A stretch of 63,996 bases of DNA, filler included, from Dimargaris cristalligena (taxonomy: Eukaryota): assembly GCA_003614675.1 (NCBI GenBank). It is 10 parts of 10 records of this genome, joined end to end, with 100 filler letters (N's around TTAATTAATTAA, not from the genome) between each part and the next. Parts side by side here need not be neighbours in the genome. Positions count along the whole stretch, not along the records: positions 1 to 6,506 come from ML003511.1; 9 more parts are not named here. One strand, 5' to 3'. Shown here one piece after another: positions 1-63,996 of the stretch. The notes under the pieces were generated by a model that was not told where the DNA came from, did no database searches, and saw only the letters and a list, made by a program, of their open reading frames with translations. The position numbers and the translations under genes are program-made. Every line of letters begins with the position of its first letter. Positions within the stretch are counted from its first letter, which is position 1.

Positions 1-18
1 GGTGTACTTCCAATAAGT

Positions 19-800
19 GCGAAAAATAGATAAAAAATAAAAGTAGGTAAAAAATATAGTAAGTTCACCACACTAGGTAAAAGGCTAATTGTTAGTGTCA
101 TCTGATGAAGTTAAAACAGATATTTATTTGTTTATCTCAAAACTAACTTGTCCCTTCAACTAAGGGGATACTACTAAGATATATATAAGAAATCAACCAA
201 ACTAAATAACTATAGCTAAGAGCAATACTGTGATAATTGTAAGTCATAAAAACCTAAAAATGGGGGGGAAATTGACCAACTGGCTAAACTATGGTTGTGA
301 ATAGGTTAAAGGGAAGTAAAATATAGAAATTGGAAGGTTGGAAGACACAGTCTTCCCAGTCCTCCTTCATATAGGATATTGATAAAACTAATAAAAGGAA
401 TTCATACTAAGAAGTTGTATGGTGTAATTCCAAGAGGGAATCCATCAGAGGCTAGTTATTCCCAAGCCCCACTCATAAAGGATTGTCAATAGAATAAAAG
501 GTGATATGGGGTGGTTAATCATTATGGTTTTAAAATCACCATTGATGTTAATAGCCTATAACTTCATCAATAATAGACGGAAAAGCAAATGGAAATATGA
601 TTTGGAAAGCTGAAGAAAAAGTGAATCAGCTAGCATAAAGAAATAAAATAACACTCACAGCCCCAGACTGTTCCCATGGAAATAACTCATCAATTATCTG
701 GGGGACCTTGAATCCATCCAAAGTATGACTACTTTTTGGATTAGTAATGGGTACTGGGGCTTACATGGCCTCTACCCAACTGCCCACAGCAGTGCATATG
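19..800. repeat. Dispersed AT/TpA-rich repeat family B (probable degenerate TIR element, left end)
   Basis: 234-797 aligns to the reverse complement of 25671-26236, and 19-72 aligns to the reverse complement of 6452-6506. Differences are almost all transitions. Confidence 0.8.
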
Positions 801-952
801 ATACTCTATAACTTTTAATTTCTACTTGGTAAGCCATTTTTAGACAGATTTAACTGTGTATTTAGGGTTATTATCCTATTAAAAGATCATTTAATCATTA
901 TTAATTTAATAATTTTCAACTATATTATTACCTAAGTTAACTACTTTTAGTC

Positions 953-1506
953 CATTAAGAATCCTAAGGATAGGCTTCTAATGATAGGTGAGGCTTAGAC
1001 TTGGCTAAGTGGGTCATTAGTATTAGACACAGGGTATAGTATTAACTAATAAAGGCTAGTAGCAGGTATATATAAGGGATATATAGTAGGGATACTTACT
1101 AGTTAGTATAAGGATATTCAACATATATAGAGTTTATTAGATAAATAGGGGGTAAGAATAAGCTGAGGAATCTAACTAGTCCCAATGGGGCCTAGTTATA
1201 TATATACAGGGATAACTCCAGAGGGAGGTCCTAAGGGAAGGATACTGCTAAGACTATGGAATAGGTAAATAGGCTAACTGGATGGCCGCTAGTACCTGGA
1301 AGACTCTGATGGTAATGGGAAGAGTCTTTGGATCAGCACTTGAGTGATTAGTGTGAATAGGCAGAGTCTAGAAGGGGAAGGGTTATATGATATAGGATAA
1401 TCCCATAGTACTGGGGGTAACCATGGGAAGGTTAATATGGTACTATAAGGCCTAATATAGTGGATATATAGTCTGGCCAGAATAAGGTATATTAGAAGGG
1501 CTGATA
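953..1506 (-). mobile_element. Degenerate solo LTR, family A (~555 bp)
   Basis: Colinear with 29355-29910 and 31511-32071, the latter with TGTCA...CAACA termini. Orientation inferred from TATA preceding AATAAA on the minus strand. Confidence 0.75.
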
Positions 1507-2245
1507 TTGTGGGATAAATTAATATATAACATATTGAAAAGGTAACCCAAATTAATCAATTATAACATAAGCTATTGAAACAAAAAGAAACATAAATATA
1601 AAAAATTGGGACTCAAAATATGGTCCCCCATTATACTTATTTTTTGTTTCACTTTTGCTGACCTTAACTGTATAATCCTCTATTACATCTACAGTTCACT
1701 TTTTGAGTATAAGTATCCTTTCAAATTGCAACAATAAACCAGCTTCACTTTTGGACTCTGTTATTCAGTGGTAGAATTGTATCAGTTTATAGCCTGCAGC
1801 TCTTCAATTATTTCATATTATTTGACTGTTGCTTATATTGCTAAGTGAGTATAACGAGTGCTAATTACTATTGTAAGAGTTTATTAATATATGCAGAAAA
1901 TGGCAGTAGGTGAGAGTAAGTGAATATAGTTTATAGACATATGGGACCAATAGTCATCTGAAGGCTGATAATGTACTGAAACATCCTTACTTTCTATATT
2001 GGAGGTTAAGATGGCCGAGAAGTCAAGGAAGGCAAACAGGTACTTATATTATCTTAAAGGATTACCTTCAACCATTCTGGTTGGGGGGGGTGGCAAGGCT
2101 GCTGCAGGATTAACCCTGATGGTGCTGCCAGCCCCGCCTTCTCCAGGGTGTCCCTCGGTTGGGGGTGGTTTTACCCTGGACACAGGCCCATCACCATGGG
2201 CTGCTTGGCTAATGCTAGATGCCTTGGCCGACCCTATATTAACAC

Positions 2246-3886
2246 TTAGTGGTGTCTAGGTATTTTCACTATACTATAGTTGTCGGGGCTTTTTGTGGTT
2301 TCGCTCCACCGAATCTTTATCGGCCGCTGCTCAACACCAGATGGGGCCAATTCCGGGAAAAATTTTGTGCGTAATTTGGCCGTAATAGTATTACGAAAGG
2401 ATTCTGCTTCTTGGTAAACGGAGTTGAAGCTAGCGACAATTGGAATTCTGAGAATAGATACATTTAAGGAAGCAGTATCCCTTATCTGTGCGAGTTTATG
2501 GTAGTCACTACCGTTTGGACTAGTCAAAAAGTCAACCTTGAGCTCCTTTGTCTCTGCCTTCCAATCCATGGCGTAAATAAAATACGGCTCAGTTTTGGCA
2601 AGAACCTTCTTGAGTACTCGAGATAGCCTTGTGTCATATGTATCTATTCTAATTTTCTCGGTGGAATTTTGCTCCCTTTGGACAACGCGATCATTTGAGC
2701 CGGACGAGACGGAAACAATTGGGCCTACCAATAGTAACCCCTTAATTAAGTTTTGATACCGACTGAATTGACCCGCTAATAGGCTTTGTAATATACTTAG
2801 ACTTATTGGGGTGGATGGTGGAGTTATGGCTTGTATTTTTCGGGACAATTCATGACAAATAGAGATGGCCTCCCGAAAAGATAAGGGTGATGGATTAGAG
2901 CTCATTGGAATTAGTTTGGTCTGTGCAACAGCGGAATTAACGAATGGTGAACCAGAGATTCCCTTCAAGACTAAAGCCGACTCCGCTTCGACAGGTGTTT
3001 CAGCAGGGTTACTAACGTAGGCATTGACACTTCCTACTCGTTGGAGGGGTGGTGAAAGAAATGGTGGACTATTCCTAGCGGGAGCTTGAGAAGTTGGAAT
3101 ACTCGTGAAACCCTTCGGATGAAAAGGTAATTGCCCGGGCTGGGGCTGGGACTGGGACTGAAACGGCTTCGATGATTGGGATTTTGAAAGCCCTTTGATT
3201 CTATGGTTCTGGGAATTACGATCATTATTGTAGGACGGTTTATCGATGCCACTATGTAAAACTGTACTGTGGTCCGATGGGGTGGTGCAACAGGAGTTGA
3301 GTTGGTTGTTGCCGAACAGATATTCACTTGTAGTCGGGTTTTCTATCCCCATATGCAGCCTCAAAGGCGGCTGCTGATAACAGCTAGAAGGTGGACTGGA
3401 TGTACTATGGGTGCTATGGTTTGGATATCCCGATGGCTTGCCCCGGGGTCGTTTGATGGGACAGGGCGGGTGTTCTTGAATGAGTGAGCAGTCTGAAATA
3501 GGGCTGTCGGTGGTGGGATAGAAGTCTGACCGGGGACCTTGGCCTATTACGTCTAATTCCACCGGCTGAGAGACCCTGCCACAGTTCGGGTCGTACGGTG
3601 GTGGAATGAAAGACCAATCGGCCAGCTCTACCTCCTCGTTAGAGGTGAATTGACGCAGCATAGTGGGATTAATGGCGTCGGGAAAATGGCCTGATGCAGG
3701 TTCACATTGCGGGGATACCATATTTTGTTCGTCGGAGTAGCAACCATACAACAGGATCATGGCTTCCTCAACGGACATATCGAAATTTGCAGTAAATTTA
3801 GGGACATCATCCATCGCACCGACCATCTGGATACCTAGCAAACCAATAACAGCTAGCCTGATTTTACCACCAGAGTCAACCAACAT
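2246..3886 (-). CDS. Orphan protein of ~546 aa with a putative signal peptide and Ser/Pro/Gln-rich middle
   Basis: Long intronless ORF. First plausible ATG at 3886 gives MLVDSGGKIRLAVIGLLGIQMVGA-MDD (basic, hydrophobic, small residue). CpG retained. No recognisable domain. Confidence 0.65.
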   Translation of the reverse strand: MLVDSGGKIRLAVIGLLGIQMVGAMDDVPKFTANFDMSVEEAMILLYGCYSDEQNMVSPQCEPASGHFPDAINPTMLRQFTSNEEVELADWSFIPPPYDPNCGRVSQPVELDVIGQGPRSDFYPTTDSPISDCSLIQEHPPCPIKRPRGKPSGYPNHSTHSTSSPPSSCYQQPPLRLHMGIENPTTSEYLFGNNQLNSCCTTPSDHSTVLHSGIDKPSYNNDRNSQNHRIKGLSKSQSSKPFQSQSQPQPGQLPFHPKGFTSIPTSQAPARNSPPFLSPPLQRVGSVNAYVSNPAETPVEAESALVLKGISGSPFVNSAVAQTKLIPMSSNPSPLSFREAISICHELSRKIQAITPPSTPISLSILQSLLAGQFSRYQNLIKGLLLVGPIVSVSSGSNDRVVQREQNSTEKIRIDTYDTRLSRVLKKVLAKTEPYFIYAMDWKAETKELKVDFLTSPNGSDYHKLAQIRDTASLNVSILRIPIVASFNSVYQEAESFRNTITAKLRTKFFPELAPSGVEQRPIKIRWSETTKSPDNYSIVKIPRHH

Positions 3887-5147
3887 TGTACTGTAATTGT
3901 TTATGGTAATGGGAGTAGGAGTGAGGATAGAACAGTAAAAATAGAAGTGAAGCAAAGTATTGGGAGAAGAGAAATTGGACTGATCGAGTACCGTTGATAA
4001 TGCGGAGGTTAGTAATTGAATAATGAACAGCATTGAAAAACGCGAAAACAGCTCAAATGAAAATAGATATGGAGCGAGACCTACTATATAAATACTAGAG
4101 GCTTGGGGGCTACAGTATGTAACCAATGGTCGAACGAGGTTCGCGCCGTTGATTTATTGGTTTAAACGGGAAACATGCACAGAAGGGAGTGCACATGTGC
4201 AATGCCCCTCCTATAGGCCATATAAAACTAGACCTAAAGTTCACGTTCAAGAAATACCCAATAAAAACCCTGACGAGCCTTCTTTGATTCATCCCTGGGA
4301 ATATATTGTTTTTTACCTGCGTTTTACTCAAGCTGGAGCTCCTGTTACGTTTTGGTTTTTCCCGATGGGTGGCCTAAAGGAGGTATGTGGTCTTTTTTGA
4401 AACCAACGTACAGGGATAACTCGATTCTACAGTGGGTAGGGTTAGCTAGGATACCACAAAATACCCGAATTTAAAGAGGGCCTTTCCCGGGATATCAATT
4501 GGGATAGAAATGGGCATGCTGCTTTCATTAAACATCTCGAGCTGTTTTGGCGATACTCGTGACCATACAATTAACAAGGCCGGGGTGTAGCAGCCTTTGG
4601 CCCAAAATACAAGTAAGGGATTTACTCAGGCCAAGGTGATTGTTATTCCACAAGCCAGTTGGTTAAAGTAGCCAACTGGCATACCTGTTGTTAGATGGGT
4701 TTTGCGCCAGATCCCTTGATGAATTGCAACACTAGTATATTAGTATGTAGAGCGGTCCAATGGTAAATCGCCTTTTGCGCACCACTGTCTCAATAGCTGA
4801 CTATGTCATTGGTAGATGCAGATGCATATTGCTCCACACAATGTGTGAATGCACGAATTGCCTTCTTTTGACCCTTTCTATTGTGATTGGGAGGTTATCT
4901 ACACGAAATAATGCCGTTAGTTGAATTTTATAATTAGGTGTAAATAGATACGAGAGATAAGTAGTTGTCCTATGCAGAAACGCAGCCGACGTCATTAAAC
5001 CATGTTGACAGTGCCCAGTCCGAAAAATAGTAAACATCTACGCCCACCATTGCCTCACCGACCATCTCAAACTTATCGCTAATAGAGCATTATATGAAAC
5101 ATGGTGCATTGTACCTACTCATTCGGGGTCGCTATTATAGGGCTAGC

Positions 5148-5338
5148 TGTAATAAAATAAGACCCTCCGAGAGGCGACTGTATTGTTATGCGGTAATGGG
5201 GACCGGGTGGGATAGAGTATAACCGGTTTATTGTATAGGAATACTAAAGGGGAGGAACGTCCACCGGCCTTAGGGGGGCGGGAGCACTTAGTTTTGATAA
5301 CAAGGGGGGTAAATCCCCCCGTCCTGCTGGTTGTTACA
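5148..5338 (-). mobile_element. Candidate short solo LTR (191 bp)
   Basis: Ends TGTAATAA...TTGTTACA (8-bp inverted, 1 mismatch) and AATAAA on the minus strand. No clean TSD and no second copy in the window. Confidence 0.35.
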
Positions 5339-6064
5339 CTATATCTGTTATTGGCTGAGTAGGCTGTTACAGCATAATAGCAAACGCGCTCCACTGGCTT
5401 GAGATCCGTTTATCGTTAAATGTCGGTTGGAAACTGGTCCACCTGAAATCTTTTATTGAACTGGCTCAAAACTTACTATAGTATTAAGACTGCGTAAAGG
5501 GTTAATTAAGAAGTAAAATTATTTTCTCGTATTCGCATAAACTATAAATTTCTAAAGTGGCAAATTTTCCATCACCAAACCATCCACCTTGATTTATACC
5601 TGGCACGTGACTGCTTAGGCTCTTGGCGACAACTACACATGTCAAATACATCAAATGTATAAATAGCCGAAATCGGACCTCTTTTCGTGGTATTCAACCC
5701 TTATTAACGCGTTATTGGAATTAATGGTTAGAGCTATTCAAGCTGACACCCTTTATGTTGCAGTTCCAAAACTATACTCATGTTATTAATGAGACACAGA
5801 TAGTTACTGACCAGGGGGTGTTTTTTGACTAACTTTATAATGCCCACTTTCTCTACCTATCTATTTATTACACCTATTCCATAAAACCCCTGACACTATT
5901 CACTATATATAGCCTCTGCCATCTAGGCGCATCCTTTAAATAGAGTTGCAGTTACCTCTCAAACCTGGCACTCCTAGCTTACTCAGTCTAATAACCTCAG
6001 GTTTATCTCTTATACATTTCACTAGTCTACTCTATTAGTTTTTATATAAAACCTTATTCCCCAC

Positions 6065-6449
6065 TATCAGCCCTCCTAATCTGACTTAATCCAGACCTAA
6101 TAATCACCCATCCCATTCCAGATTATAGTACCATATTAACCCTCCCATAGTTACCCCCAGTACTATGGGGTCATCCTTTATTATGTAACCCCACTCATTC
6201 AACCCCAACACTTTGCACTCCAAATACTCAGCTCACTGATCCAAGACTCTTCCAATTCCCATGAGAGTCTTCCTGATGCAAAGCCATCCAGTCAGGTTCT
6301 TTACTTATCCACACCTTAGTCATAGTAGTATTTCCCTTGGGACCTCCCTCTGGAGCTGTCCCTATATATATATAACTAGGCCCCACCAGGACTGGTTTAA
6401 TTCCTCAGCTTATTCATATCCCCCAGTTTACCTCAATAAACTCTATATA
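6065..6449 (+). mobile_element. Truncated LTR family A copy, inverted relative to 953-1506
   Basis: Reverse complement matches ~1122-1506 and ~29522-29910. It ends abruptly at the family-B end sequence. Confidence 0.75.
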
Positions 6450-6451
6450 TG

Positions 6452-6506
6452 CTGTGGTAAACTTACCACATTTTTTACCTACTTTTATTTTTTATCTATT
6501 TTTCGC
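6452..6506. repeat. Family B terminal sequence (inverted copy of 19-72), cut by the contig end
   Basis: Reverse complement GCGAAAAATAGATAAAAAATAAAAGTAGGTAAAAAATGTGGTAAGTTTACCACA versus 19-72, with 3 transitions. Confidence 0.8.
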
Positions 6507-6606
6507 NNNNNNNNNNNNNNNNNNNNNNNNNNNNNNNNNNNNNNNNNNNNTTAATTAATTAANNNNNNNNNNNNNNNNNNNNNNNNNNNNNNNNNNNNNN
6601 NNNNNN
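6507..6606. other. Artificial contig linker (first of nine; others at 13091, 19668, 26237, 32797, 39356, 45909, 52446, 58970, each 100 bp)
   Basis: 44 N + TTAATTAATTAA (stops in all six frames) + 44 N. Intervening contigs are 6484, 6477, 6469, 6460, 6459, 6453, 6437 and 6424 bp, i.e. size-sorted. Confidence 0.98.
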
Positions 6607-7033
6607 GGCGATCTTCTTGGGTAACTTCAGCTCTGGTGGACTGCAAAAGTCCCTCGAGTTGGGCTAGAGGGTCATTGGTGCTTGCCGATGGCTCAACAGT
6701 GGTAGTGGCGGGGACGGGTTCGGTGTCAGGTAACGCGAGCCCGGGAAAGTCCTTAGCCTCGGCAGTTTGGTTGTGGGGTCGGTTCGGGGCGGCTGAGGAA
6801 GACTTGGGGCCTAATGTAACGATGAGGTGATCGAGTCGTTGGACAAAACTTTCGGGAAAATCGCAGCCGGTTTCGGAAAGCTGCTGGGTAAAGGTTTTGA
6901 AGTCGGGGCTTTTGGCATGTAAGTCGATGATGAATTCAGCTACCACAGGGTCAGCAATGCTGTAGTGGTTATTAAGCTCCTTGGTGATTTTCGTGACCAA
7001 TGAATGGAACTCAAGTTTCTCGAGATCAGACAT
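6607..7033 (-). CDS. PRP22: DEAH-box splicing helicase Prp22/DHX8, N-terminal part (3' truncated by gap)
   Basis: MSDLEKLEFHSLVTKITKELNNHYSIADPVVAEFIIDLH...FPESFVQRLDHLI and FPGLALPD match the Prp22/DHX8 N-terminus. Confidence 0.9.
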
Positions 7034-8002
7034 GGTTGATGTAGAATAGCAATGTGGCCAACTTCGAAAGAGGAACTGCTAGTACTGGGTCAAGAGGGAA
7101 ATAATGGGCCAAAAGTCAAAAGACGCGAAAAGAAATATAATATAAGGTGAGTTTAGCCAACAGGAATGTGTGAATTGTGTGAAAGGATAGGAGCGAAACT
7201 ATTATGTTTGTGCTGTTGTGGTCCTAAGGGTTTGTTGTTTGTAGGTCAAATTTTTGTTCAAACAGAGTTGACCGCTTCCTAGCCATACCGAACTAGCCTC
7301 CTATACACGCCACGGAAGTTATTATGGCAGGTCCTCATTTCGGTCTATTTGGTCCTGAGTACACCATGTCACAGTATATTAAATAATAGATTCGGTTTTA
7401 TAATGTTCCAGGTTATAGCAAAACCCATACTATGGTGTTATTGGGTTCTGCTTAAAATCCCATATACTCTACAGCTATCCATCAGCATTAATAGAGGGTT
7501 TCGGCATATAATCCTAAAGGAACGGTGATCAAAACTAGAGTATGTGGATATAAGTCGGTCAAGGGTTTGGTAAGTCGTGCGCTGTTTGAGGCCATTAAAA
7601 ATATTCATAGAGCCAGTCCTCAAATACTACTGCCAGTGGCTTGAGACAACCATTTGACCAAAAAAATAAAAGAATATACAATTACCAACTGGCCACAGAT
7701 TTCCTCCTTTTCGATCCGCAGGCGACCAGATTTGCAAGACAATAGGCTATTTGATATGCTGGTATAGTAATCCCGCATTCCGGCCACTCCCACTTTTTAT
7801 TGTGCTTCTCACAACACCCACGGTCTGCATTTCATTTGCATTCAATAGAATAGTAGCCATTCCCCGGAACTCCCAGCTCGTCCATTAACCACCTCATTCC
7901 GGCACTGCTGTTTACTCTCTAGTCCTACCGGGGTTAGCCTTCCTATATATACCAAACCCCCCGTTGCTCCAACCTTCGGTGTCGACCGTTCCGCTATGCC
8001 CG

Positions 8003-11000
8003 ATGCGGTCGTTTGGTGTAGTTTCCGATTCAGCCTACCCTCATGTCACTTGGCCCCAAACGCTAGTTACCGAAACCAACCGGACCCTAGACCATTACAA
8101 CCCAACCACTTATAGTTTTCAGTCTGCCACCCGTAAGAAACATGGTCCTCCCCATAAACCCAGCCCGGAAACGGCTGAACATGCCACCATGATAGTAGAG
8201 CGTCATGACCGGATGGCTAAACTGGAATTTAATAATGTGATTAGCGCTGGTAAGCGTGGTAATTGGGTATACACGCCCTCCGCCGCGACTCACGCTGCTC
8301 CTTCGTCAGCATCTGATCGTTCTTCCGATCCGGATTTTACGGGCTCGGTAGCTAGTCACGGCGGAGTACCGTCCCAGTTCGACATTGGGAGTCGGCGCCG
8401 TTATACCGGAGATTACCGCTGGGAGCAAAACCAATCACTAGACCAAAACAACCCATTTAGCTCCCTCTTCCATCTTAATTGTATCGTCCCTTACCAACAC
8501 CCCAGTTCGCGACCCTTACCGCACCTACAGCAGTGGTGTCCCAAAAACCAGACCGATCCCCTCAAGTTTCTAAGTGAGATTCATGCATCCGAGACTGATT
8601 TCCCAAGTATTTTGCGTGATATTGATCCAGTCATCCAGGCCGATTTACAGGAAACCCGCGATGCGGCCGTTTGGGATTACACCCAAGGGCTAACGTCGGC
8701 GGTATTGTTCGGACCCAGCTCATCATCCCCGGATTGTGAAAATCCAATATCCAGACCAACCCGGTGGATTGCTACAGCCGCCGGTCCACGCCATACCGAC
8801 ATTCGATTATTACCCCTTGATGAGTATCTTGGACGGCCCTACCCCAGCCCCTCACCACTATTTCGAACGCCCAAAGTGCCGTTTACCTCCACATTTAAAC
8901 TAGCGGCGGATTGGGGCCATAATGCAATGTCCTTCGCCACCCCGATCCGCGAAATCATTTCGCTATCCACATGCCGCCGGCGACTTGGACTGCACGACCC
9001 AACCCAGATACTGCCGGATTATGCCGCCATCCGCACGGCGGGCCATATCAGTGTGGGGCATTTCGATATGTGTAGTGGCGACTCTTCCTCATCTCAATTC
9101 AAACTCAGCCAGTCTTTGGCTCTGCCCTGTGAGCCTATGGGAATGGCCTTCAATCCGCACTACGGCCGCGAACTAATTTTAACCGATCGCCACCGGAACC
9201 TACGGCTATGGGATGTCAACCTAGCGAAACCTACCTGGAAGGGCTCGTTGCCCGACCCGGAAGTTCACCCGGACCACTACGGCCACCAATGGTCCGCCTG
9301 CGCCTTTGGGCACCACCCCCGAGTGTTCTGGGTGACGGACCAGCGGACTTGCCATACCATTGACACCCGGGCCCCTGAGCGGACTGGCCGTACCCTGATC
9401 TATCGCATTCCGGGCTATAACTGGCACCCCGATCGGGGTTTGCAAGCGTCCACCGGATTAGTGAGTCGCAAAAAACTCGATCGACGGCGCCTCGAATACA
9501 CGTTTGGAGGGGTCTATCGGGGAATCAAATTACTATTCCGGGTTACCGCCCCCCCGGCATGAGTACCACATCACGGCCTTAACTCCCTGCGCAGTGAACC
9601 CCTTCCAGGCTTTTATCGCCACCCATGAGAGCATTATGGCGTTCGACCAACGGGCCCCGCAACATCCTACGCTCTGGATCAATCATAACCAACCCGGCGC
9701 GGCTCCGCGGCATCTCGAAGCCTGGCGAACAACTGATATCGATTTTGGGTGGGCGTATCCTCCACCCACGTCACCCGATACCTCCGGCGGTCAGGATTCA
9801 TCGTCGGACAGTGACTCGCATTCCGATTCCGATACTTCCATCAAGCAAGAGTTCAAGACCGAGTATGAGGAACCACATGTCGAGGCCGCCTCGAGTTCAA
9901 TATTCCAAAGATCCCGGCTTGACTGCCACACCCATGAAGGCCGGTTATTTGCCTGTGACCCCGCGGACGGCTGGATCCAGAGTTATTCCTATCATAAAAT
10001 GGCTATTACTCCGTGCCAGCCCGCGGCGGATCCGGAGGGGTCAGAAGCCCAGAAGACCTTTAGCAGCCGGACCGCTCCACGGTTTAAAGGGGAGGAGGTT
10101 CAATTTAAAACCGAGCCCGAGTCTCCGCTGCCTCAGAAGACTAGACCCCAACCCGTCATTACCGCAGCTACCGTCGGCTCTTACAGTTTGGATGAGGTTT
10201 TACGGGGAGCCTCGCTCCAACCTGGAGCTACTTGTGGTATCAATCGATACCCTCAACCTAATCTCGGTCGACTACAGAAACCTGCCTCGACGGAGGATTC
10301 TAAAGGGGTCGGCATGCTCCGCCATTATCTGGCCAGTGTTCTTAACAAAGGCCCTGATGCTGAACCGGTCGACTTTAAACAATATTTGAATACCGGGTTT
10401 TCGGGGTTTTTACCCAAGTCGCAACGCCAGTATACCCATCACAATTCTAATCATCGGGCGGCCAGAATCCAAACCAAACTTGAATTATGTGTCCTCACGC
10501 CATCGTATTATGGTCCCACCGCCAGCGATGGCCACCAGTTAACTGACGAGCCCCCTCCGGTTACCCTCGGTCCCTTGGGCCCGACCCATTTACCCTGGGC
10601 CGTTTCCGATTTTATGAATGCCGTGACCCCTTACCGCCACCACCCGGCGAGCGAAATCGGGACTTACGTGGGACAAATTCCGAGTCAGCCGGCTCAATCC
10701 AATTTCCACCACCCGCCTGGCCGACGGTTCCCATCCCTGAGCGGATTGGTGATCGATCCCCAGTGGAATTTAAATAGCGGGGCCGCGGCCCCCGTACGAA
10801 CCCTGGACGCCCGTTTCCATATCTACCAAGTCATCCCCACGGGGGCGATTTACCACCAGGTGTACGGGAATGCACGCACTAGTACTTTCCTTCACGAGTG
10901 TTATGAGTGCTATTGTCACCAGCCCCACCCACAAGCCCCTGAGTGCTGCGCCACGTGCCAATCGGCTACCAAAAACGCCCGGGAGTTGGCCGAGGAATAC

Positions 11001-13090
11001 GCCCAATCGCCCAGTACCATGATGCGGGAATTGCAGCCGACGGACCGGGACCTCGCCTCCTACAACATGCGCCTGAATATACCTGTGAACCGGCGACCCG
11101 CGGAAAATGCCTGGTTATTTACGAAGGGCCCGGCAACCTTCACGGCGGACTGCTTACCGATTGAATCTCGGGAGGAAATCATGAATTACCAGCGCCATTC
11201 TCCTCGCCTGAATTTCTTTTACAGTCGGATAATCGAGGCCATTGCTAAGGCTGGAGTTGGCCGACCCCTCAGGATAGATTTGGGGGGATCGTCGTCCACC
11301 GGTCGACTAAACTACGGCTACCAAATATCCAGGGATGAAGATAGTGAAATAAATGACGGAGACTCCGGGGTTGATATCCGGGGAGCTCTGGAACCCCCTT
11401 CCAGTCCCGACGGTGTGGATCCGAAGGCGTTGGTTCAGGCCATCCAGGAAATCGTCTATCAGTACTCCTACCCCGTTACTCTAGCCCGGGTGGGCCAGTT
11501 ACTGGCGAAGGACTATTCCATTGGGGACTTATTGAGGCATTTCCCCGCCCTCGATTTAAAACCCCTCCGGGTTATCATTTCCCCCTGGCACGTAGCGGAC
11601 GGTACGCTCTTCTACCCCTCCGGTGATATCCGACAATGCTGGCACCAGATTCGATCCTACATCGAAGCCAGTGCGCAACTCGCCGACCATGTTGGACGCA
11701 CCGGGGCCATTCTGGGAATTCCCGACCCCCAAACCTATCGCCCACCCACTCCTGCTGCTACCCCGGCCGCTGGTTCTAGGCCGACCAATCCGGTGGTGAA
11801 TTCCCTGCGGAACACAGGCTCTAGTAGCCGTTCCCGCCTGGGTCCGAAAATGACCCGCTCGACCTTTGACTTTAGTTTCCCCCAGGAATCGGCTACTGCC
11901 ACATCCATGCTCACTGACCCTTCATTGGATGTCCGTAGCTCCTCTATACATAACCCGTTTCTGGATCCGTCCGTGTCGCACCCTTCGACCTTGGGCCGCT
12001 TGGCCGACCCCCTCATTCAGCGTTTATTCGACAGCATGGCCACGGAGATTGTGGGGTCGATTGTGAGCTTAATATCCCCCGCAGCCAGTGCTGATTACTT
12101 GGCGCACCTGGAGGAGACGGCTATGGCCGAGAATGAAACCCCGGGCTCTTCGTCCTCCGATTACATTGACCGCGTACCCCCGCGGGAATGTTTCGTCCGA
12201 CCGGTAGAAGAGTTGAGGCACATCGCACCCATTGCCTCCCGCCGCGAGTCCCGCCGGTTCGGCACGGCCCAGCCCCGGCAGTCCCAGCCATCCCTTCAGG
12301 ACCTTCTCCCGCCGAGTCGTACGGGCATCGTCAGCGAGCTTTACTGTAGCTACCTAGCACCGCATGCGATCCCCCTCTACCGAGGTACGGCAGTTATGTT
12401 CGAGCGCTGGAAGACCATGTGGGAAATGGACGTACCCCTCTACTACACCCGAACCCACAACCGACCCTACTACTGCACCAGTGCCGCCTACCTGGAAAAT
12501 GATCGGCCGGGCGGTCTACCTCCCGTCCGGCACTCCGAACGCCAGGTGTACCACGGGTACCGGGAGTTAGGGTTTGATACCCCCATGCCGAGGTTCCTCA
12601 AGGGTCGCCTTCTGAGCCGAGTGATACGGAGTGGTGTGGATGCCTCCCTGAACCCCACAGGCCTGACGAAATTCTTGACGGCCCCCGTAACGGAATCGTA
12701 CCGCCTCTACCCGCCCCTCATCACCGCCCGGCGGGCGATGGTGCTGACTTTCCGACCGGCCAAGACCGAGGAACTGACGCCGAGACTGACCATGCTGCTG
12801 GGTCTATTGACCCACGCCGCCACCCAGCCGGAACAGCAATTAGGGGTACCGAACCAACGGCAGGAATTGCCCCCTCTGGAACCCTACGGCCAAGTCAGTG
12901 TGGCCCATTCCCCCTACGCTAGCCAGGCCGCTCTCAAAGAAGAAATCCTGAAGCCGCTTACCGTGGTTATGGCCAAACACCAGGACGGAGCTGGTACCCC
13001 CCACGCATCCGTTTTCGCTCGCCGGCGACAGACGGTGCGTGGTCTACCGGCCTATACTGCGCCTAGCACCCCCCTGCCCCCCCCAACCCC
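8003..13090 (+). CDS. RNA polymerase I initiation factor Rrn6/TAF1C-like beta-propeller protein with long C-terminal extension (frame break at 9461-9562; 3' truncated)
   Basis: Motifs WSACAFGHHPRVFWVTDQR..IDTR (ORF 7964-9562) and FQAFIATHESIMAFDQRAPQHPTLWINH (ORF 9504-) resemble the TAF1C/Rrn6 propeller. The two ORFs overlap in different frames. Confidence 0.7.
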
Positions 13091-13649
13091 NNNNNNNNNN
13101 NNNNNNNNNNNNNNNNNNNNNNNNNNNNNNNNNNTTAATTAATTAANNNNNNNNNNNNNNNNNNNNNNNNNNNNNNNNNNNNNNNNNNNNGCATGCATCC
13201 ACCAATAGAAATATAAATAAAATTAAAGGAAAAATTTGTGTGGAAGAAATGGGTTAAAAGGGAAGGGAAAAAAACTGGATATACCAGACAAAAAAGCTGC
13301 TTCATACCTTATATATAAACATAATAATCAAATAGTAATAATTCATACCTGTGGCAATCAAGGGGACACTCCACTTTGCCACACTGGACATCCCGGGTAG
13401 TACAGATTACCCCTTCTATCATGGGAATCAATGGCTTCTAAAGCCGCGACTTACTTTATTTAGTAATTTTTCTGAGGCCCCTATATGCCCTTGGGTATAT
13501 ATGGCAGGCCTCACCCGCCCCGGCAGTACTATAGACCCTTTTCAAGGCTGGGACTTAAGTCCAGAAAACAATTAATAAGATGGGGACGGGCTAGATGAAG
13601 TAATTCACTAATTATAATAATAAAATAATGAATTTCGATGATAGAATAA

Positions 13650-13908
13650 TGTTGGAAATTCATTTCCCCCGTCCCACCAATTCCTTTACTCTGATTGGCT
13701 CGTCCTATACTCAGGACTATATTCTAATCTTTACTATATCATTCTATACCCGGGACTTTGTCCTAGTCATTATTACTACTAATTCCAACTCAATAAAACC
13801 TACCGCGGGCATCTAGCCTTGCCCCTTGCAGTTCTTTCTCTCTTCTTTAAAACATTTTAGTTGTATTCAAAGGTACTTGCATTTACTATCAAATCCATAT
13901 TTCCAACA
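13650..13908 (+). mobile_element. Solo LTR, 259 bp, nested in the DIRS 3' region
   Basis: TGTTGGAAAT...ATTTCCAACA termini, 5-bp TSD AATAA on both sides, internal AATAAA. Second copy at 39972-40230. Confidence 0.95.
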
Positions 13909-14013
13909 AATAATACTAGTTCAATAATTAGTTAGTTGCTAATAATTAGGGTGGAATTCAATGATAGAAGGGGTAATTGCTCTATTAAACGTCACAGACT
14001 CGTTTAATTGTTA

Positions 14014-15000
14014 TTACCCCATTCTATCATGGGAATAATTCATCTGGACCGATCGGGCCACATTCTTATGCAGAGTTGGCCAGTTGTAATAGTCCATAAA
14101 TGTAGTCCAGACATGCCAATTTGCCGTTTTCATAATCTCTTCCTGGCTAAACCCGAGTTGGTAGGCCATTGTAGACGTGGCAGCCTGAATGGAATGGGCC
14201 AAAAAGACGTTGGTATTGATCTGGGCCTCCTGTAACAGGGATTTGATCCAGTTACCCAGAGTATCCTCTGACACCATATGGCCCCGCTTGGTAATGAATA
14301 GGGCCTGCTCTTTAGGTTGGCGGAAGGTATAGGACTTGTCAATGTAAAACCAGGTATTACAGACCGGGCATAGTCGGGAACTATCTTCCAAGGCCTGGAT
14401 GTTGATCGATTTTTGTTTACCCTCTTTGATATGGTACACCGTAATTGTCATGACCTCAGGCTGGTCACTCTCCTGGTGAAAAGTTACAGAATTCAGGGGT
14501 ACTCAGGTAAAATTGCTACGCGGTCGCCACATGGTGGTTAGACACAGTATGGCCAAGACTTTCTGGTAGAGTCAGTGCCACAGTAATACATCATTATCTG
14601 GAAGGTTGGCCAAATGGTCAATAAGCTGTTCCACCCACCAGATGGGGAGTTTCTCAATAGGCTGCACTAAATGGTCCAAGCTTTGCATAAACAGATTGAG
14701 ATGATGATGTTTTGATACTGGATTACCTGGGTACCCAATGTCCCAGGTAGAAATAATAGCCGCCTTGTGGAGTTTGATGGTATGGATACTGGCCATTTTG
14801 GAAAGTCCAGGTAGATAATTTAACAGGTTTAAGGCATCTGGTTAGCAATGATTCTTTTGCTGAGATAGGCACCAATGGGCAAACTTTTGCCAGGCATACT
14901 GGTAGGCCTTGTTAGTATTGTTACGCAGTCCTTGGCAGACACTGGTGGCAATTGCCAGCAAAATTCCCTGCTTTTTGAGGATTGCCCTGATATCTTCTAG
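14014..15000 (-). pseudogene. DIRS tyrosine recombinase, disrupted
   Basis: NTNKAYQYAWQKFAHWC, WRPRSNFT*, LCPV, HSIQAATST, ANWHVWTTFMDYY. In-frame stops; box II Arg changed to Gln. Confidence 0.85.
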
Positions 15001-16833
15001 GTGATTAATAGGAGCTGTGGGGTCAGTAGTAATAGTGGATAATCTACAATTATTGGGAGTAGGTGAGGAAACCAGGATTGGGTCTGCCAATACGGGGTCA
15101 CTAGGACCAGGGTCAATTTGCATTGCAGAACCCGATTGATCACATGGTGGATCTGGTTCCATGGTGGAAAGGTATAGACATTTTCCTGAGGCCAAGGGAA
15201 TTGAAACATGTCCTTCGAAGGTTTCTGCAGGTGGGGATAAAGGTAATAATACTAGGGAAGTTGATGATTGAGGGGACTGGCAAAGAGGTCGATCCTCAGT
15301 GGCCCCCATTTCGAATTCAGGTGCTGTAATAATGGGGCTGGGAGTACTAATTCCCGGTAGGCTGGGGTTATCTTACTCAACTGATCAGCTTCAGTATTGC
15401 AGTTGCCTGGGATATGCACCGCCTTCAGAGTTAAATTCTGGTAGGTTAATTTATTGGAAATTGCAAGGGCTAGTGATTGCAGGGCTGGTACTCAAGTACC
15501 CCCCTGCCAATTGATATACTTTAGGACAGTGGTATTGTCTGTCTGAAGTAGTAGGGACTGGTCCCGAACCCAAGCTGGTAGTTGATTGATAGCCAGCGAC
15601 CACCTTGAGTTCCTTCCAGTTGATGGTTTGTAACTAGTTAGTAGGGGACCAGAGTCTGGCCTGACGGAGGACCAGGCTCACAATCCCATAGCCTATTTTG
15701 GATGCATCTGTGAAGATGGTCATAGTAGGTAGTGGGTCCCTGTACAGGGGTTTCCCTGAATTGGTCTGCACTTGTTGGGCCCACCATTCTAACCCCAGTT
15801 GGGCCCGGGGTTCAATTTGAATGGGCTCAGTCCACATCTGATTCTGCTGGATCAAGCAGCACTGGAGTTAGCATAGGTGGATTAGTCCATTGGGTACTGC
15901 TGGTAGAGCTGAAGTTAGGGTACCCAATATGGGGGCCATCTTGTGGGCAGGGACTGTTTGGGCTTGCAGTAACTGGCAGCCCTGCAGAATTGATTGACAT
16001 TTCTTATTGGGTAGGAATGTCCGCACCTGCTGAGTATTGATGGTCATCCCCAGGAAGTCCATCCACTGGGTGGGGGTCAGAATTGATTTCTTCCAGTTGA
16101 TAGGGAACCCCAGGGTTTGTAGATGACCCAAAACTTTAGCCAAATCCTTCTGCACCTGGGTAAATAATGGGGATATAATGGCTATATAGTCCAGGTAATA
16201 GGACAATACAATTCCCTGGGCCTGAAGTGGTTTGATGGCAGCCTTCATGACCCGGGAAAAAACCACTGGGGCTGTAGCCAGGCCAAAAGGCAGGGACTGG
16301 TACTGGTACACCTGGCCCTGGCATTATATGGAAAGGTATGGCCGGGAATCCTGGTGGATAGGGACTGTTAGGTAGGCATCCTTGATATCCACATTAGTCA
16401 AGTAAGCCCTGGGGGTAATCATGGAGTTGAATACAGTTAGACCCTCCATTTTGAACCAGGGAATACAAATGAATTGGTTGATTCAGTATAAATCCACTAG
16501 TGGTTGTTATTTGTCCACTTCCTATTTCATAAACAGGTTCAAGTAGTAGCCTCACTGGTTGGTCTTGCCAAGTTCCAGGGCTTGGCACTGGCATAATTTG
16601 TTAACCACTTTGGTGATCTCTGCCTGGTCAATGGCTGTGGTATGAAAGGGCCAGGGTATCTCCCATGTGGGGGTAGATTTCCATATCACCTGATACCCAA
16701 ATTGAATAACCTGGTGCACCCAGGGGTCTTTGGTTAATTGGAGCCACTGGGGGTGAAATTGGGATAAGCAGCCCCCGGGAGCAATCCTATTGTCCAGTTT
16801 CCCATAGTGTTCAGTCATCTGCAGTGGGGCCAC
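14997..16833 (-). pseudogene. DIRS reverse transcriptase / RNase H / Dam-like methyltransferase ORF, disrupted
   Basis: Fragments 16552-16833 (GGCLSQFHPQWLQLTKDPWV), 15868-16311 (RT core), 15634-15855 (TDAS) and 14997-15209 (FPPW...LVTPYWQTQSWFP). Confidence 0.85.
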
Positions 16834-17672
16834 CTATCCCAGGCCTATTGTGGATTGGTGTTGGTTGGCTGTGATTGGCTGGTTGGTGCTGATCCTGGTT
16901 AATTGTTCGGGGGACGGCTAGGCTTTCTCCCTTAGTAGTTTTTTGAACTGGGAAATTTCCCTCAACTACTGAAGTTTCAACTATTTCTAGTCTAGTTAGT
17001 GCACTACTTGAGCAGGCTTTCATTGACCTGGTGCTGGCTATCTTGGCTTTCTTCTCAATGGATAAACTCAAGGGCTTGGTCCCCAAAGAGGATGTTGGAC
17101 TGCTGGCCAGCAATGGACATAGCCTGGTGGTGGAGATCATTGGGGATGCGGGTCTGCTGTAGCACATGCTTCTAGTGGTCTTCGGTAGTAATGGCATAGA
17201 AATGTGCATTGATAATGAACATATGTTGGATATGTTCCAAGTATTGTTCAACAGTGATGCACCCATCAGTGATGCTGTGGGCTGAGAGGGCAAGGGCAGT
17301 GAGCCCCTTACAGACTCCTTTGAATTGGCACTGGTTTTGTTCCAATAGGGTATCATAGGCCAGTTCTTTGGCCCCCAATTTTTTTTACCAGTGGGGTTCC
17401 AGTCGGGGTGTACATAGCCACTTGTCCAAAGACTTTGGAACCAAGTCCACAAGGGTGGTGAGTGTGGGCCCTGTAAGGATGTACTGCTTTGGATCCTCAA
17501 AGCACAGTTTGGTGATTTCGGGTTGGAGTTTGGGCCGGCCCTCATCCAATCGGCGGACAATTCTGATTGGCTGGGAATGAGTAATCTCTTCCAGCTGTTG
17601 GCGTAGCACAATGATGATTTCTTTGGAGTCATCATCGGGTCCGTTTTGAGTGAGGTACTCATAGTTGGTCAT
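16811..17672 (-). pseudogene. DIRS gag-like ORF1, disrupted
   Basis: ORF fragments 17385-17672 and 17172-17378 are in the same frame, separated by a stop, and lie upstream of and overlapping the RT ORF. Identity assigned from position only. Confidence 0.55.
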
Positions 17673-17837
17673 AACAGTTTTTAAGGCAGCTTGCCAGTTA
17701 GACGGATGGAAAGAAGAATATTTTTATTTAAAAGTAAAGTAAATAAGTATGGTATCAGGCACTGTAAAGTCACAGAGTCGCAGGCTTTAAAAGGGTCTAT
17801 AGTACTACTGGTTGAAAATAAACATCCCAACAATCTT

Positions 17838-17893
17838 TCCATACACATATCGGTTAAAACCTTATACAACCAAGCTGAACTTCACCCATATAT
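17838..17893. repeat. Repeat family D-related end sequence
   Basis: CATACACATATC(G/A)GTTAAA..CTTATA....AAGCTGAACTTCACCCATATA also occurs at 46009-46062. TGAACTTC(A/T)CCCATAT is shared with 28716-28730 and (inverted) 39305-39320. Confidence 0.7.
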
Positions 17894-19325
17894 TCCTTCA
17901 CCGGCTGTGGCTCCATCATCCTCAGATAACATGGTTCCTACATGTGTATTCATTCAATTTACATTGTAAAACCTTCTAATCATCAAATAATCGTCATTAT
18001 AATATCGGCTTTCTTACAAAAATATATTATTTTACCATAAGACAGTGACAAGGCCGGCTATTTGATTATTCCATCTGAGGGTAGTGCCCATAATCAACTG
18101 TTCTGTTTATCCATACATATATACTTTTGTTTAAAAAATATTACCCATTCATCAACGCTAACGGGTTCATCTTAATTAACGGTTCCAACTAACATCGCCC
18201 AGACGAGTATAACCGGCGAGACCGAATTCGAAGTATCCTGCGTTTATTATTCGGTATTCATTTTTCTCTATGTATAAACCCCACAGTTCCGAAGAACATG
18301 GGGATAGCAGGCTATCAGTCACAAATGAAGCCCGATAAACCGATGATATTCTTTAACCCCAACATTATTTGCTGTCGAGTGCGAATTATTGACATTTTCT
18401 CGTGTTTTTGTCTATAGCATTAATTTCTGCACCCAGTTTATTCAAACCCATTTAAAAATTAATACACCTAAAGTCCATAATGTCCCGTCCTTAAATCCTC
18501 GTTGGTCTGGCATTGGGTCTGAACCCACCGTCGGGAATATCGGCTTCCCCTGCTATGGCGCAATCCTCAGCCTTACTAGTTCACCAGGTATCGACACTAC
18601 ACTGATGTTATATAGTGCTTTAGTTCTTGTTACATCTTTCGAATAATAGAATTTACCTCTCTAGCTATGGCACTGCATAGTCAGTTTTTTTTTATTTGGT
18701 GGGGGCGGGATTAAAACGGATGACGATTAGCCGAATGGTGGTTAGAAAACTCGATTTGAATGGTAATATATCATTAATTAGCCAAACTTGTCTGCCCGAA
18801 ATCAAACACGTGACTGTTACTCATTGTTTTTAAAATTTTAATTAACGACTAAGTAGATATACAGTGGCCATATTCACCAAAAATGCTGATAATCTATGGG
18901 GTGTATAGCGAAATGGAGTACCAGAAATGAATACCATGTTGACGAGTGGCCAAGTTAAGTAATACAAATATGGAATACAATTCTAACCTCTATTCCAATA
19001 AATCTATATCTATAAAAGTAGTATATTAGTCAGTGGTGTCGTACTATAAGCCTAGACTATAAATCTAGTAAAAGTGGTCTCAGTAAGCAACAAGTCACAC
19101 TATTTGTGTTGAAAGTCGGAAATGGAGCGGATTTTTACATCCACGTCATTAAAGATCTTTTAATCTAGACGAGCTCCAATACTTTCTGGTTTATATTTAT
19201 CGAAAAATTAAATTCACGACAAGCATACAGGGTCTTGATGAAATAAAATGGGTGGTAGTAAATATGGTATTATATTTACCCGAGAAACCCAGATCCAGCC
19301 AATCTCCTACTCATGATATAACCCA

Positions 19326-19667
19326 GTGTATGGCCTAGCCATCTCTAGCTGGAATGATAGCCAACTGAAAAAGTTGGAAAGGATACAAGGGTCCTGCCTG
19401 AGAATGCTGGTTGGGGCCTATAAGTCTGCTTCCACTTCTGTCCTTAGACATATTTCACACCTTCCACCCATGGCCATTAGGGTAGAGGCCCTTACTGCCA
19501 AGTATTGCCTTAGATATAATTCCTTGCCACCTGATTCCCTTTTACACCTTCTTGCCTCTGTCCTGCATACTACTAGATATACTAGTGACCTTTCCAAATC
19601 TCCTCTTTTTTGTTCTCTGCCTCCTGATCCTTTAGCTAAGGATGTCAGGGCTGCTATCCAGACTGCA
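19326..19667 (+). mobile_element. Non-LTR (LINE) retrotransposon ORF2 fragment, post-RT region; apparently 5' truncated and cut by the gap
   Basis: YGLAI...LKKLERIQGSCLRMLVGAYKSASTSVLRHISHLPPMAIRV is the typical segment following the LINE RT domain. Confidence 0.85.
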
Positions 19668-22166
19668 NNNNNNNNNNNNNNNNNNNNNNNNNNNNNNNNN
19701 NNNNNNNNNNNTTAATTAATTAANNNNNNNNNNNNNNNNNNNNNNNNNNNNNNNNNNNNNNNNNNNNAACGGAGCTTACCATCCTGTTGGGTGAGCAGGT
19801 CTTAATTCCGGCAGAGTTGCAGGATATAGCAGGGATATGATACTGGCAGATATGAAAACAGAAAAGGGAAATATAAAGTGGGAGAATGGAAGATAGAGAG
19901 AATGTGAGACTAGTAATACGGGGCTGGCTGGTAATGCGAAGCTGCCTCTTTCCGAAAGGCACCAAGTTAGCATACTGTATAGCAAGAACTCAGCAGGGAC
20001 TTCCGAACCGTCTATAATTCAAATGTATGCCCAATAATCACCCACAGACTTGTTCCCATAGCGCCTGATGAGATGAGAAATCGAATTCCGCTCCAGCGCT
20101 CTACAACTTCCATCCAATTCGACTGACCAATACCAATCACGTGTTTGGTTTCTTGGTAAGATATACGACAGCCTCTGGGATGTATGCTGCGGCACGTTTA
20201 GTAGTGCGCGATGAGAAGCTAACTCCAAACATCAGCTTACCCAGTATGCAGTATAGTGACACAAATGTCCATCAAGACTCATTCCGTTTCGGGCCAATTA
20301 TTATCATACCATGTCGAATGTCAAGAATGATAACGATAATGCATCGCCACAAGACATCGATGGCGAGTGATTCGGAGGTTGTTATAAACTCGCAGTTGAT
20401 TATGTAGTACCGATTGGTAGTGGAAATAATAAATTATTAGGGGGTCCGAGTGACAGTGATTAGAGATGGCAAAAATTTATTTTTACAAATATGTGAATTG
20501 GGTTTAATACCCACTGTATAAAAAAACGATAATAAAAGGGTGGATTGACATGATATAAAACAAAGAAATATTTTCACCAAAGAAATGTAAAGCAGAAAGT
20601 ATAGCCACCACGTCATTGTTGGAACGCCAGCCATGGGTTGTCCATGGATGAAGCTAAAGGCACCATATAATTGGAAAGGATTACATCCATTGTCTAATCT
20701 CAGCCATATTCAGAGGTCCATTTTGTAATTAGTTGAGTGTGAAAATCCAGTATAAATAGACTGGAATCACTCGGGGGTGGCTGTGTCATAACTAAGATCC
20801 CAGAATACGCAAACATATCAATATAATAACCAGCAAAAAGTATTAGCCAGTTATTAAACTGATACCAGATTATATTAATCCTAATTCGTAGTATTCGTAC
20901 CCGGCGGCCTGGGATTTATAGGGACCCTTGGCCTGCGGGTGTCATAGTCCCAATACATTACTGTATCGGGAACCGAATGGCCATCCTGAGATGGATGGAT
21001 TGTAATATTATTGGTCTGCATTGTCACAGAGGCCTGGCCATCTGTTGGGTTATGGTGACCAGGGGTGGGTGGACAAGTAGGATTCAGGTCAATTTGGGAT
21101 GGCCCCGGAGGTGTGTTAAAAAATGACATGTTTTTAATGGTCTTGATAGCAGATTTAAGGAAAAATAATAGAAAATTGAGCTGGGTGATTTGGTAGGAAG
21201 CACACTTGCTATTTTATATCCAAAACCCCGACCTTGTTATTTTTAAGGTGGCTGCCACCACTATCTAAAAGTGCCACACTAACAATGGGGTATTCTGGAA
21301 TAATAATAAACAGTAGGAGTACTGCCCTCTCCCCTCCTTGTGACCGGACATTTCCAAACACACAATAGTCACTGAAGCATTGTAAAAAGTCAACCGTGAA
21401 GTGCCTCTTTGTTGGTTTGTGGATCAGTAAGCCCTCAGCCCAAATCATTCTTCACTTATTCAATATGCCAAATACAGGGGATACCAGGATATTTTCCACC
21501 ACATCCCCACCAGATGGCCTCAATTTATTCAGCAATTTCATGGTATTTCACGATGGGAAATAATGGTATGGTGATGCCTTCATGATTGTTTAAGCATAGT
21601 CACCATGCTATCCCCATGATCATTTTTACGCCAGTCATATTGCAGGGCCAAAGCCAAGGATTTTAATGGGTACATAAGAACGGGGTAAGGTAATAATTGG
21701 AAATTGACATTGTTGGTAATTGAACCACCCATGTTTAAATAGTGCTACTGTGTTCTGCGTGGTCTGGCCGTCTGTTTGTGAAGAGCTGTATATGAACATA
21801 TTCCTAATTAAACTATTGCATCGACTCGTTTAAGAGCAGTACATAATAATTACAACAAAAAATCGACTGTCCAACCCAATGTTTATGATAACTTTTCTTC
21901 ACTTTATTGAAATAGTGCAAATCAGTGTTGTAAGTTGGGTGTAAAACAATAAGGCATAGGAAATCCGGGGATCCATTGATAGGGAGCGGAAGTCCGAATT
22001 TAAGAAATGTATGCTTTGGCAATGGGAAGTGTAGTAAAATAGGATCTAATTTGTAGCGAATGTTACAGATGCGGTGGACACAGCCAGCGGCCTGGTGCAT
22101 TAGCGATAAAGTTGTTGGAAGTAAATGTTATGGATGGTTGGGTGGTGTAGACCTTTGCTATAAGAA

Positions 22167-22628
22167 TGTTGAAGCTGTACTACCGAGGGGATCCGGCACT
22201 GGCCAATCACCCCATGCAGCTGTGGCCCCGACTAGGCCGACTCAGAGCCCTAGTTCACTCATAGCTACCGATACACCCGATGATACTACAAGGGTACCCA
22301 CCGAGGGTATCCTTGCCACAATAGCACTCGGTACAGTACCAGAAGGTTCTATCTGGTCCCCCAAGAGCACCAAAACCATAGCCCCTCTCGGTAATCGGGC
22401 CCTGGGCCAATGGCCACATGTGCCGGCGGGTCCAGAAATTAACCAGTATAAAACGAACCACCGGTCCACCCAAATAGAAGCCCTAAATGACTACGCTCCT
22501 ACTCGCTTCATGATATTTTACTATCACCGGACTTATACATCTCACACTCTTTTTTACCAGTATTATTAAATAAGGCACTCTTTCTTAGCTATCCACGCTC
22601 GTACGTACTCACTCTTAGCACACTAACA
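22167..22628 (+). mobile_element. Candidate solo LTR (~460 bp)
   Basis: TGTT...AACA termini, GC-rich 5' part, TATAAAA at ~22447, T-rich 3' part. AAGAA lies on the left flank and 2 bp off the right end, so the TSD is imperfect. Confidence 0.5.
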
Positions 22629-23799
22629 TGAAGAATTATTGGAACACATGACAAAATTCGCACTTACCCAATGAGTAAGCCGCCATTCTTTTGGAATAGG
22701 TGTACTCTCGGCCCTGGGACTTTCAGGAATATTGAAAAGGTGACATCCACAATGTAACCAAGCCATATAACTGTGTATATTGGCATTGGCAGATGCAGAT
22801 AGTTTATATTAAATTGGTTACATTTGGGAACTAAATAATATCCAACAATGCTTCTGCCATATGTCCCTTTCAGATGACTCGGCTTCCCAAACTGAAGGAA
22901 TGTAGTGCTCCATTACACTCATATGGGGCAGGAATATCACTTGCCAACTGGCCTGGGGTGATCAAGGGTGCCATGGCCCTTCCATCTTGTAAGCACTGTC
23001 CACCTTTTTTTCTGCAGTGGATGATTCCAGGTTAAATTCACAATCTTCAAACATGATGAAAAACCTTTGTTTAAAAATGAATAATAAAAATGTGTGGCTC
23101 ATATGACCACTTGGCCGTCTTGACCCTGTGGTGAGGCCATTTGGTGTTTTTCTGTATAGTATCGCCCTTATCCAGTTATGGTACCCTTTACACTGGCCTG
23201 GGTGATGTATGCCACCACTTGGTATAAATGTGGCCACCTCCCCACCCACTATGGTCTTCAATTAACATTTATATGACTGTTGTCCACTTTTTAAATGCCT
23301 ACTTCAAGAAATATACATTTAAGGAACAAGAATTGTATCAACAGGGACTACCCTGTTGCCGACCCACGAGCACCTATAAAGCCTATCAAATGGCTTCTCA
23401 GGAAGGTAAGCTACAAAATTTGTATTTATGTATATATTATTATCTATTATCGTTATCCTAAGAAATAGTGGGGTAAACTACTGTTTATATATGTCTCTGG
23501 GATACACACTTCTTGACATAAAAGTGCTTAAGATGACTATACCATTTTCCCGCTTTGTGACAGCATCATCGGTGTCAGTAATGGGGTAGTGGCTTATACT
23601 ATCAATGAAGTTGGAATAGCCACTCCATTATGCTGGTTTTATTATAACTTTCTTCCAATCGAAACCACATACTATATTTTAGATGCTATTTTTACTAATC
23701 TAGATTTTGCTGGATATTTCTTGCATTCCTCTTATTTGTATGTTAATATATAATAGATTAAACGGCTGTTCGTCTCCCGTAAATGAACAGCATTCCTTA

Positions 23800-23948
23800 T
23801 CATCCGTATCGAACCCCGAATATACACTATTTGGGTACCAGCCCATATCCGCCCGCATTCCGGCTAGACTGATAGCAGAGTAATATGTCTACTGCGTTGC
23901 CATTGAATTAAATCATTACACGATAACGGATTACCCTAGAATTATCCT
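23800..23948. repeat. Dispersed repeat family E, segment 1
   Basis: AACCCCGAATATACACTATT.GG.A.CAGCCCATAT and GATAAC.GAT.ACCCT..AATTATCC recur at 41693-41820. Confidence 0.7.
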
Positions 23949-24063
23949 CATCAATCCTACAGCCACTTTTGCTGATATCTCAATCTAAGAGTAATTATTA
24001 CTCTTCATATCATAGAACTGTTACTTCTAACCCGATGGCTGGGCGCAGTTCTATTGGGACTAA

Positions 24064-24759
24064 TGTGGCTCCACCCTTGGCCGAAGATAGTATGTTATGG
24101 GACCACGGCAAGCAGGGGACTGGCTATCCAGAAACCCCAATACTGGGCGAAGAATAACCCCAGCTCACCATTACACTAACCCCGAACTCCAAGGTGCTTA
24201 TCATCATTACCAAACGCATACTGGACATGATGCCACTGTTGATGCTGTGCCACCGGGGGTGTCCAGTACCGGGCCGGGTGGCCTATATAGCCGGGCAGCT
24301 GGCTAGGCCACTCTAGATACAGATATCACCCTGACCCCCGGCACATCCTGAGGACACTCTAGGGGGTATCAATGGGAATAGTCGAGTCACATCAACACCA
24401 CTTATATCGCCGGTGTGTGCTGGCTGCACTTACCAGTACATTAATTTTAGGGTTCCCAACGTGGCGTAGCAATCCTCAGGACCAGTGACCCAGCCAGCCC
24501 GGCGGATCAATACATCTCTTTTCGGCCGAGAATCAAGAGGGATTCCAGTATATATATAAAAACAGCCGAGTAGCTCTTAAGTAATCCTCTAGATGCCTAC
24601 ACCCCTACTCCATTAATTGCTATTAGGCGCTCTCCAGTTAATTCATCCTCTTTAGTTATTAATAAACCACTTATTTCATCATCTATTACATTCTTATACT
24701 CGTAAATACTCGAAACCAACACCACCCCGCTTCACCAGGTCTATCCCAAGGTTGCTACA
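24064..24759 (+). mobile_element. Candidate solo LTR (~696 bp) lying between two family E segments
   Basis: TGTGGC...GCTACA termini, TATATATATAAA at ~24550, AATAAA at 24661. Flanks ACTAA/CTTAA are only a partial TSD. Confidence 0.55.
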
Positions 24760-25109
24760 CTTAATGGGAGTAAATCTGCAACTACTAGGTATTAGTAGCC
24801 GTACACAATAGAATCAGAACCGACTATAAAAGGGGTATTTTAGTTGTCTCATTGAAGTTTCCTTAGTTTACTAGCAATTTCTATTGCCACTCTATCACTT
24901 TGCTTATATCTCCTTTGCTACATCACCTTAATAAAGCGCGCCTCTTTCTCACTTATTCAACTGTATAAATAGCTACGAAACTGCCTATCTATTAATGCAG
25001 TGACCGAATATAACCCACGTTCTTTGAAACTATCTTGCTTAGTATCAGGTCATATAATTATTTAGTATCCTATAAGTATTCCCCCTTATTCCTGACCTCT
25101 CCAGTTGTA

Positions 25110-25200
25110 GGGACACCAATACCCTCCATACTCCTGTTCTCCCGAGCCCCTACCTTGGACCCACGTACCCTCTCTGTCTGAAATGCCATATGTGTACCAG
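25110..25200. repeat. Dispersed repeat family E, segment 2
   Basis: CCCTCC(A/G)TAC.CCTGTTCTCCC...CGTACCCTC...GCCATAT recurs at 41878-41956 and, more diverged, at 43006-43085. Confidence 0.7.
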
Positions 25201-25670
25201 TACTTTACAACACCAACCTATACCCCTTGCTTGTGCCTGATACTCCCTTGATCACCGTGAGTCCATCTACATAAACACCAACCGAACATGCCTTTATTTT
25301 CTAGACATCAGAATACTTGGCTGGCTCTCTTGATATTAACTGGAATTACCTTTCCAGCCTATCTATAGCATCTTCACCTATTCGTCACAATGATAATCAT
25401 TGTTGTGTTATTTACCATGTCTGCCATATAGCACCCCTCCATATTGACAACTCCAGCCCTCCATTACCCCCCTGAACAGGCTAGAATATTCAAGTTTTAT
25501 CCAATAAAGCAACCAAGAGGCTGCAAAATTCAGTATTATTGGACTATATTTTGTTGAATTATAAAAACCATATTATCCATCTATTTTTTATCTATGATCA
25601 TAATAAATCCTATTTTTAAAGCAACAAGCACTTTTTTATTATATAGGATCATTTCATTATCAAATGTAAG

Positions 25671-26236
25671 TGTGCTGCCATGGGCAGTTGGGCAGAGGCC
25701 ATGTAAGCCCCAGTATACATTACCAATCCAAGAAGTAGTCATACTTTGGATGAATTCAAGTTCCCCAGATAATTGACAAGTTATTTCCATGGGAATAGTC
25801 CAGGGCCGAGAGTATTATTTTATTTCCTTATGCTAGCTGATTCTCTTTTTGTTCATCTTTCCAAATCATGTTTCCATTTGCTTTTCTGTCTATTATTGAC
25901 GAAGTTATAGGTCATTGAAATCAATGGTAATTTTAAAACTATGGTGATTGACCACCTCATATTACTACTTTTATGCTATTGACAATCCTTTATGAGCAGG
26001 GCTTGGGAATAACCAGCCTCCAGTGGATTCCTTCTTGGAATCACGCCATACAACTTCTTAGCATGAATTCCTTTTCTTAGTTTTATCAATATCTGACATG
26101 AAGGAGGACTGGGAAGGCTGTGTCTTCCAAACTTCCAATTTCTATAGTTTGGTTCTTTTTTAACCCACTCATGACCATAGTTTAGCCAGTAGGTCAATTT
26201 TTCCCCTATTTTTAGGTTTTTTATGACCTACAATTA
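25671..26236. repeat. Repeat family B copy (inverted relative to 234-797)
   Basis: Continuous alignment over ~565 bp. Confidence 0.9.
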
Positions 26237-26336
26237 NNNNNNNNNNNNNNNNNNNNNNNNNNNNNNNNNNNNNNNNNNNNTTAATTAATTAANNNNNNNN
26301 NNNNNNNNNNNNNNNNNNNNNNNNNNNNNNNNNNNN

Positions 26337-26521
26337 CATGGGAATTGGAAGGCACTAAGATCACCTACGAGTGATTAGTGCGAACTCCGGGGGGCCTGGC
26401 CGGTTAAGGGCTATCAATGATGTTCGGCCTGGTTAGGGCCGGGGGGTATACTATGGCGCTATACGGCCTGATATGACGGCGGTCATATCGGTTGGATTAG
26501 GATGGATTAGGAAGGGCGACA
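26337..26521 (-). mobile_element. LTR family A end, CpG-rich (little-decayed) variant, cut by the gap
   Basis: Ends GATTAGGAAGGGCGACA. Near-identical to the reverse complement of 32737-32796 and homologous to the ends of the decayed copies. Confidence 0.8.
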
Positions 26522-27489
26522 GGGATGTTTCACTATATAGACAGATTGAATCTATCCTGTAAGAATGCTAATTCAAATTGCAATTATTTCTCTACTGGAC
26601 AGCCACGCTACAGCTAGTGGAGCTATACTGCTGTTGGCATCCGGCCTCGAATTATTAGGCTTCGGGAGAGGGGGTTACCGCCCTATTGGTCAATAATGGG
26701 ACGTTTGCCACGTTGGAGGAAGTGGTTTCAGGGGTAGACTGAAGCATGATGTCAAACTGTCAGCGAAAGACAAGCAGAATATCACCAGCTCGGATGAAAT
26801 ATCTGAAAAAGAAATTTTATTATGAATAAAGTGGTATGAAATTGCCGATATTTTGTGATGTATGAGATCGGGATATTGAAAATGTGGATATCAATGGTGG
26901 AATCTTAGGGGTAGGTGATAACATATTTAAAGGGGGAAAATTCTACCGGCTACTTAAACAAATTGTGGCATGTGGATTCAGGCTATTGCCCTAGAGTGTG
27001 AGGTCAAGAGACCCAGAGGAGGTTGGGAATTGTAAGTGAGCAACATTGGACTTTTTAAATTCCAAGTCGGAGATGCATACTCATGGTAATTGCATTTATA
27101 ATAGGGCCACTAATGCAAGGCTGGCAGATAGACTTTGGTTAGTTGTGGTGATCTGTTCAGCAGGGAATATCCCTCAACCATTTTGCCCAAATAGTGGGAT
27201 ATGGCGTAATACAGTTCAGAGTGGAGTGACCACTAGGTGCGACAATTTCTTCCTGATTATTTCTAAAGATTACATGTCGACCACAGTTGGAGATGTGAAG
27301 TATAAAGTTGGGCGGCACAAGGATTCCAATTTCTAGCTATTTATTTTTGCGCAGCTTAAACGCATTTACCAACTGGCAGAAAATATACAAACAAAAAAAT
27401 ACATGATTATAGAGGCCGTTGTTAGGGCTAATTGTAAAAGAGCACTAGTAGCACAGAAAATAGAGCTATGGTTGCACAGATAAAATTCA

Positions 27490-27840
27490 TCTAGGAGTTA
27501 ATATAAAGGCATGAGGCTGTACCCCATTTGCATTGATGCAAAGAGACACCGCTCCATTACAACATTTAGTTGTGCTTCCAGATTATAAATGGCAGGACTC
27601 AGTAATTCAAGTGGCTGAATTCTTGCCAAATACGAACCACCGGTGTACTATATAAAGAGATGGTAGCCTCACCTGATTGGAAAAATGCAAAATTAATTGA
27701 AAGTACTACAATATACAAATATTACTTACCTTTTGAAAAGCCTACTTAATGGGCTTGATGATAGGGGCAATCGGGTTGGCCGTAGGATAGTCCCTACTAG
27801 GCCGATTGACGTTGCCCTTTAAAGTGAAATTGATTTGCAT
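27490..27840 (-). pseudogene. Possible spliced pseudogene of unknown function
   Basis: TATATAAA ~65 bp upstream, ATG at 27840, GTAAGT...CAG intron 27729-27673. The frame carries TAG/TGA/TAA stops compatible with C-to-T changes. Confidence 0.35.
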
Positions 27841-28619
27841 TTTTGTAAGAAAGATGATAAATGATATGTAGTTTAAAAGCCATAGGTGAGGATATGAGGG
27901 GGGTTTATATAGTTAAGAAACCCTGCTTACAGGGGGCAGGGGGTTAAGCCCACCAAGCGGGGTATAGGGAGACAAAGTCAAGTCACATAATGAATTCTCC
28001 CAAAAATCATTCACTATGTATTGTGGCCCATAATCTTACTTCAGATATTGTAGCCCCTTTACTAACCTTGGGAAGTAAGCATCAGTGCGGTTAAATTGGG
28101 TATGATTCGAGAACTAAATAATAATAGCACAATCTATTCATGTCTAGGTCCAGTATCATGTTCGCCCATTAAACAAAGCCCAATTATGAAGACCACAGAC
28201 CTAGTTCTTTTTCGGGTTTTGATTGCCGGTACCTGTTTGTTCCCAGGGAATGGTGGGCCTTTCACCAATGATGGCCCCCTTCACCCGTTTGTAGATACAC
28301 CAATTTCACCAACAATGGCCTCACCTAGCCCCACACCAGTCGAGACCAACACCGCCTTATTCACAATGCTTTAAACTAGTGTAGTACAAAGCACACCATA
28401 TTCTCCTACCTCACCTATTCCTGAAATAGCCCTATGTTCCCTTGTAGCTCCCTTTCCCTTCTATTTACATTTCCTATATACATGTGACCTTCTCAGCTGC
28501 ATTTCCCACCTCCACCTTCCGCTTTGACCTAATTAAATGACCAAGGAAATTGGCAATTAAGTTGCTATTGTTGGAAATACTAAAGGAATATGGATGAAAT
28601 TCAAACCAGCTGTACAAGG

Positions 28620-28731
28620 TTTTACATAGTACGTGTATGGGCGAACATATGTGAGAATAGCTTTTAACCAGTAATATTGGCCTCATCCAATGGATTTTTC
28701 GTTATACAGCCTGAATGAACTTCTCCCATAT
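28620..28731. repeat. Repeat family D
   Basis: Reverse complement GCTGTATAACGAAAAATCCATTGGATGAGGCCAATATTACTGGTTAAAAG matches 41113-41200 and 39326-39355. Confidence 0.85.
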
Positions 28732-29354
28732 CAAGAAAATTTCGCAAAAGAGAAAATAATGGCTAGATAGCGGTATTTACGTCTAGGAGGTTAGTTTTAT
28801 AAAAAGTGTTATCAGCAGGATGGATTTTTAGTAGTTAAAATGATGGGGCATAGAATATCTATAAAAAAAACTAACATAGTTTGTCTGAAACGAGATAATA
28901 TAAGACTCGAGACATTTTTCAACAAAAAGGCTACTCCTTTATTCGCAGATATATCCAGCCATTTGGGAATAGCAGCATTATCAATTATTTACGAATCCAA
29001 TTGGGTTCAACATATATCTATCCACCATCCTCCCAAAACGACTATTTACAATTTTTTCATTTGTGCTGAGCCCCAAGATCTCAGACTATTTCTCCAAAAT
29101 ATCTAAAAGTTGTCAGTGTTACCTTGAAGCCATGGTATAATTCTGTGCCAATTCCAAATTCTGGTGTATTCTGAATGATTGTGACCATCAATTGCACTAG
29201 ATGAATCAGCCCATTGCGACTTTAGTATTGTTTTGTTGGAGAAGCAAATATGAATGGGCAGAGTTTATTAGTCAGATAATTAAGTGGGTTTTTAAAATAA
29301 AGAATATCAGAGTATTGGGAATGCTAGTGTCACCCGGGTTTACCACTCTTCATC

Positions 29355-29910
29355 TATCAAGAGTTCTGAGGATAGGCTTCTAATGGTAGGCAGGGCTTAG
29401 GCTCAGCCAAGTAGGCTACTAGCATTAGGATGGGGGAGTAGTACTAACCAATAAAGGACAAATGCAGGTAAATGTCAGGGACGTGCAGTGGGCACACTTA
29501 CTAGTTAGTGAGGGGAGTAAGACTATATAGAGTTTATTGAGGTAAACTGGGGGGTATGAATAAGCTAAAGAGTTGAACCAGTCCCAGTGGGGCCTGGTTA
29601 TATATACACAGGGATGGCTCCAGAGGGAGGTCCCAAGGGAAATACTACTAAGACTAAGGTATGGATAGGTAAATACTCTGACCAAATAGCTTCACATCAG
29701 GAAGACTCTCATGAGAACTGGAAGAGTCTTAGATCAGCAAGTTGAGTATTTGGGGTACAAAGCATTGGGGTTGGAATGAGTGGGGTTATATAATAAATGA
29801 TGACCCCATAGTACCAGGGGTAATTATGGGAGGGTTAATATGGCACTATAAGGCCTAATACAGATGGATGATCATTAGGTCCAGATTAAGTTGGATTAGG
29901 AGGGCCAATA
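29355..29910 (-). mobile_element. Degenerate solo LTR, family A
   Basis: Full-length alignment with 31511-32071. Termini TATCA...CAATA are TG/CA ends mutated to TA. Confidence 0.8.
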
Positions 29911-31510
29911 GCTACCAAAAAAACACTAGTTAACTAGTAGGATATATTGGAGAAAGGCTGGGGAAGTAGTGTTGGACTGTATCTCCCCCTGAGTACCATT
30001 TACTGTATTAGGTATTTCAAGTGATCCTATTAGTTGAAACTACACTCAATAAATACCACTGTGATGAGCTTAATTCTCATCTTGTGGTTCTTTCCTACTT
30101 CTATCTATCTTAAAATAAACCTCATCTTTAGTCTATCTTGGATTATCATTGAGAGAATCTGTGGTTACACCAACAAGTAGACCAACATTTATATATTTAC
30201 CATTAATGGCAATTTTATCCACCAATGTTCAGCCAATAGAGCTGTTATTTAATCATAGGCTCAACTATTTCCCTAGGTGTCAGAGGGGCTTACAGTGTCA
30301 ATACCTGGCAATTTATGTCAGATATAGCTGTAGAGACCTCCATTAAGTCATAAAAAATAGTACATGGAGCAGGGGGGCTGTAGTTAAAGGGGTATTGAGC
30401 AAAAATATAACAGTGGGTTGCCATAACTACCTCAGAGACTTGGTTGGGGAGGTGGCAGGCTATTTTTTAAAAAGTTGGTGGCCCCCAAGCCAGGCAATTG
30501 GGATGACCAATGTGATTCGGGAACAATCAATTGGGAATTTCATGTGTAACAGGGCCCATTATATTGCCTTGGCCCCTTCATCCTTCCCCCCTTGCAATGG
30601 ACCCATTCTCTCTCTCCCAGTGTTTTCCTTGCAATGGGCCAATTGAACACTACCATAGCCAGTGTAACATCCAGCTGAACAAGAGGAGTCCCTCCTGCTG
30701 GGTGTTATCAAAACCAACTGCTCCCATTCCTGCCATCTCCTAGCCAAGGTGGCTCCTTTCCCTAGGCATTCCTATACCAATAAAAATATGGGCAAACTCC
30801 AACTCAACTATATAAGATAGTAAATTATGTATATATAGAGGATATAGGCAGGTTATCTATTACTAGTTAAAGCTGCCTGCACCATTAAATGGGGTTTCCA
30901 TTGTACGGCTTGATTGACACTGCTCCATATACTCACATGTGCCCATTCAATGGCAATTATAGTAAAGAACCCCATGTATAATGCCAATAAAAAAATATGA
31001 AATAAAGCAAATATCAATTGCCAGTCACCTTTATTTTACATTAGTGCTTGACCCCCTGTCATTATGGAGTGGTACAATGGTTCCCTCATGGACTGTTGGC
31101 CAGCTCCACCCCTACTTATAGGCAATGTTGCAACAACTACACCATGTAGTTTTCCCAAATCAATTGACATTTACTGTTTTAATTTTATTTGCAAGTGGTC
31201 CTATTGCAACCATCTGATGGAATCAGTCCCCCCAAATGAGAGTGGTCACATGACTCCCCCAGCAAGAGTGCACCATCAAGTGGAGAGCTAACAGTTACAA
31301 GACTTACCATCAATACTGATGTACCCAAAGTATAAAATAATGATTAACTTGAAATATTGTGAGTTCTTTATGTTCTAATAAAATAAAAGCCCCATACCCT
31401 ACTCGTTAAACCTAAATACTAGTCCCCCTCAACCTAAATGTAACACTATGTTTACCCTCCAATTCACCAGGATGCTTGCCAGCTGTCACCTGGGCTAATA
31501 TCTCTTAGTC

Positions 31511-32071
31511 TGTCAAGAGTCCCAAGGATAGGCTTCTAACAGTAGGCAGGGCTTAGACTTAGCTAAGCAGGCTACTAGTGTTAGAATAGGGGGAACAGTA
31601 CTAACCAATAAAGGCCTAGGCAATGAGGTTATGCAAGGGATATGCAGTAGGTACACTTACGGGTCATTACAAAGGGGTGAGTATATATAGAGTTTATTGT
31701 GGTAAACTAGGGGGCATGACTAAGCTAAATAATTGAACTAGTCCATGATGGGGCCCAGTTATATATATGCAGGGATAGCTCTAGAGGGAGGTCCCAAGGA
31801 AAGGGTACTACTAAGACTATGGTATAGGTGAATAGGTTAACTGGATGGCTGTTAGTATCCAGAAGACTCTGATGGTAACTGGAAGAGACTTTAGATCAGT
31901 AGGTTGAGTATTTTGTGTGAAGCATTGGGGCCAGAAGGAGAAGGGTTATATAATAAATGATGATCCCATAGTACTGGGGGTAACTATGGGAGGGTTAATA
32001 TGGTGCTATAAGGCCTAATAAGGGCAGACAATCATCAAGTCCAGATTTAGGTCAGATTAGGAGGGCCAACA
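31511..32071 (-). mobile_element. Solo LTR, family A (561 bp)
   Basis: TGTCA...CAACA termini, TATA and AATAAA, multiple copies in the window. No intact TSD. Confidence 0.85.
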
Positions 32072-32321
32072 TCACCCTCTCCTACTGGAGCCTCATCCTT
32101 GAGGCCTTCAATGAACAGAATGATCTAGTTGGCAGAGACTTGTTCTTATTGGTGGTGCCTATCATGTACTGCAGGTGTGATGGTATAGGTATTACTGCCA
32201 TGGATACCTTCTATGGAGACAGGTCTTTCAAATGGGGCCTGCAAGGACAGGGGTCTGTGGGGGACTTAGACTAAGACATGATCACCAATACAGCATTATG
32301 TAGGGTCAGTAGGCTCGGGAC

Positions 32322-32429
32322 CCAGTGTCACAGTGTGGTAATATCAAGCCACTAAAATGAACAATAAAAGCATATCAAAAGGGCAGGGTGGCTTCTCCAG
32401 GTGAAGTGGTTTGTTACTCAATTAAAAAT
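32322..32429. repeat. Repeat family C
   Basis: Matches the reverse complement of 39456-39561. Confidence 0.8.
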
Positions 32430-32736
32430 TTAATATAAAATACTTTTAAAAATAAAATAAAAAACCAGTTTAAACTAAGTAGTAATAATACCAGCTTGGA
32501 AACTTAAAAGGACCATTTCCTTGGCAACCATAACTTTCAAAGGTATATAAATACAAGTAATCTAAAGTAATAGTAAAGGTAGTTTTGTTGTAAAGAAAAA
32601 GATAGAAGAAAAATTGATATACAGAAAAAAAGAGGGGAAAAAGTTTTCCTTATATGCAGAAATATGCAAAAATAATGCATGCACTAATCACTCATATACA
32701 TGTGCCAATCACCTACATGCATAACCTGATCGAGTG

Positions 32737-32796
32737 TGTCGCCCCTCCTAATCCGTCCTAATCCAACCGATATGACCGCCGTCATATCAGGCCGTA
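32737..32796 (+). mobile_element. LTR family A terminus (CpG-rich variant) running into the gap
   Basis: Starts TGTCGCCC; reverse complement of 26462-26521. Confidence 0.8.
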
Positions 32797-33221
32797 NNNN
32801 NNNNNNNNNNNNNNNNNNNNNNNNNNNNNNNNNNNNNNNNTTAATTAATTAANNNNNNNNNNNNNNNNNNNNNNNNNNNNNNNNNNNNNNNNNNNNCCGA
32901 TATGGGACATATATAGTGAATCAATAGTCAATCAATAAACGTTGGTCTTTTTCTTTCCTTACACTTGTTTTAATGCTAACATATATATATAAACATGAGC
33001 TAGATGTAATATACACCCAATGCTTTAGAAGCGTACTAACGGATGGAGGGGATATATTGCAGGGTGGGGTATAGGCAGTTTCAGTAGAAAGGGTAAGAAG
33101 GGGGGAAGCTGAAGCGGAAAGCCTGGGAGTATAAATCGGCATGTTAGCGAGGGTTAGAGTTCTGCCCAACGGATCCCCCCTCCCCCACCCACCTGGATTG
33201 GACCTCTTTTGCATTCGAAAC

Positions 33222-34963
33222 ATGGCAACGCCCGCTTGCCCCTCGTCAGGGCCGCTTCGAACCTTTCATTTCCACACGGCCACGGAATGCCTGCCCATCC
33301 GCATTCGGGAGGCAAGTCACGCTATTGTTGGTATTGGTACTAATATGTTTGGTGGAATGAAGTCAGCTTATGCTTAACCAGATGCACTGCGCTGTTCTGA
33401 CCCTTCCTTTTCCAAAGGGAGATATTATATGCAGTCCAGTTACCTAGGGCATAAGCGAACTTTGGCCTGGTGCGGGCGTTTGCTTCGTGCGTGTAAGAAA
33501 GGGGACCAGAGCTTGGCTGGTATGAGTGACTGTAGAATGCCTTTTAATAACTCCGACCCTTTGGTTCGTTACGTAATGCCCTTTCGTCACCTCTAGTTAC
33601 TCGACCCGGAATACGGCTGTTTCATTTGGCCCTCCGCTAAACTGCTCGCCCTGTATCTTTTTAGTAATCCGAATCTAGTTCATGGCCAGTCTATAATAGA
33701 AGTGAGTAGTGATGATACGAAGCTGTTTGCGCCATGGATGTTGGCCTTTTCCGGATCTTTCTTGTATATATTGCATCCATTTGGCTCTAGGTAATTTGCA
33801 CCCGTCCTTCGCTCTTCATCCTTTAGCACACTGCCTATACACCGTCAATTCCCACTCATATATATATATATATACGCCAATGTTCTATGCAATAAGCTGG
33901 GAGCGGGAACCGCGCTGCCAGGGATTCTCGCCCTAGGGCTTAATGCTCGCACGGTAGTTTTTTCTGACCGACCTCAGCCGGCCCAGATTCTCGTCAACTG
34001 TCAGCACAACGTTTCCTTGAATCAGCCTTTATTAAGCGAAGCCGTGGACCCCCCTTACGCACTAGTGGGCCTAGACTGGGGGAAGTATGATCCGGCTCTG
34101 GCCCGGTTGGCCTCCCGGCCGGTAGATTTAATCATTGGGGCAGACTGCTTTTACAATTCCCAAGGTAGGTAGGGTTAGATCGCTTTTGCTAACCCATTTC
34201 TCCCCTAATCGGGTTAGTGTGGAGGGTGGGTAATGCGATTTAAACCCCCCCTCTTTGGTTTCATAGCGGGTCGTGCGATTGGAATACCTGCCCTCTTGTG
34301 AGCCGGATTCAAATAACCCATCTTTCTAACGATTTACTCTATTCGGAGCGTCCGCTTGTTGACTAATCACTAGATTTCGAGGATCTTCTGAGTGTCGTGG
34401 CCTTCCTGCTCGATGCCCATCCCCGCGCCTACTTTCTCACCATGTATCAGGAAAGAAGGTGAGTTATGCGCAGCACGGGGCAGCTACTATTGTTTAATCG
34501 AGACTGCCGGATATTTTCTATCGGCTGGGGTAGATGCCCCGCATTATATGGTTAGTCTAGGGGAAACTAGGCAATACGTGCGATGGCCTTTTATGGGGGG
34601 ATATTCGAGGGTAGCCCCTCCACCCTCGGCATTCTTTACGCATCTGCTTTTTTTTAAAAAAAATTATCATTTTATTTACTAATCCGAATAGACGGGCTTC
34701 TCATTAACGCCCCACTTTGGATTTAACTGTGCCATATCGACTCTAGTGCATCCCGGAATATTCACAATCTCCTACTCCGGTGGCAGCTCAAAGGAGTTCT
34801 GGTACCCTTTGGCGCAGAGGTGCCCTCTTCAGAGGGTTCATCAGAGAATACAAGGGTGGCCCGGTGCCCGGGACTGAGCGAGACCGATGAAATTGTCCGC
34901 TGGAACGCTACCTATGACTCGGCCGGTGCCGGTTTTGAGATTTTACGCATTGAGCGCCTATAA
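33222..34963 (+). CDS. METTL23: METTL23-like (methyltransferase family 16) protein; exons 33222-33311, 33597-33701, 33897-34164, 34374-34458, 34747-34963
   Basis: Manual splicing gives LDPEYGCFIWPSAKLLA, IIELGAGTALPGI, VFSD, LDWG, DLIIGADCFY, YQERS. All intron phases are consistent. Missed by the ORF track. Confidence 0.9.
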
Positions 34964-35512
34964 ACCTATAGTAGTCCTAGCCAAAAGGGGTTTCTTTGCT
35001 TAATTGGCCTAGTAAGATCTTATTAGCTCTATCTAATTGGATGGAGGCGAAAGATATCGTAGAGAACAATACCCAATTTCAACCACACCTTCCTTGGCAG
35101 TTTGGCGAGACTGGTAGTATAGCTCGAAAAGGTAGGGTTGATGGCTTCGCAGCGTGTGTGTTATATAGGAGGATGGGAGCGGACTCTTAGTTTCCTTGCG
35201 AGCCTAATTGGGGATCTAGACGGTTCGGATCATCAATTCTTTAGATACGTGGCTTAATCAGCCCAGAGTCCTGCTTGGTCTGTCGTGAGGTACTCTACTG
35301 GGGAGGGTGAGTATACACGCCAGCAAACCTGGCTTGACTGACTCAGTTACCGAACCACCCTTGCATTTCTTCCGAACCGGTTAACGCTCTCATTCCCCCT
35401 TTCCTTTACTTCCCTCCCCCTCCCTTCGCTCCTATCCTCTCCAGCCTCTTGTACGTCGGCCCATTGCTCCATAGTGAATACTTTGGTCCCGGCCTATATA
35501 TATTTCCCTCGC

Positions 35513-38500
35513 ATGGCCCAGCCATCTCCAACGGGCTCGTCGCCCAGCCGGGCCTCCAATCTGCTGGCCCTTCCGCTCAAATACTCCCTGGACCAGACCG
35601 TCATGAGCACCGGCTTCATGGACTGCATCATCAATGTCTACGGCGAACCCGTCCAGCCCTACACCAAAGACCTCGAGCAGTGGGATGACCTATGCGCCGA
35701 AGCCCGCCATGTCAACACCCCCGGTCCGGGCCAGCTCCGTCTATTACTCAAGTACTACGCCCAGCTGACCCACGGCGCCACCAAATTCCCGCCCGACGTG
35801 AACGGGTCACCCGGGTTCGCCTGGACCCCCTGTTTCGTGGAACTCCTACCCGACTTCACCCGACGTGCGATTCCGGCCGCTGCTGTTGCTACCGCTATCC
35901 CACATTATCCGTCGTTGGTCTTCGAGCGCGCCAATGTTCTTTTTAATATCGCCGCCTATTACAGTCATTTGGCCCTCCAGGAGGATCGGTTGCGGTCCCC
36001 GGGGCTTCGTCACGCCTGCAATTACTTCCAGCAGGCGGCGGGTGCCCTCACCCACTTGAAAGACCAAGTGGTGCCCGCGTTGAACCAGGCCCTGGGCTCT
36101 TCTTCGGTGGCCATTGCTACGGCCGCTCCACCCACCTCTTCCGCTATCCACTCCTCGACTGATTCACCCTCCCCTTCGTCTTGCCGCCCCCCTACCTCGG
36201 CCGACACTCCCCTCCCTTCCACCACCGCCGCCGCTGCTGCTTCCTCGCCTTTATCATCTTCTTCGTTCTTGTCATTATCAGCATCGTTGCCAACGCCCAC
36301 CTGCGCCCCGGCCGATTTCCAGCCCCGCTACTTGGATGTCTTTATTCTCACCATGTTAGCCCAGGCCCAGGAATGTTTTTGGCAGAAAGCCGTCACCGAC
36401 CGCATGAAAAACTCCCTGGTGGCGAAACTGGCCGTCCAAACCGCCGCTTTTTACGCCCAGGCGGGGGAGGCCATTCGGCACTCCAGTATCCATAGCCAAT
36501 TCCCGGCCCGGTGGTCCACCCATTTGGCCATCAAACAGGCCCATTTTGAAGCCGCCGCCCAATTCCGCCAATCCTGTGTGGACCTGGACGCGGATCAGTT
36601 CGGCCAGGAAATTAGTCGGCTGCAGTGGGCCCAGCAGCGTGTCCGAACGGCGCTCGCCGCCGCGGCAAATGTTTCTTTTCCTTCTTCCTTTTCTTCGGCA
36701 TCGTCTACTCTATCGTCGTCGTCGTCGTTTACGTGGCTGAATGATGGTGGCGCCTCCCCCTCCTCCCCCACCCGATCGTCCCGGAAGTCCTCCAACGGCG
36801 GCGGTGGTGGTAATCTTCCGGGCCTTCCAACGGACCATCCCCGGCTCAACATAGCTCTAACCGCGGGGGGAATCCAGCGGGCAAGTGAAATCGACACCAT
36901 CCAACACGCGCTAGCGGACCTCCGTTCCCTCGATGGGATCATTGCCACTAATTTACAACGGGCCCGGAAGGACAACGACGTCATTTATATGACCCTTATC
37001 CCCGAATTTGACCAATTACCGGCTGTTACGGGAGTCGCGATGGTTCAACCCACCCCGCCCCCTGAAGTCAGTGATCCGATCGCACTACTCCACGCCCAGT
37101 CGCCCCTCGGACCGGCCTTGTTGTCGGGCTTACTGCCGTTTGTCATCCACCAGGCCGTGAGTGTGTACTTTGACCGGAAACACCAGTACGTCGAGGAAAG
37201 AATTACGGAACCGTTGCAGTTTTTGACGGCGCAGGGGCGTAGGTAAGTCAACACCTGGTTAATTTAATCTTATGATTCGTCTGAATGAATCTTACACCGA
37301 CAGGCGAGGCCGGAGTGCCAAGCGGAGTAGAATGAAAGGAGCAGTATGGTAACTTATTGCAGGTACTAATTAGGATTCAATCCGAATTTATCTGCCATAT
37401 TTTTACCAATATGCAGTTCACTGGAGGCACTGGGGATTGACGACGCCTTGGCCCCATTTCGACCACCCCATATACTTCCAATCTCGATTGAGAAAATCGC
37501 CCATGAGATGCAGTCCCAAGGAGGTATCACTTTTGCCGACCAACTCTTTCAGCAGGCTAACCAACTTGCCGAAGCTTGCACCGATCTTATTCAAACGGTA
37601 TGTATTAGTAGTAGTGTACCCTGACTATATTATCCATGTCTTTTCATCCCATACCAGCGCAAAGTTATGGGAACCCCCCCCTCCCTCCTTCTATCTCTCC
37701 CCCATACACCATCCCCTTTAGTATCTAACCATTCCAATCCATTGACTTTTTAATACTCTATGTGTATCTTTTAGACAACCGATTCTATATCTGATCCCCA
37801 GGTGTTCTCGGCGGTGACTGAAAATCGGGTGCCCGGTGGGTTCAACGACCCTTCGGCCCCATCAATTACCGCTGCTTGGCAAGCGGCCCTGACGCGGCAT
37901 GAGCAAACCGTAGCAGATCGACGCACAGTCGATCAGGCCACCATGAAGCGGCTGGCTAGTTGGAAACCTTTTTTCAAAGTGCTCGGTGGTCCCAAGGTAA
38001 TGCCAAGGCGCCCTTCACTAAGTTGCTTACTGGGCGTGTGCTAATGGTCGGCGAATAGAGGATATTGTCTCTCTTTTCATTTCCCCCCTCCCCCGCCCTG
38101 TCCCTAATCTTGGCTACTCACCCGACTAACTCCCCTTACATTAAATTCCCTGTTACAACGCCCACTGTCCTATGTTGTCCGACTTACTCGTGGGCCCACC
38201 CCAGGAACACATTCTAGCCGCCATTCCATCCACCCCAATTTTCCTCGAAGAAGATGAGCTGGCCGTCATTGAAGACGTAGAGCAGACTCGCGTCGAGTTT
38301 AAACGATCCATGGACAACCGAGTTCAGATCGTCGAGACCGCCAGACAATTTTGCGCCCAGGACGATATTGGTACGTAGTCGGCCTACTTTCATTGTTATA
38401 TAAACCGATCATCATTACTGTTAAATGTGGCCAATCTTCCCATTTTGCCCGCACGGTTTCAAGAAGCCAGGTTGTTTATCCAACCACCTTTATCCAGCCC

Positions 38501-39125
38501 TCTTTTTGATAATCGATTTTTTGAAATCTTAGGCAGGCCGCCTTGCCCAGATTTACTTCGATGGTTAATCCCCAAGGCAATGGCAATCCTTACCAAACGG
38601 CTCATTGACTTTTCGTGATTCTAATTAGCCTATGCCCCCTCTCTCTCTCTCTCCCTCACGCACACATACACACACACATTTTCAGGGCCCAATCTAACGA
38701 AAGCAGTGCCCTACCGGTCATCAACCGCAACCGCAACTGTAACTACAACCGTCACCGAAACCCCCACGGACACCTCCCAGTTCGAGGGCCTATTTGCCGA
38801 ACAACTGAAACGCTACGAACCCTACCTCGCCCAAATCCAGACGGTCACTACCGCCCAGCAGGACACGCTCACCGAACTCAGCCACCTATTGGGTTGCCTG
38901 GCCGACATTCGGAGTCGCCATCCGGCCTTCTCCCAGCGGGAAAAGGCTTTCGCTAACCTGAAATTGGCCCGTCGCAAGTACTTTGAAATGATTGACCTGG
39001 GCCAGCAGAGTATCCAATATTACACGCAAGTTCAGGAAGAACTGTTGGACCTGCAGGACCGGATTCGCGATCTGCGGTTGGTGGCTCAGGCGGACTCGAT
39101 GCACTGGATTGCAGCCCCAAGATAA
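35513..39125 (+). CDS. RIM20: BRO1 + V-domain protein, Rim20/PalA-like; exons 35513-37242, 37417-37597, 37775-37996, 38205-38370, (possible 38537-38563), 38686-39125
   Basis: FERANVLFNIAA, MLAQAQECFWQKA and KDNDVIY BRO1 motifs. V-domain DDI and FEGLFAEQLKRY. No proline-rich tail, which favours Rim20/PalA over Bro1. Confidence 0.85.
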
Positions 39126-39303
39126 TTATTGAACTTTAAATTAAAAATCTTCGTGATTGAACAATAATTCTGAATAATAATGGTAAAAAAGAGGGGGGAG
39201 GTATTAATTCTGAATATCACCGCACTGTCTGGTCAGATGTTGGGGATGGGCTGGGTCGCTATTGATATTAAAGCCGTCAGGTTTGACAATCCATTTATAT
39301 ATA

Positions 39304-39355
39304 TATATGGGAGAAGTTCATCCAAGCTGTATAACGAAAAATCCATTTGATGAGG
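39304..39355. repeat. Repeat family D end at the contig edge
   Basis: TATATGGGAGAAGTTCATCCAAGCTGTATAACGAAAAATCC matches the reverse complement of 28691-28730. Begins within a (TA)n run. Confidence 0.8.
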
Positions 39356-39455
39356 NNNNNNNNNNNNNNNNNNNNNNNNNNNNNNNNNNNNNNNNNNNNT
39401 TAATTAATTAANNNNNNNNNNNNNNNNNNNNNNNNNNNNNNNNNNNNNNNNNNNN

Positions 39456-40373
39456 ATTTTTCATTTGAGTGACAAACCAGTTTGCCTGGAGAAGCCACCC
39501 TGCCCTTTTGATAGTATTTTTGTTGTTCATTTTAGTGGCCTGACACCACCACACTGTGACAGCGGTGCTTCGGGCTAGTAGATCGGCAATCTGCACATCG
39601 GCCTTGGCCTCCCTGGGTTTGCTGTGATAGGGGCCAAATTCAGACATGAGGGTAGTCATGCTAGAACCGTCCTCATCAGTGTGGAGAATGACTTCAACCA
39701 TTGGGTCTGACAATTAAGGAATATCACTGGGCAAGGGCTTTTGCAGGAGGGCAGTAGAGAAAAGGGCATCGGGGTTCGCCTGAGCAAGAACCAATTCAGG
39801 CTTTTTACAAGGCTGGTCCATGATATCACCTGGTCCAAACTGGCCCAACCAGTGGGCAAAGGCGATCTTGGGCTAGCGGTAGTACCAGCTTAGGAGAACG
39901 GCAGTGGCCAGCTGAACTCCTTGTTTGAACTGGTCTTGGTGCAGGAATTTCTTTAAATCAGGACAGGAAACTGTTGGAAATATAAGTTTGATGGTAAACG
40001 CAAGTGCTTTCAGATACAACTAAAACAATTTAAAGAAGAGAGAAAGAACCGCAAGGGACAACACTAGATGCCCGCGGTAGGTTTTATTGAGTTGGAATTA
40101 GTAGTAATAATGACTAGGACGAAGTCCCAGGTATAGAATGATATAGTAAAGATTAGAATATAGTCCCGAGTATAGGACGAGCCAATCAGAGTAAAGGAAT
40201 TGGTGGGACGGGGGAAATGAATTTCCAACAGAAACCCCATAGCACCAGGCAGTGTAGCCCGATAGGTTGGTGCGGGGCTTGCCAAGGGGTAGGTCAAAAA
40301 TTGGCTGGTAGTCTGCAGGGACTATGGGCAAGTGATGGCTCGGGAGATTGGGAATTGCAGTAGTGTTAATCAT
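39456..40373 (-). pseudogene. Unknown ORF interrupted by a solo LTR and two stops
   Basis: Removing 39972-40230 plus one GAAAC joins MINTT...WCYGV to SCPDLKKFLHQ... in frame through to ORF 39408-39713, with only a TAG and a TAA between. TATAAATA lies upstream at ~40543-40550. Confidence 0.6.
39972..40230 (-). mobile_element. Solo LTR, 259 bp (same family as 13650-13908)
   Basis: 10-bp terminal inverted repeats and 5-bp TSD GAAAC on both sides. Confidence 0.95.
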
Positions 40374-41110
40374 GGTGGATAAATCGAACCCGGGATAACA
40401 ATAACTGAGTGGATAGGACGATGGCGAATACTGGCACTGGTAAATAAAAAATGGAAGATACTATTTAAGCATTAGAGACTCTGAAGGCAGAGAAAGTGGG
40501 TCGATTTACTGATCCTACCCATGCCAAGGGCTCTATTGCCTCTATTTATAGCCAACTAGGACCACGGTAGGGCTACCGCTTGGGAAACTATGTGAGACTG
40601 GTGCCCTGGGACCCTCATGGGTAAGGTGGATTGTAATATTCATAACCCGACAAGCCGCCAAACTAATTCATTTAACAATTACTGACACTTTGCCATGGAT
40701 GCATGGCTAATGGGCCTCACATTTCCGTATTCATCGAGGTAGCTCACCACCTAGTTATTATGCTATATGCCTAGCCGATATAGCGTGCCTAGCACTCTTC
40801 TGCATATGCCGCGGATTCTAAGTACTAGCCCCCTGTTCTGAATATTACTTGATGGTAAGCCATTGTTAACCTAGACAATGTGAGTAATCTGCCTGCTAGC
40901 TGGTTGCCAGAGGCATAAGGCTCGGATGCCATGGTCAGCGTGACGTGGGCTGCATTATAATACAGATAATGCACCACATACTAGGGCTATTGGAAGTGTT
41001 ATGTGGACACCCACCCAGTGGAAGTTAAGCTTTTAACATCCTCTGAACCGCCGGGGTTCTAGATAGGCTCGTTTTGGATATTACAGGCTGCATATGGAAG
41101 CGATTAAACT

Positions 41111-41200
41111 AGGCTGTATAACGAAAAATCCTTTGGATGAGACCAATATTACTGGTTAAAAGGTATTCTCACAAATATTCACCCATACATGTATAATGAA
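41111..41200. repeat. Repeat family D
   Basis: Matches the reverse complement of 28620-28712. Confidence 0.85.
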
Positions 41201-41692
41201 AAATCTCTTGAATGAAGTAAATACTATTGTTTTAAAAAATATACCACCTATTTTCCCATGCGCGTATCATTCAAATCCTTATTCATCTGCGCCGAATTTC
41301 ACGCATATCCACATCATTACTGGAAAGGTGCAGCTCTCCTTAATGTCTTACTGATGTATGTGCGAATAGATTGAGCATTATATTCGAGAGCATACAGCGA
41401 ATATAAGAGAGCGAGAGAAGAAAACAGCAATAAGGACGCTAGTAAACTAAGGGATTGATATCACGTTGGCCGAGCGCTCTTTATATAGTCAGATTATATT
41501 ATATCGTGCGCGTGCTAATAATGCATAACAAGTAAAAGGTTTGTCCCCGCTGGGCTTTGGAACCTTAAGGGAGCCTTGTAAGACGGCAAGCATTGGGAAT
41601 TGGATCCATTACCACCTGTGGATAGGTTCTGAACCGTGTTTACCCCTTTATGCCCGACGCTAATGTTACTATTATGCATAAGGTGCTTTATC

Positions 41693-41956
41693 ATCTATAT
41701 CAAACCCCGAATATACACTATTCGGATATCAGCCCATATTTGCCTAAGCCTATGCAAGACGATACCTTCGCTACATTACTATGACTCATTAAGCGATAAC
41801 AGATCACCCTCAAATTATCCAGTACCCTATCATTTATCCCCATTCATTCCTAACATTACTGATGATAGAAAACCCAGCGCCCTCCGTACCCCTGTTCTCC
41901 CCAGCCCCACCCTTAACCCGCGTACCCTCCCTGCCTAAAAAGCCATATACGTATCA
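41693..41956. repeat. Repeat family E (compact copy ending TACGTATCA)
   Basis: Contains both segments seen at 23800-23948 and 25110-25200. A further diverged copy ends TACGTATCA at 43085. Confidence 0.7.
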
Positions 41957-43993
41957 GGTTCGTTATTCATTGATGGCGGGATTTCTGAATTACCAGTTCT
42001 CTGGTCACGTCACCTTCTGGCATAGGTACTACCATGTCGTTATTGGCAGAGTTAGTCTCGGCTGCCGGGTTAGAAGTAACATTATAATCGGGCCTTTATT
42101 GGTCTATGATTTGCCCAATTTCCAGTAATAAATTACATAATAGTGGGCTAAGGCGGGGGGGGGGAGCTGGATCAAATTGAAGAAATAGAGGGAAAAGGCA
42201 GCAAATGACTCAAAGTAGGGGGTATAGAGTAGAGATAGGAGTACTGAGCCGTATTTATTGCCTGCGTGCAAATTTATTAAACCATTATGTGCTATTTGGG
42301 AGGTACCGGAGGTAGACTGGCAAAGGAAAGAGAAGAAAGGTGATAATTAATTAATGGAAAAAAGAGAAAAGAGGGGACCCAGGCACCGCCTGGGGAGTGG
42401 CGGCTTGGGGTAAATGGTGAGGGTAGGAGAACCCCATACGAAGAAAAAAAGGGGAAAAGATAGAGAAGGCCGGCAGGGCCGTTCGGCCTATATCCGAAAA
42501 AAAATACATGCAGAGCAATAAAAACGATTTAGCCCGAAGGCAAAACGTGACATTACCCTGCCAACCCGGCATTAATATTTGCCGCTACGTATGGCGTCCC
42601 TTATCGATATATCAGATATGAGTACACGGCAGCCAAATACCCGCCCCACCCTGGTTTAACCTGCACAATGACTATAACCCCGATTAGCTAGCTATTCCCC
42701 ATGATTCATCACCCGATAACATACCGTATTCGGGTTGTTCATACCGAACCTCCGAAACCATTAGCATCATAGTTTAGTAGTAATCCTTGCACTCGTTGTC
42801 GCAGTATAAATACTGTCAGAACCTTCGATCTCTTAGTAAACCCGACAAATTCAGATCCACGTCTCCAGGAAAACGTTTTCCTGCTTCGAGTATTGTTCTT
42901 GAGTTTTAGTGTCATCCTGAGTATTACTTAGTGTTATTCCGAGTATTATTACTGTCGAATATTGTCTAGTGTTATCCCTACATTTTTGATGGAAGGAGAC
43001 CCTTCCGCCCTCCGTGCCCCCGTTTCTCCCGAGCTGCCCATAGGAACCCCGTACCCCCATAGCTCTAAAGGCTATATACGTATCACACTTGATCATGTCA
43101 TAATATATGGGAAACTTGGCAACTTATGTTTATTGACTAAGTGGATCTTCCTCGACATACTATTCTATAATATGTTCATTTAAAACCGTGTTATTCCGAT
43201 TGGAAACATAGAAACTCGACGGGAATCATCCGGGCCCTTGTAATCGACCTCTTTAACTGTGCAAAAATGCTTTCTCAACCTTTAAATTATTATCTATACA
43301 ATACTGCAATTTTGTTTAGTTGCCAAACTACATTCGTGCTACCTGAAGGCTATTGACTGGCGGACAGTGCCAATAAGAGTCCCACCGGATAAGCCAATAA
43401 ATCGTAAATTTCCTTGTGATTAATATATGTATGAATATTTGAACCATATAATTGTCCAAGTAGAGATTTAGATAAACAAACTAGTCCAATGACTTACCTG
43501 CGGTATCTGGGGTGATTTTGGTACATTCCTGGTGCGACGTTTTACGCCCCATGTCTAACACACATTATACTATTGACATGTCCCTCCGCGCCCCTTTAAT
43601 TATCATTCAGCAGTTCGAGTCATTACTGCCTTTCATTCTTCCGGGGTATCCCGGCTTTACCACAACACGCCATATTTATATTCCGGCCCGAACAGCCATA
43701 CCAATGCCTTATAAAGAACATCATCGGTGAAGGTTGGAAAATAACATCCATCATTATCCCCAACAACTCACACCGGAACCTTTTTAGTTATTTTACTTGT
43801 TTTCTTATTTTTATCTATCTTATTTTCATACCTCGAATAAACCTTCGTCTTAACACCAACATTGACGCTGAATGAAGTGAGATTTTCTCTTAACTCTTAT
43901 ATAGTTACACCTGGCCTCAAAAACATTATATTCAATAACTCAGACCATTAGGTTTATTAGGTAATTGTGCACTCACGAATGCCCAGACATATA

Positions 43994-45615
43994 CAGTGAT
44001 TCCAAAAAGTGTACCAATGTTTCGCACTTTTGGATATAAGAAGATATTTCTCGGAAACAAATAGAGATAGAAATAAATGGTTATATCCAAAAGAAAACCC
44101 TTCCTTTCTAGTCTGTATGTGTAAAATGACAAGTCTATATTTTCTCTCAAGGGAAAGATATAGCTATTCTAAATTGACTAGTGCATTGATACACTTTTTG
44201 GAGTCGTTCAAAAAATTACCAATATTTTTTAAAATAGTAATTTAAAGTCAACCTAGTAGCACTATTTAGTGATAGCATATTTGTAATGCTCAGGGATGGT
44301 ACAAATGACCCTCTAGCACCTTCTTCCTGGTGACCTTGTGCCAAATTTTACCATCCTTTTCTCAGTATTTGAGCATCCCCTTTGGTAGCCATTAATGATT
44401 ATGGGATGTATAGTACTACAGTCAGGCCCATATGTATTCAATAAGGTTCAGTTCTGGGGACTATGTTGGCTACCCCATAGCCCCAAACAACTACTTCACG
44501 AGTCATTTTTGGAAAGATTTTACCCAGCATTTCTGGATATTTCCTGATAAATGATAATTAAATCAACTATGATCCAGTCATATATTATTAATGAGTGCTA
44601 ATTTTTTATAGGTATGTTCTTGAAGAAGTACTGGTCGGGTTATTTTAACATTTTGGTAATATAATTTACACTATTATATACAAAATAGCTCTAAATGGTG
44701 GTACTCTTACCCCCTGAATATGACTATTTTATTAATATAGTATAATAAGACCCTCTCAGAACTGCACTTCCACATAAAATAGTAGCCATTTAGCTTAAGA
44801 TAGTTAATATTGGTATTGTCTAACCATATAACATACTTCTACTTATCCAGAGTCCAGATTTTATGGGTAATTGGCTGGAAAAAAAAACTTATATACATTC
44901 TTAACAGTGAGAAGGTACTTTTTGCATGTAAATATCATACCTAACCCCTTTGTGTAGAGAATATTATATACCATACCAGTTAGTATAGGTTCCCTAAGAA
45001 CCTCTATGAGTAATTTGGGGATATCTGGTGAAGTTCTCTTACTTCCAGCTATGAATTTATTAATATAATACCGGCTGGTATAGATAGTAAATTTGGATTA
45101 CTACCCCATTATTGTAATAAAATGGCCTGGAGGTGGCCTATATGTACCCCATTAGTAGTGTAATAAATTATAACATGATTTATATTAAGTTCCTTGGTAA
45201 TTTTTTCACCTATTAGTGATACTATTGAAGAACTGGGGAATGTTATACCTATTAGCCCTTAGGATGGGTTTTCTAATGCATAAATTGGGAAGTGCTTAAA
45301 CTGGAAGGAATAGAAGAGGGTAAAAAATGGCAAGGAAGGTTATAATATTGATAATACTTACTATTATCAATATACAAAACCAAAGAACAAAAAAGAATTG
45401 AATAGCTCCAAAAAGTGTATCAATGTGCTAGTCATTTTAGAACAGCTATATTTTTACCTTGAGAGAAAATAAAGACTTGTCATTTTACACATACAGAATA
45501 GAAAGGAAGGGTTTTCTTTTGGATATAACCATTTATTTCTATCTCTATTTGTTTCCGAGAAATATCTTCTTATATCCAAAAGTGCGAAACATTGGTACAC
45601 TTTTTGGAATCACTG
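43994..45615 (-). mobile_element. Tc1-family DNA transposon, 1622 bp, ~218-bp TIRs, TA TSD, dead transposase
   Basis: TA|CAGTGATTCCAAAAAG...CTTTTTGGAATCACTG|TA. TIRs at 43994-44211 and 45398-45615. Minus-strand relics HKIWTLDK*KYVIWLDNTNIN (~44804-44866) and *PT*SPELNLIEYIWA (~44425-44472). Confidence 0.95.
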
Positions 45616-45651
45616 TATAGCAAAATAATTTTTATAAAAAGATTAAGATAA

Positions 45652-45723
45652 TAGCGATGCTACGTTTCGATCGTAGGACCTCAGGGTTATGAGCCCTGCG
45701 CGCTTCCGCTGCGCCACACCGCT
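45652..45723 (-). tRNA. Initiator tRNA-Met (CAT), 72 nt, intronless
   Basis: AGCGGTG...CATCGCT-A acceptor stem with A1:U72, CAGGG/CCCTG anticodon stem with three G-C pairs, ATCGAAA T-loop. T5 terminator at 45636-45640. Confidence 0.97.
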
Positions 45724-47589
45724 TCATAATATTGTTGTGACAGGTACTGAACACCCTTAAGCTTTGGTGATGTCACCGATGATGTACCTAACGTCCATTA
45801 ATCAAATTACTACCGTTTTACTATATTTAGCTTAGTTTATCAATTGCAATGTCATATCATAGCTATATCCATTTATCACCTTCTATATCATAGTTATATT
45901 TCGTTTTTNNNNNNNNNNNNNNNNNNNNNNNNNNNNNNNNNNNNNNNNNNNNTTAATTAATTAANNNNNNNNNNNNNNNNNNNNNNNNNNNNNNNNNNNN
46001 NNNNNNNNCCCATACACATATCAGTTAAATTCTTATATAGCTAAGCTGAACTTCACCCATATATATCCCTCCCCCTCGTAACCCACTTACTACTAAAGCA
46101 TACACCTCCCCTCGAAATGGGCGTGAGCCCATGTATCCGGCACGTGACTCCTTCGGAATGCTACCCTTTCTCTCTCTCTTGGTCTATAATCCTTCCCCTT
46201 CTACACTCTTCTTTGCAACGAAGCAGCGACCTTCCCCTTCATCGGAAAATTGCGAACATGGGAAAGACAGTGGGGGAGAGAGTGTATGTATGTATGTATG
46301 TATGTGTGTATGTGAGCACTGCTCAATTTTCCGGACGCGTCACTTATTGGAAGAAGAATAACGAGCGACCAAAAAAACAAAAGGCCACCCCTCCATTGCC
46401 ACTGTCAAGGCGAGGACGATTGTCCCATTCTTTGAATTGGTGTATCTAATAGACAGGGGAGTTAGTGAATTAAAAGTGAAGGACGATCGTCCTTCGGCGT
46501 CGAATGGGCGATACTCGGAATATATTCAGGGTATCTCCTTGAATATATATATTTACCACCCCTGCCAAGGTCGCCTGGCCTTGAAAACACAGCCATTTGT
46601 CTTCGTCTAACAAGGTGGGGGGGGTTACGAGGACATGTCGGAGGCGGGGGGTAATGCCTTGGAGAGGGTATATGACCGGTCCATCCATGGCACCATTATC
46701 ATTATTGGTAGGCGACGGCTATTTAGCCCCCAGCTATTACCCCCATGTACGCTACACTCTAAGCCTATTTTTCGGGTGTAGGAGTGGGCCGGACCAACCA
46801 TAAAGGGGCGTATGGGGGCAATCTTGGTTCCCACGTTCCGGGTGCGGTTAATTAATGGGAGGAGGGGGGTACTTGGCGCCTGGTAGTCATCCCGCTAGAT
46901 TCCATAGGAAAAGTTAGCACGAAGTCGCTCGAATAGTTCGGGGGAGCTATGCCCCACTAGACTTGACCCTAAGGCGGTGTTTCGATTCAAGAACCTTTTA
47001 CTCCCCGACGGCCCCACTTCGGAAAATCGGACCCTTCCACCACCTTGGGCCCAGCTCGCCCATAGTGTACAGCGGCATCATCGCATACCCAAGATACACG
47101 GCCACCGCCCAGAACCCCAGCCCCGTCTGGCAGGTTGATAATGGCAGGGGAGTACCCCTTGTCTTCACACGCGAGTTAATATTATCACGACGCTAGCGGG
47201 ATTTATCGTACTAGGAAAGAAGTGGGAATGGGGGGTTTATCTCATCTCCAATATTGTATTTTTATTAGTGCCCCCTTCCCCGCTATAGCTATTATTATTA
47301 TTAGCCATCCCAGGGGGCTCAGCGTAGCCAAACTACTAGATTGCAACTGTATGTCAAGGGCGATTGAGCCTTTATTTAATTAAGTAATTTAGGCGTAGAT
47401 GGACATAGTCATACCATGCGGTATTCTTGATTTTAGGCTCAGTGTACGCAGAGTTTGGCATAGTTTCCCTGATTAATGAATGCACTCCATCCCGGATCTC
47501 GACAACCACACCTTCCAAACCCGGCACTCCAATTAACCACACTGGACGATAGCAGCTTGGTTGCTAAACGAACATCCTCTAATCCCTTT

Positions 47590-49065
47590 TCAAAGGAAAT
47601 ATTCGAATGTTATAACATCTTGGTCGGATAAATAGAGTAGCCCACCACTAGGCAGCTCCTCCGCACAGACAAAGGTGCGACTCGTGACCGGCGCCACCTG
47701 GAGCTCGGTCTCTAGTATCCCGGCCGCCCGTTGCCACCCCATGGTCCTGGCGCAGCCTACGATGTACGGGTCAAAGTGGCTATTTTTCCACCGCCACTCC
47801 TGCTGCATTTTTTCGAGCGGGTGGCCCAATTGTAATCCCAGGGTATGGATCAGCCGGGGTACCCGCTGGTATTCGGTTGCGATCATTAGGATAGAGAGGC
47901 CATCCCGGACCCATTCACGGAGACTGCCCCAATGTTCATGAGCGATGAGGGCCCACACGATCAAATACAGCAGTTTCTGGGTGGCCTGGTGGCCGAACCG
48001 CTCTCGCAGTAAAAACGAATTGGCAACCTTTGCCATGGCTAAGTTCCGGCGTAGGTAACCGGTGGGCTCCTTACTGGCCAGGTCATGGGCCAGGGCCGTG
48101 TGTTCACCCTTCAGCCACGTCATCATCAGACCGTTAGCTATCGGCCGGTCGGCGGAATGCAATTGAACATATGCCAGGGCAGCCAGGGTCTTAATATGGT
48201 ACGGATTGGCTTGGCGGGCGAGGTAAATGACCGGGCAGAACGTCTTGAGCCAGTTATCGGACAAGGACGCCAAAGGAACTCGGTGCCGTTGGCTTTCAAT
48301 AGCCGCTAAAAGGGGTATGGACTGTTCAATAATGGGTTGCACATGGAGGGGGGTTAAGCGACCGGCTTTTTGATCCGGAGGTAGTGGATATCCAAGAGGG
48401 GTGAAGCCAACCCGGGTGAGCTGGTCCTGTATCCGGAATTTCATAAACATCGAGTAGACTTCCAGGGACACCAGTTTGAGGGATGCTTCAATCATGGATT
48501 GTTCCACCACCAGGTGGGGTGTGTTGAAGATGTCCTTTTTCTGACACTGTTCCATGAAAGTATCGACCAGCTGGACTCGTGGATAATATAAAGCATATTA
48601 TGTGGGCATCGAAGGGGAGGGTGGGGAGGAATCAAAGTATATATGACTGGGGGGTTGATAGTGAGTCACCGGGAATTGCGTGTGCAAGGAATAGGAAGAG
48701 GTGTTCTAAACGCAGTGTTAAACTATAGACGTGCTGTTGGTTTAAGCCCAAATTAAATACGGATATATTCCCTCAATAATACCATTGTAAGATGGTGTGG
48801 TTCATCTTTATATATATATATATATATATACTATTCTCCGATGACTAACCTTCAATTTGGCCTGACCCTGTTCTCTTAACCAGTCTTCCCGCCAGTCCCG
48901 GCAGGTACTTCCCCATTCCTGCTGAGTCTCCCATGAGCACGATTTAAAGATATTGAAGCGAATATCCGCTGGAAACGCGTTGGCGAATTGGGCGATGTCG
49001 ACACTGTAGGCCGGGTTCGGATGGGCCAGGGTGGCCAAAATGACGAACAGGAGTGGGCGCATCAT
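47590..49065 (-). CDS. Secreted-type protein (398 aa) with an N-terminal F-box-like motif; exons 49065-48850 and 48570-47590
   Basis: MMRPLLFVILATLAHPNPAYS signal-like leader followed by FPADIRFNIFKSCS...STCRDWR. GTTAGT...CAG phase-0 intron joins in frame to the 321-aa ORF. TATATAA upstream at ~49182-49188. Confidence 0.75.
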
Positions 49066-51076
49066 GGTGAATGGCAAGGCTCTATTTTGGAGCAGAAATA
49101 TTAAATGGGGAGGGGGTGGTGGGATATAAGGATAGAAAATGGGCGATGATCGATTAAACTGCAGGGGACGGTGACAGGTCATTATATAGGCCTCACTTAA
49201 TGTAGATAATGGGACTTTACCCTAGTGGCGTTGTGTATCCACATTTCCTAGGTTTATCCCCTATTCCGACTAAAATTATCCACTGTCGCTCTGATTTGCA
49301 GCGCCAAAAAAAAGGGGGGGTATATTTTAGCGTATAGTTGGCGAACGAAGAGAGGAGTGGTTGGACGACAATGATTACGCTATAAAGGGAGGGGGGGGTA
49401 TTGTTATGGGGAAGGGAGCACGGTGGGTTAGTATGGAGGAGGAAGTGCCGCTGAGATTGTACAACCCCGCCACTTGAAAAGGGGTTGCTGTACAACATTG
49501 AAATCCAAGCATTGTACAATAACTTTTGGTTCGATTTGACGGCCTGGCTGGTACATTACGCGTCCCTAAACATGCCCTACCGTAATCCAATCTCGCCCCT
49601 ACCAACCGTACCCCTTGTCACTCTAGGCCATTGGGTTGTAGCAGGCATCCTTTAGATATCTTCATTGTATTTTATATTTCCCAATCCGAAGCATTATTAT
49701 TGTCATTGTCATTGTCATTGTCGTTGTTATTGATATTGGTATTAGCGGTGTAGTTGCGGTTGCATCAATCCGCTATTTCCTGATCAGGGAATACCCCCCC
49801 CCCGCCTTGGCCGCAAACATGTAAATAGAGCGATGCGGCCTGTCAGTCATTGTTGTGGGTAGTACTTATTCCTGCTTAGCAGACCCCGCCTGGTCCGACC
49901 AAAATAGTAGGACCAACGCGGCCTTGTATAACACGGCGGTTTTTTGAGCGTAAAAATATCCTACCGGACTTGGAAATACACCCGATGGATGCGGTTAGAT
50001 ATCCCTCAGTTCCTTTTCCCCTAGTCTATTGCCCTGAACCAGCTTGTAAATATTAGAAAGAGGGATATCATCCCATCGATCATGTTTAGAAATTAGTGGT
50101 GTTGATTGGGTTGGATGGAATGGGGAGTAACGTAGGCGCGGCTGGACTTCCCAAACAGTATGCCTCATACACCGGCCGTATAAACCGCGCGCCTACTCAG
50201 TAGATAATCCAATATCGGCAGGACACAGAGGAACTATCTGAATCGCGTAGTTTTTTGTAGTATAGAGTGGTTCCCTTTAATCAAACAAGCCCGTCAGGGC
50301 CTCCTCGCTCATATATTTATTAGCTCTAAGTTGCTGTGGAACGCCATACTCTGCTAAGCCCTTCTAGATGGAATCGATGTATTCGATCAGCCAATTATGG
50401 TTTAATACTAGCTTACTAAGTTGCGCGATATCTCTAGATCTAATGGGTGTAAAAATATCTCTGCCGCAGCACCCCTTGGTAAGCTGTTGTAATCTGCGAA
50501 TAATCTGTTCATATATCTACATATAAATAGAGCTGCTACCCTACGCCTGGCAAGGGACTGGTATTTCATCATTTCTTAGTCAGTTTATAAAGCATACACC
50601 AATCCTCTATTCTATTTTATCATTCCTTTATCATTCCAAGCCATAATGTATTGAATGTCCATTATTGTCTTCTTTTGAAACAAATACCACCAAAAATATT
50701 ATGCCACTACTCGACTACTCTGCCTGCCTGATACCATCCGTTTGTATTTGAAGTGAACGGGGCAGGCAGCACCTCTACTATTCATAAAAATAAAGAGTTG
50801 TCGGTTCCTATTTCTTGGAACGACGAGGGTCCAATAATAGAACTTCAGCATAGGCTTCCAATTGTTTTCCTGACTTGGTTTCACATCATTCGCCGTTATT
50901 TTTTAATTACAGGGACAGTGGTGTGTGAGCGTATTTCCTGCACTGTCCGGAACCTGACGATTCGTTCAATGGCAATTATCAAGTCAGGTGACTCCGTTAA
51001 ACCAGAGCGGTTGTGGATTGGTAGCCATTAATAATAAGGCCTTAGGATACCCCTTCCCTTTTTTCTCTTCACCCCC

Positions 51077-52445
51077 ATGGACGAGGCCGACTATCTACAA
51101 GAAAGGTTCGACCCTAGTAAACTCCGCGTCGCTGACTTGCGGCGGATCCTCTTGGAACACCACGTCCCTTTCGTCAGTCTCGACTGGAAAAAGGTCCTTG
51201 TCGATTTGTTCACCGACAATATTGCCCAGAAAGCTTCAACTTTACACCAGAAAAAACAACAGCAGGTCGAAGCCAACGCCGATGGTATTGGATTCGTATC
51301 CCAGGCCGAATCCACCCAACCCCGCGCCCGTCGGTCAGTCAGGCCCGCCTCTGAAGCCGCTTCCGTTGGGGCGGATGCTTCAGCAACGGCCTCCCGGGCG
51401 TCTACAGATACCCAGTTAATCCCCCGGCTAGGTAAACGTAAATTGACTACTAGTAAGCCGGCCTTCCCTTCGGCCCCGGTAAGTACAGGTGAATCTGGTG
51501 CTGCGGGAAAACGTTCTTCAGCGACGGCTCCCATTGATTTTAGCGACGATGATGACGATGCCAAGGGTTCCACCTCCCGGCAGGTGACCCCCAAAATGAC
51601 CGCCCAGGCTTTAGTCAGTGGCAGCAGCGGTACCCCCTGCACCCGTGCCCAAGCCCGGATCCGGAAAACTCCGTTAATGCGCAAGATTTCATCATTGGGC
51701 CTGGCCGTTAAAACCGTGGCCTTGGATACTGTACTATCATCGGCCACAACCTCCTGTCGAACCAGGGCGGAGCTCCTGGTCAATGAGGATGGCACTTCAG
51801 CCCCCCCCGGCCCGTTGACCTGGACGACTAAAGAGCTTGTTCAATCCGCACTGGGCCCAGTCGACAGCCCTTTGCAATCCCCTACTTTTCCGCCTGTCCA
51901 CGCCGGTGGCCAGTCATCCGGGCTGGCCTCGGCCCGTAAACCCACCGCGACCTACCAGCCACGCTCCGATTCACCGCCGCTCAAGAAATTGCGGCCTTCT
52001 AACACTTTGACTACCACCACCTCCACTACCACTAAATCTAACCGACGGGTTCGCCATACGCTGGCGGCTCCCGATGAATCAACTAATCACCAGGGTGAAG
52101 GCGGCGAGGTCTTTTCCGACTATAATCCATTCCAAAGTGGGCCTGATTCACAAATCCCCGAACACCCCCGCATTACTAAAAAAGTTCGCAAGAAGACGAC
52201 CAAGAGTTGGCGTCACATTACAATCATGGGTCCGTCTGCTCAAGCCGACGGGGACGACCGTGGTCAAGTAGAGGAAACAGGGACTCTGGCCTCGCAGTAC
52301 GCGGTTCATCAATTTACGTTCCATTGCGAACCTACTCTGTCCAGGTGGTCTTCGGCGGCCCCTAGTCCTTATGCTATGCGGTCTCCCCCGATGTTCCAAA
52401 AGGCTATGATGGCTATCCCTATTGTCTACCAGCAAACTCCGTCGG
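51077..52445 (+). CDS. Inner nuclear membrane HeH/LEM-domain protein (Src1/Heh1/Man1 family), 3' truncated
   Basis: DYLQERFDPSKLRVADLRRILLEHHV...KKVLVDLF (HeH domain) and FSDYNPFQSG motif. Confidence 0.85.
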
Positions 52446-52730
52446 NNNNNNNNNNNNNNNNNNNNNNNNNNNNNNNNNNNNNNNNNNNNTTAATTAATTA
52501 ANNNNNNNNNNNNNNNNNNNNNNNNNNNNNNNNNNNNNNNNNNNNTAAATTACCTTGGCCACCTATCTATATCCCCCCCCCCCCCATTTCGGCCTCTTCA
52601 CGAATTCCCTTCAGCAATTCACACTACCGGCCACCCTGCGCCGTTCACTATCACCTTACCAGCCTTCACTCTTCATACTGCCACACTAACTGTTGTTTGG
52701 TTAGCCCGCCGTTGTTTATTGTGAGTAGCC

Positions 52731-54017
52731 ATGGAACACAACAAAGATGAGGCCCTGCGCTGCATCGAGATTGCCAAGCGCCACCTGGCCCAGGGCAACC
52801 TGCCAGGGGCTCTGAAATTCACCAAAAAGTCCATCGCTTTGTACCCCACCCCCACTGCCGAGACCCTACTTCGACGCCTGGAATCCGCTGCCTCCAACGG
52901 CCCCTCAGCCGCGGGCGAATCAGCCAGTGCCGGTAACCCAACTGCCTCTTCCGATCGGGCCTATTCCTCGGCCCGAACCGCCAGTGCCTCCGCCAACCTA
53001 CGACAACGGGGGACCGGTTCCAACAGCGAAAAGCAACCCACCGCGGGTCCACCGGAGCGGGAATTCACCCCCGACCAGGCTGCCGCCGTCCAAAAGATCA
53101 AGGCCTGCGGGGAGGATCTATACGCCATCCTGAGTGTCGACAAGGGGGCGACAGATGTCGAGATCAAGAAATCCTACCGCAAACTGGCCCTGCAGTTCCA
53201 TCCCGATAAGAATGGCGCCCCAGGGGCAGACGAGGCATTCAAATCGATTAGTCGGGCTTTCACCATTTTGAGCGACGCCGATAAGCGGGCCCACTACGAC
53301 CGATTCGGTGCCGATACCGATTCCCGGATGAGCGGGGGTGGAGGAGGCTCCCATGGACCCTCCTTCGCCCAAAGTGGCATGTACGAACAGGAAGTCAGTC
53401 CCGAGGAATTATTCAACATGTTCTTTGGGGGCGGCCCGGCCGGGGCCGGGGGAAACGCCTTCTTCGCCAGCTCCTTCGGGCCCAATGTGCGGTTCCAACA
53501 GTTCGGAGGTCGGCCCGCTCGGGGGGCCTTCCGTCGACCGGGCCAAGCCGCCGCCGCCGGTCGCGATAACTCCATCACTTCCACCCTCTTTGCTTTGCTC
53601 CCCCTGCTTTTCGTTCTCTTGCCTCTTCTCACGTCACTTTTATCTTCCGTCTTTTACACGTTCAGCTCGTCCTATTCGCCGCCCGAACCCGATTTTGCGT
53701 TTCAGCCGACCCGTCAACTGCCCACCGAGCGCATCACCCGCGAGCATGCCATCCCTTACTACGTGAACAGCCGAGACTTTGCCGCCGCCTTCGATAGTAA
53801 CCCACGGCGCCTTAACCAGTTCGAACGTTCCATCCAAATCCACTTTGTCAAACATCTCCAACATTTGTGCCAGCGTGAAATAGATCTAAAGCGGGAAGCA
53901 ATTTACCGTGCGCAGGGCTGGTTGGGTCTGTCCATTGACGAAGAAAAACTTAGAAAGGCCCAGGAAATGCCCTTACCATCGTGTGATCGGTTGAACGAGA
54001 TGCGACGATCTGGCTAA
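52731..54017 (+). CDS. HLJ1: ER membrane J-domain protein, Hlj1/DNAJB12/14-like
   Basis: NKDEALRCIEIA N-terminus, J domain with HPD, SPEELFNMFFGG, a transmembrane segment, and a DUF1977-like C-terminus with two Cys. Confidence 0.92.
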   Translation: MEHNKDEALRCIEIAKRHLAQGNLPGALKFTKKSIALYPTPTAETLLRRLESAASNGPSAAGESASAGNPTASSDRAYSSARTASASANLRQRGTGSNSEKQPTAGPPEREFTPDQAAAVQKIKACGEDLYAILSVDKGATDVEIKKSYRKLALQFHPDKNGAPGADEAFKSISRAFTILSDADKRAHYDRFGADTDSRMSGGGGGSHGPSFAQSGMYEQEVSPEELFNMFFGGGPAGAGGNAFFASSFGPNVRFQQFGGRPARGAFRRPGQAAAAGRDNSITSTLFALLPLLFVLLPLLTSLLSSVFYTFSSSYSPPEPDFAFQPTRQLPTERITREHAIPYYVNSRDFAAAFDSNPRRLNQFERSIQIHFVKHLQHLCQREIDLKREAIYRAQGWLGLSIDEEKLRKAQEMPLPSCDRLNEMRRSG

Positions 54018-54040
54018 CCTTCATTTTTATCATTTATACA

Positions 54041-54071
<31 letters not shown>

Positions 54072-55495
54072 TCAAAAAAAAAAGCGAAGGAACGAATAAG
54101 GTTTAAATACTGGGCCACTGTCACTTGTCCAGTCGAGATAGCTAAGCATGTTGGTTCTATTTATTGGTCTCTAATTCGTGAGCCAGCTTATGGCATCGTT
54201 GGACAAGTAGAGGGATGCCTGCACAACCGTTGACTTCGTCTCATCTGATTTATATAGTACCTATTTTTCACCCTAAGGTTACGTGGCTCTTTCTCCAGTC
54301 AGCAATGTATCTCGTGTGTACGTTTTTACAATTATTATTACCATTACCTCATTCTCTTGACTACGGACAAAATACAAATACAAGAATCGGATCCGAGCTT
54401 ACTGGTCAGAATTGACCTGTATACTACTGGACCAGACCCGGGTGGTAGAATGGGTAGTACCTAAACAATCCCCATCCAGTCCTTCCATAGCGAACTATAT
54501 GTATGTGGGATGGGGAGGTCGGGATGGCATACCTATTACCAATAGTTGGACATCACGAAATTCAAGAAAAACCCACAGTTAAGCAGTACCTCAAGTATGT
54601 AATATTGGTTATGGATGATTCTAAATTAAGGGGAGTACTAGTGTCGCAACGAACAAATAAGGGGGAGGGGCGTCACATGTGTCAACCGTGCTTAGCCCTT
54701 CTAAGCGACACAGGGATAGACATCTTAGCCATTTTGTTTGTAAAATCCGACTTGGGCCAGGTCTTTTTTAAAAATCCCAGTTAGGGTTTCTTAACTTGGT
54801 CTGATACCTGGGTAGTAATGAAGTGATGTCCCAGCTCCATGCATACGGGCTTTCTTTGAAGTACCAACCCTACAGAACCCTGGGGATACCTGATTTGTTT
54901 AGCTTTGAACTAATTCCTGATTGTATATATATGGACATATTTCACTGAACACTAAGATATATCAAATCCAAATATTATTGTACCTATTTGTTTTATCCAC
55001 CAGGTTACCAAACTAGCTAGAGCTGCGCCTGGAAATTTCTTGACATGGTTCAAATAATTTACAGACTGAGTAAACCCGCTATTTTTTTAAACCAGCATCC
55101 ATTCCATTTGCGTATGTGTCGGCATTTCTAATGGCTATTAGCGCGGTCTTCTTTTTATCTGCTAAGAAGCCCGCCTGTTAATCAATAAAATAGACCATGC
55201 GAGCAATAAATGGTGAATTCCATGGCTAATGTACTCTTAATAAAATTTATTTATAATATTATCGAACTGAGCTAAAATTATAAGGCGACTAATAGATATG
55301 TGGAAGGGAAGGCCGGAATAGCCGACCAATATCCCATTGATAGATAATTAAGGAACATCTCGTGATAATTTGGCTATTGGGAAGTATTACTCTCGTGCCA
55401 GTGTTCCTTGGCCATGTAGCTCGCTTGGCGTGATACACCATCAAATAAGTTGGCGGTATCGGTGCTGATGATAAATGATCATAGCCTCGCACGCA

Positions 55496-56116
55496 TTAAC
55501 AAATAGGTGAGCCAACCCCGCCCACTGCGCCGTTTAACCCGCTAAAATAGGCTCTTTGGCAGTCCATGCCAGACTCAATGTAATCAAACAAATCCTTTTC
55601 AGCCGGATTTTCCAGGTCAATACATATAACCCAGGGAATGTCAGATTTGGGGTCAAATTCATTTTCATAGAAACGTTTGATATCATTGTTGGATAAAGGG
55701 GTCACCATCGCCTGATTAATGGTTGGATAAATTTGTATCGAGTAGACCTTGCCTCGTTCTTTCCCCATGTTCAATTCGATTTGACTAAGGATCCATTCTC
55801 TCCTTGTGGGTGTATCCTTGTTGTCCTTGGCGGCTTCATAAATTTTCTTTAATTTGGCTTGAGACGGCTGTGAATCTCGAGGCGACGAATTAACTACACG
55901 GACTACAGGGGCTACATGTGGTTTAAATAGGTTTTTAAGTTTGCGTAACCCATTACGGATAAAGGCGCGGATACGGTCATTTAGTCCAGGCGTCGATGCA
56001 AGTGGCTGGACCTCACTTTGCTTGGGTAACATCGAGGATGCCTGTAAGTTGCTTGCCATTCCCACAGATAATACTGTGATCAGGCACGTAACCGTTACCA
56101 GGTGCTGGGGTCTCAT
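55496..56116 (-). CDS. Small orphan secreted-type protein (206 aa)
   Basis: ATG at 56116, MRPQHLVTVTCLITVLSVGMAS leader, intronless. No recognised domain. Confidence 0.65.
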   Translation of the reverse strand: MRPQHLVTVTCLITVLSVGMASNLQASSMLPKQSEVQPLASTPGLNDRIRAFIRNGLRKLKNLFKPHVAPVVRVVNSSPRDSQPSQAKLKKIYEAAKDNKDTPTRREWILSQIELNMGKERGKVYSIQIYPTINQAMVTPLSNNDIKRFYENEFDPKSDIPWVICIDLENPAEKDLFDYIESGMDCQRAYFSGLNGAVGGVGSPIC

Positions 56117-59091
56117 AGCGACCTTTATTCGACTTGGAAAACAAGGAAGGGGAAGGGGGAAGTCGTTAAAGATTGACAATACCCCAAAGTATAGGGTTTA
56201 GAGTATCCGGTGGGTAATGAGGTTAGAAGGGTAGTCTATTAAGACTCAAATAATATAAATATAATAGCGGTGATATATCTTTAGGATGATGTGCGATAGG
56301 CTCGACATTTATGCAATGCGGCTGCACTGTGATAGTCCCTTTGAGGTTTGAATAATGCAGAAACAGGGCAGCATTGATACCCTGAGCATCCATTCACATA
56401 ATACCCGCAGAAAGCCGGTCCTTCATCAGCGCAACGGCCATCAGCTGGTTGGCTTACTCGATTCCCAGACCAGCGACCCGGTCATTGAGGAACGCCTGGG
56501 TCTCGTCAACCGACCAGCCACGGCGGTGTCGATGCTTGAAAAAGACCCAACCAAATCCCCGTTAGGGTGTGAACACTTACATCCAATCTCCCGCTTCAAA
56601 TCCAAAAGCGGCGGTATTTGGAGAAAGGGAAGGGTTAAACAACTTTCCCAATACCCATGGAGGATGGTAAAAATAGGGACGAAAAAAAATATGAAATGCA
56701 TATGGGTAAAATTCAGCTCAACTCTAAAAGATTCTACATATCATATGTACAGGAAATAGGCAGGCGATTCATTTTTAACTCGCCGTATTATCTTTATCCA
56801 TCGGAGTTATCATTCGACAGCCTGGTTGAACCATTCCCAAATTCTTGGGCTGCTTTTCCGCCTGTTGAACACCACTTGGACGTAAAGCTAGGATGCCCAA
56901 CCCTGGCCATTCCTAATCCCAATCACCGATGCCAACTGTGGCCGAAACGAACCAATTATACTTGCCCTGGCGGTACTGCTTTCAACCGACAAAGCGGAGT
57001 CGGGTGGCTTTGTAAGAAGGGAAGTCCCGCGAGGTTTTCGTAGGTTTGGCGAATAGGACATGGTGTCAACGGGAGGGTCCACATTAGGAACTGCAAATCA
57101 CTTTGTTGATTTGTGAGCTGGGGCCCACGCACACCCATAGTTCACGGCTACTAATCTGGCCATTTTAACCCCCCCCTTCCGTCGTTTCCTATGCAGCTAC
57201 TCCGTGCATCCATTTCTCCGACGATTGACCGTCATTATAGTATATTTATATTTAAAAAATAAAAACTCCTTTGGAGAAACTTATATGGGAGACGCCCAGT
57301 TCCACTGTATAACTATAATCATATGCAATGTCACTAATTTCGACAGAGTAAAGCTAACTTTACTACCTATTTTACCATCTAGATTATTTTCCAAACTCTT
57401 ACATAGTTGTTGAGATTTATCTATATTCAAATGTTAAACCTGATCCCGTCCAAAAGGTCTTAAGGCATTAGACAAAATACAGCATTCGACATGCAGCCAA
57501 AAGTCGGGTATTATAATATCAGTCCTGTATGGGGTACATTCGACTCGATTATGTTAAGTATAATCCAAATGGGTCGACAAGTATTCATTGCAAAATGTCT
57601 AAGCAAAATTGACATAGCTTCCCTCTTTATTTTCCTACCATTCCTTGCTATATAATCCATTGAAAACTGACTTAATTAATGGCGAAATATTTTATATACT
57701 TGTAAGCTAGGCTATATCGTGCTTTCAAAGTACCGAAGCAATTCCATTTTCAGCAGTCAGTCTGTGGAACTCTATAGGATAATGGTACCATAATGGGAAT
57801 ACTCATCCCGTGAAAAAAAAATAGACAGTTTTTAAACATGACTATTATACACCATACAATGGCCAAGTCTTTCCAGCAAAAGTAGTTGGAGCCAAAAATA
57901 GTAGCAGTTTAATAGTAACTGTTATTTTTCCAAAATACGTGCTGAGATCCTGTTCTTGACTATTGAAGCATAGCGAAGCACCAACAATACACGACAGGAT
58001 GTGGGATTGTTGAATGCGACCATTAAATGGTGGATCTAGACAATTGCCATGAGAGGATGTGGTTGACAACATCCATAGAAAAGTTTTAAACAAAAGATAC
58101 CGTAATGACCATTAGTATTGAAAGGGGGTGCCAGCTGACTTTAGCATAAGCAAAATCAGCTAACCTTCGGCGTGTAATAGTTTCCTAGATATGGTTTACC
58201 ACTATGTCGATGAGGGTTGGATCAGTGGTTTCAGGATCTAAATCCAGCAGCTGTCGCCAAGCGGAGTCTGGTCTTAAACGAATTACGCGCCGTTCGGCTG
58301 AGCCACGCGGTTTACGGAAGGAGGAATCCCTGGGGTGGAATAATGTTCCCTGAAACGTAGGCAGTAGTTTGGCCTCTACGGTAGGGCTGGGTATCTCAGC
58401 TAAACTCGATGGAAATACAGTAGAGGTATGTAATAAGACCGATGGTTAGTTAGGCAAGGCCGTATACAAACAAGCGTGCGTAGGGGTGAACATGGATGAC
58501 AATATTGCCACAGGGGTTTGGCATTTCAGGAAGGGAACTACACTGCCGCAGTTGCTACGATTGCTGCTCTACCCGAGTGACCCGCGCTAGGCAGGGTGCT
58601 TAGGGAGCCGGGGCTGGGCCGTTGACCATGTCATTAGCTACGTCGCCCAACCAAGTTGAATCTGTTGTCTCCCATTAGGGATTGTTCTGGTGATGGCTTA
58701 GTTACCAAGCGAGGTGACAGTACTAGTGTTAAACAGCCAGAGGTATTTTCAAAGTGGTAGATGGGGAAGCCAGCTAGTAGGTAGTTTATCACAGGCACTA
58801 GGGGTGGCTGAAATGTAATTCACTATTGTTACAGGCCAGCTTGGAAAAATTAAAAATACAGCTGGCTGTAATAGTATCCCCTGGTGGGTGGTGGCATAGT
58901 ACCTGAGGAGTCTCTCGCTTGTAACCCAGTAAAGTATAATGGCAGACTACCTAGCTGCATATTTCATGCNNNNNNNNNNNNNNNNNNNNNNNNNNNNNNN
59001 NNNNNNNNNNNNNTTAATTAATTAANNNNNNNNNNNNNNNNNNNNNNNNNNNNNNNNNNNNNNNNNNNNCCCCGCTGATTAGAATATACGT

Positions 59092-62000
59092 CTAAAGATT
59101 TTTCAAAATTGCCCGAAGCCGGTTGGCCTCGGCCTGGCGCGAGAGTTCCGACGATTCGGACGGGTCGATTTCCCCGGCCTCGCCGTCCAGCTCGGATTTA
59201 GGACCCGGCTCGGTATGCGTAGGGTCCACCGGAAGGCTGTCCAGATTGGCGATGTACTCTACGGTAATCATACACCCAACAAAATTAGAGTTCGATCGCC
59301 AGGGTAGAAAAATAGGATGAAGAATTCGGGGACACGAAGGGACAGAGTTAGTTCAAGTATTCTGTAGGAAATATTCCGTGAAGCCCGGGGTGTTTCGGCG
59401 GTATCCAAGGCTGTATGATAATAATAATAGTACTAGTATTCGCCACGCCAGTTGGGTAGTCTTTGGCTCTTACCCTCTACGTTGTGGCACACATCGGCCC
59501 ATTGGCGGCCATAGCGTTTGAGCAGCATAGTGGCATGCTGCTTAATGCGGGGCGCTTCGCTCGCCAAATAGACTAGGACCAGATCGGTCATGTGGACAAC
59601 GAATAGACCCTCCGTTAGCCGCCGGGTGTAAAAGCGTTCCTCGGTGTATTCTTCTTCGTAAGCATCTTCCATATTCAGGGCCTAGGGAGAGTAAAGCATT
59701 TAGGGATACGGCAACATGCAGGTTAGTTACTATCAGGCAGTAGGCCAGTTTCGAGTGACTTGGGTCCGTCAAATAAAGGGCACGGAATCCATCTAAATAC
59801 ATCTATATGTTTAGTTGTGCAACGGTACTCCCACTCACCTCACGCTCAGCGGCAATTTCCGCCTCGACAGGCTGGAGTCGATCCGTATAGGTCATGTGTA
59901 GTTCGACCAGCCGGTCTACCCGTTCGTAGCCGCTGTCCGGGAATTGGTTGACGACACGCCATCGGTCGGGGGTAGCCGGTTCCGTGTGTTTAAGGAGCGA
60001 GGCAATCACTGAAATGGTGTGTTCTACTCGAGGTAGTGTCGGGAGGGGGGAGTTATGGAGATGGTCGCATACCGAAATTCGAGTTAGTAGAAAAACAGAC
60101 ACCGTGCCTCTCATATACTCATTAGAACGACTAAAGGGTTTCCGGGCTTTTCCAGTCGGTTATTAGGGGGAGCATTTAACCCTTGGGGTAGAATTCCATC
60201 CACATGGCCCCGGACAAGTGCCCATTGGATCGAGCATATTGGCCATATAAATGATCACTTGAAGGCCGATGGCAAAGAGGCCCTCTACCTACCTTCTTCG
60301 TCCGCCTCCGATATGATTTTATATTGCTTCTTAAACTTGGCCAGGCCCTATCACAAACGACGTGAGCCACCCAAATAACATGGTTCAATAAACATAATAT
60401 AGATGCACCAAGCAGGACGTTAATTCGCGGCAACAATAACGCGATCACGGTAGGCAGCGAGATGGTTGCCCATCCGTCGGGAGAAGTCGACGCCATTTCA
60501 CCATCAATAAGCAGGACCCTTATACGTCCCCATCCGGTTATATTTAGGGCAGCGGGAACCATGTGGGGAATGCAACGCTATACCAACCTTTTTCATGAAC
60601 ACTTTCATGATGGGCACCAGGCCCGACTCTTCGATAAATTTTTGAGCAATCAGTTTGGAAACGAAGTGGTTGGTGCACGTCGCAAAGTTGAGGACTTTGA
60701 GGGCCCTTGAGCGGGACAGAAGTTTAGCTCTATAGATGTTTGATCCAGGGTGATCGAGCGATAGTAAAGATACATGTTAAAGCGGGTTTAGCTACAATAT
60801 GGGGGTAGGTGGGGCTGTGGCTTCCCGAGTAATAATCACAATGGTAACTTACTTGAGCATTAGGATCATTAATTCGACGCCCTCATTCTTTAAAAACTGG
60901 AGCTTAAGTTCGGGCTCACCGATCATTAGGCATAGGATATCGAATAGATTTTCCATATACTCGATTTCGTCGCCCGAGTCTGGATCGCGCTGTCGGTAGA
61001 CCTATCAAAGAAACCCCGCACCCATTCGTACATATATTTATATATGCATTTTTGGAAGAACAAATAAATAACCAAATATGAGTGAGCATAGTGGGGGTGG
61101 GTTCCGGGGCCTGGGTGATATATATGAGCAGGTGGGGATGAAATCAGTGACAATGGTCGTTAAAGTTGGCGGGGAGTGCCCCATGGAATTTTAAAGACAT
61201 ATGGCAAATGACTTACCGACAGGGCCTGAAGTATAGTATCGATTCCGCCGAGGGCCCCGAGGCGAATCTGGTTCGATGGTGAGCCCTGTAAGATAATCAC
61301 CAGAATTTCGCTGGCGTATTGTAGGTTCGACGAGAACTGTCCCGCGGCGATCACGTTGAGCAACCAGGACAGAATGGCTGTGCGCTCCACAAGCTCAGTG
61401 ACGTAGGTAGTACGGAGTTCGGTTAGATGTTCGATTAGACCCAGGGTCTGGAAAATGGCCGCCTGATCTTCGGGGCGATCATCTTGGAGTCGGCCGAGGT
61501 TTTGGACCACGAGTTCCAGCCCCTGGTTGGAAATAAATGCACCGACCATTGTATTAACCGCTTCGATCAAGGCGGCGGTGGCCCGCTCCTGTTCCACCAA
61601 GGTATGGATAGCCTCCTGGTCCAGCTCTTCCCCAGAGATTACGGGAATGGCATTGAAAACCGTTTCCTCGTCGGTCCACTCATTGAAGACCTCCACCACA
61701 ATGGCGGCCACGTCGGTGTTCTCGTGGGACAATTGGGAGAGAAGTAGAGGAATAGTATCCAGTTGGGCCAGCTCAGTGAACTGTTGGGGCGCCTGTGATA
61801 GATTGACGAAGCGGTGTAAAGTGTGTTCCAGATCGATTTCTGATTCCATGAACTTGGCGGGTGTATCGGGGTAGCGGGCTCGCAATTCCTGGTTTTTGTT
61901 GATGGCACGTTCCAATTGAAGGGTTAGCCTCCGGATAGCGGGCAGGGTCAGTTCGGGGTCGGTCTCATCAGAGAGCACCGCCCCGTGAAGAGCCCTCTAC

Positions 62001-62415
62001 TCCGTCAATTTGGTCGATTTCTTCCACAAAGTCGAGGATTTCCCGCTGCTGGTCACTGAAGCCGTCCCCGTAAAATCGGTGGTCCTCTTCGTCGTTGTCG
62101 TCAACTTCGGATGAATCGCCGTGGGGTGATGCCGGGGAGTCAGTCTCATGGCGCGGGCGGTGGGTAGGAGGAGGCGAGTGGCTGCTGGTTTCGTGTTTAC
62201 GCTTAGCGGGGCCGGAGGGAGCCGGAGTCTGAACAGGGAGCCAATACGAGACAGCAGTCCCTGGGGATGAATGGGGGAGTTAGAAGAGAGGCTGGGTGGA
62301 CCCCCTGGCTAGCCTAGCTACCAAGGGCCGGGAAGCTGCCATGGCTAGTCCATGGTGGAACTGGGGAGATGGGAGCCATGAAAATAAACGCGTACTGTAC
62401 CTTGGACTGGCTCAT
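59092..62415 (-). CDS. CTNNBL1: Beta-catenin-like protein 1 (Prp19 complex); exons 62415-62401, 62260-61217 (with frame breaks), 61001-60853, 60729-60588, 60347-60293, 60023-59839, 59681-59474, 59258-59092
   Basis: KNQELRARYPDTPAKFMESEIDL, LSHENTDVA, NLQYASEILVIILQ, EIEYMENLFD, EGVELM, ERVDRLVELH. GT-AG introns have consistent phases. The 5' structure is less certain. Confidence 0.9.
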
Positions 62416-63340
62416 GCTTCGGGAGTTGGGGCTTAATAGGGATAGTGGGCCAATGTGGTAATAGCAATGGCTGAGTGGGATAGAGAAAGTAGGGAGGCTG
62501 GTGGATTCGGGCTAGTCTGGTCTAGGTCATCTTAAGGAGCTGAGACTAATAGGGAGTTGTTTTCCGTGGCTGGTGTAGCTAGCTGCTTCTGGGTTGTGAG
62601 GGATGAGCCACCACTCTATTTGGCACCTCTACTCTACTATACTCGGCAAAGGCTCAACAGGCGCAACCCTATTTGTTGGGCCGGCATTTTCGGGGATATA
62701 CTGCTGCTGGCTCCCCTATTATGTTCTTATTGTTAATAATAGAGGTTGGTGCACCACTCGCTCAGCGAAGTCTAGTTATTGCCTGCCAAACACCATTTTA
62801 CTACAGGAAGGGTCATGGTGGCCTGTGGTGTGGGGAAGCTCTTTTAATAAGCTGATAAGCCTACACACCACATACGCTGCCTGCCTAGAATCACGTGATA
62901 TAAAGGGGTGCCCCGATTTTCGCCCTAGTCTTTTTCCTTTTTTATATTAAGAAAAGGCATCAAGCGCAAATTAGGGAGGGGTATATAGAAAATTTAGCCA
63001 GCTATGCAGATTCCAAATGCCCTCCCAAAAAGTGAAAGTAGGACTGACTCTAAAGCAATTGAGACTATCTAGCGCAGCATCCAACACCATTCCATAAAAA
63101 AACCCCATTGTTACCGAACATCGTCACCCATTGGATACATTCGTAGCTCATTTATCGTATTTCTAAACTACTCCCTTCGCCGAACCGTTTGAATCGGCCT
63201 CATTCCTCGCCTAAACCTCGTTCAACCCAACCCCTTCAGTCCCGTGGTGCTGACCTCTCCTTTGGGCTACTCGACTTTCTGGCCCCGTGCTGACTATACC
63301 CCAGCTATTTAGTCTATTAGCACCCTTACTCTTCGCCACC

Positions 63341-63464
63341 ATGGTCCTGCCGGTCAATAACGCCAACAATGTCCGGGTGTATACGGTGTGCGGTACAGCC
63401 GTCAACCGGAGCGTCCCAAAATGGGCTTCGAAAAAGGGCGACCGGGCTATGAAGAAGGATCAAG
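63341..63464 (+). CDS. ENP2: Enp2/NOL10 ribosome biogenesis factor, first exon
   Basis: MVLPVNNANNVRVYTVCGTAVNRSVPKWASKK resembles the Enp2 N-terminus. GCCACCATGG start context and G|GTCGGT donor. Next exon not found in the window. Confidence 0.8.
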
Positions 63465-63996
63465 GTCGGTTAGTGGAATAATTACCCTCCCCACCCGCCT
63501 TCAACGGGGGTGTTTTATTTTAGTATAGTATAGTATATCATACATGTACATTATGGTATGCCCACCCCCATCCCTATGGATAGTCCAAAATATATATCTA
63601 ACCCGCATTATAAACCCGTATGTGTGTACACAAATGGGAGGAGGTTTATAGAGTAATAGAGCAGTGATATAAAACTAATGGACAAGGGCAATCAAGGGGG
63701 AATCTACTGGGCTAGGAGAAGGTCGCTGCAAAGTGAATAGCTTGGAATAGAATACTACATAATACGGGGCAGTCTGTAGGGGGGCAGTGTAGTATAGAGT
63801 ATATTACTCTAGACCTCCCCAAACCATTATTATTATACCGAAATAGCACTGCAATTTAATGGGGCTGCGCGTTTTTTTTTCTTTCTATTTTTCCGATGCG
63901 CCCAATGGCAGGTGTACTTAATTAGATGTTTTAAAAAAACAATGTGGCATCTCTCTCCAATATTGCCAGGACATCACGTGAGAGGCTGTTCTCAGG

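Follow-up and report, generated by a model that had tools for sequence, protein, structure and literature searches.

The stretch of DNA analysed here, a window of 63,996 bases from Dimargaris cristalligena, raises the question of whether repeats in an early-diverging fungus lose cytosines at both CpG and CpA, and whether such losses reflect a RIP-like mutagenic defence. The first-pass annotation had proposed such a defence from the comparison of two copies of one repeat, and had guessed that the host was an early-diverging fungus. The guess was correct: D. cristalligena is placed by the NCBI taxonomy in Kickxellomycota, Kickxellomycotina, Dimargaritales.

Nine identical 100-nt blocks divide the window into ten pieces, and the eight complete pieces descend in length from 6,484 to 6,424 nt (Table 1). 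Chaining by spacers is the customary handling of unplaced contigs. As the ten pieces are unplaced and artificially chained, the distance, orientation and synteny of features spanning the joins are meaningless. This applies directly to the focal repeat (family X), of which one copy lies in piece 1 (1-6506) and the other in piece 4 (19768-26236). The second had been described as an inverted copy, but the two copies sit on separate unplaced contigs that were artificially joined, and neither their orientation nor their distance can be read as a physical arrangement. The two ends of contig 1 (19-72 and 6453-6506) are 94% inverted copies of one another, at a depth of about 97 and 180 times the single-copy level. 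Other contig ends also match (26462-26521 with 32737-32796, and 28681-28731 with 39305-39355), and the assembly seems to break within a few abundant repeats.

Table 1. Features of the window, with composition and RIP indices (rc, reverse complement; o/e, observed over expected)
Feature	Position	Strand	Remarks	TpA/ApT	(CpA+TpG)/(ApC+GpT)	CRI
Artificial joins	6507-6606, 13091-13190, 19668-19767, 26237-26336, 32797-32896	.	44 N + TTAATTAATTAA + 44 N			
Artificial joins, rest	39356-39455, 45909-46008, 52446-52545, 58970-59069	.	44 N + TTAATTAATTAA + 44 N			
Family X repeat, copy 1	234-792	+	CpG o/e 0.05, CpA/TpG o/e 1.12, TpA o/e 0.93	0.86	1.42	-0.56
Family X repeat, copy 2	25675-26236	-	CpG o/e 0.15; truncated exactly by contig end at 26236	0.80	1.53	-0.73
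LTR-A copy A1	936-1529	+	Most decayed copy; TpA o/e 1.70, CpA/TpG o/e 0.67	1.39	0.79	+0.60
LTR-A copy A2	29328-29910	+	TGTCACC...GGGCCAATA	1.27	1.08	+0.19
LTR-A copy A3	31484-32069	+	TGTCACC...GGGCCAACA	1.43	1.03	+0.40
LTR-A copy A4	6042-6454	-	Partial, near contig end; CpG absent	1.02	1.22	-0.20
LTR-A internal region	29911-31483		Between two LTR-A copies	0.95	1.36	-0.41
CpG-poor flank	1530-2245	.	Single-copy by depth; 5 CpG in 716 nt; CpA/TpG o/e 1.12-1.24			
ORF, 635 aa	2246-4153	-	Without Pfam family; single-copy; 80 CpG, o/e 0.84; CpG-rich neighbour of repeats			
Degenerate DIRS-like (tyrosine-recombinase) retroelement	14014-17700	-	CpG o/e 0.22, CpA/TpG 1.30, TpA 0.87	0.81	1.44	-0.64
Young repeat pair	13650-13908 with rc(39972-40230)	+ (first copy)	92% identical; CpG retained, o/e 0.66 and 0.94			
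BRO1/palA ORF	35342-37246		100% identical to a Dimargaris cristalligena protein; next match Tieghemiomyces, 44%			

Family X and the second sizeable family, LTR-A, are truly multi-copy. The summed word depth of family X in sequencing run X1 is 14-28 times the single-copy level, and LTR-A stands at 55-78 times single copy, reaching 180 times where the contig ends. The sequence of contig 1 was reproduced in two public runs: 705-1181 in an X1 contig with 0 differing letters, 708-1153 in X5 with 1, and a 4,662-nt single-copy contig (1432-6093) with 0 (X1) and 4 (X5) differences. Three of these four differences (1865, 2524 and 3854) are places where X5 reads C and both the window and X1 read T, which suggests that X5 is a slightly different strain or haplotype. 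According to the accessible text of a review (PMC10386755), D. cristalligena may be non-haploid. A more sensitive self-BLAST of the window uncovered no additional sizeable repeat pairs.

To obtain the spectrum of family X, 234-792 was aligned with the reverse complement of 25675-26236. Among the 558 ungapped columns, 492 are identical (88.2%), 52 are transitions and 14 are transversions. Transitions do predominate, as the first-pass annotation had stated for slightly wider limits (234-797 and 25671-26236), and all eight word pairs that it quoted are found in the alignment. C/T differences were tallied on both strands, and the 3' neighbour was required to be identical in both copies. Differences were counted at 19 of 70 CpA, 4 of 54 CpC, 6 of 54 CpT and all 4 CpG sites, and six more sites oppose CA in one copy to TG in the other. 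Such CA/TG doubles are the classic mark of an ancestral CpG that was deaminated on opposite strands in two copies. Both proposed classes of change, at CpG and at CpA, therefore exist in the focal pair as well as in LTR-A (below), and CpA remains ahead of CpC and CpT once CpG-derived sites are removed (19/70 vs 10/108 in family X).

A direction-free test on family X gave the same picture, with differences at 19 of 136 YpA sites versus 10 of 267 YpC and YpT sites (Fisher p = 3.5e-4). When a null model of saturating CpG decay and uniform non-CpG C>T change was simulated, including the indirect route (CG>TG>TA vs CG>CA), a mean of 8.9 YpA differences was obtained and 19 were reached in 0 of 300 runs. 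We looked in family X for an effect of the 5' base or of the base following CpA (CAN) and saw none. At NYG differences the 5' bases were A (1), C (2), G (1) and T (0), a tally limited by the few CpG that remain. In the TpCpG hypermutation of basidiomycetes, a 5' T is preferred at the mutated CpG. Strand-coherent tracts were absent from the two X copies by a runs test that has low power for old copies (15 runs vs 14.7 expected, and 10 vs 11.4). As only two copies of family X are present in the window, its mutations cannot be polarised.

Polarity was obtained from LTR-A, whose four copies are 74-85% identical to one another. In the four-way alignment, where an invariant 3' neighbour was required, C/T polymorphism was found in 37 of 44 CpA-bearing columns, compared with 13 of 54 for CpC and 15 of 57 for CpT (OR 15.7, p = 2e-11). 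With four copies, singletons can be assigned to terminal branches. C>T singletons were present at 9 of 16 CpA, 5 of 34 CpC and 3 of 29 CpT sites (8 of 63 for CpC and CpT together; OR 8.8, p = 6e-4), whereas T>C singletons were not raised at TpA (10/60, vs 3/24 at TpC and 5/30 at TpT; p = 0.8). Because C>T is raised at CpA and T>C is not raised at TpA, the excess in LTR-A is directional, from CpA to TpA, and is more than the mark of a fast-evolving dinucleotide. Outside CpA the per-site frequency of T>C equals that of C>T, and no CpG remains in the alignment columns. The annotation had also cited the ends of one LTR-A copy. TATCA at 29355 and CAATA at 29906-29910 do face the TGTCA and CAACA of the copy at 31484-32069, but 29355 is not the terminus, as the repeat begins 27 nt upstream with TGTCACC (29328 and 31484).

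When seven independent alignments were pooled, differences were found at 71 of 203 CpA sites versus 52 of 387 CpC and CpT sites (Mantel-Haenszel OR 5.4). Taken by themselves, the five small pairs (15/89 vs 14/168, p = 0.06) were suggestive and not significant. In the young pair, differences fell at 5 of 13 CpG, 3 of 22 CpA, 1 of 25 CpC and 0 of 28 CpT sites. The six pairwise comparisons of LTR-A copies contained 1-12 CA/TG double sites, with transitions to transversions at 79:40, 70:25, 41:35, 46:9, 48:22 and 77:29 (ratios of 1.2-5.1, compared with 3.7 for the 52:14 of family X). Sizeable-family support for the CpA excess comes from two families in 64 kb, and would at this scale amount to a modest lead rather than a demonstration.

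The composition of the window agrees with the claim that CpG loss is limited to repeats and short flanks, genes being at CpG o/e 0.93-1.01. The per-kb CpG profile is bimodal, with CpG o/e at 0.00-0.22 in X, LTR-A and the DIRS-like element versus 0.93-1.01 in four genes, where CpA/TpG is 0.92-1.0 and TpA 0.57-0.99. CpA/TpG o/e is raised (1.12-1.30) in X, in the DIRS-like element and in the LTR-A internal region, as expected of the products of CpG deamination; the LTR-A copies, at 0.67-1.06, are not enriched. The CpG-poor zone reaches ~700 nt past LTR-A into single-copy DNA and ends at the 635-aa ORF. As this flank is CpG-poor and has kept its CpA/TpG, compared with 0.67 in the adjoining LTR-A copy, the loss of CpG extends outward from the repeat, which is apparently not true of the loss of CpA. 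The composition of the flank and of the genes gives a hint that the CpA component is bound to the repeat itself; the window holds no alignable single-copy control. A further ORF of more than 1,200 aa (9465-13090, + strand), without a Pfam family, has a normal CpG content. It overlaps the end of the ORF at 7889-9562, which has a weak, sub-threshold match to a TAF1C beta-propeller.

RIP is commonly recognised by TpA/ApT above 0.89, (CpA+TpG)/(ApC+GpT) below 1.03 and CRI above 0. The focal repeat and the DIRS-like element fail these classical composition indices, and LTR-A is mixed, with CRI above 0 in three of the four copies (Table 1). LTR-A may be TA-rich by origin. The DIRS-like element, with its numerous stops and frameshifts, shows CpG decay and no build-up of TpA. 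An RVT_1 domain lies in its ORF 15868-16323, and its ORF 14014-14502 matches Phage_integrase weakly. The nearest protein matches of the element, from fish, nematode and metagenome, are only 39% identical, none being named as Dimargaris. Elsewhere in the window, a 222-nt inverted repeat (43990-44211 and 45398-45619, 95% complementary) encloses 1,186 nt of AT-rich DNA with a CpG o/e of 0.10; the segment 43990-45619 may be a candidate non-autonomous element with terminal inverted repeats.

How the spectrum relates to known systems was then considered. Canonical RIP, as in Neurospora and other Pezizomycotina, is RID-dependent, premeiotic and CpA-preferring. The Dimargaris repeats resemble it in their repeat-associated C:G>T:A changes, in the excess at CpA over CpC and CpT and in the positive CRI reached by LTR-A copies. 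They differ from it in that CpG is apparently the primary target (4/4 plus the six doubles in X), transitions are far from nearly exclusive, the focal CRI is negative, no strand-coherent tracts were found in X and the host lies outside Dikarya. The pattern is partly like RIP, through C-to-T change at CpA in repeats, and falls outside the canonical definition. In Zymoseptoria tritici, according to the accessible text of PMC8016269, methylated TEs undergo C>T mutation at CpA during mitosis in a Dim2-dependent manner; the mutations are limited to methylated repeat regions, and a DNMT1-family enzyme, not RID, is proposed to be responsible. CpG is not mutated at high rates in that system according to the same text, whereas CpG loss dominates in Dimargaris; the CpA excess is present here, and CpG is not spared.

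A likeness is also found in the decay of methylated TEs by 5mC deamination in basidiomycetes and truffles. CpG-poor repeats, CpG-normal genes, raised TpG/CpA and CA/TG pairs are all shared with the cases described in the available part of PMC4352252. CpG depletion in repeats and not in genes is found in the window, as are the reciprocal TpG/CpA excess and the CA/TG differences. What differs is the extra directional C>T at CpA, an excess not explicable by CpG deamination alone. Within the same part of PMC4352252, the TEs of Tuber melanosporum show predominant loss at CpG and secondary loss at CpA, the same rank order as in the Dimargaris repeats. Tuber, however, belongs to the ascomycetes and has homologues of RID and Dim2, whereas Dimargaris is a kickxellomycete.

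Outside Dikarya, a composite-RIP-index signal that suggests RIP has been described, with caveats, for a related lineage, the Entomophthorales (Zoopagomycota), in the accessible text of PMC11105155. As a RIP-like signal was thus already suggested in another order of Zoopagomycota, the claim made for the window is less unprecedented than the first-pass annotation had assumed. The evidence is of different kinds: the composition of sequence windows only in the part of PMC11105155 that covers Entomophthorales, and an alignment-based, partly polarised spectrum with mostly negative composition indices in Dimargaritales. A kingdom-wide k-mer screen reported RIP-like signatures as unique to Ascomycota, as far as the available text goes (PMC12543289). 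DIM-2-type enzymes occur in early-diverging fungi according to the accessible part of a review (PMC7862722, citing Bewick 2019), and AMF retain DNMT1, DNMT2, DNMT5, DIM-2 and RID according to that of PMC8298701. Our search of the literature on methylation, DNMTs or RIP-like decay in Dimargaris and Kickxellomycotina found nothing specific to them, and supplements may carry per-species DNMT tables.

The defence proposed by the annotation would be an active, homology-triggered one, in which a dedicated methyltransferase/deaminase pathway mutates the CpG and CpA of duplicated DNA in bursts. In its favour is the directional CpA>TpA excess in repeats. It is also in keeping with such a pathway that the family with the highest copy number, LTR-A (55-180 times single copy), is the most CpA-depleted, its A1 copy having the highest CRI, that the single-copy CpG-poor flank beside LTR-A retains CpA/TpG, and that the hint from the composite index in Entomophthorales is accompanied by methyltransferases of RID-like domain architecture (accessible text of PMC11105155). 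Against such a defence, CRI is negative (-0.41 to -0.73) in X, in the DIRS-like element and in the LTR-A internal region, the transition ratios of 1.2-5.1 are far below near-exclusive transitions, T>C equals C>T per site outside CpA, no strand-coherent runs were detected in the X copies, CpG seems to be the main target, and the k-mer screen saw RIP-like signatures in Ascomycota only (PMC12543289, available text). We consider an active defence of this kind unlikely.

If CpG-only methylation decay were combined with a genome-wide bias, dependent on the neighbouring base, towards C>T at CpA, the CpA class would have no link to repeats or methylation. Such a bias would fit an effect that is moderate in the direction-free test (about 2-4 fold) and a focal repeat that retains abundant CpA/TpG; moreover, the repeat restriction of the CpA class rests on composition, in a window with no alignable single-copy control. 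It is nevertheless quite improbable, as the genes and the putatively unmethylated AT-rich stretches have neither a CpA/TpG deficit nor a TpA excess, and the polarised LTR-A excess, about 4-6 fold, is above the non-CpG context effects of other eukaryotes, which are smaller. A family-history or assembly artefact, in which a context bias is mimicked by misalignment, by differences that mark subfamilies or by collapsed repeats assembled into chimeric contigs, appears very unlikely. Each family numbers from tens to over 100 copies, and short-read contigs can be mosaics of them, but none of these sources should vary with the 3' neighbour. The alignments contain hardly any gaps, two unrelated families share the bias, with a weaker form of it in the small pairs, and the pieces of contig 1 were reproduced in two runs with 0-4 differences.

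A possible trace of subfamily structure is seen at the sites where nearly all other copies in the runs differ from contig 1, 40 of which were listed among 899 variable places. The 33 transitions among these 40 of 899 comprise 19 sites with T here and C in the others and 14 with C here and T in the others, the latter suggesting subfamily structure. The 19 sites, a set selected against hypermutable positions, show no CpA bias (CpC 7, CpT 6, CpA 5, CpG 1). Eight of the 14 are at CpA, as would be expected equally of hypermutable CpA and of subfamily structure. These 40 listed sites of 899 neither confirm nor refute the CpA excess.

The explanation that we favour, and regard as on balance probable, is a methyltransferase-linked decay of silenced repeats, in which CpG would be hit far more than CpA, and CpA more than CpC or CpT. 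Directly observed are the C-to-T spectrum, the polarity that it shows in one family and the contrast with genes. Sensitivity to the 3' neighbour and not to the 5' base is how C5-methyltransferases recognise DNA, and makes methylation-type decay most likely. APOBEC/AID-type deaminases read the 5' neighbour; deamination of this type was considered and rejected, as solely the 3' neighbour matters here. On this view X and LTR-A are high-copy, dead repeats derived from retroelements, whose copies have diverged chiefly through C:G-to-T:A transitions at a rate set by the nucleotide that follows the cytosine on its 3' side. Nearly all CpG has gone, CpA mutates at roughly 4-8 times background, and CpC and CpT stay at background, a level that matches change in the opposite direction, from T to C. 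The silenced repeats would presumably carry dense methylation at CpG and weaker methylation at CpA, and the cytosines there would decay either by spontaneous deamination of 5mC or by deamination assisted by a methyltransferase of the DNMT1/DIM-2 class. From the sequence we infer methylation itself, the enzyme and any homology trigger.

CpG-free repeats beside CpG-normal genes are indirect evidence that transposons are, or recently were, methylated in this little-studied mycoparasite. CpG decay limited to TEs is commonplace, and outside Dikarya a CpA component is not yet an established fact. The CpA component would be the part of interest, as a hint that the repeat-acting enzyme is perhaps not strictly CpG-specific; alignment-based spectra might then reveal, outside Dikarya, a RIP-like decay that has escaped k-mer screens. 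Such decay would bear on when the repeat-directed mutagenesis of fungi arose. A dual CpG/CpA, repeat-directed, methyltransferase-linked C-to-T mutator in Dimargaritales is a doubtful proposition at present. If it were true, RIP-like defence would predate Dikarya or would have arisen independently in Kickxellomycota, against the conclusion, in the accessible text of PMC12543289, that Ascomycota alone carry such signatures. On a separate matter, D. cristalligena is named in the available part of a 2026 study (PMC13533422) as the sole non-zoosporic MycoCosm fungus to match a giant-virus major capsid protein profile, an observation with a bearing on foreign DNA in its genome but none on the window.
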